Source: Macrostomum lignano (lineage: Eukaryota). Taken from it: 64,000 bases of DNA. Where the stretch lies: positions 1-64,000 of the forward strand of contig NIVC01001278.1 in assembly GCA_002269645.1 (NCBI GenBank). The letters are read 5' to 3'. The position numbers and the translations under genes were made by a program. Of the stretch, positions 1 through 64,000 are shown one piece after another (positions within the stretch are counted from its first letter, which is position 1; each line of letters begins with the position of its first letter). Under the pieces are notes generated by a model. That model searched no databases. It worked only from the letters and a program-made list of their open reading frames with translations, and was not told where the DNA came from.

Positions 1-379
1 CGAAGGGGTGGAAAGGTTATGAGGCGATTAGTTCCGCAAAAAAGGAGGAAGCAAAGAAAGAAAATGCCACTCGGTCGGCTGCTGTCCCTGCACGCTACTG
101 ATCCCTCTTGATTTTCCCAGGCAGTCAATCAGCGGGTTTGACAAGTCAGAGACACTCTGAGCCCTTTTTGTCTGCTGATCTATTGCCCTCTAGCAGAGCT
201 AATGAAATGCAGAGTCAGGGAGGGAACTGGGGGCGGGTTACTGCTTGGCGGAAGCGCTCAAATGGGAGACCTTGAGTTCATCTTTTTAATGGATGATAAG
301 CTGCTTGAAAAGCTAAAATATCAGAATTGAATTAATCAAAAACGAAATGAATTAGCAGTTGATTACGTAAAAGTTTAGG

Positions 380-722
380 AGGATCTGGAGGATGGCTGTG
401 GTCCAGCAACTGGATCTAGGAGGCTGACTCAGCAACAGGGGATCTCAGAGGCTGGCCCAGCAACTGAGGATCTGGCAGGCTGGCTCAGAAACTGACGATC
501 CGGGAGGCTGGCCTAGCAACTGAGGATCTGGGAGGCTGGCCAGCAACTGAGGATCTGGCAGGCTGGCTCAGCAACTGAGGATCTGGCAGGCTGGCTCAGC
601 AACTGAGGATCTGGGAGGCTGGCGCAGCAACTGAGGATCTGGAGCTGGCCCAGCAACTGAGGATCTGGGAGGCTGGCGCAGCAACTGAGGATCCGGGAGG
701 CTGGCCCAGCAACTGAGGATCT
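380..722. repeat. 28-bp minisatellite (cagcaactgaggatctggcaggctggct)
   Basis: Units start at 541, 569, 597 and 625. Confidence 0.9.
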
Positions 723-967
723 GGGATTGGGCCCCTTTCTGAATGTGCCAGGAATACCTGTTAATTTCCGAATAGTTGCCGGGAATAAACTCTTTGAAGT
801 AGAGAAAGAGAAACAATGACACGATTTTCAGACTAACATATTGCAGCAGAGCTGAGAGAGAGGAACAGAAAAGTTCAACCCAGTTCGAGGACCCGACAAA
901 GGAGCGAAATCCGGGACAAACTGGCGGGGCCCGAAAGCTTTCCGCGCTTTGAGGGAAAATTGAAACT

Positions 968-1460
<493 letters not shown>

Positions 1461-1888
1461 TCCATCAAAGAGCAGCAGTTGCACTCACACAGTCAGTTGG
1501 ATTGGCACATGGGCAGAATTCTCTGTAAAATGTTTGCAGGGAGATCGTGGAGAAAATTATAAAATATAAAATTCTTCTTCTGCTAAGCCGTTTTGCAATA
1601 TCTGGATTCGTCTTCCCAATGCAAACTGAAGGCTGAACATGACCCTATAATGATCTACTCAGTGAAGACTCTGCGGCCATTGGGTCGCTGGTCGCTACGT
1701 TGAAGCCAGCAGCCCCAGTTTTCAAACCAATGGCGGGGTTGGAAATGCAGTGGGGGAAGAGATGAGCAGAAGAAATGCGACTCGTAATTGCGGGGGACTC
1801 CAGCAAAATTGTTTGCGTGCACTGCTGAAATTTCTGTAATTGCTTTCCTGTTGGCGTCTTGTTAATGAATTTCTTGTCTGAATTTGAG

Positions 1889-2060
1889 GGCTGTTAGATA
1901 TCTGTTAGTTGAGTGTTCGAGGCTGTTGGATATCTGTTAGTTGAGTGTTCGAGGCTGTTAGACATCTGTTAGTTGAGTGTTCGAGGCTGTTAGATATCTG
2001 TTAGTTGAGTGTTCAAGGCTGTTAGATATCTGTTAGTTGAGTGTTGAAGGGCTGTTAGAT
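1889..2060. repeat. 32-bp minisatellite (ggctgttagatatctgttagttgagtgttcga)
   Basis: Units start at 1891, 1923 and 1955. Confidence 0.9.
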
Positions 2061-2624
2061 AAATTTTATTAATCGTGATCAGCGTCCTTAATTTCAATGC
2101 AAAAACACAATACTGAGCGCTCTTGTCTATTCTTTGAAATATACACAGGAATTTTTAATTTACTTAATCTATAGCAAATTAATCCCTTTATCCAATCTCC
2201 TTATCTGCACAGATTAACAAGCACTTGATGGGGCGATCGCCATAGGGATTACTATTGCCGCAGGCAGAATGTATTCAAAGTCTAGATTGCAATTTCTGTT
2301 CATGCCTCACCTCTTCTAAAGATTTCTAATCAGAAATGATTTCGGGAATACTAATATTCAACCCACGATTTAACAAGAAGAGATTGGTGCAGGAGCATAC
2401 ATGAGAGCCATTAGTGCACTATACTCGCATATAGAGCGAAATTCAATGCTCCGCGCTGGCAACTGCAGACTTTGGAAGGTGTGGAGGGAATTGGCGATGA
2501 AAGGTGGACTTGGTATAGGTAATTTTAAATGGCAAAGGGAGTTTTAAGATAGGTGAGAGCTTAAGGTGCAGATAAAATGGAAATGAGACAGTCAGACAGA
2601 GTGGGTTAATTGTGTTTAGAAAAG

Positions 2625-2995
2625 AGACGGATTGTGTTTATAAAAGACACATATTGTGTTTAGAAAGAGACAGATTGTGTTTAGAAAAGATACAGATTGT
2701 GTTTAGAAAGAGACGGATTGTGTTTAGAGACAGATTGTGTTTATAAAAGACACATATTGTGTTTAGAAAGAGACAGATTGTGTTTAGAAAGAGACAGATT
2801 GTGTTTAGAAAGAGACAGATTGTGATTAGAAAAGAGACGGATTGTGTTTAGAAAGAGACAGATTGTGTTTAGAAAGAGACAGATTGTGTTTAGAAAGAGA
2901 CGGATTGTGTTTAGAAAGAGACGGATTGTGTTTAGAAAGAGACGGATTGTGTTTAGAGACAGATTGTGTTTATAAAAGAGACAGATTGTGTTTAA
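2625..2995. repeat. 21-bp minisatellite (gattgtgtttagaaagagaca)
   Basis: Period 21 (2761, 2782, 2803). Confidence 0.9.
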
Positions 2996-3612
2996 AATGA
3001 GCAGGTAATGTCAGCCAATAAATTTCAACCATATATTATTTATATTGACGCACTTAGCAGACAAAGTAAAGCCTCGCATAGTTATAAATTTATTTTGACA
3101 ACTTTAACTGTTTGATTCATACAGACCAAAAACAGGGCGAAAACTGGGGTGGCAGTAGACGGTACACCGTAGACTCAATTATCTAACCAGCCCACAAGGC
3201 ATTACAACTAGCTTTACTGTAATCTGAAATTACATTGTCGTGTGCGGACTTGTACACTAAGTACATCTTGTCCTTTATATCGCTAATTGAGCCCGCTAGC
3301 TAATACAAGCGTTTAAATCCATCAGTTAAGATAAAGCCGCAAAAACTAGGAGAAGCGATCGGAGAGGAAAGGAAAAAAATTGAAAAAAAGAAGCAAGAAC
3401 AGTCAGTTATTGAGGAAAAACTTAGAGAAATAGGCTTTACTTTCTGCTCAAACAAAACAATCTTTCTTTGTTTATCTGAACTAAATTATCTGGTAATATT
3501 TTCAAAAGTGAAAATAAATTGGGCCAAACACCTCAGCAGCAGAGTAAAAGTGCAACATTTAGTCTGAGTTGTTCCGTTATTGTCAAGGGAGTTCGTCATT
3601 TTGTTTATTTTC

Positions 3613-5915
3613 TCAGGCCAAGACCTTGCTCCGTTCGCGGGTGATGCCCGTCTTGAGCATGTTGCCATCGGTCTGAGTTATCGGCTTGGTTGCTAGGCGG
3701 TTTCTAACGTCGGCCGTGCGCCTATCGAGCATGATTGAGTTGGTCTTCTCGGCCAGGTCAGCGTTGATTCGGTCCAGCTGCTTCTGCAGGCCGTCGAGGT
3801 TGTGCCTGAGGGTTGGAGGCGAGGGTGGAGGGCTTAGAATGATGACGGAGTCGGAGCAGGTAAGATGACTGAGTCGATGAGTTGAGTGCAGGAGAGATGA
3901 CTGAGTCGATTGATTTGAGTGCAGGAGAGATGACTGAGTCGATTGATTTGAGTGCAGGAGAGATGACTGAGTCGATTGATTTGAGTGCAGGAAAGATGAT
4001 TGAGTCGATGGAGTCAGTGTGAATGTATTTACATGTTGTATGTAAATATTTATTTGTGTTTCAAGTCGACTTTATCTTCCAGCTTCTCACCGACATCATT
4101 TATTCGCATTTCCTTTTCATTCTGCCCTGAGCTGCTCAAATCCATCTCAATTTCAAACCCAAACCGGAGCGAGAATAATGATCTACTTGGCTCATCTTTG
4201 GCGAGCAATTTTCGAATCCTGGCGTCTCTCGTCGATAACAGCTGCTGCACTGCGGCTAGAGTTCATGCCTTCCCTCTCTTGCTCGGAGTCACTCTGTCCA
4301 AGCAAGCAATCTACAGTGCTGCTGTGTGCTCATCTTCATTTAGACATTGCTTTCCCCTTTCCGAGAAACTCGAGTTCCTCCCCCCCTCGATCTTCCTCCT
4401 CCCCCCTTCTCTCAAAATGAGTTCAATTTTCTCCTGACTGATCCACTTACCGGACCGGCAGCTCTTTTTAAAGTGCAGGTGAGATTGTGTTTTTTAAATA
4501 ATAATTTGCAACAAATCTACTATTAGTAGCTAAGAAATAGAAGTATAATTAAGGCATACCGAGCCTGCTTGAGCTTGTCGTAGAGAGCGTCTTTGCTGGC
4601 CTTGATCTGCTGCACCTCGTCGGTGAGGCCGTACTGCACCGCGTCTCGGCACAGCTCCACGCCCGGCCGGGTTGTCCGGTTCTCCAGGCGAGTCTCGGCC
4701 AGTTTAGCTGGCGGAATCTTCGCTTTGATTGCCTCCTCCAGGGCGCGAATGTCCCGCTCGAGTTCGGCGATCTCGTCCTCAGTCTGCTGCTTCTGCCACT
4801 CGAGTTCGTCCTTGGCCTGTTCGTGGGATTAAGAGGTCGGGTTTACAATCTTTGACAGAAAAAAATTGGTTGAAGACATTCGGACGAAGAGTTTGGAGAT
4901 AGAGAGTTTGGATGAAAGATTTATGAGATGACTTCAAAGTTTGAGCATTGAACTCAAAGATGATGCAGTGTCGATCCCTCAGCCTGACCTGCTCCTCTTC
5001 GTGCAGTCGCTTCCTCAGCGCGTAGTCGCTGGCCTGCCGCTGGGACTCCAGGTCGTTGTCCGTGTCGTGGATGGTCCGGTGGGCGGCCTCGCGCAGGCGG
5101 CCGCTAGACGCGATCTCAGCCTTGGCCCGGTCCACATTGTACCGGCTGAAGTCCTCCCACTGCTGCGGGGTGGTGCTGCCCTTGGGCACCCGAGTGGGGT
5201 TCGGCTTGTAGGAGATGTTGGGGCTCTGCTCGTTCAGATTGTACTGATCGATGTCGATGCCCAGAGCGATGTTCTTGTTCTGCAGGTCGGCCAGGATCTG
5301 CTGGCGGGCCTCCTGCAGGACGCACAGCTGCTCGAACTGCTCGTCAACTTTCTGCTGAAGATTGCGCTTGGCCTTAGCAATCACCTCTTGCTCCTAGACG
5401 ATAGCAATATGCATTGTAAATAACTCATTCGAGCTACTAACAGTATGTATGTTAGCAAATTATTGATACTTTATCGAGAAAACGGTGAAACCATGACTAA
5501 CCTTGCGCAGCTGATGCTCGATCTCGTCCTCAACGTTATCGATGCTTCGACGTCCGTCACGAACAGTCAGGCACTCGTTGACGGTGTCAGTGGGCAGGTT
5601 CTTGCGCTCCAGAGCCTCCTCGGTCTGCTCCTTGGACTCGCTCAGCTTGGCAATTTCGGCATCAAGGTCGCCCAAAGTCTGCTCGAGGATTTCCTTCCAC
5701 TTGCGGATGACATCGACGCGGTCGGCCAGACGGGTGTTGTTGTCCTTCTGGTCCCATTTGGTCTTGTTGTCGGTCTCGTTGCGCAGGAATCGGGCCTCCT
5801 GGCGCACCTGATCGGAGGCTTCTCGCTGGCGCTCGGCGTTAGACGAAATCGCGTACGCGTTGGTGAACCAGTCCACTGGCTGATACTTGGCGTTTGGCTT
5901 TGTCTCTGTTGCCAT
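3613..5915 (-). CDS. TEKT2: Tektin-2 (tektin B1), 4 exons, 422 aa
   Basis: Exons 5915-5502, 5393-4989, 4816-4560 and 3805-3613 join at GT-AG junctions into 1269 nt ending in TGA. The protein (MATETKPNAKYQPVDWFTNAY...KWDQKDNNTRLADRVDVIRKWK...) has the tektin signature RPGVELCRD and a coiled-coil pattern. The subfamily call is from recalled similarity to TEKT2. Confidence 0.9.
3863..4010. repeat. 33-bp minisatellite in tektin intron 3
   Basis: agatgactgagtcgattgatttgagtgcaggag at 3895, 3928, 3961 and 3994. Confidence 0.88.
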
Positions 5916-5921
5916 GGCGAT
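5908..5921. promoter_or_regulatory. RFX X-box-like palindrome overlapping the tektin start codon
   Basis: GTTGCCATGGCGAT matches 12/14 of the X-box consensus GTTGCCATGGCAAC and contains the tektin ATG (5915-5913). Confidence 0.55.
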
Positions 5922-6927
5922 TTTTTGGTTGTCTTAAGGGCTTCTTTGCTGAAAGGTTGTGTTGTAAAATTATTAATTATAGTGTGCACTTTAGTACTCG
6001 ACAGAAAGGCATAAAAAGCTTATTATTGAATGATAATAAAAAAAATTTGTCTGTTACATCTTTTAAATGCTGCCAGCTTCTAAAAAATTAAAAATATATT
6101 TCATAAAACAACTTGTTAATTTCAACCCTAAAAAGATGCTGAAGCTCTGATATATTATTTATATCACATTATTTACGTTTGGTACAAAAATGCAAATGTT
6201 TCCCCTGATTTCCTTACCAAATCAATTGCAATTTCCTGCTAAGATCCTATTATTAAACTGAGAGTAAGGACTCTAAGCTAGCCTAATGAATTCAAATCGA
6301 ACTCAACTCTATGATGAATTCGGAGATGTAGAATAAAAATATTTGTTGGGCTAGTAAGAACTAACAATCATATGCATACATGCCCATTTGATATTCTAGC
6401 AATAAAATAACAAATAATATAAATTTAAGTCTCAAGGATTTTCGCTCCTATGCTCAAATGTCGCATGGCGCATGGTCAACAAACGAATCCAATCAGAAAG
6501 AGCATTTAAAAAAACAGTTTGATCAAAACTAATACAAAAGAGCTATAAATGAAGAAAAATACAGCATTAAAGTAGATGGCGCAATTGAATATCCGGTAAA
6601 AATGAACATGCTATAATGATTGAACTGAAATAAACCACAGCTTAAAACTTTTAGCAATATATAAAAATCGAACCAATGATCGTATTTTAAAATGGGAAAA
6701 GACATCTTAGTTACTAGTAAAAAACTATAGAATAAAATTTTCAAGAAAAGTTTGTGTTTATAAATATAATGTAAAATATCTGCAAGTTCAATAACCCTTT
6801 TTTGCATTGATAAAACAATAAATTCGACCATTTTGTTTAAACAGTAAAATAAGATATTCAAAATTTATTCTCTCTTTATACGACCTAAAAATTTTTCATT
6901 CCTTACTTTTACATTTTATCAACAGCA
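5916..6927. promoter_or_regulatory. Putative bidirectional promoter between tektin and transportin
   Basis: About 1 kb AT-rich spacer between divergent ATGs; CCAAT box (ccaatcag) near 6490; no tandem arrays. Confidence 0.5.
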
Positions 6928-9900
6928 ATGGTTATCATGTCCTGGAATCCCGATCCAGCAAGCCTAGAACAAGTGGTTATTCTCTTAAACCAATCGAAAA
7001 CAGCAGATTCAGCTGTTCAAAAGCAAGTCCATGAAGTGAGTATTCTTTCCATTTAACTTGATTTATTTTCTAACTTTACTTTAGTAGGCCTAACTGAAAT
7101 TTAAAATCGAAATGTTTTTGCAAATAATTACCTGAAAATAGCTATACAATGATGTTGTATAGTTGTTATTGTCAATATATCTGATCCCGTGTCTATACAT
7201 GTATGTTTACACTATAATAGTCACTCAGGATCAGAAAGCCAGGGCCATATGCCCATATGCCCATAGCCTAGTCAAGAAGATTGCATTTTTATTTTTTTAA
7301 TCAAGCACAAAATTAAGGGTGTTAAGTTCACCAATCGGAGAATTCTAATGCAATCACCAATTTTAATGGTTATTGCCATAGTCAGGAAGGTGGCCTTTGC
7401 CACCAGGATGGAATTCTTGCACAAAAGTTGTTACGTGTTTGTGCGTGCTTGTCAAATTTGTGCGCGCTTGCGCGCTGAAAAGAAGCCTACTTGCGCGCTC
7501 TTAAAGAAGGTGTGTGCGCGCTTGATTATTGTATGCACTGCGTAAGAAGCTGTTTGCCAAAGAATCACAGACAGGATTTGACTTTTACATGCATTCAACC
7601 CATAGTGGCATAGTGTGGATCATGCTAAGTGCACGCGAGAAACAACCCAAAGCTAATTCCCAAAAGCACACCGACGACAAGCAAATGCACGCCGATGCAT
7701 GCCTACATATTTTAAAACATATTTTAAATATGTAAAAATGTATTTTAAATTGCATTGTGTAAAACAAAGCAACAAACGATGTACAAAAGAAATGATATAT
7801 CTTTAAAAACGTGTATTTCTCATACATTAGTTTATTTAACAGTCTTATACACTGTTTATTTACAATAGTTTTTTTCAAAAGCTAAATACAATAATACATA
7901 TTTTATGTTTGCTTACCATTGCATTGGCAGCTTTGCCACATCATGTGCCAGGCACGCGGCGCACGCCAGGCACGCAAGTGTATTTATGTAGTGTGCATTA
8001 TGCATGCCAAATGCATGCCACTTACCTAATCACATGCCGGTGCACGCCACTTTTGAAAATGCACGCGGGAAAATTCTTGCATGCACTACATGATCTACAC
8101 TATGGCATTCAACATGGTTATGTGCCATGTAGGGGTCCCAAATCCTGGACATTTTACAATCCCGGGATCCTAGACAAAAAATTGACCCAATCCCAGGATC
8201 CCGGGCCAATCCCAGGATTGATTGAACAAAAAAATTTATAGGAAGCTTTCTCATTGTCCATAAAACAATTTCTCAACCAATTTGAGCATCATTTAGGGGC
8301 CCATTCCATATAAGATGGACATATTTGGAAAAAAGAAAAAAGTCAATATTTTTGCTTGTCATTGCCTTATCAGCCATTTTTTTACCAAATCTTTTTTGTA
8401 TGTAATGTATACAATCTAAGAAAAAATAAATGATAAAATGTTGGATTAGTATGTTATTAATTGGCAAAAAGTTATTTTTGTAAAAAATTGGACATTTTCT
8501 AAGCAAAAGACATCATTAAGTTTATGTACCTTTTAAAAACAAATAGAAAGCTTTAGAAGGTTAAAACAAACTATATATAAAATTATAGTACTTGCATCAT
8601 CAGATAAAAACATTAGCAACCATATAATCTATTATATTTTTAATATATTAGTACTTCAAAGTTACTGAATTGACAGAAAAAATATGTTACGACCATAATG
8701 TTACGACCATAAGGCTGCTTTTTCTTTTGTATCTTTGTTGCCTTTTTGAGTTTATATATTCTAATAAAAGAGTATGACTTCTAAAGATGTTCTTAGTCAA
8801 ATTTAAAAAAAAAATTATTGCAAAATATCAAAAATGAAAAATTTTATAAGACTTTTATCTTTTAGTTTCTATATGTCAAAAATCCTGTTGTTACGACCAT
8901 AAGTGCCATTCAAGGTTTAATAACATCTATACTAATGATGATATCTATATGAAACTTTATAAACATTTTCTTGACAAAATAATCTTTCATTCAAAATATT
9001 GGTTTAGTATATTCTATTATTAGATTTCATTTTATAAGTAAAAATAGTCTGTCATGTTACGACCACAATTATATGGAATGGCTCTAGGTTTCTAATTTCT
9101 ATTTCTAGCTTATACAAGTAGAACTGCATTGATAAAATAGTTGAAGTTACATGTAGTTGTTAGTTGTACATACACATACACACTAAACTACACCCTCTCC
9201 CCTTGGATTAGGACCATATACGCTGCGCTGGTGCCTCTCTACCCCCAACGGCAACATAGACCACTTCATACACACAGAGACTCAGACTCAGAACCCAGTC
9301 CGCACCCCACCCCCATTTCCCCTTTCCCTTCCTTAGCTGCGTCTGCGCACTGCGGCGGGGCCTGGGCCAGTGGGCCCAGTGTCCAGGCCATTGCCACTTA
9401 GACAGTTAGAGTCTAGACTAGAGTCAGACCCCTTAGTCTAGTGACTAGTAGTGCTTGACACAGTTGAATGAGTTGAATGATAGTCTTACTGTCCTTCATT
9501 CTATAACTTCATTCTCAGGATGCAAAAATTCTCCCAAAACTGTTAAGTGCTAACTGCAAGACAAAACATATTCACTTCTGCAAAGTGTAAATTCCAATCC
9601 CGTGTTTACTAGGATCTCGGACCCCTAATCCCAGGATCCCGGGAATCCCGGGATCTTGGGATCTCGGGATTGGGACCCCTAGTGCCATGTGGTATATGCG
9701 GGCTCAAGTTCTACTTTTCATAGTCCGGAAGATTGTTTTTATGCCGGAAAATTTCAAAACAAAAGTAAAACAAAGAATAATAGTTTTTAGCAAAAAAAGT
9801 TTCTTTAAAATTTAGTAAAACTCTTATAATTTTTTAAGAATATTTTCTTTAAAAAAAATATAGCATTTAAGCTACTTTAAACTTAAAGTACAACTTTTTA

Positions 9901-12900
9901 ATTTACGTCAGCATAGAATTGAAAAACTAGAAATTTCATTTTTTGCTGCATGGGCCATGATCTGCATCATGACTTATTTTAATAGCTAGTGTGCGCACTT
10001 GCACGCTGCTCCAAAAACATGCGCGCATTTTTCCTACTATCAAGCAAGAATTCCATCCTGGCTTTGCCATGGAAAATTCAGGTGCACACAAGGGGTCTTT
10101 AGTGCACAATCATGGTGCACACTGAGGTCCCTGGCACATGCGGCACATAATCATGATGCACACTGAGGTCCCTAGCGCATGCGGCACATAATTGCAGTGC
10201 ATGCGGTGCATAAGGTCTTCGACATATGCGGTGCTATGCACAACTTGGTATATAAGGAATCAGAATAGAATCTTTATTAGCATAAAACTGGCATAGCATA
10301 TTGAGTCTGCATGAATTCTAAGAATTTTGTAAATTTGTTGTAAAATACATAAAATAAGGGCATAGACATGGCGCATAGCATACAAATGGCACATAGATGG
10401 CGCACAGATTGTCCCAAAAAATTTATTCCAGCGCACACTGTGCCACCTTCCTGACTATGGGATTATTGTGATATATTCTAGTAAATATCTCAGTTTAGTT
10501 AAAATATAAAAAATTCTTATGTGAGAATTAGTGTTGTACTAGTAGTGAATATATTTTAGGCTAAGTGCAACCTAGAAAAACTTGGAATTAAGAGGGGCTC
10601 ATAGAAAAAACTAGAGATTAAGCAAAATATAATTTTTATTTATCAAAGCAATATTATAGTTTTGTAATGTTTTTAAAATATTTAGTGACATTAATAATTG
10701 AATGTCACTAAATTAAACAATTGAATTTGATATTTATGCAATAATGTATAAAACATTTTAAAGTTGATTTTCTATATCATGTTTGGCTATTTATAAGATA
10801 GGTATAAATATTCATGTTTGTTTTATATTATTAATTAGTTGTATTCCATAATCTCCTAGATATGTTGGCTGTACAGAACTATTTTTCAGCTACCATGGAA
10901 GTTGTGCATGACCAGCAAGTTATGCTTTACATGTAGTGGTCTATGAGATGTTGCTATATTAAAGGACCTTTTTTGCAGTTGCAACAATAAAGGACCTTTT
11001 TGCAATTGTAACAATTATATTTATTACACATATATGATACGATATTCTTTAGAGTAATTTATAATCATTTAGACATTATATCAATTTCATCAAATACATT
11101 ATTCAGCAAGACTAACATTCAAAAACAATGAATCAAATTTGCAATGCCATTAATGGAATTAATACATATACAAAGAAAAATTGTTCTGAGATATAATTTT
11201 TGCCTTGCATTTATAGAACTTTATCATAGAATTTTTTAAAATAAACAGTTTACCAAAACAAAAAAATGTATATTTACTATATCATAAAATTATTAAACTT
11301 TTTTGAAATAGAAAAATATTTACTTTATTAGGAAAACAAAAAATATATCTATGTTAACAACTGTTCATTCAGTTTAATTGATTTTCTATTTGGTTGTGAT
11401 TGATAAGCTGCACTATCAATTGTTTCTCATTACATTGCTGCATACTGCATGTGGCATGCCAATGCCACACAATGGACACAATTTGTTGTGCCCACTAAGT
11501 GCGCAACTACATGTTGATAGAAATGTTGGCAATATAAATATTCAAAAGCCTATCCACATGGGAGTTTTCACCAAAAAAGGAATCTACAACCCTATTAACT
11601 ATACTCTTTTCTACCTATAGGCACCTAGATGAAAATATTATAAAAATCTTAAAAAACCTTGACTTAAAAAATATGTGAATACCTTATTCTATTCATAAAT
11701 TAATATCCTTTGTCCATAGATGTCACTTTTGTCATTATTACTTTTATTGTTATGATTATATTTAAAATTATATTAGCACTACTCTATCAAGTTACTTTAC
11801 TTATAATGAAGAGAATAATAGTATATTATCTTCATTTACATAAATTCTAACTTTTAAATATTTGTGTAGAACAAAAAGCAATAGTGCTTAAAAGTATAAA
11901 ATACTAATATATAAAAAAACAAAAAGTAAAGTAGTATAGATTTTTTGTAAAAATTGCTTCTTTTAAGTTATGCCAAGTCAAAATAATATTTATTCTTATA
12001 TAAAAACTACATTCATATTGTATCTCATATATAATTTTTATTTTAGAAACTCAATGACTTAAATCAGATTCCTGACTTTAACAATTATTTGGCATTCATT
12101 CTTCAGTTGCCAACACAAGGTAATTTTCTATTATAATTGTTCAATACCTTTGATATATATTATTAGTGGGGTAGATAGAGTTAGGATTATGTATATACTA
12201 TAAGATGTTCTATCATTCAATAGTTACCGGGAAAAGAGTGTGTTTTCAAGAATTAAAAAAAGTCTTGACACTTGGTTTTTCAATAATTTATGAATGAGGC
12301 TTTCAGAATTTAGAATTGGGATTTTCAAAGATCTGGGTATTGGATTTTAAGATTTTAGAATTGTGATTTTAAGGATTCGGGCTTGGGATTTTAAGGATTA
12401 GGGCTTGGGATTTTAAGGATTAGGGCCTAGGATTTTAAGGATTAGGGACTGAGATTTTAAGGATTAGGGCTTGGGATTTTAAGGATTAGGGCTTGGGACA
12501 TAAATGCGCAACCTTGGGAATCCCTCGGCCGTTTCTATTGGCAACACACATATGTAAGTCGCTATTGGACGGAATAGTACTCACGTGACTGCTCTCCGCC
12601 AATAGCGACTTACATGTGTGTGTTGCCAATAGAAACAGCCGGGTGAATCCCTAGGTTGCGCCCAAGCATGGCTTGGGATTTTAAGGATTAGGGCCTAGGA
12701 TTTTAAGGATTAGGGCTTGGGATTTTAAGGATTAGGGCCTAGGATTTTAAGGATTAGGGCTTGGGATTTTAAGGATTAGGGCCTAGGATTTTAAGGATTA
12801 GGGCTTGGGATTTTAAGGATTAGGGCCTGGGATTTTAAGGATTAGGGACTGAGATTTTAAGGATTAGGGCCTAGGATTTTAAAGATTAGGGACTGAGATT

Positions 12901-15900
12901 TTAAGGATTAGGGCTTGGGATTTTAAGGATTAGGGCCTGGGATTTTAAAGAGTTGGGAATGGGATTTTAAGGATTAGGGACTGAGATTTTAAAGATTAGG
13001 GCCTGGGATTTTAAGGATTAAGGCCTAAGATTTTAAGGTTTAGGGCCTGGGATTTTAAGGAGTTGGGAATGGGATTTTAAAGATTTGGGAATGGGGGTTT
13101 TAAGGATTTGGGATTTGAGTTTTAAGTTTAAAGGATAAAAATGATTATGAACTGGCACCTTGAATCCAATTGCCCATCCAGATGAGACCAACCGCTCTAT
13201 GGCCGGCCTTATCCTGAAGAACAACATCAAGAATCACTACCAGCTCTATCCTGCCGAAGTGCTGGAATGCGTCAAGCGAGCCTGTCTTGCCTGTCTTGGC
13301 GACCGCTCCGCAATGATCCGGGCCACTGTTGGCACTATCATCACCACCATGGTGTCCAAGGCCCGGCTCGAGGCATGGCCCGAGCTCATGCCTCATCTGG
13401 TTGCTAGCCTAGACTCCGGAGACGAATTCTTAGTCGAAGGTTCGTTCAGCGCTATGCACAAAATTTGTGAAGATTCCAAACAGCTGCTGGAGGATACGCC
13501 CGTGTCGCAGCCGCTTGGCATTCTTATACCGAAGTTTATCGAGTTTACTGGGCATCGCAATGCGAAGGTGAGCATCTTTCTGTAGTTTTGGGAGGGGATC
13601 TCAGCTCACCGGTGATACCTGTTGTCTCGACCTTCACTCACCGGTGATACCTGCTGTCTCACCGGTGATACCTGTTGTCTCGACCTTCACTCACCGGTGA
13701 TTCCTGCTGTCTCACCGGTGATACCTGTTGTCTCGACCTTCACTCACCGGTGATTCCTGCTGTCTCACCGGTGATACCTGTTGTCTCGATCTTTACTGCT
13801 GGTGATACCTGTTGTCTCGATCTTCACACACTGGTAGTACCTGTTGTCTCAATCTTCACTCACCGGTAATACCCATTGTCTCGATTTTCACTCACCAGTG
13901 ATACCTGTTGTCTCGATCTTGACTCACCGGTAATACCCATTGTCTCGATTTTCACTCACCAGTGATACCTGTTGTCTCGATCTTCACTCATCAGTAATAC
14001 CTGTTGTCTCGATCTTCACTCATCAGTAATACCTGTTGTCTCGATCTTCACTCATCAGTAATACCTGTTGTCTCGATCTTCACTCATCAGTAATACCTGT
14101 TGTCTCGATCTTCACTCATCAGTAATACCTGTTGTCTCGATCTTCACTCATCAGTAATACCTGTTGTCTTGATCTTGACTCACCGGTAATACCTGTTGTC
14201 TCGATCTTGACTCGCCAGTAATACCTGTTGACTCGATCTTCACTCACTGATAATTCCTGTGCTATTCTCTTAACTTGACTCACAGGTAATACCTCCCCTC
14301 TCCATCTTGTCAACCCCAATTCCAGGTTCGCTCCCTGGCCCTAGGCTGCATCAACCAGTTCATCGGCGGTCACTCCCAGGCGCCTATGCAATATCTGGAC
14401 CGCCTATTGGAAAGCGTGTTCCGTTTAGCTGAGGATACAGACACCGAGGTGCGCAAACAGGTCTGCTCGTCACTGGTGCTGCTAGTGGACTCTCGTATGG
14501 GCTACCTGCTGCCCTATATGACCAGCATACTAGAGTTCATGCTGCTCAGGACTCAGGATCCCGACGAGTTTGTAGCTCAGGAGGCATGCGAACTCTGGCT
14601 TGCCATTGCTGATCAGGTAGGCTCTCGGTTTAATTATGACCCCGTGTCCTTTGTTTTATGACCCCATGTGTTCAGCTCTATGACCCGTGTACCCAGTCTA
14701 TGACCCGTGTCCCCAGTCTGTGACCCCGTGTCCCCAGTCTATGAGCCCGTGTCCCGTCTATGACCCCGTGTACCCAGTCTATGATCCCGTGTCCCCCGTC
14801 TATGACCCCGTGTCCCCAGTCTATGACCCCGTGTCCCCGTCTATGACCCTTGCCCCCAGTCTATGAGCCCGTGTCCCCCGTCTATGACCCCGTGTACCCA
14901 GTCTATGACCCCGTGTACCCAGTCTATGACCCTTGCCCCTAGTCTATGACCCCGTGTCCCCAGTCTATGAGCCCGTGTCCCGTATATGACCCCGTGTACC
15001 CAGTCTATGATCCCGTGTCCCCCGTCCATGACCCCGTGTCCCCAGTCTATGACCCCGTGTCCCCGTCTATGACCCTTGCCCCAGTCTATGAGCCCGTGCC
15101 CCCCGTCTATGACCCCGTGTACCCAGTCTATGACCCTTGCCCCCAATCTATGACCCCGTGTACCTAGTCTATGACCCCGTGTACCTAGTCTATGACCCCG
15201 TGTACCCAGTCTGTGACCCCGTGTACCCAGTCTATCACCACGTGTCCCCTGTCTATGAGCCCGTGTCCCCCGTCTATGACCCCGTTTACCCAGTCTATGA
15301 CCCTTGCCCCCAGTCTATGACCCCGTGTCCCCAGTCTATGACCCCGTGTCCCCGTCTATGACCCTTGCCCCCAGTCTATGAGCCTGTGTACCCAGTCTAT
15401 GACCCTTGCCCCAAGTCTATGACCCCGTGTACCTAGTCTATGACCCCGTGTACCCAGTCTATGACCACGTGTCCCCAGTCTATGAGCCCGTGTCCCCCGT
15501 CTATGACCCCGTTTACCCAGTCTATGACCCTTGCCCCCAGTCTATGACCCCGTGTCCCCCGTCTATGACCCTTGCCCCCAGTCTATGACCCCGTGCCCCA
15601 GGTCTATGACCCGTGTACCCAGTCTATGACCTTGTGTCTTTAATCTTGAGCCTGCAAAGCTGACTCCGCGCCAACGCATTGATTTCAGCCCAATTGTCAG
15701 GAGCTGCTGCGGCCCTACCTGCCAAAGCTGATCCCGGTGCTCTGCCGCGGCATGAAGTACTCAGAAAGCGACGCCGAGGCGCTAGAATTGGAGAATCGCG
15801 AGGACGCGCACATCCCAGATCGCGAGAGCGACATCCGGCCTCGGTTTCACAGGACCCGGTCGAAGACGGCTTCCCAGCATCTGCACGACTGCGCAGCGGG

Positions 15901-18900
15901 TGGCGGCGGCGCATCCGGCGAAGATGCCGACGCCTCAGGCGGGCTGGAGCAGCAGCAGCAGGATCTGCTGTTGCTGGCCGAGTCTGGCGACGCTGACGAT
16001 TCTGGCGGTGGCGGAGACGACATTCTGAGCAGCTGGAATCTCAGGAAGTGCTCAGCGGCCGCCCTGGATGTTCTAGCTAATGTGTTCCGCGACGAGCTGC
16101 TTGAGCACCTGCTGCCCATTCTCAAGGACACGCTGCTCAGCGAACGCTGGGATGTCAAGGAGTCTGGCATACTCATCCTTGGCGCAGTGGCCGAAGGCTG
16201 CCTTCAAGGCGTCACGGCCTACCTGCCGGAACTGTTCAGGCTGCTGCTCACCTGTCTGCAGCACGCCAAGCCTCTGGTCCGCTCCATCACCTGTTGGACT
16301 CTGTCCCGCTATGCTCACTGGATTGTGACTCAACCGCACGAGCTGTGCCTGAAGCCGCTGCTATACGAATTGCTCAATAGAATTCTGGACACTAATAAAC
16401 GAGTTCAAGAGGCCGCCTGTTCCGCGTTCGCCACGCTAGAAGAGGAAACGTGCAGCGATCTGGTGCCCTACCTGGGCGATATTGTGCAGACTTTGGTGTT
16501 CGCTTTTCAGCGATATCAGCATAAGAACTTGCTCATACTGTACGATGCCATCGGCACACTGGCTGACTCTGTTGGCTCCCATCTCAACCAGGAGGCATTC
16601 GTTCAGCTATTGATGCCCAGGCTGTTCCAAAAATGGGAGAGTCTTAACGACGATGACAAAGACCTGTTCCCGTTGCTGGAGTGCTTGAGTAGCTTGGCCA
16701 CAGCTCTTGGTGTTGGCTTCCTGCCCTACTGCGGGCCCGTGTTCGCGTGAGTAATCGTTCTGTTTATTGTTTTTTGATATTTAGGGAGTTTTATCCTGCC
16801 CTCTCATCAACTGTCTCCCCCTGTTCTCATTAACTGTCTCACCCTGTTCTCATCAACTGTCTCACCCTGTTCTCATCATCTGTCTCACCCTGTTCTCATC
16901 AACTGTCTCACCCTGTTCTCATCATCTGTCTCACCCTGTTCTCATCATCTGTCTCACCCTGTTCTCATCATCTGTCTCACCCTGTTCTTATCAACTGTCT
17001 CACCCTGTTCTCATCAACTGTCTCACCCTGTTCTCATCAACTGTCTCACCCTGTTCTCATCATCTGTCTCACCCTGTTCTCATCAACTGTCTCACCCTGT
17101 TCTCATCATCTGTCTAGGGGGATAGGGAGTGACACTGGGAGATAGGGAGGGACACTGGGAGATAGGGAGTGATACTGGGAGATAGGGAATGACACTGGGA
17201 GATAGGGAGTGATACTGGGAGATAGGGAGTGATACTGGGAGATAGGGAATGACACTGGGAGATAGGGAGTGATACTGGGAGATAGGGAATGACACTGGGA
17301 GATAGGGAGTGATACTGGGAGATAGGGAGTGATACTGGGAGATAGGGAGTGATACTGGGAGATAGGGAGGGACACTGGGAGATAGGTAATGACACTGGGA
17401 GATAGGGAGTGATACTGGGAGATAGGGAGGGACACTGGGAGATAGGTAATGACACTGGGAGATAGGGAGTGATACTGGGAGATAGGGAGGGACACTGGGA
17501 GATAGGGAGGGACACTGGGAGATAGGGAATGACACTGGGAGATAGGGAGTGATACTGGGAGATAGGGAGGGACACTGGGAGATAGGTAATGACACTGGGA
17601 GATAGGGAGTGATACTGGGAGATAGGGAGTGATACTGGGAGATAGGGAGGGACACTGGGAGATAGGGAGTGATACTGGGAGATAGGGAGTGATACTGGGA
17701 GATAGGGAGTGACACTGGGAGATAGGGAGTGACACTGGGAGATAGGGAGTGATACTGGGAGATAGGGAGTGATACTGGGAGATAGGGAGTGACAATGGGA
17801 GATAGGGAGTGATACTGGGAGATAGGGAGTGACACTGGGAGATAGGGAGTGACACTGGGAGATAGGGAGTGATACTGGGAGATAGGGAGTGACAATGGGA
17901 GATAGGGAGTGATACTGGGAGATAGGGAATGACACTGGGAGATAGGGAGTGACACTGGGAGATAGGGAGTGATACTGGGAGATAGGGAGTGATACTGGGA
18001 GATAGGGAGTGATACTGGGAGATAGGGAGTGATACTGGGAGATAGGGAATGACACTGGGAGATAGGGAGTGATACTGGGAGATAGGGAGTGATACTGGGA
18101 GATAGGGAGTGACAATGGGAGATAGGGAGTGATACTGGGAGATAGGGAGTGATACTGGGAGATAGGGAGTGATACTGGGAGATAGGGAGTGATACTGGGA
18201 GATAGGGAATGACACTGGGAGATAGGGAGTGATACTGGGAGATAGGGAGTGATACTGGGAGATAGGGAGTGACAATGGGAGATAGGGAGTGATACTGGGA
18301 GATAGGGAGTGATACTGGGAGATAGGGAGTGATACTGGGAGATAGGGAGTGATACTGGGAGATAGGGAGTGATACTGGGAGATAGGGAGTGACACTGGGA
18401 GATAGGTAATGACACTGGGAGATAGGGAGGGACACTGGGAGATAGGGAGTGATACTGGGAGATAGGGAGTGATACTGGGAGATAGGGAGTGACAATGGGA
18501 GATATGAGGGATACTGGGAGATAGGGAGGGACACTGGGAGATAGGGAGGGACACTGGGAGATAGGGAGTGATACTGGGAGATAGGGAGTGATACTGGGAG
18601 ATAGGGAGGGACACTGGGAGATAGGAGGGACAATGGGAGATAGGGAGGGACACTGGGAGATAGGGAGGGACACTGGGAGATAGGGAGTGGCACTGGGAGA
18701 TAGGAGGGACACTGGGAGATAGGGAGGGACACTGGGAGATAGGGAGGGACACTGGGAGATAGGGAGGACACTGGGAGATAGGGAGGGACACTGGGAGATA
18801 GGGAGGGACACTGGGAGATAGGGAGGGACACTGGGAGATAGGTAGTGGCACTGGGAGATAGGAGGGACACTGGGAGATAGGGAGGGACACTGGGAGATAG

Positions 18901-21900
18901 GGAGGGACACTGGGAGATAGGGAGGGACACTGGGAGATAGGGAGGGACACTGGGAGATAGGGAGGGACACTGGGAGATAGAAGGGACACTGGAAGAAGAG
19001 TTCACGACAGAAAAAATGACAGGATAGGCTTTGAAGGACAGGATAAACATGAAGGCTTTGAATGCTTGCTTACAATGGGACTATTTGAGTGGGTGTTCAG
19101 CCAAAGCACTCTTTGAATTAACTACTCAGTTTTAATTGCCCCATATCTCTAAAAAAGGGACATCTCAATACAGTAATGGATTTTGGGCGGAGCAGTTCTC
19201 AATATTCCTCAACTCCCCCGCTCTTTTTCTTTATCTATCCATTTTCTTGCCAAATCTAGTCTAAAAGTGCATGCCTTATTGTCCCGTCTCTTGCTCGCAG
19301 ATGAGGCCCGAACGAGTTTTTGGACTGGGAGGGGGTTATCCTCGCCGGGGAGAGGATTAATTTGAATTCGATATTCGCTATGTTGCCTTAAATCCCTTCG
19401 CCCCGCCGTCCCGCTTCGGCTTGTTCGATCCCCCTTGGGCTGGGGTGTGTTGCAGGGGAAAAGTTGTGCATTTTCGAGTTGGCTTAGGCCTGTCCGGTAT
19501 GCACTTTGTCTCTGACAAATATTGATCAAATACACGCCTTTTTATGCGCCCAATAAATTATTTAATACGTACTGCGCCTAGTGACAACTTGGCACACTTG
19601 TGAGCCCGCTCTTGCAATTGACTCAACTTGGAGGCACGCCAAGCCTTCATTCCTGGCTTGCTCTTTGTTCGGTTAAAGCAAATAGATCGTGCAAGACCAC
19701 TCGGATCTCAGAATTTTGATCCCTAGATCTGGAGATCCCAGAATTATGATCCCCAAATCATGAGGTCCCAGAGTTATAATCCTCGAATCATAAAATCCCA
19801 TAATAATGATCCCCAAATCATGGGATCTCAGAATCATGATTCCCAAATCATTAAGTGTCATAATAATAATCCCCAATTCTCGAGATCCCAGAATTATTAT
19901 CCTCGAGTCATGAGATCCCAGAATTAGAATCCCCAAATCATGAGATCCCAGAATTATGATCCTCAAATCGTCAGATCTCAGAATCATGATCCCCAAATCA
20001 TAAAATGCCATAATAATGATCCCCAAATCATAAAGTCCCATAATAATGATCCCCAAATCTCGAGATCCCAGATTTATTATCCCCAAATCTCGAGATCCCA
20101 GATTTATTATCCCCAAATCACGAGATCCCAAAATTATGATCCTCAAATCTTGATATACCAGAAGTATGAATCGAAATTAACCTTAAATTTCTATAATTAT
20201 GATACCAAATGGATCCTCAAATCCCAAGAATCATGATCCCTAAATCACACAAGTATCGCTCACTAATCCTAGCTAATTCTCCCCGAAATCCCCACCCTGT
20301 CTTTTAGCCGTTGCGTCCGCCTGGTTGAGACCACCCTGCGCCAGCAGCAGCTGCACTTCCAGAACCCGGAAGCAAACGAAGCGCCAGACAAAGATTTCAT
20401 GATAGTCAGCCTGGACTTGCTCAGCGGAGTTGCCGAAGGCCTGGGCTCGGAGATTCAGCCACTGGTGCAGGGCTCGCCAATTCTAGACCTGCTCTACCAC
20501 TGCATGCAGGACTCGCAACCCATTGTCAGGCAGAGCGCCTTCGCACTGCTCGGCGATCTTAGCAAGGCCTGCTTTGATCAGCTGCGACCGGCTGTTGGCA
20601 ATTTTCTAATGGTGCTGGCCGCTAATCTTAATCCAGTTAATATCAGCGTATGCAATAATGCTATCTGGGCTATCGGCGAGATCTCCATTCGATTGGGTTT
20701 GTACTCTTGTGCTGCTAATTCGTCTGAAATTTATCCCCAAATCACCTGATCCCATTGTCATGATCCCTAAATCCTCAGATCCCATTGTTATGATCCCTAA
20801 ATCAGCTGATCCGATTGTTATGATCCCCAAATCCTCAGATCCCATTGTTATGATTCCCAAATCCTCAGATCCCATTGATATGATTCCCAAATCCTCAGAT
20901 CCCATTGATATGATCCCCAAATCACCTGATCCCATTGTCATGATCCCTAAATCCTCAGATCCCATTGTTATGATCCCTAAATCCTCAGATCCCATTGTTA
21001 TGATCCCCAAATCCTCAGATCCCATTGTTATGATACCAAAATCCTCAGATCCCATTGTTATGATTCCCAAATCCTCAGATCCCATTGTTATGATCCCCAA
21101 ATCCTCAGATCCCATTGTTATGATACCAAAATCCTCAGATCCCATTGTTATGATCCCCAAATCCTCAGATCCCATTGTTATGATTCCCAAATCCTCAGAT
21201 CCCATTGTTATGATACCAAAATCAGCTGATCCCATTGTTATGATCCCCAAATCACCTGATCCCATTGTCATGATCCCTAAATCCTCAGATCCCATTGTTA
21301 TGATCCCTAAATCCTCAGATCCCATTGTTATGATCCCCAAATCCTCAGATCCCATTGTTATGATACCAAAATCCTCAGATCCCATTGTTATGATTCCCAA
21401 ATCCTCAGATCCCATTGTTATGATCCCCAAATCCTCAGATCCCATTGTTATGATACCAAAATCCTCAGATCCCATTGTTATGATCCCCAAATCCTCAGAT
21501 CCCATTGTTATGATTCCCAAATCCTCAGATCCCATTGTTATGATACCAAAATCAGCTGATCCCATTGTTATGATCCCCAAATCACCTGATCCCATTGTCA
21601 TGATCCCTAAATCCTCAGATCCCATTGTTATGATCCCCAAATCCTCAGATCCCATTGTTATGATACCAAAATCCTCATATCCCATTGTTATGATCCCCAA
21701 ATCCTCAGATCCCATTGTTATGATACCAAATCCTCAGATCCCATTGTTATGATACCAAAATCCTCATATCCCATTGTTATGATCCCCAAATCCTCAGATC
21801 CCATTGTTATGATCCCCAAATCCTCAGATCCCATTGTTATGATACCAAAATCCTCAGATCCCATTGTTATGATACCAAAATCCTCATATCCCATTGTTAT

Positions 21901-24900
21901 GATCCCCAAATCCTCAGATCCCATTGTTATGATCCCCAAATCCTCAGATCCCATTGTTATGATACCAAAATCCTCATATCCCATTGTTATGATCCCCAAA
22001 TCCTCAGATCCCATTGTTATGATACCAAAATCCTCAGATCCCATTGTTATGATTCCCAAATCCTCAGATCCCATTGATATGATCCCCAAATCCTCAGATC
22101 CCATTGTTATGATCCCCAAATCACCTGATTACATTGTTATGATTCCAGCTCACCTGATCCCATTTGATTTCTATGATCCCTAAATCCTCAGATCTTATTG
22201 TTATGATCCCCAAATCACCTGATCTCATTGTTATGATCCCAAAATCACCTGACTTCATTATCAAAATCCCCAGATCCTATTTCTATGACTCCCAACTCAC
22301 TTGATCCCATTGTTATGATCCCCAAATCAGATTTTATTCCCTAACTGTCCTGGTCTTCTCGGTAATCCTGATAGCCTAAAAACTATAAACATCCCTTAAA
22401 CCCGAACCGCTCCCAATCTAAGGCTCGGAAATCAAGCCGTACGTGGAGAAGATCATAGACCCGCTGACTGACATCATTAACCGCACCAATACGCCCAAGA
22501 CTCTGCAGGAGAATACGGGTGAGCTGGTTGCCAACTTAAATAATTGGCAAATTTGTCTGCGGTAGGAAGGTGTACTGTACTTTTATTTATATTCATTATT
22601 TTGTCTGCCAATATTTCTGACGCTACCAAATGAGAACAAGTCCAACCTCTGTCTGTTCTGTTGTAGTAGTATTTAATGAGGCCAACTAAGTGGTGGCATT
22701 ATTGTCTGCTTATTACTCAACCCACTAATTGTCCCGTTTAATTAGTTATTTGTTTTTATTACCTTTTGGTGTGTCTCTGTCGTCTCTCTCTCTCGCTCTT
22801 CAACTCGCTGTCTGTCAACTTATATACACAACATATCGGCGTCTTCCCTCACTCCGAGTCGCTAACTGTCTGTGAACTTATCTACACTACATATCGGCGT
22901 TTTCTCTCACTTCGAATCGCTATCTGTAAAGTTGTCTACACTACATATCGGCGTTTTCTCTCACTCCGAATCGCTATCTGTAAAGTTATCTACACTACAT
23001 ATCGGCGACTTCTCTCACTCCAAATCGCTAACCATCTGTAAAGCTGTCTACACTACATATCGGCGACTTCAATCACTCCAAATCGCTGTTTGTAAACTTA
23101 TCTACACAACATATTGGCAACGTCTTTCTCGCTTCTTCGACTCTCTGTCTGTAAAGTTATCTACTCTACATATCGGCAACGTCGAAACCAATGTATCTGC
23201 TCCAGTTATATATTTAAATATGTTATATAATTATATATACGCTCGTAATTACACAAAAACTACATAAATTCTCTCTACGAGCAGCACTTTTCATTCGTTA
23301 CTTGATTCATAATTGTATAGTATTTTTCATGAGAAATATTTAGATATACTACTGCTTAATCTAGTAGTAAAGTATATTTAATAAAACTTGTGTCTATTAT
23401 TTATTGTAAATTTAAATTTATATACAGTTTATTTTTACATGATACGAATACAATGTACATACCTGTCATTATCCCATCAATTTTCTATTGTAGCGATCAC
23501 TATTGGCCGGTTGGGTCTCGTCTGTCCGATGGAAGTTGCCCCCTACATGTCCAGATTTCTTAGACAATGGTACTTAATTGCTCTCTTAATTGTGCTTTGC
23601 TTTCAACCATTGTGTTTTATATTTGATAGTGTGTCTCTCTATATTGTGCTTTGTTTATAAAGCTTTTGCATTACATTCATGAGGGAATAGAATGGATTGC
23701 TAATCTAGCCAGAATCATTGATGAGGGAATAGAATGGATTGCTAATCTAGCCAACATCACTGATGAAGGAATAGAATGGATTGCTAATCTAGCCAACATC
23801 ACTGATGAAGGAATAGAATGGATTGCTAATCTAGCCAACATCACTGATGAAGAAATAGAATGGATTGCTAACCTAGCCAGCATCACTGATGAAGGAATAG
23901 AATGGATTGCTAATCTAGCCAGCATCACTGATGAAGGAATAGAATGGATTGCTAATCTAGCCAACATCACTGATGAAGGAATAGAATGGATTGCTAATCT
24001 AGACAACATCACTGATGAAGGAATATAATGGATTGCTAATCTAGCCAGCATCACTGATGAAGGAATAGAATGGATTGCTAATCTAGCCAATATCACTGAT
24101 GAAGGAAAAGAATGGATTGCTAATCTAGCCAGCATCACTGATGAAAGAATAGAATGGATTGCTAATCTAGCCAACATCACTGATGAAGGAATAGAATGGA
24201 TTGGTAATCTAGCCAGAATCACGGATGAAGGAATAGAATGGATTGCTAATCTAGCCAGCATCACTGATGAAGGAATAGAATGGATCGCTAATCTAGCCAA
24301 CATCACTGATGAAGGAATAGAATGGATTGCTAGTCTAGCCAACATTACTGATGAAGGAATAGAATGGATTGCTAGTCTAGCCAACATTACTGATGAACGA
24401 ATAGAATGGATTGCTAATCTAGCCAACATTACTGATGAACGAATAGAATGGATTGCTAGTCTAGCCAACATCACTGATGAACGAATAGAATGGATTGCTA
24501 GTCTAGCCAACATCACTGATGAACGAATAGAATGGATTGCTAGTCTAGCCAACATTACTGATGAACGAATAGAATGGATTGCTAATCTAGCCAACATTAC
24601 TGATGAACGAATAGAATGGATTGCTAGTCTAGCCAACATCACTGATGAACGAATAGAATGGATTGCTAGTCTAGCCAACATCACTGATGAACGAATAGAA
24701 TGGATTGCTAGTCTAGCCAACATCATAATTAGAAGAGTAAAATGGATCGCTAATCTAGCCCAAATACTGATGAAGGGATAGATCCATAGATATATCTAGT
24801 CTCATGAAATTGTTATTATTATTATTTTGCCTGCTGTCCAGTATATTTTCGTCACTTCATCTTAGCATTCGCAAATAATTACTAACAGTAGCTTATAGAT

Positions 24901-26138
24901 CATTTTGTGAAAAAATCTAGGACTCTGTATAGTTTTCATATCGCAGTCTAGTCTTCTATTCTGTTAACCGAACGCCATCAACAGGTGCCTCTCGTTGCGC
25001 AATATTCGCGATAACGAGGAGAAGGACAGCGCATTCCGTGGCATCTGCAATCTGATTAACATCAAGCCGGATGTGGTGGTCAATGAATTCATCTACTTCT
25101 GCGACTCGGTGGCCTCTTGGAGCGAGCCCCAGCCCGATCTTAAGGAGATGTTTCACAAGGTAAACAGATTAGTAATGTCCATTGAGAATCCTCATTCAAA
25201 TCCCCATTGAGAATCCTCATTCAAATCCCCATTGAGAATCCTCATTCAAATCCCCATTGAGAATCCCCTTTCAAATCCCCATTGAGAATCCTCATTCAAA
25301 TCCCCATTGAGAATCCTCATTCAAATCCCCATTGAGAATCCTCATTCAAATCCCCATTGAGAATCCTCATTCAAATCCCCATTGAGAATCCTCATTCAAA
25401 TCCCCATTGAGAATCCCCTTTCAAATCCCCATTGAGAATCCTCATTCAAATCCCCATTGAGAATCCTCATTCAAATCCCCATTGAGAATCCTCATTCAAA
25501 TCCCCATTAAGAATCCTCATTCAAATCCCCATTAAGAATCCTCATTCAAATCCCCATTGAGAATCCTCATTGAGAATCCTCATTCAAATCCCCATTGAGA
25601 ATCCTCATTCAAAACCCCATTAAGAATCCTCATTCAAATCCCCATTGAGAATCCTCATTCAAATCCCCATTGAGAATCCTCATTCAAATCCCCATTGAGA
25701 ATCCTCATTCAAATCCCCATTGAGAATCCCCTTTCAAATCCTCATTCAAATCCCCATTGAGAATCCTCATTCAAATCCCCATTAAGAATCCTCATTCAAA
25801 TCCCCATTAAGAATCCTCATTCAAATCCCCATTGAGAATCCTCATTGAGAATCCTCATTCAAATCCCCATTGAGAATCCTCATTCAAATCCCCATTGAGA
25901 ATCCTCATTCAAATCCCCATTGAAAATCCTCATTGAGAATCCTCATTCAAATCCCCATTGAGAATCCCCTTTCAAATCCCCATTTTTAAATCCCCATTGA
26001 GGATCCCGCAAACCGTGAATTTCCCTCCAGATAATATTTGCCGTCAAGGAGAATGTCGGACCGGAGAACTGGGCCAAGTTCTGGGCCCAGTGTCCCCCGC
26101 TGCTTAAAGAGCGACTTCACGCTCAGTATGGACTGTGA
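6928..26138 (+). CDS. TNPO1: Transportin-1/2 (importin beta-2, karyopherin beta-2), 10 coding exons, 919 aa
   Basis: Exons 6928-7035, 12047-12119, 13182-13567, 14326-14616, 15689-16746, 20308-20696, 22423-22518, 23494-23569, 24985-25159 and 26031-26138; all GT-AG, total 2760 nt in frame. Motifs: [25 protein letters not shown]...[53 protein letters not shown]-terminal [11 protein letters not shown]. The start could instead be the ATG at 6937. Confidence 0.95.
8130..9681. mobile_element. hAT-like non-autonomous element C, inserted in B
   Basis: TIR TAGGGGTCCCAA(A)TCC (8130-8145 / 9666-9681); perfect 8-bp TSD gtgccatg (8122-8129, 9682-9689); ATCCCGGGA-type subterminal repeats at both ends. Confidence 0.88.
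8297..9084. mobile_element. Putative PIF/Harbinger-like MITE D, inserted in C
   Basis: 13-bp inverted core CCATTCCATATAA (8301-8313 / 9069-9081), with termini GGGCC/GAGCC. Flanked by tag...tag (3-bp TSD, or TA). Four internal TGTTACGACCA(T/C)AA motifs. Confidence 0.55.
12300..13130. repeat. 22-bp minisatellite in transportin intron 2 (ggattttaaggattagggcttg)
   Basis: Period 22; interrupted by the MITE; degenerate edges. Confidence 0.9.
12499..12670. mobile_element. Palindromic MITE (172 bp, CAT...ATG ends, 8-bp TSD; P-element-like)
   Basis: About 60-bp imperfect inverted arms (12506-~12568 / ~12598-12661). TSD gcttggga at 12491-12498 and 12671-12678. It interrupts the 22-bp array of intron 2. 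Confidence 0.8.
13604..14295. repeat. 32-bp minisatellite in transportin intron 3
   Basis: tcacc/tcagtaatacctgttgtctcgatcttcac; period 32 (13981, 14013), with some 20-bp subunits. Confidence 0.9.
14633..15635. repeat. 21-bp minisatellite in transportin intron 4 (tatgaccccgtgtacccagtc)
   Basis: Period 21 (14881, 14902, 14923), with 20-bp variants. Confidence 0.92.
16795..17115. repeat. 23-bp minisatellite in transportin intron 5
   Basis: ctgtctcaccctgttctcatcaa; period 23. Confidence 0.9.
17117..18990. repeat. 20-bp G-rich minisatellite in transportin intron 5 (gatagggagtgatactggga)
   Basis: Period 20 over about 1.9 kb; abuts the 23-bp array. Confidence 0.95.
19715..20240. repeat. 30-bp minisatellite in transportin intron 5 (atgatccccaaatcatgagatcccagaatt)
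   Basis: Period 30; GATCCC recurs about every 15 bp. Confidence 0.88.
20730..22330. repeat. 30-bp minisatellite in transportin intron 6 (atgatccccaaatcctcagatcccattgtt)
   Basis: Period 30 over about 1.6 kb; related to the array at 19715-20240. Confidence 0.95.
22800..23180. repeat. 54-bp minisatellite in transportin intron 7
   Basis: ctacatatcggcg anchors at 22887, 22941 and 22995. Confidence 0.85.
23668..24785. repeat. 42-bp minisatellite family, copy 1 (transportin intron 8)
   Basis: gaaggaatagaatggattgctaatctagccaacatcactgat, about 26 units. Confidence 0.95.
25178..26003. repeat. 25-bp minisatellite in transportin intron 9 (attgagaatcctcattcaaatcccc)
   Basis: Period 25 (25201, 25226). 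Confidence 0.93.
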
Positions 26139-26153
26139 ACTCATGGTGAGTGG

Positions 26154-26922
26154 GGATAGAATGGATTGCTAATCTAGCCAAAATCACTGATGAAGGAATA
26201 GAATGGATTGCTAATCTAGCCAACATCACTGATGAAGGATAGAATGGATTGCTAATCTAGCCAAAATCACTGATGAAGGAATAGAATGGATTGCTAATCT
26301 AGCCAACATCACTGATGAAGGATAGAATGGATTGCTAATCTAGCCAAAATCACTGTTGAAGGAATAGAATGGATTGCTAATCTAGCCAAAATCACTGATG
26401 AAGGAATAGAATGGATTGCTAATCTAGCCAACATCACTGATGAAGGAATAGAATGGATTGCTAATCTAGCCAAAATCACTGATGAAGGAATAGAATGGAT
26501 TGCTAATCTAGCCAACATCATAGTTGAAGGAATAGAATGGATTGCTAATCTAGCCAACATCACTGATGAAGGAATAGAATGGATTGCTAATCTAGCCAAC
26601 ATCATAATTGAATTAATAGAATGGATTGCTAATCTAGCCAACATCATAATTGAATTAATAGAATGGATTGCTAATCTAGCCAACATCATAATTGAATGAA
26701 CAGAATGGATTGCTAATCTAGCCAACATCATAGTTGAATTAATAGAATGGATTGCTAATCTAGCCAACATCATAATTGAATGAACAGAATGGATTGCTAA
26801 TCTAGCCAACATCATAGTTGAAGGAATAGAATGGATTGCTAATCTAGCCAACATCATAATTGAATGAACAGAATGGATTGCTAATCTAGCCAACATCATA
26901 TTGAAAGAATAGAATGGATTGC
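26154..26922. repeat. 42-bp minisatellite family, copy 2 (just after the transportin stop)
   Basis: Same unit as 23668-24785, about 18 units. Confidence 0.95.
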
Positions 26923-27799
26923 ATCAGACCTCCCATTTTGCACAGGACAGCCGTGCACTGCAAGACACCGCAATGAACGCTGCAAGCATCTTTAGCTGAC
27001 TGAATGTGGACTGTACTCCGTGCATGTCCCTCAGTGTTTTTACCAGGCTTTTGGACTGTTGTTAATTTTGATTTTCGCACCCCGTATTAATCCAGATGAA
27101 TATTAATATCTCTAATGTCCTTTGTTCTGTGTAAAATCGCATGCATTCTGCCTGTTATCTGCCCGCTAAATACTACTTATCATTACTACTGTGTGCGTGT
27201 TGTCCCCTCATTATCTCTTTTGCTCCCATTTCGGATGTCCTGTCTCTTGGGAGAATTCGAAATCTGTTTCCCCCTGCGTGGGCGGCTGTTACTAACCCTA
27301 TTTCGTATCTGCACCATATCTCTAGGGCATTTCTACACACTTATGTTAGTAAGAGTATGTACTGCCATTTTATTTTCTCCTTATGTAGGGATCGCTTCAA
27401 TTCTCAGTGCTTTCTAAATATTCTTTTTTACATACTATATGGCCTACTACTGTACAGTACTATAGAATAGGATGTATTCAACTTTTTATCTTTGTAATCC
27501 GCATCAGTTTGCCAGTCTCTTTTTGTATTTGATTTTAGCGTACATGTATGTGCATTGAATACGATATGTGTTAATAATGGTATTTTCTGTATGCTAGCTT
27601 AATTTATGTTTTTTACAGAGACTTTTCTGCCCAGTGTACCGCTTGTACTGTTCACATTCTAAGCTATTGTAGGCCAATCACTGCTCAGTCTGTCCATCCC
27701 AATGTTCTCATTGCCTGCCCCGTACATGTTTGCCACCGTGTGTGTTTGTGTGTGTGCAGCTTCACTCCCGCTGACTCACCGCTGTAGCTGCCCTCAGCT

Positions 27800-28700
27800 A
27801 CCTCTCATACCTTCTCCCCTCTCCATCCTCTCCCCTCCCCATCCTTCTCTCTCCTCCCCATCCTTCTCTCTCCTCACCATCCTTCTCTCCCCTCCCCATC
27901 CTTCTCTCTCCTCCCCATTCTTCTCTCCCCTCACCATCCATATCTCCCCTCACCATCCTTCTCTCCCCTCCCCATCCTTCTCTCCCCTCACCATCCATCT
28001 TTCCCCTCACCATCCTCTCCCCTCACCATCCTTCTCTCTCCTCCCCATCCTTCTCTCCCCTCCCCATCCTTCTCTCTCCTCCCCATCCTTCTCTCCCCTC
28101 ACCATCCTCTCCCCTCCCCATCCATCTTTCCCCTCACCATCCATCTTTCCCCTCACCATCCATCTTTCCCCTCACCATCCATCTTTCCCCTCACCATCCA
28201 TCTTTCCCCTCACCATCCTCTCCCCTCACCATCCTTCCCTCCCCTCCCCATCCTTCTCTTCCCTCCCCATCCATCTCTCCCCTCACCATCATTCTCTCCC
28301 CTCACCATCCTTCTCTCCCCTCCCCATCCTTCTCTCTCCTCCCCATCCTTCTCTCTCCTCACCATCCTTCTCTCCCCTCCCCATCCTTCTCTCTCCTCCC
28401 CATCCTTCTCTCCCCTCACCATCCATATCTCCCCTCACCATCCTTCTCTCCCCTCACCATCCTTCTCTCCCCTCCCCATCCTTCTCTCTCCTCCCCATCC
28501 TTCTCTCCCCTCACCATCCATATCTCCCCTCACCATCCTTCTCTCCCCTCACCATCCTCTCCCCTCCCTCACTCCCCTCTCCCTCTCCCTCTCACCTCTC
28601 CCCTCTCCACCTTCCTCTCCTTTCCCCCTTACTCTCCCCTCCCTCACCCATCCCCTTCCCTTTCCCCCTCCCCCTGCTCTTCCCTCTCCCTCTCGCTCTC
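27800..28700. repeat. 19-bp pyrimidine-rich minisatellite (ccatccttctctcccctca/cc)
   Basis: Period 19 (27841, 27860, 27879); degenerates into a C/T tract. Confidence 0.88.
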
Positions 28701-29112
28701 CCTAGGCACAAGCCGGCAAGTGGAGCCGCGCACTAGAATAGTATTTTTGTAAACCTAACCGCTAATTGATTTGGCTTTTCCCTCTCATCCCGCTAGTTCC
28801 TCGGTTTTAACTATCGTGTTCGCGCATTTTAGTGTGCTTTTCATTTTTATTTTATTCACTTGTTCATTTTAGGAACGCATCTAAGATAGGCTTGTGGCCG
28901 CTAGCAATACAATACTTCCCGAGCTTTAAATACATGCCTCGTACTTCAGAGCCTTGTTATCCAACTTTGCAGCGTATTTTAAATTCAATAGGATTATTTA
29001 TTATTATTGCATCAATCCCAGTGTCCGTAAGTATTAGCATATGATTATTATTGATATACGCATGTTTGTGTATTTCCTATCGTTTGTGTGCTTGTGACAG
29101 TCCAGGAGCTAA

Positions 29113-29450
29113 GCTGGGGTCTGGATAGTGGCGCCACAACTGCGGTCTGGATAGTGGCGCCACAACTGAGGTTTGGATAGTGGCACCACAACTTGGGTCT
29201 GGATAGTGGCGCCACAACTTGGGTCTGGATAGTGGCGCCACAACTGCAATCTGGATAGTGGCGCCACAACTTGGGTCTGGATAGTGGCGCCACAACTGGG
29301 GTCTGGATAGTGGCGCTACAACTGGGGTCTGGATAGTGGCGCTACAACTGGGGTCTGGATAGTGGCGCTACAACTGGGGTCTGGATAGTGGCGCTACAAC
29401 TGGGGTCTGGATAGTGGCGCCACAACTGCGGTCTGGATAGTGGCGCCAAC
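29113..29450. repeat. 26-bp minisatellite (gggtctggatagtggcgccacaactg)
   Basis: Period 26 (29281, 29307). Confidence 0.92.
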
Positions 29451-30455
29451 TTGAAGAGTTGCAAATTGTAGTCACAGACCGCGGCCCCTCGACTGTCACT
29501 GCAAAAATGCTGCGCCTTAGCCGACTCAATGCTACTCGTTTCAGTAGGACTATTTGTATTTTAATCTCTATTATTCCTGTCCGACATAAAAATATATTTT
29601 TCGTTGTAGTGTTTTTTAAGGATTAGTTTAAATAAGAAAGTATTACCTCCCGGGGCCCGTTTAATGTACTTCCTGATTCAAACTTTTAATCGTTTTTTGT
29701 TACAAATGTACAACCAGATTAGCGCAGATGTACATACATCTATCATAGTATACTACTTACAGTAGGACTGTATATGTAACTCAGACACTTTATTTTTTAA
29801 TTTGTGCCCTAGGAAGGGGATAGGTCTTTATTAGCAGATATAATGCATTTTGCCTATTATAGACTAGTTGTATTTACAATTTTGTAGGTAAATTTCTTAC
29901 TTGTGTTTTTTCTGTACTGTAGTGCCAGGCCGTATATACATATGTATATAGATTAGATACATTTCTACGTATCGCCTTTGTACTTTCACTGGTCGGACTA
30001 AGACTTGAAGTTGTAACCAAGCAATTTATAATATTTTATTAATTTAAATCCAATGTCTGTGCGGCAGTGTTAATGCAAAACTAACTTAACTATTGCCATC
30101 GCTGGTTCCCAAAAGTAGCTCTCCGCAGTCTGTCTGAAGTTCTTTGTGTCCTTATTTTCATTTCTTTTCCTAATCTTTGTTGTCAATCTAATTTTCATGA
30201 TTCCTCAATTCTTATTAAATTTATATGAAGCACTCAGATCTTGTTTGTTGTCTGTTGTCCTGGCGTATAAATATTTTTGTTGGCTGATAACTAAAATATA
30301 ATTCTGCTGTTGAAGGCATGCCCGACCTGCATGCGTCTGTCCCGTGTTTCAATCATGATATTCTAATAATTCCTATCAACTTATTCAGACATTTTTTCAT
30401 TCGAATCCAATGTTCCTTCTTCTATTCAAAGCTATCTTTATTGGTTAATTTGGAA

Positions 30456-31652
30456 ACTGACACAACTGAAAACTGACACACAACTGACAACTGAGACACA
30501 ACTGACAACTGAGACACAGCTGACAGCTGAGACACAACTGACAGCTGACACAACTGACAACTGACACAACTGACAACTGAGACACAACTGACAACTGAGA
30601 CACAGCTGACAACTGAAACACAACTGACAGCTGAGACACAACTGACAGCTGAGACACAACTGACAACTGAAACACAACTGACAACTGAGACACAACTGAC
30701 AGCTGAGACACAACTGACAACTGAAACACAACTGACAACTGAGACACAACTGACAGCTGAGACACAACTGACAGCTGAGACACAACTGACAGCTGAGACA
30801 CAACTGACAACTGAGACACAGCTGACAGCTGAGACACAACTGACAACTGACACAACTGACAACTGAGACACAACTGACAGCTGAGACACAACTGACAACT
30901 GAAACACAACTGACAGCTGAGACACAACTGACAACTGAGACACAAATGACAACTGAGACACATCTGACAACTGAGACACATCTGACAACTGACACAACTG
31001 ACAGCTGAGACACATCTGACAACTGAGACACAACTGACAACTGAGACACATCTGACAACTGACACAACTGACAACTGAGACACAGCTGACAACTGACACA
31101 CAACTGACAACTGACACAACTGACAACTGAGACACAACTGACAGCTGAGACACAACTGACAACTGAAACACAACTGACAGCTGAGACACAACTGACAACT
31201 GAGACACAACTGACAACTGAGACACAACTGACAACTGAGACACATCTGACAACTGAGACACAACTGACAACTGAGACACAACTGACAACTGAGACACATC
31301 TGACAACTGAGACACATCTGACAACTGACACAACTGACAACTGAGACACAACTGACAACTGAGACACAACTGACAACTGAGACACATCTGACAACTGACA
31401 CAACTGACAACTGAGACACAACTGACAGCTGAGACACAACTGACAACTGAGACACAACTGAAACAGACACACAACTGACAACTGAGACACAACTGACAAC
31501 TGAGGCACAACTGAAACAGACACACAACTGACAACTGAGACACAACTGACAACTGAGGCACAACTGAAACAGACACACAACAAACTGAGACACAACTGAA
31601 ACAGACACACAACAAACTGAGACACAACTGAAACCGAGACACAACTAAACTG
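30456..31652. repeat. 18-bp minisatellite (acaactgacaactgagac)
   Basis: Period 18, with 16-bp variants. Confidence 0.93.
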
Positions 31653-31746
31653 AGGTAATAATAATAACAATTACAAGACGGTTGCGTGCACCCTGGTGCA
31701 ACCCCTTCGGCGACACCTGTCCCACAATCAGCGCCGAGGCAGTTCG

Positions 31747-32036
31747 GTGAGCACATGCAAGCGCGCCAATACTGCACTCAGACACACGCTCACGGTGAGC
31801 ACATGCAAGCGCTTGCCAATACTGCACTCAGACACACGCTCACGGTGAGCACATGCAAGCGCGCCAATACTGCACTCAGACACACGCTCACGGTGAGCAC
31901 ATGCAAGCGCGCCAATACTGCACTTAGACACACGCTCACGGTGAGCACATGCAAGCGCGCCAATACTGCACTTAGACACACGCTCACGGTGAGCACATGC
32001 AAGCGCGCCAATACTGCACTCAGACACACGCTCACG
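31747..32036. repeat. 48-bp minisatellite (cacgctcacggtgagcacatgcaagcgcgccaatactgcactcagaca)
   Basis: About 6 units; lies inside a candidate Helitron-like element. Confidence 0.92.
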
Positions 32037-32519
32037 ATGATTTGCAGCTTCTAAAATATTTTGTAGTTTTGTATTTTATGAAAACTAAAATCTTAAAGAA
32101 AAAACACTTAACGCCTACTGGTAGTAGGCGATCTAGTACAGGAGTAGTCTGAGTCACATTAAATCTATAGAAAATTTGCTCCGCTGCTTGGCGACGGGCA
32201 TCTCGTCGGTCAACTACCGCCGAGTTTCTTTCAGCCCGAAGATGTCCAAATCTCTGTGAAAATGTCGAACATCTGCGCAGCCAAATGCATGCAGGCAGAC
32301 ACTGCACTACCTTGACTTAGCCAAGTGCGCAAGTGCGACAAGGTGAGGATCTGCGGTTGTATTTTTTTTAAACTTCGTATTGCGATTCTAACAAGTTCAG
32401 GTTAGAGAACAGGTTTGCAATGATCTGGGATAGCGAGGCCCACGGCTGTTCACTGAGTCTCGCAGTGATGCGTGATGCCGCTCGGTGAACTACAGAGTCC
32501 AGCTGTCCTACAGAAGAGG

Positions 32520-32732
32520 GTAGGGCGGAAAAGACAGGATGGGGCTGAGGACAGGAATGGAAAGGACAGGATGGGGCTGAGGACAGGAACGGAAAGGACA
32601 GGATGGGGCTGAGGACAGGAACGGAAAGGACAGGATGGGGCTGAGGACAGGATGGGCTGAGGACAGGATGGGCTGAGGACAGGAACGGAAAGGACAGGAT
32701 GGGGCGGAGGACAGGGGCGGAAAGGACAGGAT
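32520..32732. repeat. 32-bp purine-rich minisatellite (ggacaggaacggaaaggacaggatggggctga)
   Basis: Period 32 (32581, 32613). Confidence 0.85.
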
Positions 32733-33679
32733 GGTTCAGGTGTGCGATAACCAAAGCAGTTTGGGTGGCATTGTGAGGCAAACCCGTGAGAGAATTCCTC
32801 AAAAGAAAAATAGCCGATTTTTATTGAGTATGAAATTCTAAAAAAAAGTTGCTGTCGCCAAAATTTGTCGCAGTTCCCTAACCCGTGCCCGACAGACAGA
32901 ATTAGCGAGTGGAATTGGCCTATTGTTTTCATTTGATTAAACTTGAACGCAGTGTCAATACGGCTCTCCCACTGGTGAGCACGCAGTGATGGCGGGGAGG
33001 TGTGAATCGGGGGGCACCGTGAGCCTGCAACAAAGTTTCTGAAACAATGTCAACAGATTTCCCTACCGGCTGGGATTTTGTTTGACGAGGAGCTGTCGAT
33101 ATTCCCACCATCGAAATTTGCCGCGGCTTGTTGGTGGGAGCTAAAAATATCCCCATATTTTATGATGAAGCTTCATCAAAGCGGTGTGGAGAGTCTGTGG
33201 GACAGCGGCCACCTTGGACACACAATCAATCAATCTGGGCAAGTTTTGAGAAACTTTCACAGCGATTTTCTCAGCATTGTCTGCTCAGCCACCCTCCGAT
33301 GTTTCGATTCTCTCTGCAAGACTCAAGTCTCAATTAATTTACTCGTAATTTTCATTGTTTCCTGCACACCTCCAGCTATCATGCTAACTGGAGTGGTTGC
33401 TAACCACGTGATACTGTGAATTTCTCGGAATATCATAGGGACACCATCACCGTCTTCGCCTCACTCACTGCTCATCACTCGCCGCTCGTACGGCTCGCAT
33501 ATGGAGGAGCCCGAATACCCAAGAACTCTGTTTGCATGCCGCCACTGGCTTAGAGATCTGCAATGAGCTGGATGTTTGCACAGACAGTTGGAGGGCGCGC
33601 CCGTGACAGGAGCCCCACCGCACACCTTTTCATTGTCAGTTTAATATAGTAGCCAACAGCAGGTTGATGACTGACACGG

Positions 33680-34097
<418 letters not shown>

Positions 34098-34661
34098 TCA
34101 GGCAAGTTTTGAAAGCTACGGCTCTGAACCTTTTCTTGAGCAATCATGGGAGCTCATCAAAACTCTGTCAAGGTAATCCAAAAATTTCAATCAAACGCAA
34201 TCATATTGAATTGGATTCGGGCTATTTAAGGTGTGATATAATTGGGATTTGAGCTGACAGAATTGTTGAGTCAAAACTGACCCAAACACTGGGCGCGGTG
34301 ATGCAAGCCAATTCCGCAGGCCAATAGAGTCCAAGGCGCTTCTCACTAACAGTTGGGTTCGGGAGTTGACAGAAGGGACTTCTAAGGATTGAGCACATGG
34401 TCCTGAAGACCTGTTCTCATTTTATACACTGAGCAATCTTTGTTTGTCTTTGTCGGAATTGAAATTCGCCCCCCCCCAACTCAGCCGCTCAAGGTGGACT
34501 TGGTCTGCTTGGAGTCTCGTGTTTGTCTGTGCTCAAAAGGCTCGGGTCAAGAGCTGCCACCCCCTGCGGCCCTCCGCCTCATGGCAGCCCCATCGACTGC
34601 CGGCTTGGACACTTCAGTAGCCGCTTCTGTTTGCTGAGGGCCTGAATTATTCATTCACGGA

Positions 34662-35190
34662 TTGCTGGCTGCGCACACTGTCCACCCATCTACCTGTCTA
34701 CCCATCTACCTGTCTACCCATCTACCTGTCTACCCATCTACCTGTCTACTCATCTACCTGTCTACTCATCTACCTGTCTACTCATCTACCTGTCTACTCA
34801 TCTACCTGTCTACTCATCTACCTGTCTACCCATCTACCTATCTACCCATCTACCTATCTACCCATCTACCTATCTACCTGTCTACTCATCTACCTGTCTA
34901 CTCATCTACCTGTCTACCCATCTACCTATCTACCCATCTACCTGTCTACCCATCTACCTGTCTACTCATCTACCTGTCTACTCATCTACCTGTCTACTCA
35001 TCTACCTGTCTACCCATCTACCTATCTACCTATCTACCCATCTACCTATCTACCTGTCTACTTACCTATCTACCTATCTACCTATCTGCCTATCTATCTA
35101 CCTTTCTACCTACTACCTATCTACCTAGCTACGTATCTATCTACCTTTCTATCTACCTATCTACCTACCTATCTACTTATCTACCTATCT
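34662..35190. repeat. 16-bp minisatellite (ctcatctacctgtcta)
   Basis: Period 16, grading into ATCT/ACCT microsatellite. Confidence 0.88.
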
Positions 35191-36644
35191 GTTTATATTA
35201 CCCTTTAATAATTCTAACAGTCTGCGTTCTCGGGATGACTGATTGACAGGCCCCCTGTCCGCAAGGCCGGCCGCCCCATCCCCAGTCTCCCTCTCCCAAG
35301 CACTTCCATCAGGCGTGAAGTCTCTCTTTCAGCGAAATTTTCATTTCAAACAAATTCCACAGAAGGAATTCAAAACTGCAGCAGCAGACACCAAAAGTGT
35401 TTTTTCCTTATTCGATGAAACACGGCAAAGGGCAATAAAATGTTTGAAAGATTTTATTATATCGACCCAAGCCCGGCGCAGAAAATATTAATCCGCCGCA
35501 GCTTAAACTGTTGGATAATAAAACTGCGATTTCAAGCTTGCAGTTTCTTCACTGAGCGAAATCTGCCGGCTGGCAGTCCGGAACGGTTTGTTTTCCCTCA
35601 CACTGGGCACTCACCCAGTCTCAGCCCACTTACACCCCTCCAGCTCCATCACTTCGCGCCCTCTCCTCTCTCTCTCTTCGATTTTCTTCAATTTCTGGGC
35701 AGTTCCTGCCGCCCCAATGTTTTCAGTGAAAATAAGTTCCGATCCAGTTAATTGGGGATTCACTGGGCCTCACTTAATCCTCCCCTATTGCTGCTGACTG
35801 CCTTTGGCTTCGCCCGGATTTGGTTGCTGGGAGGAGAGCCCTTTTTCGCACCTTTTTCTTTCCTCCCCCCCCGCCCAGAGCTGCCTCGTGGTCAGAAGAT
35901 TTTCCCTTCGACTTATTTCTGATGAAGCGAAGAGGCTGCGAGAATTGGCGGCATTAATTACAGCTGCAAAAGGGGCAGGCAGGCGATTTTTTAATTTTGT
36001 TTACAAAAAATCTTTTTTCGTTAACGCACGAGGCCAGGGCAGGGCAGCGAGGAGAGACACGCGCAACACGTGCTCCGCGCTGTTAACCCCGCCTGTCTGC
36101 CTGCCTGCCTGTCCGTCCGTCTGTCTGTCCGTGTCTCTAGGATGGCAATTTGCAAAGACGCGAGAGGATCATCTGTTGTGCAGCAACCTGACCCCTTCAA
36201 TGCTTTGCTCGTGTCTTTTAGCCGAAATGCGTGCCCGAAGTCTCGATGAAAGTGGATGGGTTGGGGGCAGCTGAAGTCTGCTGGGGCATTTGCGAATGCC
36301 GCCCCAGCTGTTTGCTGGGACTCCGCGGGGAGCCTTCGAGCCGGGCAGTTGTCATGGGACCCGCGACCGTTCCGTCCCTCCTGTCTCCTGAAGCTTTCCC
36401 ATGATATTCAAGGCTGCGGAATCCGACTGCTAAGAGTGGAGGGCGCTCTCAGGTGTCTTGACCGCAGGCTGGGGGGGGGGGGCAAGTGTCAGTCAGTCAG
36501 TCAGTCAGTTGGCGATTGCGTTTCTCTCATCAGGAGGAAAAAATTCTCCTATGACAATTTTTCCTAGTTGCTATGACTCATTTACCCTTGTAGAAGTTTT
36601 ATGCTCGAAGTTAGAAGGTCACCGTCTATCATGGTGGGTTCTGT

Positions 36645-37858
36645 GGTGTCAGATGCTGGCAGGTGAGTGTCAGATGCTGGCAGGTGAGTGTCAGATGCTG
36701 GCAGTTGAGTGTCAGATGCTGGCAGTTGAGTGTCAGATGCTGGCAGTTGAGTGTCAGATGCTGGCAGTTGAGTGTCAGATGCTGGCAGGTGAGTGTCAGA
36801 TGCTGGCAGGTGAGTGTCAGATGCTGGCGGGTGAGTGTCAGATGCTGGCAGTTGAGTGTCAGATGCTGGCAGGTGAGTGTCAGATGCTGGCAGGTGAGTG
36901 TCAGATGCTGGCAGTTGAGTGTCAGATGCTGGCAGTTGAGTGTCAGATGCTGGCAGGTGAGTGTCAGATGCTGGCAGGTGAGTGTCAGATGCTTTTGAAT
37001 GAGTATCAGATGCTAGCAGGAGAGTGTCAGGTGCTGGCAGGTGAGTGTCAGATGCTGGCAGGTGAGTGTCAGATGCTGGCAGGTGAGTGTCAGATGCTAG
37101 CAGGTGAGTGTCAGATGCTGGCAGTTGAGTGTCAGATGCTGGCAGGTGAGTGTCAGATGCTGGCAGGTGAGTGTCAGATGCTGGCAGTTGAGTGTCAGAT
37201 GCTGGCAGGTGAGTGTCAGATGCTGGCAGGTGAGTGTCAGATGCTAGCAGGTGAGTGTCAGATGCTGGCAGGTGAGTGTCAGATGCTGGCAGGTGAGTGT
37301 CAGATGCTGGCAGGTGAGTGTCAGATGCTTTTGAATGAGTATCAGATGCTAGCAGGAGAGTGTCAGGTGCTGGCAGGTGAGTGTCAGATGCTGGCAGGTG
37401 AGTGTCAGATGCTGGCAGGTGAGTGTCAGATGCTAGCAGGTGAGTGTCAGATGCTGGCAGTTGAGTGTCAGATGCTGGCAGGTGAGTGTCAGATGCTGGC
37501 AGGTGAGTGTCAGATGCTGGCAGGTGAGTGTCAGATGCTTTTGAATGAGTGTCAGATGCTGGCAGGTGAGTGTCAGATGCTGGCAGGTGAGTGTCAGATG
37601 CTTTTGAATGAGTGTCAGATGCTTTTGAATGAGTATCAGATGCTAGCAGGTGAGTGTCAGATGCTGGCATGTGAGTGTCAGGTGCTGGCAGGTGAGTGTC
37701 AGATGCTGGCAGGTGAGTGTCAGATGCTGGCAGGTGAGTGTCAGGTGCTGGCAGGTGAGTGTCAGATGCTGGCAGGTGAGTGTCAGATGCTGGCAGGTGA
37801 GTGTCAGATGCTGACAGGTGAGTGTCAGATGCTGGCAGGTGAATGTCAGAGAATTAGC
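36645..37858. repeat. 21-bp minisatellite (gtcagatgctggcaggtgagt)
   Basis: Period 21, about 57 units. Confidence 0.95.
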
Positions 37859-38539
37859 AGCTGACATCCGGACCGCAACCAAAGCTGAATGAGGGACACT
37901 CGAGACAGCTGGCTAAGATGCCGGCCACCGAGTGGGACCCAAGGCCCGTGCGCAGCAATGCCCTCCAAGAGGTTCGTGGGAAGATTCAGCCGGCCAAAAG
38001 GAGAACTTCGGCATTCACCCAGACCTTTCATAAGCGTCTAGATTTGACTGACAGATCCAGAATGGAATTCGCAGGTCCTGTCTGGGGGGGGGGGGGGGCT
38101 GAGAGTGTGGGGGCATTGGGGACACCCACGCACCCAAGCAGCGGAATTCTCCTGTTCTGTCAGAATGGAATGCAGGGCGCTGGGATTTCAATTTCACAAT
38201 AATACTCTGCAAAGCCTTCCACAATGGGTCTTTGTATAGAGGAGGAGGTTATAGTGAAGTCTTTATTCAGAGATATCATCTGCGATGCATTCCATTGTCT
38301 AATTAGCTGTGTAGACAGGGTTGCCGAAGCTTCACCATTTCCTGTGTCGAGACAACTGCACCCGTGCGCGCCTTTGAACTTTGAACTTCCCTGCGCCCCA
38401 ATCAGTGTTGCAATAAGTGGCTAATAATGAGCGCCCATCAATCAATGCATTGTTTTTTGTAATTGGATTCGTTGTGAATTTTTGTTCACGTCAAAAAAGG
38501 GCACATTGATCTTCATTGTGTGTGATAGTTTCTGAGTAA

Positions 38540-41345
38540 GAGAGAGGTGAGGGGAGATAATGGAGAGAAAAGAGAGGGAGAAAGGTGAGAGAGGAGGTGA
38601 GAAAGAGAGGGAGAGGGGTGAGGAGAGAGGAAGAGAGGTGAGAAAGAGAGGGAGAGGGGTGAGGAGAGAGGAAGAGAGGTGAGAAAGAGGGGGAGAGAGG
38701 TGAGAAAGAGGGGGAGAGAGGTGAGAAAGAGGGGGAGAGAGGTGAGAAAGAGGGGGAGAGAGGTGAGAAAGAGGGGGAGAGAGGTGAGAAAGAGAGGAAG
38801 AGAGGTGAGAAAGAGAGGGAGAGGGGTGAGAAAGAGGGGGAGAGAGGTGAGAAAGAGAGGGAGAGAGGTGAGAAAGAGGGGGAGAGAGGTGAGAAAGAGG
38901 GGGAGAGAGGTGAGAAAGAGGGGGAGAGAGGTGAGAAAGAGGGGGAGAGAGGTGAGAAAGAGGGGGAGAGAGGTGAGAAAGAGAGGAAGAGAGGTGAGAA
39001 AGAGAGGAAGAGAGGTGAGAAAGAGAGGGAGAGAGGTGAGAAAGAGGGGGAGAGAGGTGAGAAAGAGGGGGAGAGAGGTGAGAAAGAGAGGAAGAGAGGT
39101 GAGAAAGAGAGGGAGAGAGGTGAGAAAGAGAGGGAGAGGGGTGAGGAGAGAGGAAGAGAGGTGAGAAAGAGAGGGAGAGAGGTGAGAAAGAGGGGGAGAG
39201 AGGTGAGAAAGAGAGGGAGAGGGGTGAGAAAGAGGGGGAGAGAGGTGAGAAAGAGAGGGAGAGGGGTGAGGAGAGAGGAAGAGAGGTGAGAAAGAGAGGG
39301 AGAGAGGTGAGAAAGAGGGGGAGAGAGGTGAGAAAGAGGGGGAGAGAGGTGAGAAAGAGGGGGAGAGAGGTGAGAAAGAGGGGGAGAGAGGTGAGAAAGA
39401 GGGGGAGAGAGGTGAGAAAGAGAGGAAGAGAGGTGAGAAAGAGAGGAAGAGAGGTGAGAAAGAGAGGGAGAGAGGTGAGAAAGAGGGGGAGAGAGGTGAG
39501 AAAGAGGGGGAGAGAGGTGAGAAAGAGAGGAAGAGAGGTGAGAAAGAGAGGGAGAGAGGTGAGAAAGAGAGGGAGAGGGGTGAGGAGAGAGGAAGAGAGG
39601 TGAGAAAGAGAGGGAGAGAGGTGAGAAAGAGGGGGAGAGAGGTGAGAAAGAGGGGGAGAGAGGTGAGAAAGAGAGGAAGAGAGGTGAGAAAGAGGGGGAG
39701 AGAGGTGAGAAAGAGGGGAGAGAGGTGAGAAAGAGGGGGGAGAGATGAGAAAGAGGGGGGAAAGAGGTGAGAAAGAGGGGGAGAGAGGTGAGAAAGAGGG
39801 GGAGAGAGGTGAGAAAGAGGGGGAGAGAGGTGAGAAAGAGAGGGAGAGAGGTGAGAAAGAGAGGGAGAGAGGTGAGAAAGAGGGGGAGAGAGGTGAGAAA
39901 GAGGGGGAGAGAGGTGAGAAAGAGAGGAAGAGAGGTGAGAAAGAGAGGAAGAGAGGTGAGAAAGAGAGGGAGAGAGGTGAGAAAGAGGGGGAGAGAGGTG
40001 AGAAAGAGGGGGAGAGAGGTGAGAAAGAGGGGGGGAGAGATGAGAAAGAGGGGGGAAAGAGGTGAGAAAGAGGGGGGAGAGAGGTGAGAAAGAGGGGAGA
40101 GAGGTGAGAAAGAGAGGGAGAGAGGTGAGAAAGAGGGGGAGAGAGGTGAGAAAGAGGGGGAGAGAGGTGAGAAAGAGAGGGAGAGAGGTGAGAAACAGAG
40201 GGAGAGAGGTGAGAAAGAGAGGGAGAGAGGTAAGAAAGAGAGGGAGAGAGGTGAGAAAGAGAGGGAGAGAGGTGAGAAAGAGAGGGAGAGAGGTGAGAAA
40301 GAGAGGAAGAGAGGTGAGAAAGAGGGGGAGAGAGGTGAGAAAGAGGGGGAGAGAGGTGAGAAAGAGGGGGAGAGAGGTGAGAAAGAGGGGGAGAGAGGTG
40401 AGAAAGAGAGGGAGAGAGGTGAGAAAGAGGGGGAGAGAGGTGAGAAAGAGAGGGAGAGAGGTGAGAAAGAGGGGGGAAAGAGGTGAGAAAGAGAGGGAGA
40501 GAGGTGAGAAAGAGGGGGAGAGGGGTGAGAAAGAGGGGGAGAGGGGTGAGAAAGAGGGGGAGAGAGGTGAGAAAGAGGGGAGAGAGGTGAGAAAGAGAGG
40601 GAGAGAGGTGAGAAAGAGAGGGAGAGAGGTGAGAAAGAGAGGGAGAGAGGTGAGAAAGAGAGGGAGAGAGGTGAGAAAGAGGGGGAGAGAGGTGAGAAAG
40701 AGAGGGAGAGAGGTGAGAAAGAGGGGAGAGAGGTGAGAAAGAGAGGGAGAGAGGTGAGAAAGAGAGGGAGAGAGGTGAGAAAGAGAGGGAGAGAGGTGAG
40801 AAAGAGAGGGAGAGAGGTGAGAAAGAGAGGGAGAGAGGTGAGAAAGAGAGGGAGAGAGGTGAGAAAGAGAGGAAGAGAGGTGAGAAAGAGGGGGAGAGAG
40901 GTGAGAAAGAGGGGGAGAGAGGTGAGAAAGAGGGGGAGAGAGGTGAGAAAGAGGGGGAGAGAGGTGAGAAAGAGAGGGAGAGAGGTGAGAAAGAGGGGGA
41001 GAGAGGTGAGAAAGAGAGGGAGAGAGGTGAGAAAGAGGGGGAAAGAGGTGAGAAAGAGAGGGAGAGAGGTGAGAAAGAGGGGAGAGGGTGAGAAAGAGGG
41101 GGAGAGGGTGAGAAAGAGGGGGAGAGAGGTGAGAAAGAGGGGAGAGAGGTGAGAAAGAGAGGGAGAGAGGTGAGAAAGAGAGGGAGAGAGGTGAGAAAGA
41201 GAGGGAGAGAGGTGAGAAAGAGAGGGAGAGAGGTGAGAAAGAGGGGGAGAGAGGTGAGAAAGAGAGGGAGAGAGGTGAGAAAGAGGGGGAGAGAGGTGAG
41301 AAAGAGAGGGAGAGAGGTGAGAAAGGAAGGCAGAGAGGTGGAGAG
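38540..41345. repeat. 22-bp polypurine minisatellite (gagaggtgagaaagaggggga-type)
   Basis: Period 22 over about 2.8 kb; almost only G/A, with one T per unit. Confidence 0.95.
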
Positions 41346-44300
41346 TCAAGAGAGACAGTGGCACAAATGAGAGGCAAAAAATACACGAAATCTTCTAGTT
41401 GCCAGCATCCTGAGGGGCACAGCCGACATCTCCTCCTCTCCCTCCTCTCTCGCAGGCGCATCCTGCCGCAGTGCCTCCTAAACACCGAATGGGGGAGGCA
41501 GGCCAGTAGGGAGGGTATTATCTGAGACAACAGTGAGCGACTGATGCGCCCCCTTGAATTGCTTTCTGTGTATACACTGACTGAGTGGCCAACGCTTTAA
41601 ACGCCAAGAAATCCTTCTCGCTGGTCTCCCCGACTGCAGCGGAGGGAGGGCGGTTCGACAGGCTGAAAGCAGACAAAAGCAGGCGGTGCCGACCGAAATT
41701 CTCCGCCACCGAGTCGAAATTCGCACAGATTGCTGCTTTTAGAAGAAGATTTTCTGCAGAACGATTTCGAAATGCGGAACTCTAAGCGGAGAACAACTTT
41801 GAGGTGAGTTGTTAAAACTGAGCTTCTTGGGTTTTTATGTTTTCAAGTGCTTTTACAATGCGGATTATTCTGCTTCTAGAAGGTGAAGAGTCACCCTTCT
41901 CCCCATGGCAACCGCATTCAATCCAAGGGATTGTGAAATTTGAGATCTGAAACTTGTAGGCGAGCTTTTATTGCTCAGGGATTTATAGCTGCTAAGATGA
42001 AGCATTGCCCTGGCGGCAGACTGCCAACAGCAGTTTGTAGAGAGAAAAATGAATTATGACTTTGCTTCAGTCTGAGTTGATGAGGGGATGATTGTCTTGT
42101 ACCTACCTTTCCCCGGATCATATTGCGCCAACCTCGATTGTGTCATTTTTTGCTTCTAATAGAAGAAGTTTTGGCCTCTTCTTACCTGTTCCCCAGCCCA
42201 GGACCGCATTGGGGCAGACGAAGCGGCCCGGTGTGAACAATTGCTACAAGACAAGTGGGCCATCCATTTTGCTTTCATCTTAATTATAATTTGCAGTTCG
42301 CGCAGCTCTGTACCGAACCCAGAAACCTGTTCGGCAAACTTCACAGAACACCCACAGATAGTTTAAAGCCATTTCTTTTTCTTTTAGGATTCGACCATTT
42401 TTCGACCAAATCAGGCTGGCTGTGGGGGATGCGGTTTAATTTCGAGTTCACTGACGAAAATGACTTGGCTACACAAGCCAGGCAGAAGCTGAGAGAGATG
42501 CTGGCAGCAACTTGATGAAGCGCGTGCTGGAATGCGCAGCTGGAACTGTTGGAGACTTACTTCGGGATTCGGGGAAATCGTGACAAGGAACGCTCTGATC
42601 CCAACAGTCAGATAGTGACAAACCATTCCTTGGCAAATCAAAAATCGATAGCAAAGTCTCGAATACCCGGGGCTTAAGCTGTGCCATTAGCTGTTTAGCT
42701 GCTGGTCGCTTTGAAGTGTTAACACTTTCCCAGCCTCCCTCGCTATGGGTGGCGCTGCATCCTGCGAGGGCACAGCTTCCTCTGTTCCAGCCAGACGGGC
42801 CAAGAACTGGCGCAGCCTCCCCTTGGGGGGCAGCCTTGTGCAGATGCTTATCTAGATCGCTTCTTGGCCCTGCACTGGGGAGATCAGAATCTTGCCCACT
42901 TTTTTCACTTCTCCTCCCACCCCCTCTCTTTGGCCCGTGTCAAGCAGGTATGGGCGCGAGTTTAGCAGTGAAGGTGCTAAATATCCTAAAATATGCAGCC
43001 GAGGGGCGGAACCGTACCTGCACTCCCAGCTAGCATCCTTTCGAAATCCCCGAGATCAGCGGGCGTGCTGAAGATCCCGAATTGATTAGCGATCAGGTGG
43101 CAGGGCGTGAGGGGGGGGGGCGGAGATGAAGTGATGAAGTGGCCGCTTCAGGGAGGACACCCTGACTAGCTGGAAGCAAGCATTGTGACAATCAGCAGTC
43201 TTTTGCATAGACTGTACTGTGTGAGAGAGTCTTTGTAGATCTTTATAACACTGTCGCATGCAGTCTTGGTTTAGTCTGTCATATTACCTTATTAAAACCC
43301 ATTGTTAAATTTAGTGAACTCTCTCTCTCTCTCTCTTGATACTTCGCTAAGTTTGCTTTGAACTTCAGAATAAACAGTTAGCTTAATTTCGGTTCTTCAG
43401 ATTTCACTTCGACAATGGAAATAATTGCGCATCGCGGTGTCACTTGAAGTACTTGGGGGGGGGGGGAACTCTCTCCCTCATCAAATAAAATGCTCCCCCC
43501 CCGAGTCCTCAATTAAGAATCCCCATCTAACCAGCTCGAAATCATGGCACGGGCACCCCCGCTGACACCTGTTTATAATCACCGTTGCTGATGCTAAACA
43601 CACCCCGGCTAAACTAAGGGGATGGTGGATGTTTTAATTTCCCACAGATTTCCTTAAGCCGGTCGGATGATGGAGGAAAGTCTCGTGCTGCGAACTGTTG
43701 ATGGCGTGCGGAACCCCCCCCGCCAACCCCAGCTTCGGTTGCCATGCAGATTCCCAAACGAGTAGACGAAATATATTGACGTTGAACTCGAATGCAGCAC
43801 TGGTGTTTATTAGACCAGGGGGCGGGGGTTCGAGCCCTGATTATTCTGCTGCCGTGCTGTGATATTTCACCCTTCCGCCAAATCTGCTGGCAAATGCGAG
43901 TATAAACAAAGCAAGCGGCCTGACCAGCTATTTGGTAGATTAAGAATAGGTCAAAGAATTGGAAAATGGGAAGAAAGTGGAGGGGAAGAGAGGAAAGAAG
44001 AAGGGGAGAAGAATTCATATTTTTTGGCCGCAGAAAGTCACGATCGTGCGATGATGGCGCTTAAAGGAGGCTGCGTGTGCGGCACAGAAAGTGGCACAAG
44101 ATTTATTAAGATTATCCTAATAACTTTCTAAAGCGTTCTAAACTCTCTCCTCCGTGCGTGGCGTCCCAGCGGAGCTGGCGGTGGTTGCCAAGGTAGAAAC
44201 TCCCCAGTGACCCAACTGCCGCGAGGCAGACACCTGCAGCTGCGGGGAATCCCCTTCACTTTTCCCCCGCTCTATTAATCCTACAAATCCTCTTTCTTCC

Positions 44301-44691
44301 CTGGAAATCTTCCATCACACCTCCCACCTGGACAAAGTGCCGGAACGACTTATCCCCTCCCCATGGCAACTCGCAGATCCTGTGCTGGCAAGAAACGTCT
44401 GAATGTTAAATGCTTTGCAAAAAACCGCGCAGCGAATAATGACACCCGGGTTACTACAATGCGGCTTCTTCTTCTTTTACTGTTCGCACCTGCCGGCAAG
44501 TCTTGCACACGTTTTTGTTGCTCTCGTGACTGTGCAGTGTCGGTGTTACTACGGGAATGATGGAGCTGTGTGGGATCAAATTTCGTTTAAAATGCCTAAC
44601 AAAAATACAAAGTGAAGCTGAGTGCTTCTACATCAGCTAGTTCGCTTCCCGATCTTCTCTCTCCTTTTTCAGAATTCGTCTGTTTTAAAGT

Positions 44692-45870
44692 TTTTCCTAG
44701 AATCACCTGTCCCCGCTTTACCCTCTCCAGTCTCATCTTTCATAGAATCACCTGTCCCCGCTTTACCCTCTTCAGTCTCACCTTTCCTAGAATCATCTGT
44801 CCCTGCTTTAACCTCTCCAGTCTCACCTTTCCTAGAATCACCTATCTCCGCTTTACCCTCTCCAGTCTCACCTTTCCTAGAATCACCTATCCCCGCTTTA
44901 CCCTCTCCAGTCTCACCTTTCATAGAATCACCTGTCCCCGCTTTACCCTCTCCAGTCTCATCTTAGAATCACCTGTCCCCGCTTTACACTCTCCAGTCTC
45001 ACATTTCCTAGAAACACCTGTCTCCGTTTTACCCTCTCCAGTCTCACCTTTCCTAGAATCACCTGTCCCCGCTTTACCCTCTTCAGTCTCACCTTTCCTA
45101 GAATCACCTGTCCCCGCTTTACCCTCTTCAGTCTCACCTTTCCTAGAATCACCTATCTCCGTTTTACCCTCTCCAGTCTCACCTTTCCTAGAATCACCTG
45201 CCGCCGCTTTACCCTCTGCAGTCTCACCTTTCCTAGAATCACCTGTCCCCGCTTTACCCTCTGCAGTCTCACCTTTCCTAGAATCACCTGTCCCCGCTTT
45301 ACCCTCTCCAGTCTCATCCTTCATAGAATCACCTGTCCCCGCTTTACCCTCTCCAGTCTCACCTTTCCTAGAATCACCTGTCCCCGCTTTATCCTCTCCA
45401 GTCTCACCTTTCCTAGAATCACCTGTCCCCGCTTTATCCTCTCCAGTCTCACCTTTCCTAGAAGCACCTATCTCCGTTTTACCCTCTCTAGTCTCACCTT
45501 TCCTAGAATCATCTGTCCCCGCTTTACCCTCTGCAGTCTTACCTTTCCTAGAATCACCTGTCCCCGCTTTACCCTCTGCAGTCTTACCTTTCCTAGAATC
45601 ACCTGTCCTTGCTTTACCCTCTGCAGTCTCACCTTTCCTAGAATCACCTGTCCCCGCTTTACCCTCTCCAGTCTCACCTTTCCTAGAATCACCTGTCCCC
45701 GCTTTATCCTCTCCAGTCTCACCTTTCCTAGAATCATCTGTCCCCGCTTTACCCTCTGCAGTCTTACCTTTCCTAGAATCACCTGTCCCCGCTTTACCCT
45801 CTCCAGTCTCACCTTTCCTAGAATCACCTATCCCCGCTTTACCCTCTCCAGTCTCACCTTTCCTAGAATC
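44692..45870. repeat. 42-bp minisatellite (ttcctagaatcacctgtccccgctttaccctctccagtctcacct-type), unrelated to the other 42-bp family
   Basis: Period 42, about 28 units. Confidence 0.95.
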
Positions 45871-46733
45871 ACACGCCTCATCGCTAGAATGACAACATCA
45901 GCTGTTACTTATATCAAAGTTCGTACGCAAAAAACAACATGCAAATTGGATGCCCAGTTTTTAACTGTCAATCTACACAAAATATTCGTTGACAATGGGC
46001 CCAAAATTTAACTTTATATTAATAAGATTTTTAGACGACAAAAACACAAACAAATGGAAACTTTGCTCTCGCCAACAACAGGTGCGCCTCATTTCACGCA
46101 AAGGCAAAAAATTATCTTTCTATTTTAAATTGACTGACACCCCAGTCCGCAGCAGCCTGATCTGCTGGGTTTCCCATAGTTGCTGGGCAATTTTTCAACT
46201 TGATTATCCCACTGGGGACTGTCTTCGTATCATTCCCACATCGTCTGCGTACTCTGGAGGCCTTTTTCCCCAACCGATTCCCATTTTAAAAGTTAATTAA
46301 TTTTCACCCAGTTTTAACTTCGAACAGGCAAAAAAGGAATGGCAGAGAGGATGCGACAGGCGGGACTTGGTGGGGGCCGATCCGCCAATTCCGGCGCACT
46401 CATGCGGAGTCAGGCTCTGGGGAGCTTTTGTTGGGAAAATAATCCCTTGCAGAGACATGCGCAACTCAAAGAGTTGTTTTTGCTCACCTACGGACGCAGC
46501 GCTCGCGCCTCGGGTGACAAAGGAAATGCTAGTTGTCTCTGGCGCCATCTCGTGACTGATAAATTTATTAATTTGACTTTGCAAACAATATCCGAGGTGA
46601 GCGAGCGCTGTGGGCTTTTCTATAAGTTGATTGATGGAGTCGGCACCTGAGACAGCATCGTTCTCAGCGGTTTAGCATTGGGACTTTTTCCCATCTTGGC
46701 AAGGTGAACTGGCAGAATTTAACGGAATTTTGC

Positions 46734-47080
<347 letters not shown>

Positions 47081-47136
47081 TATCTACGCACCCAGCCACC
47101 CATTCACAGAATTGTGTTTGGCTACATTGCATATCG

Positions 47137-47195
47137 CACACACAGGACACACAGCACACACAGCACACACAGCACACACAGCACACACAGCACAC
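47137..47195. repeat. 9-bp repeat (acacagcac)n
   Basis: About 6 units. Confidence 0.8.
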
Positions 47196-47814
47196 TTACT
47201 AAAGGCAAATTATTCTTGAAGACTGTCAGCTACACTCCAGTGGGTTATGCACTGACACACCATCAAAGGCTTTGAGAGCGGTGAAAACACTCGTCGAAAC
47301 CAAGCCCCAAGCTCGAGTCCAGCTCTGCACAAAAATGCGAGACAGAGCTCGGCATGTAGCGAAATGCCTTATAACAAATTGGTTCGCAGCTCATGGCCCA
47401 AGTCGCTACTGTTGTCAGATTGCACGCGAAACGCTTGCAGCATCAGTCTAAATTCGGTGAAATATCAGCACGCATCCGATGGAGGGGAGGGGAAGATTAT
47501 CGATACACGCGCAGCATGCAGGCAGCCTGGGGTTTGCAGGGGACGGTTTTCCTATACGTTAAGGTCCTGTCTGTTGTGTGCTTCAGCTGCAGAAATCACT
47601 GACTGATTGCTACACTGCTTGTAACACCGTTCTGCCTTCGGTAACTTGATGCTGAATGTGGGTGTACATAGCAGGTCCAGTTCATGGAATGAGAGCCGGA
47701 GTGTCTGGTGTGCATCGTCACTTATGCTTCTGTAAGAGGTTTGAGATTGTTCTTTTAATTAAGCGATGCGGTCCTATATTTTTATCCATGTGCGGTTCCT
47801 TCTAAATCCATTTC

Positions 47815-48458
47815 AAATCCACCCCTGTCCTCTCTTGAATCCGCCCTTGTCCTCTCAAATCCGCTCCTGTCCTCTCTTGAATCCGCCCCTGTCCTCTCTT
47901 GAATCCGCCCCTGTCCTCTCTTGAATCCGCCCTTGTCCTCTCAAATCCGCTCCTGTCCTCTCTTGAATCCGCCCCTGTCCTCTCTTGAATCCGTCCCTGT
48001 CCTCTCTTGAATCCGCCCTTGTCCTCTCAAATCCGCTCCTGTCCTCTCTTGAATCCGCCCCTGTCCTCTCTTGAATCCGCCCTTGTCCTCTCAAATCCGC
48101 CCCTGTCCTCTCTTGAATCCGCCCCTGTCAATTCCGCCCCTGTCCTCTCTCAAATCCGCCCCTGTCCTCTCAAATCCGCCCCTGTCCTCTCAAATCCGCC
48201 CCTGTCCTCTCAAATCCGCCCCTGTCCTCTCAAATCCGCCCCTGTCCTCTCAAATCCGCCCCTGTCCTCTCAAATCCGCCCCTGTCCTCTCAAATCCGCC
48301 CCTGTCCTCTCAAATCCGCCCCTGTCCTCTCAAATCCGCCCCTGTCCTCTCAAATCCGCCCTGTCCTCTCAAATCCGCTCCTGTCCTCTCAAATCCGCCC
48401 CTGTCCTCTCAAATCCGCCCCTGTCCTCTCAAATCCGCCCCTGTCCTCTCAAATCGCC
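47815..48458. repeat. 20/22-bp minisatellite (aaatccgcccctgtcctctc)
   Basis: Period 20 in the 3' half; 22-bp variants in the 5' half. Confidence 0.92.
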
Positions 48459-49002
48459 CCATAGAAGTTATAAGAGCTCATCAAGAAGGCAAAATCAATT
48501 CTCAAATCACAAATAGGAAAACCTAGCGCACAATCTCAAATCTCCCTCAAGGGCCTGCATAGATAAGTCACTATAATTGGCGTCCACAAGCCCGTGACCT
48601 TCAATTTTAATCGAATTGTTGGCAGGGACCTGTCAGCCGCTCCGCCGTGGCCGGGTGTCATTTCAATCGGTTCATTGCGCCATCCACCGTATATGCGAGT
48701 ATGGAAGCTACTCAAAGTCAAATTGTTCAACTCCATTATATCACCATATGCTACCCGCTCCACTGAGCACAATCTTTTGAGCCAACATCCTTGGCTCTTC
48801 AACCAAGCAGGTGCGATGTTTACAGAGAGGATTAGCGCGTCCTCACAGCCACTTGCCTACTTAATCTTCATGAGCGAGTCGTGTTCCCAATGGCTTGCTT
48901 TTTAAGAAGCATTTTAGTAGAGAAAAAGGCTTGTTGGAATTAGGAAATAGACTTCTTTTCTAAAATGAAATCATTAAAATTTTAATGATTCGAGTGTATT
49001 GG

Positions 49003-49196
49003 AAGGATTGCTAATCTAGCCAACGTCACTGATGAAGGAATAGAATGGATTGCTAATCTAGCCAACATCACTGATGAAGGAATAGAATGGATTGCTAATC
49101 TAGCCAACATCACTGACAAAGGATTAGAATGGATTGCTAATCTAGCCAACATCATAATTGAAGAATAGAATGGATTGCTTATCTAGCCAACATCAT
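49003..49196. repeat. 42-bp minisatellite family, copy 3 (upstream of FoxC)
   Basis: Same unit as 23668-24785, about 4.5 units. Confidence 0.92.
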
Positions 49197-49881
49197 CAAA
49201 ATAAGTTTTAGCACCTGAAAAGTGACAATGCTTTCTCAACACACCGGAGACATCGAGCTCTCGTCAATAATACAGCAGGGCAGCTGTTTGGGAAAAATTC
49301 GCCGGCAGTTGATGAAGGCTGCCTCAGAGGGAGACTCGCCATTGGTTCGGTCGATGGCCGGTTTGAAGAATTGCAGCGGAGAGCTCTCATTGGCTGGCGG
49401 GCTGCAGCAACCGCTGAGGAGGATGGGGCGGCGGCCGGCAGCCCCTTGGGTTTCTAGGAATGGAGGAGCGGGGGCGGCTCCAGCTGCCTCTCTCGTTCCT
49501 CCTCGATTATTTTGACTTGCCTTAAACGAAAGCAAAGCCAAGGTGAGAGAGTGAGAGATTCGAGGGCCGCAGAGCATCAGAGCATACAAACACAGTTCGC
49601 AACCCCTTCATCTGGCTGTTTGTTAAGAAAACTTCCGCAGAACCTTCAGTAGCTGGCAGGCGCAGAGGCCCACCAGACACGCCCCCTGTTTGTCTAATTT
49701 TTGACCTGACACCAACCCAACTGAATCCGAGACCTGCATAGGCGAAGTTGTTCCAAGCAGCACTGATTTGTTGATAGAGCATCAGGGTTGGCTCTATTAT
49801 TATTAGCACTCAATTGTTTGCATTTTCTGCACTTTGTCAGTTCTGCTTGCCCGTCTGTCACCTGCAGTGAGAGACAGCAGT

Positions 49882-54360
<4,479 letters not shown>

Positions 54361-54977
54361 TCTGCTATCGTGTGTTACCGTAAACTTTGCCTTGGAGTAA
54401 CTGTACTGCACAGCATAAAGCTAATAGCAGTTTGATTGGCTATCTGTTGCGATTTTGAAATGACCCTTCGATCTCATGCTAAATCACTGTTTTGTTTAAC
54501 CAGTTTACTTTTTCCGGCTTTATTTTTCATTTCTTTAATATTTACTTAGCGTCTAGCTACTGTCAGTAGTTCCTACTGCTAACTTTGCTATTAATATTAA
54601 TGTTAAAGCAAAAAAACTTCTTTCTGATGATTGCCTTTGTACCTTTAACACTGCTTTTAGAAAAACTACGTTTAATAGTATAGTTCTCTCGCTAAGAATA
54701 TTGTACAGGACACACGTGTACTCCAGCCTCTTCTAGTAGAGTCGCACCGGAGTTTGTTGTAAATTTCTACACTTAGCCGTCGACTACAAAAAGCACACGT
54801 TTCACTGCCTGTCCCTATAGCTGTTAATCACCTCTTAGTTTATCTCAGCTGAATTGTTAATTAAACAAAAATAAACAAACAACATTTATAAATAATATCC
54901 AGTTCCCGAAAATGATTTTTTTCATTTTCATTGCGACATAATAAGTTGCAATCATTACAATTACTAAATCTCTAAGA

Positions 54978-55578
<601 letters not shown>

Positions 55579-55871
55579 TCCTACTATAGCTATCGAGATA
55601 AGATAAAATGACTAACACTTGATGATAGATGACACACAGGCTAAATAGCGAAGTTGCAATGGTAATGACAAATGTGCTTTTGATGACAAATTTGCTCCAA
55701 TGCCCATACGAGCTAGAAAGAAAACTCTTCTCCTGCTCCGTCTCCGGTTACTGGAATAGAAACCGAAAGGCATCGAAAGCAAGCAGGCACGAGATCGAAC
55801 ATTCTTTAGCTTAAAACTTCAAGAATTGAATGTTCATGGCTAATTGTGAAGTTCGAGCTCATTAAAGGGAC

Positions 55872-56243
55872 TGTAAGTACATCAACTACCTGGAGTGTGT
55901 GGCGCCTTTGCTTTTTATTATCCTTTTCAAAGAGCACCTAGCTAACTGCCACATCGTTTTTTTTCACACCGAAAACTCGTCTGTGGCTGGAGTGCTGCGC
56001 AAGGGCTCTGACCCAGCTTCTCGCCTGAGCCGTAAGCATGCCTAATTTATTTCTTATTTCTTTACTATGGCACTATCTACATTGACCCATCCGTTATCGC
56101 ATCGCACGCCCTGTCTGTTGCTTCCTGTCAATCTCTCCTCTCACAGGTTCTGCAGTTGCAGAGGAGCCCCTGAGGACGGAACGAGACCGGCTGCTCAACC
56201 AAGCTCTGGCGCCGAATACGAGACGAGCCCTCAGGTCCCAGTA
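55872..56243 (+). mobile_element. Degenerate DIRS/Ngaro-like (tyrosine recombinase retroelement) remnant
   Basis: 55872-56030 reads CKYINYLECVAPLLFIILFKEHLANCHIVFFHTENSSVAGVLRKGS, resembling DIRS-type RNase H (INxLE...DNxxV...KG). About 56150-56243 reads RDRLLNQALAPNTRRA, resembling a YR N-terminus. Motif recall only. Confidence 0.5.
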
Positions 56244-56829
56244 GTGAGCTGATAGCTAGTGTATTTCGATTCAGGCTTACACTTTAATGGATAGCGGGAC
56301 ACGTACTGATAAATTTGATTTCTCGGATTAAACGACTCCACGTGTGCACAGTTCTTGTAGCAATTCCTTTCCTACAAAGTATGGTACTACGAGTATAAGG
56401 ACTACGAGAAGCAAAAGGGAACCGGAAATGCTTCAAATATTAAAAACTTACTCAAATTACAACTCCGAGTCAAAAGCGCGTCAACAACGCGTCAGATACG
56501 CTTCAGCGATAGCCCTAATCAAACGATTCAAGTACGAGTCAAAAACGATTCAGAAACGCCGCTAAAACGCGTCACCTGAATCGTTTTTGACGCGTTTCCA
56601 CAAAACGCTTCAAAGTGATTCAGAAACGCTTCAAACACGCGTCTTTTACGACGTGTACCATGACATCTCGTCGGTTTTGAATCACACAGAATTACTTTCC
56701 CTCCAGTCCCCCAGTGCAACTCCAAAACGCTTCAAAAGCGATTCAAATACGACGCAAACGCTTCATTTACGATTCTAGGCCACAGTCACGTTTTCATCGG
56801 GAAAGTTTTCTGGCTCAGACGATAACGAT

Positions 56830-57603
56830 ATGAACATGTGGCTGCAGATGTTCGAGGACTTTGCAGCAGATTCTGAGTGGAACGAAACCAAGATGGCATC
56901 CAAGATCAAGCTGCTTCTATCAGGCGAAGCCCTCGTGTTCGTCTGGGACCTGCCAGCAGCCAAACAGAGCAGCTACAAGATCTTAAAGGACGAAATCGTC
57001 AAGTTCTACAGAGGCAAGGATAACACATTTCGCGCCATGTCTGAGTTCGAGAACCGGAAGCGACGCCAAGGAGAGTCGCTGAGGGAGCTGTGCTACGCAC
57101 TCAAGCTTCTGCATCGAAAGGCACGCCCGGAGCACGCTCAAACGGTGAGAGATTGCGAAGTGCGACACCGACTGATAGCTCTGCTGCCGACAGAGATTCG
57201 TCTGTTGAAAGCTTCAGATTATGACAGCAGCAGTCCTGAACAGCTGGCAGACCGCGCCACAGCACTGGAAAGCATCGGCAGCAAAGGAGGCCCGGCAAGC
57301 GTCGCAGTGACATCGGTGAGCAGCCAAGTGACAGACCGGCTGGAGAAAATGCAAGAGCAGTTGGCAGATCTGGCTGCGACAGTCGCCACCATTGGCAGCC
57401 GCGGAGGACAGCGCGGTGGGAGAAGGAATGCAGCTCGTAGAAGAGGCAGCACCCGTGGAAAATGCTTCAACTGCGCTCAGCCTGGTCATTTCGCTGCTCA
57501 GTGTCCAGGCAAGCAAGTCGCGCTGCCGTCTGTGTGCAGCCGCTGCTCAGGTAGAGGACACCGGGCCGAGGTCTGCCCGACCCCGGCTTCGGGAAACTTC
57601 TGA
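56830..57603 (+). CDS. gag: Gypsy Gag with two CCHC zinc knuckles (N-terminus probably truncated)
   Basis: WLQMFEDFA...W capsid-type motif; CFNCAQPGHFAAQC and CSRCSGRGHRAEVC. The frame is open back to 56779. Confidence 0.85.
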   Translation: MNMWLQMFEDFAADSEWNETKMASKIKLLLSGEALVFVWDLPAAKQSSYKILKDEIVKFYRGKDNTFRAMSEFENRKRRQGESLRELCYALKLLHRKARPEHAQTVRDCEVRHRLIALLPTEIRLLKASDYDSSSPEQLADRATALESIGSKGGPASVAVTSVSSQVTDRLEKMQEQLADLAATVATIGSRGGQRGGRRNAARRRGSTRGKCFNCAQPGHFAAQCPGKQVALPSVCSRCSGRGHRAEVCPTPASGNF

Positions 57604-57648
57604 GGACTGGTGAGCGCGGGCCATCACCAGCCCTGCCTAGCAAGGCCC
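57591..57648 (+). other. Candidate -1 programmed ribosomal frameshift signal (G GGA AAC plus pseudoknot)
   Basis: The heptamer 57591-57597 is in correct gag phase. The -1 frame is open into pol. Stems 57607-13/57624-30 and 57618-22/57644-48. Confidence 0.7.
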
Positions 57649-60600
57649 AAACTCCGGTCGGAATCGATGGTCCACGCTTGGAGTCTCCGGCGAGTGCAAC
57701 GCTAGCGATACAGCTAGAGGGACTGCCATCCGTGGAGCACCAGGTAATGGTGGTTGCCGGGATTCAGCTGGAATGCGTGCTCGGTATAGACGCCATCGGC
57801 AAAATGTGCTCAAGTTTTAGCGTCAATCTCCCGGCATCTTCTGTTCAGCTGAGGTCAACCAGGATCTCGATCCTGCCGGACAGGAGCTCCTCGCAGGCCT
57901 GCAGAGTGGTGCCCACCGCCGCGATAGCCAGAGTTGCCAGCACCGTGTCCATTCCAGCCCTCAGCCGCGTCATCATCCCAGTCAAAGCGCCATCGTCTGT
58001 CGAGCAGGGTCTATTCGAGCCCAGCTCAGATTTTATCGACAAGACTGGCCTGCTGTCAAACAGGGCTCTGGTGGTCTCCAGCGTAGACGGAAATCTCCCA
58101 GTGGGCGTCTGCAACGTGAGTGCCGACCCGGTGGTGCTCTACCAGAACCAGGCAATCGGCAACTTCGACGCTGCAGAAGTAAACGGAGAAGACGGTGAAC
58201 CTGCTGAAGAGGAAGCTGGCTTTAACATCAACTCGGAGCTGAGCGAGTCGCAGCGCGAGCGCATCGAAGCCTTGCTGTGCCAGGCAGAGCAGACATTCGC
58301 CAGGCACGAGTTTGACCTGGGAACAACACACCTGCTGCAACACGAGATTAATCTGGAACCCGGCAGTCGCCCCATCAAGCACAGGCAGCGGACCGTTCCC
58401 CTGAATTACCGGCAGCAAGTGGACGAAAAATTAGCAAGATGCGGCGTCACGGGATTATCGAGCCGTCCTGCAGTCCATGGGCGAGTAATCTGCTTGTAGT
58501 GCGAAAGAAAAACAACGAGATTCGAATCTGCACCGACTGGAGAGCCCTCAACTCGTGCACCGTGAAGGACGCCTACTCGCTGCCTCCGCTGTCTGCTGCG
58601 CTGGACGCGCTCACTGGAAGCAGTTGGTTCAGCACTCTTGACCTCCGCCAAGGGTTCCTGCAGGTTGAGCTGCGAGAGCAAGACCGGGAGAAGACCGCTT
58701 TCTACACCACGCAGGGCCTGATGCAGTACAGGAAACTCGGGTTCGGCCTCTGCAACGCCCCGGCAACCTTTCAGCGCCTGATGGACCTAACGATGGCCGG
58801 CCTGAACTGGACAGAGGTGCTCACGTACATGGACGATCTGATTCTGTTTAGTCAGACCTTCGAGAAGCACGCGGAAACATTGGAACAGGTCCTGGGAAGA
58901 CTGCAGTCTGCTGGCCTCAAATTGAACAAGCGCAAGAGCTGCTTCTGCTTCCAGGAGGTTGAGTACCTAGGACACAAAATCTCGGCAGAAGGTATTCGAC
59001 CAACTCAGGACAAGGTCAGCGCTATCCAGTCCATCCCGATACCCGAATGCGCTGAGGATGTTCGCCGGCTTGTCGGCATGCTGGGCTTCTACCGGAGTTT
59101 CGTTCCGCACTTCACCAGCATCGCTAATCCGCTTCATCAGGCGACTCAGAAGAGTCGATAGTTTCAATGGACAACTGAAGATGACGCTCTGCGGAAGCTG
59201 AAGTCAGCTCTGTCGGCACCACCCGTACTGAAGCTGCCTGACTCCTCCAAGGGATTCCGGTTGTGCTGTGACAGCAGCGGAGTGGCCGTCGCCGGTGTCC
59301 TGAGCCAGCTCCACGAAGGTGCCGAGTGTCCGGTAGCCTACGCGTCGAGAGTCCTGAACAAAGCAGAGCGCAATCGACTACCCACAGAGAGCTTCTTGTG
59401 GTGGTCTGGGCGATGAAGCATTTCCGGAACTACTTGGCGTCCGCTGGCGAAATTCTCGTCTTCACCGACCACAAGCCGTTGCAAGGGCTGCTCAACACCA
59501 AGGAGCCAGAAGGCCGGCTAGCCAGATAGATTACGTTTCTGCAGGAGATCAACTTCAAGCTGCTCTTCAGACCTGGTCGCGAAAACATGGTTGCGGACGC
59601 ACTAAGCCGAGCAGCGGCGACCCAGCTGCACCCTGCCTGGTCGGACAACGACATCCGTGTAGCGCAGGCTGACGACCCAGTGCTGGCGGCGGCTCGCCAA
59701 GTGCTCCTCGGACAAAGGCCAAGACGTGGCAAGGCTGCAGATGACGCAGAACACCTGGTGAGGACGGAGAAGCTGAGCCTGGGCGAAGATGGCGTCATCA
59801 AGAAGAGTGGCCAACCCGTCATCCCGCGGCAGCTTCGTCAGGACCTGCTGCAGCTGCTGCACGACGATCCTGCAAGCGGGCACCTCGGAACCGAAAGGAC
59901 GCTGGCCAGAGTCGTCAGCAGAGCTTGGTGGCCCGGCCTAACGGACGACGTCCAGCACTGGGTGAGAAGCTGCGAAGTGTGTCAGCGTCGCAAGGTACCG
60001 CGTCAGCACCAGGGGCACCGCTGCAGAACAACACCGAGCCATCAGCTCCTTGGGAGATGGTGCAGGTGGACATCAAAGGGCCCCTCCCAGAGACTGAAGC
60101 TGGTCTCAGGTACATCATCTGCTTCACGGACGTGTTCTCCAAGTGGGTTGAGGCGACCGCGGTGTCCAACATTTAGGCCCGGACGGTTGCGGATGCGCTG
60201 CTAAGGAGTGTCGTTCTTCGCCATGGAGCGCCCGAAGTCATCCACTCCGATCAGGGTCGTCAGTTTGAAAGTGACATCTTCCAAGAGCTGTGCCACCTGC
60301 TGGATATTCGCAAGACAAGAACGACGCCCTTCCATCCCAGCAACAACCCTGCAGTCGAGCGGTTCAACCGAACATTAGGCGAAATGCTGGCGGCGTACTG
60401 CATGGAGCAGCAGGACAAATGGGTGGACTTCCTGCCGTACGTCATCTGGGCGTACAACTCTTCAGCGCACTGCACCATCAAGAGGTCGCCCTACGCAGTG
60501 CTTCAGGGATGTGACCCCAGGATCCCGGCAGAGCTCAGTTTACCTGCAGGCGGCGAAAGGAGGCTCGTCACGGACACGCTGGCAGACGCTCGCACCGGCT

Positions 60601-60980
60601 TGCAGTTCGTGCGGCAGCGCCTGCAGTCGACACAGCGGTCACGGAATCAGCAGTACGACAAGCGCCAGCACTTCACGCTGATCCAAGTCGGGCAGCTGGT
60701 GATGCTCAGCAACCCGGCGGTGCTGAAGGGCCAGTCCAAGGCTCTCCGCCGGCGGTGGCTGGGACCGTACCGCGTGCTCGAGAGGCTGGGCCCCGTCACC
60801 TACCGGATCTCAAAACTCGCCGGCCGGAGACGAAGCACGGTGGTGCATCACGACCGGCTCAAGCTGTTCGTGCGCAGGCGGCCGCAGCCCGCTTCCTGGC
60901 AGTCCGCCCCAGCTCCGCCGGCAGAGGCCGGCCGACCGCCCAGCCCGGCTGTCGATCCGCGGCAGACCTTGACGGACTGA
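57591..60980 (+). pseudogene. pol: Gypsy pol (PR remnant, RT, RNase H, integrase), disrupted
   Basis: RT: PWASNLLVVRKK, LDLRQGF, FGLCNAPATFQ, YMDD. RNase H: CDSS, ELLVVVWA, TDHKPL. Integrase: HHCC, VDIKGP, SDQG, VERFNRTL, GPY. Stops at 59159, 59527 and 60174; frameshifts near 58436, 59373 and 60010. Confidence 0.92.
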
Positions 60981-61384
60981 TTTTTATGCTGCGCAAAACT
61001 AATTTACTGATTCATTTTTGTTATTCATGCGTTTTTAATTCTCGTGGTTTTACTGCCTCTTTTCATAGTTTTTTTTATGATACTCAATTTAGGGAAGGAA
61101 GTGATGTAAGAGACGTGAATGTTTTCGCTGTTGTGTGGTTGTTATAGGGGTGAAGGTATTCATCTGCAAATAATCGCGATGTACATAGACTGATGTACAT
61201 TGCAAACATATACGGCTCGTAGATTATTGATTTTGATTGTTCATGTAATTTTATTTTTGATTTTTTTCAATTATCCGAGAAAGTATTTAGGAATCTCACA
61301 TAGTGTACAAATTTATGCGTACGAATTTTGAGATACGTTTTTTGGCTTTATTGTAGATCAAAAACTGAATGACTAAATATCGAC

Positions 61385-63290
61385 AACAACAACGAAAAAC
61401 TACAGCAACCCTGGGTAAGCCAAGTTGGGTTGCTGTCAAAAGGCACGCGCAAGCGTAGATTTGCGCAGAACAGCGAGTCCGCGAGGGTCAGAGATTTCAG
61501 CGTCTCTTAGAAGCAGGTCGACGAAACGCAGATTTCTCGCCTGACCAAGCCGCCGCGGCCCTTGAAGGGATAGCAGCAGCACGTCTCGAAGCGGCTCAGG
61601 GCAGTACTGCTCTGCCCGGATGACGTGGCCAACCAGCTGTAGGCGCCGAATGTGCAGCAGCTGGCTGGGTCGGGAGAGCTGGGCCCGTCGGTATAGCTCG
61701 TCATTGCTGGTGTAGGTGTTAGTGGTGGCGATCGGCGAGTAAGTGGACACTCTCAGGAGGCGGCTATCAGGAGTCCAGTGTGAGCGGCGTCGAGTTGCCG
61801 CTTCTGCGGGCCGGTCAGTGTGTCCACGTTTCAGCATTTTAAAGGACGGACGAAAGGAGGAACAGCCACCTTCTCAGCCGATCCGGCAGCACGGGGCACT
61901 GCAGGACAGTCCACACAGTGCGAAATGCGCCTCAGGCAAGCGCCCATGCGCCGCGATGTTCTTCGATTTTGATGGATCGAAGCTGGTTTCTTTGGGATCC
62001 CGACGATATCCCGATGATCCGCCATTCAGCATGCAGGGGCGGGGCCCCCAGCTAGCACGTACTTCATCACTCGCGTGACTTCCAGCGCGACCTGCGGGAG
62101 GCGCAGCAGCTCCTCAGGCATGTCGTCGGGTCCAGTAGCCTTGTTGCCTGGCGTCTTCTTTGCAAGTTGGAGCACCTCGTCGATGGTGATGGGGCTGATG
62201 TTAAAGGAGCTCTCCCCTGGCAGCTCAACCTCCGTGGGCTATGACATATCGTCCCTTTGCGGCGGAGGGGGCGCGTTGACGATACCAGAGAAGGTCCGCA
62301 GCTCGTTTCGCCTCTCTTCGGGCGTGTCACCCGCCAGGTTCAGAGCGTTGCATCTCTTGCGGCCTGTCAGCTGATTGACGACCGACCAGACGGCATGCGG
62401 CTTCTTGGCGGGAACGACCTCTGTGATCTCCTAAATAGCGGTCTCCACAGCGGCGCGTTGCCCGGCTTTAAATGTCTCCGCTAGAGTCTCCTCTAGTCCT
62501 CTTCCTTCTCCGAGGGCTGTCCGCTCCTCCGCAGTCTCTCCACTGTCAGCCGGGCCTGCTGCAGCACTTCGTCGTTCTGCCACACTGGCCGACTCCTTTC
62601 TGCTGGCTTCACCAGCGGCAGAGTTTTGGTGGCGGCGGCTTGGATGGCGGCACTGATGTCCAGGTACTCGGCTGGGGTTGTTGTATCTGGCCGTTCTTCC
62701 AGCGCTTTGGCAAATGCCAGACAGAAGCGGCCACTTGTAACTGGGTCGTGTAGAGCTCGGAAGTAGCGCTTTGGCTGTTTTTTCGGTGGTCGATATAGTG
62801 GGTCCCTCAGGCGCAGGTCGCAGGTAGAGCAGCCTATGACCTGACCGCACTGCCAACGGGGCCACCGTATCGCAGTTAGTCACTCGTCATCGTTCTCGAT
62901 CGCTGGTGAAGCAGCATTGCGGTCGAGCTGTGCGAGTCTCTTCCTAGCAAATTTTCCGCACGCTTTCCGACGTGGCCGCTTACAGCCAGCAAATGTTGCC
63001 AATCTGTGAAGCGGCTTCCTGAACAGCGTGTTTGCTGAGACCAGGTCGTGGCGGTCCATGAAATCCACTAGGGAATTTTTAGTACTGTTGTTTTCGCGTG
63101 GCGTTACAAAGCGGGCGCGTTCGGACCTTCGCATGACGGCGTTGAGGTCTCCGAGTACCAGTACAGTGTCGACGTGTCGAGTTGAGCGATCTTCTCCAGC
63201 TGCGCTGACAGGAACTCCAGAAACTGCCAGTGCTCCTCTGGGCGCGCAGCCATGGGCGCATAGGCACAGAAGAGCGGCATGTTATTAACT
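61385..63290 (-). mobile_element. RTE-like non-LTR retrotransposon remnant with the RT core deleted
   Basis: Endonuclease motifs CAYAP, VLVLGDLNA, LVSANTLFRK; pre-RT motifs NKATGPDDMPEELL and IVGIPKK; C-terminal AETWT, SNDELY, LQLVGHVIR. 3' stem-loop (61402-61436) and (GTT)n tail. Several stops and frameshifts. Confidence 0.8.
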
Positions 63291-64000
63291 AACGAGAGTT
63301 AATTAATTAATTAATTAACGAGAATTAATAAGATAACATTTTCGCATGAAATCAATCATCTGCATGTGCCAGCAAGCTTTCCTAGAAACGAAATTTCTGC
63401 TGAAAAGCACGATACAGTTTCTATACAGCTATACAGGCACAGCACGAAACTTTCTATACATTGTAACTCTTTCGAGGAATCGAGTATAATTTTATTATTT
63501 TTCAGTTAGCTTATATAGGCTGTAGCTCAGCTGTTAATCTTGCGTAGTTTTTTGTTTGCCTTTGTGTTTTTGTGATTTTGTTTTTGTTTGCTTTTTGACT
63601 CAGTTCTACTAGGCCTAGCTAGTGTTAGTGCTCAGTCAGTCTTAACTTAACCAGCAGTCCAGCATATAGTCAATCATGGATGATGGACATCAGGATATGT
63701 CCATAGCTTTGGGCCATTATGATAATTCCATGAAAAATCTATGTGCTATGATTTATCATTTTTGACATGTCATGAGTCACAGTCGCAACACCCCCTGAGG
63801 CCCTGAGTGTCTCAGTGTCTGGAAAAAGTTTTCAAAGTTTAGAAAATTGGATGTACATATAGGCCTACTTTATAAAGTTTATGCACCTATCTGGCTATCT
63901 AAAGACAAAGTTCAAGAAAGCCTAATATGAGGATATTTTCTTGCTTAGATAAATAATTTCAATATATTTAGGGTAGCATTAAAATTAAAAAGCATAATGC

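What the first reader, a model, noticed from the sequence alone, without database searches (positions are those of the whole stretch)
7368..10468. Four-level nest of DNA transposons in transportin intron 1
Seen: A (7376-10460, 19-bp TIR, TSD ggttattg/gattattg) contains B (7403-10061, 18-bp TIR, perfect TSD ctttgcca). B contains C (8130-9681, TAGGGGTCCC TIR, perfect TSD gtgccatg). C contains D (8297-9084, CCATTCCATATAA inverted core, tag/tag flanks). B landed immediately inside A's left TIR. Removing the inserts leaves A about 420 bp and B about 1.1 kb. Established: 8-bp TSDs typify hAT and P superfamilies, and 3-bp TSDs typify PIF/Harbinger. The CCA termini of A and B fit neither canonical hAT (YAG) nor P (CAT) ends, so they may be unclassified families. 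The nest gives a relative chronology A<B<C<D and suggests an insertion hotspot.
Basis: partly seen in the sequence, partly recalled or inferred. Interest (0 to 1): 0.7.

Follow-up and report, generated by a model that had tools for sequence, protein, structure and literature searches.

The report
Nested non-autonomous DNA transposons in intron
The first intron of an animal transportin gene holds a pile-up of at least four, probably five, small dead-end "cut-and-paste" transposons inserted into one another; this is a real but ordinary kind of genomic fossil.

Summary
Elements A (7376-10460), B (7403-10061) and C (8130-9681) each have perfect terminal inverted repeats (TIRs) of 19, 18 and 12 nt and 8-bp target-site duplications (TSDs), far beyond chance.

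It has a perfect TSD (CATTCAAC) and a TIR of about 32 nt, and it lies inside B beside C. The nest is therefore A > B > {E, C > D}, and empty B is 585 bp, not 1.1 kb.

D (8297-9084) is the weak link. Its 13-nt inverted core plus TAG/TAGG flank arises in 9-26% of shuffled regions. Its best support is a 14-nt motif found four times in the window, only inside D.

None of the elements encodes a protein. C is hAT-like (TAGGG terminus, close to a published hAT TIR). A, B and E share 5'-CCA...TGG-3' ends, 8-bp TSDs and subterminal TGCRCRC clusters, and they fail the hAT terminal motif; their superfamily is unresolved.

The nest fills 62% of transportin intron 1 (7036-12046), about 440 bp from the start codon. 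I found no other copies in the window or in the searchable collections, which hold almost no animal DNA. So family status, copy number and the hotspot idea remain untested.

Nested MITEs are well documented. Interest is low.

The parts
7368..7375 (.). Left TSD of A (GGTTATTG). The right copy is GATTATTG at 10461-10468, 7/8 identical.
7376..10460 (.). Element A, 3085 bp as found and 418 bp with its inserts removed (7376-7402 plus 10070-10460). It has a perfect 19-nt TIR, CCATAGTCAGGAAGGTGGC. Its interior carries GTGCACAC/GGCGCAYAG motif clusters and a 41-bp unit repeated 2.1 times at 10108-10192.
   Evidence: (I2).
7395..7402 (.). Left TSD of B (CTTTGCCA). It begins directly after A's left TIR. 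The right copy is at 10062-10069 and is identical.
7403..10061 (.). Element B, 2659 bp as found and 585 bp empty (7403-7599, 8114-8129 and 9690-10061). It has a perfect 18-nt TIR, CCAGGATGGAATTCTTGC. TGCGCGC-type motifs cluster near both ends.
   Evidence: (I5, D6, D12, D20).
7600..8105 (.). Its perfect 8-bp TSD CATTCAAC lies at 7592-7599 and 8106-8113. The TIR starts CCATAGTG, extends to about 32 nt (28/31), and has an 8-nt tandem duplication in the left arm. E shares the terminal heptamer CCATAGT with A. It also shares a 13-mer with A, GTGGCAYAGTGTG, 12/13 matching.
   Evidence: (I9).
8130..9681 (.). Element C, 1552 bp as found and 761 bp empty. The TIR is TAGGGGTCCCAA(A)TCC. The perfect 8-bp TSD GTGCCATG lies at 8122-8129 and 9682-9689. 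AATCCCAGGATCCCGGG-type repeats sit near both ends. It is a hAT-like non-autonomous element.
   Evidence: (D1, I23-I25).
8297..9084 (.). Candidate element D, 788 bp, 24% G+C. Its inverted ends are GGGCCCATTCCATATAA and GAGCCATTCCATATAA, with a 13-nt perfect core at 8301-8313 and 9069-9081. It is flanked by TAG (8294-8296 and 9085-9087); the alternative reading is TAGG with the element starting at 8298. It contains four direct copies of TGTTACGACCAYAA, at 8685, 8699, 8889 and 9055. It is not statistically secure.
7261..7292 (+). x1, a solo sequence resembling A's terminus (CCATAG[CCTAG]TCAAGAAGATTGC...). It lies in host intron sequence 85 bp upstream of A and has no inverted partner. It may be a remnant of an older element of the A family.
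   Evidence: (D7).
9718..9755 (+). x2, an internal sequence in B's right arm that resembles A's left end over about 37 nt (CATAGTCCGGAAGATTG...TGCC..GGAAAATT). It has no inverted partner. It is either a truncated A-family insertion or a captured fragment.
7036..12046 (+). Host context: intron 1 of a transportin (TNPO1-like) gene, 5011 bp, running GTGAGT...TTTTAG. Exon 1 is 6928-7035 and exon 2 is 12047-12119. The nest, counting A with one copy of its TSD, is 3093 bp, or 62% of the intron. The remaining intron sequence is 25.5% G+C.

Best explanation
The region is a fossil pile-up of small non-autonomous (MITE-like) cut-and-paste DNA transposons. Each was mobilised in trans by a transposase encoded elsewhere in the genome. 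That enzyme bound the terminal inverted repeats and subterminal motif clusters, excised the element, and re-inserted it at a staggered cut. Repair of the cut produced the flanking direct repeat, which is 8 bp for A, B, E and C.

Order of events:
- A inserted into transportin intron 1, about 440 bp downstream of the start codon.
- B inserted into A at the first base inside A's left TIR.
- E and C inserted independently into B, 16 bp apart. Their relative order is unknown.
- D, if it is real, inserted into C.

Classification:
- C belongs to, or lies close to, the hAT superfamily.
- A, B and E form a related group defined by 5'-CCA...TGG-3' ends, 8-bp TSDs and TGCRCRC subterminal repeats. Their superfamily cannot be assigned from this window.
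- A and E are the closest pair, sharing the terminus CCATAGT.

The nest has no demonstrated function. B separates A's left TIR from the rest of A by 2.7 kb, and the inserts in B and C enlarge those elements several-fold. These interruptions probably reduced or ended their mobility.

What is shown and what is inferred: the TIR/TSD anatomy, the containment order, the lack of coding capacity and the intron position are shown. Trans-mobilisation, loss of mobility and any target preference are inferred.
For: - TIR and TSD geometry read directly from the sequence.
- Only these elements pass a whole-window TIR+TSD scan. Shuffles give 0.15 hits per window, and no shuffled hit has an arm score above 23, against 29-37 observed.
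- The TIR strings are unique in the window.
- No ORF of 50 aa or more in the nest has a Pfam hit. The longest ORF, 110 aa, crosses element junctions.
- Empty sizes are 418, 585, 506, 761 and 788 bp.
- TGCRCRC occurs at 7-15 per kb in A0, B0 and E, against 0.58 per kb in the window. These three elements hold 17 of the window's 37 occurrences, mostly near their ends.
- C's terminus TAGGG fits the hAT motif YARNG. Its TIR resembles the published hAT-HT2_AC TIR CAGGGGTCCCCAAAC (PMC3014272).
- Only A, the outermost element, has a decayed TSD (7/8). This is consistent with A being the oldest.
- Nested MITE 'multimers' formed by independent insertions are documented in rice, maize and mosquito (PMC5172404).
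Against: - No second copy of any element was found, so none has been shown to be a repeat family. The window self-BLAST found nothing.
- Exact-TIR scans of metagenome, prokaryote-genome and viral collections gave only single hits of 18-25 bp, at the chance rate. Those collections hold almost no animal DNA, so this is absence of a test rather than a negative result.
- D's ends are within reach of chance, and its flank is not the canonical TWA.
- No autonomous partner or DNA transposase lies in the 64-kb window.
Confidence: 0.9

Rival explanations
1. D is not a transposon. The segment 8297-9084 is simply part of C's internal sequence, and the CCATTCCATATAA inverted pair and TAG flanks are coincidental. 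The nest then has three levels.
For: - A perfect inverted repeat of at least 13 nt with a nearby TSD of at least 3 bp (or at least 4 bp) occurs in 26% (or 9%) of shuffled 6.2-kb regions.
- Another 13-nt inverted pair (6888 and 8845) exists in the same AT-rich region.
- D's G+C content (24%) matches the host intron (25.5%), and there is no sharp change of composition at its edges.
- TAG is not the TTA/TAA of PIF/Harbinger.
Against: - The inverted similarity extends beyond the core. Outward it is GGGCC against GAGCC, and inward about 6/9.
- A 14-nt motif occurs four times in the window, only inside D, and one copy abuts the right TIR. The chance expectation is 0.38, and 0 of 100 shuffles reach four copies. 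This marks the segment as a distinct structured unit.
Confidence: 0.3
2. A, B and E are atypical members of the hAT superfamily. They would be moved by a hAT-type transposase despite having CCA rather than YAG ends. They are not a separate or unclassified group.
For: - They have 8-bp TSDs, short TIRs of 18-32 nt, and clusters of short subterminal repeats, all typical of hAT (8-bp TSD given as a hAT feature in PMC3014272).
- By common practice MITEs are assigned to superfamilies from TSD and TIR alone (PMC5199201).
- B's terminal heptamer CCAGGAT is also the repeated subterminal motif of the hAT-like element C.
Against: - The terminal pentamers CCATA and CCAGG fail YARNG at position 2. In CCATA position 3 also fails.
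- Shifting the boundary by one base to obtain CAT or CAG destroys the TSD match in all three elements (read).
- Every hAT TIR shown in the passages of the Anolis table read here starts CAG, CAR or TAG.
Confidence: 0.35
3. The clustering reflects where insertions are tolerated, not where they are aimed. Insertions into existing junk inside a promoter-proximal intron are neutral and are kept, while insertions elsewhere in the intron or the gene are removed by selection. There is then no true hotspot.
For: - Under uniform insertion within the intron, the chance of complete nesting is only modestly small, about 0.015-0.027. This is computed from the sizes and the intron length.
- Solo A-like termini x1 and x2 show that other insertions did occur nearby and then decayed.
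Against: - All the TIR/TSD elements detectable in the 64-kb window lie in this one 3.1-kb stretch, although the window has many other introns.
- B landed exactly at the inner edge of A's TIR, and C and E lie 16 bp apart. This hints at local targeting.
- MITEs are reported to preferentially target other MITEs (PMC5172404).
Confidence: 0.45
4. The inverted and direct repeats are chance or an assembly artefact, and there are no transposons here.
For: No second copy of any element could be found with the available collections.
Against: - There are four independent pairs of perfect or near-perfect TIRs. Each is flanked by its own 8-bp direct repeat in strictly nested, non-overlapping geometry.
- Shuffles give 0.15 weak hits per window, and none approaches the observed arm scores.
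- My estimates of the chance expectation for A and B are below 1e-6 per window.
Confidence: 0.02

Closest known systems
Non-autonomous hAT elements of the Charlie/hAT-HT type (for example hAT-HT2N1-3_AC of Anolis, TIR CAGGGGTCCYCAAACT, 8-bp TSD)
   Same: Element C has an 8-bp TSD, a terminal pentamer TAGGG that fits YARNG, and a short TIR. The TIR TAGGGGTCCCAAATCC matches the published TIR at 9 of the first 11 positions. C also has subterminal short repeats, no ORF, and an empty size of 761 bp, within the range of those families (780-1485 bp).
   Different: There are two mismatches in positions 1-11, whereas Repbase's rule for same-superfamily annotation allows one (PMC4455052). C's TSD GTGCCATG does not resemble the NTCTAGAN preference of those families. 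No transposase or other copies are available to test kinship.
Nested MITE multimers (Jiang and Wessler 2001, as reviewed in PMC5172404)
   Same: Several small non-autonomous TIR elements are inserted into one another by independent events, each with its own TSD. They lie in a genic, non-coding position, and elements of related families sit within each other (E inside B inside A).
   Different: The documented cases are mainly Tourist/Stowaway elements (TA or TWA TSDs) in plants and mosquito. Here the TSDs are 8 bp and the host is an unidentified animal. Depth is 3-4 levels at a single locus, and no genome-wide frequency is available.
P superfamily and other superfamilies with 8-bp TSDs (Merlin, MULE, Novosib, Zisupton)
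   Same: The TSD length of A, B and E (8 bp), the short TIRs, and the internal or subterminal repeat motifs.
   Different: As I recall from Yuan and Wessler 2011, which could not be opened here, the termini are CANRG for P, GG... for Merlin and GRG... for MULE. None of these starts with CCA. I could not retrieve terminal sequences for Novosib or Zisupton.
PIF/Harbinger-derived Tourist-like MITEs (for example mPing)
   Same: D has a G+C-rich start to its TIR (GGGCC or GGCCC), a TIR of about 16 nt, a short 3-4 bp flanking repeat, an AT-rich body and a size below 800 bp.
   Different: The flank is TAG or TAGG rather than TTA/TAA. D's TIR has an indel or two mismatches. D itself is not statistically secure.

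Membership tests
hAT superfamily (element C) | 8-bp target-site duplication | tested here: met
   GTGCCATG at 8122-8129 and 9682-9689, perfect.
hAT superfamily (element C) | Terminal motif YARNG (PMC3014272) | tested here: met
   Both ends read TAGGG.
hAT superfamily (element C) | Repbase rule for non-autonomous elements: same TSD length and termini aligned over positions 1-11 with at most 1 mismatch to a classified element (PMC4455052) | tested here: not met
   TAGGGGTCCCA against CAGGGGTCCCC (hAT-HT2_AC) has 2 mismatches in 11. Only the TIRs printed in one paper were compared; Repbase and Dfam were not available.
hAT superfamily (element C) | Mobilised by a hAT (BED/hATC) transposase; an autonomous relative with the same ends exists | not testable with these tools
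hAT superfamily (elements A, B, E) | 8-bp target-site duplication | tested here: met
   A 7/8; B and E 8/8.
hAT superfamily (elements A, B, E) | Terminal motif YARNG | tested here: not met
   The termini are CCATA (A, E) and CCAGG (B). A one-base shift of the boundary breaks the TSD in all three.
P superfamily (elements A, B, E) | 7-8 bp TSD and CANRG/CAT termini (the terminal motif is recalled from memory and was not verified in a held paper) | tested here: not met
   The TSD length fits (P has 7-8 bp TSDs, PMC5199201). The termini start CC, not CA.
PIF/Harbinger (element D) | 3-bp TSD of TTA/TAA (TWA) | tested here: not met
   The flanks are TAG / TAG, or TAGG / TAGG. The TTA/TAA requirement is from PMC3014272.
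PIF/Harbinger (element D) | TIRs of 14-25 bp | tested here: inconclusive
   There is a 13-nt perfect core. It extends to 16-17 nt with either two mismatches or one mismatch plus one indel. This is within reach of chance in the AT-rich region.
MITE (all five elements) | Small size (under about 800 bp), TIRs, TSD, no coding capacity | tested here: met
   Empty sizes are 418, 585, 506, 761 and 788 bp. ORFs are short and have no Pfam hits. The definition is from PMC5199201.
MITE (all five elements) | Multiple copies in the genome with high identity among family members | not testable with these tools
   No other copy lies in the 64-kb window. Exact-TIR scans of the metagenome, prokaryote and viral collections gave only chance-level single hits.
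Nested MITE multimer | Each inner element is bounded by its own TSD, made from sequence of the outer element, showing independent insertion events | tested here: met
   The TSDs of B, E and C each lie within the next outer element, and the intervals are strictly nested.

The most novel reading that the evidence does not exclude
A, B and E, together with the solo ends x1 and x2, may represent a lineage of cut-and-paste transposons that is not yet classified. Its marks would be invariant 5'-CCA...TGG-3' termini, 8-bp TSDs and TGCRCRC subterminal binding-site clusters. Its autonomous partner would fall outside hAT and P, or form a deep atypical branch of one of them. This lineage would also preferentially insert into or beside ends of its own kind near promoters.
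Probability: 0.12. Interest if true: 0.4.

Novelty: new member of a known kind. Interest (0 to 1): 0.2.

Why it matters
The main value is for annotation. About 62% of transportin intron 1 is transposon debris, and the nest gives a clean relative chronology of at least four insertions.

It also supplies five reconstructed 'empty' consensus seeds (418-788 bp). These could be used to define families and find autonomous partners in the source genome.

If the CCA-ended group proved to have its own transposase lineage, it would add a small piece to DNA-transposon classification. If genome-wide data showed self-targeting or promoter-proximal targeting, it would extend the plant and mosquito observation of MITE-into-MITE insertion to another animal.

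Nothing here suggests a function for the host.

Tried and rejected
1. Other copies in the window. A self-BLASTN with word size 9 found none, and TIR searches allowing up to 3 mismatches found none.
2. Copies elsewhere.
   - A's 18-mer TIR gave 37 single hits in metagenome contigs. BLASTN shows none extends past 18-25 bp, so these are chance matches.
   - B's TIR gave 11 single hits in unrelated bacterial genomes and none in viral contigs. A's TIR gave one chance hit in viral contigs.
   - These collections are essentially non-animal, so the result is uninformative.
3. Literature string search for the TIRs. Only CAGGGGTCCC, a hAT TIR in Anolis, was useful.
4. Retrieving the table of superfamily terminal motifs. 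Yuan and Wessler 2011 and Bao et al. 2009 are not held. Searches for YARNG, CANRG and GGNRM returned noise. Other reviews lacked terminal sequences.
5. Identifying the organism.
   - The best transportin relative is only 75% identical.
   - The best relative of the Gypsy RT is 53% identical, in a clam-symbiont MAG record that is probably host contamination.
   - The source genome is not in the protein collection. The organism remains 'an animal'.
6. Rfam and tRNA scans of the nest found nothing above threshold.
7. Alternative boundaries. Moving the ends of A, B or E in by one base, to give hAT-like CAG or P-like CAT ends with a 9-bp TSD, fails because the flanks no longer match.
8. Reading A's TIR plus B's TIR as one long composite TIR is rejected. 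At the right end the two are separated by 372 bp, and the 8-mer between them is direct, not inverted.
9. Inverted partners for the A-like solo ends x1 and x2 were not found. Pairing x2 with A's right TIR would cross B's well-supported boundary, so it is rejected.
10. The hAT TSD consensus patterns nTnnnnAn and nnnTAnnn, recalled from memory, cannot be judged from single copies.

Full report
**Observation.**
- A (7376-10460) has a perfect 19-nt TIR, CCATAGTCAGGAAGGTGGC. It is flanked by GGTTATTG and GATTATTG.
- B (7403-10061) has a perfect 18-nt TIR, CCAGGATGGAATTCTTGC, and a perfect TSD, CTTTGCCA. The left copy of that TSD starts on the base after A's TIR.
- C (8130-9681) has the TIR TAGGGGTCCCAA, perfect over 12 nt, and a perfect TSD, GTGCCATG.
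- D (8297-9084) has the inverted core CCATTCCATATAA and TAG on both sides.

**Significance.**
- A window-wide scan for a perfect 8-bp TSD plus at least 12/14 ungapped TIR matches finds only B and C.
- With an 8-nt perfect terminal inverted repeat and at most one TSD mismatch, the scan finds A, B, C, a new element E and two weak hits. Shuffles give about 3.5 such hits, so that loose criterion alone is not enough.
- Requiring a perfect TSD and scoring 60-nt arm alignments separates signal from noise. B, E and C score 36, 37 and 29. In 150 composition-preserving shuffles there are 0.15 hits per window, and none scores above 23.
- A's and B's TIR strings occur nowhere else in the window with up to 3 mismatches.

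**A fifth element.**
- It has a perfect TSD, CATTCAAC, at 7592-7599 and 8106-8113.
- Its arms align over about 32 nt (28/31) once an 8-nt tandem duplication in the left arm is allowed (CCATAGTG|GCATAGTG).
- E lies inside B. Its right end is 16 bp from the left copy of C's TSD.
- The structure is therefore A > B > {E, C > D}. The order of E and C cannot be told.
- With inserts removed, the sizes are A 418, B 585 (not 1.1 kb), E 506, C 761 and D 788 bp.

**D is the weak link.**
- A perfect inverted pair of at least 13 nt with a TSD of at least 3 bp (or at least 4 bp) within a few bases occurs in 26% (or 9%) of shuffled 6.2-kb regions.
- Another 13-nt pair without a TSD exists in the same AT-rich stretch.
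- The boundary is ambiguous: TAG with an indel in the TIR, or TAGG with two mismatches.
- D's G+C content (24%) equals that of the host intron (25.5%).
- In D's favour, TGTTACGACCAYAA occurs four times in the window, all inside D and all on one strand. The last copy abuts the right inverted end. The chance expectation is 0.38.
- I put D at roughly 0.65-0.7 as a real element.

**What the elements are.**
- No ORF of 50 aa or more in the nest has a Pfam match, and the longest (110 aa) crosses element junctions. All five are therefore non-autonomous and MITE-sized.
- C fits hAT. It has an 8-bp TSD and the terminal pentamer TAGGG, which matches YARNG. Its TIR is close to the published hAT-HT2_AC TIR CAGGGGTCCCCAAAC (PMC3014272). 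It has two mismatches in positions 1-11, one more than Repbase's rule allows (PMC4455052).
- A, B and E end in 5'-CCA...TGG-3'. Their pentamers, CCATA and CCAGG, fail YARNG. Moving the boundary in by one base breaks the TSD in all three, so the CCA end is real.
- These three elements also share an architecture. The heptamer TGCRCRC, counted on either strand, occurs at 7-15 per kb in them against 0.58 per kb in the window. They hold 17 of the window's 37 occurrences, mostly near their ends. I defined this motif after seeing the data.
- A and E share the terminal heptamer CCATAGT and a 12/13 match, GTGGCAYAGTGTG.
- Two further sequences resembling A's terminus have no inverted partner. x1 (7261-7292) lies in host intron sequence upstream of A. 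x2 (9718-9755) lies inside B. They suggest older or truncated insertions of the same group.
- I could not assign A, B and E to a superfamily. hAT fails on the terminal motif. P fails as well, judged against the terminal motif I recall. I could not retrieve terminal sequences for Novosib or Zisupton.

**Host context.**
- Exon 1 runs from the ATG at 6928 to 7035 and is followed by GTGAGT. Exon 2 starts at 12047 after TTTTAG. The IBN_N domain is confirmed in exon 3.
- Intron 1 is 5011 bp, and the nest with one TSD copy (3093 bp) is 62% of it.
- A tektin gene lies head-to-head with transportin, with its ATG at 5915 on the minus strand. The nest is therefore within about 0.5-1.5 kb of two start codons.
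- The organism could not be identified. The best transportin relative is 75% identical and the best Gypsy RT relative is 53% identical.

**Mechanism.**
- The anatomy is that of sequential cut-and-paste insertions. Each inner element is bounded by a TSD made from the sequence of the next outer element. This part is shown.
- Mobilisation in trans by transposases encoded elsewhere is inferred. So is recognition of the TIR and subterminal motifs.
- It is also inferred that interruption reduced or ended the mobility of A, B and C.
- The A-first order is consistent with A alone having a decayed TSD. This is weak evidence.

**Hotspot claim.**
- If insertions fell uniformly within the intron, the chance that each later insertion landed inside an existing element is 0.178 x 0.344 x 0.442 x 0.544, about 0.015, or 0.027 without D.
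- All the TIR/TSD elements detectable in the 64-kb window lie in this one stretch.
- B landed exactly at the inner edge of A's TIR.
- This is suggestive. It is equally compatible with selective tolerance of insertions into pre-existing junk, or with promoter-proximal open chromatin. A known preference of several DNA transposons for such chromatin is my recollection and was not tested here.
- Nested MITE multimers and MITE-into-MITE preference are already documented (PMC5172404).

**Searches elsewhere.**
- Exact-TIR scans of metagenome, prokaryotic-genome and viral contigs returned only single matches of 18-25 bp, at the chance rate.
- Rfam and tRNA scans found nothing real in the nest.

**Verdict.** This is a real, well-delimited nest of at least four, probably five, non-autonomous DNA transposons in transportin intron 1. 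One is hAT-like and three belong to a CCA-ended group of unresolved superfamily. The phenomenon is ordinary and already known in kind, so interest is low. The only open point of some interest is the classification of the CCA-ended group.

Noticed in passing
window 12531-12636: A 106-bp near-perfect hairpin with perfect 20-nt and 17-nt inverted blocks lies in transportin intron 2. It sits between two minisatellite arrays with related 22-bp units (12301-12498 and 12670-13112). Rfam gives only sub-threshold generic miRNA-hairpin matches (mir-249, 32.8 bits against a gathering score of 70). It could be a foldback or MITE-like element.
   Followed up: partly
window 7261-7292 and 9718-9755: Two solo sequences resemble A's terminus, both in the same orientation. 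One lies in host intron sequence 85 bp upstream of A. The other lies inside B and resembles A's left end over about 37 nt. Neither has an inverted partner. They are probably remnants of further A-family insertions.
   Followed up: partly
window 7395-7402, 8122-8129, 8190-8220, 9628-9640: The TSDs of B (CTTTGCCA) and C (GTGCCATG) share the pentamer TGCCA. B's terminal heptamer CCAGGAT is also the repeated subterminal motif of the hAT-like element C. This may be coincidence or a hint of related binding sites.
   Followed up: no
window 23679-24782, 26156-26922, 49005-49195: The same 42-bp minisatellite unit (…GGAATAGAATGGATTGCTAATCTAGCCAACATCACTG…) forms arrays at three separate places, two in transportin introns and one upstream of the forkhead gene. 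This suggests a dispersed repeat that carries an internal minisatellite.
   Followed up: no
whole window (for example 14635-15638, 17117-18996, 20733-22246, 36646-37850, 38571-41340, 44693-45872): The window has an exceptional minisatellite load: 54 TRF rows. Arrays of 18-45-bp units and up to 2.8 kb fill most transportin introns and the intergenic space. There are also four tetranucleotide arrays (TCTA, CTAT, TATC, TGTC) of 86-150 copies at 967-1455, 33681-34095, 46735-47078 and 54980-55578.
   Followed up: no
window 56830-60980: ORFs of a Ty3/Gypsy-type LTR retroelement are present: a zinc-knuckle gag, RVT_1, Integrase_H2C2 and the integrase C-terminal domain. They are split over several reading frames. 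The closest RT in the protein collection is 53% identical. It is filed under a lucinid-clam symbiont MAG and is probably host contamination of that record.
   Followed up: partly
window 49834-50526 and 52129-52716: A FoxC-like forkhead gene has its forkhead domain split into Pfam profile positions 2-34 and 34-87. The intervening intron of about 1.7 kb is filled with 21-26-bp minisatellites. Long poly-Q and poly-A tracts flank the domain.
   Followed up: partly
window 4779-5915 (minus strand) and 6928 (plus strand): A tektin gene and the transportin gene lie head-to-head with their start codons about 1 kb apart. This implies a shared bidirectional promoter region just upstream of the nest.
   Followed up: partly
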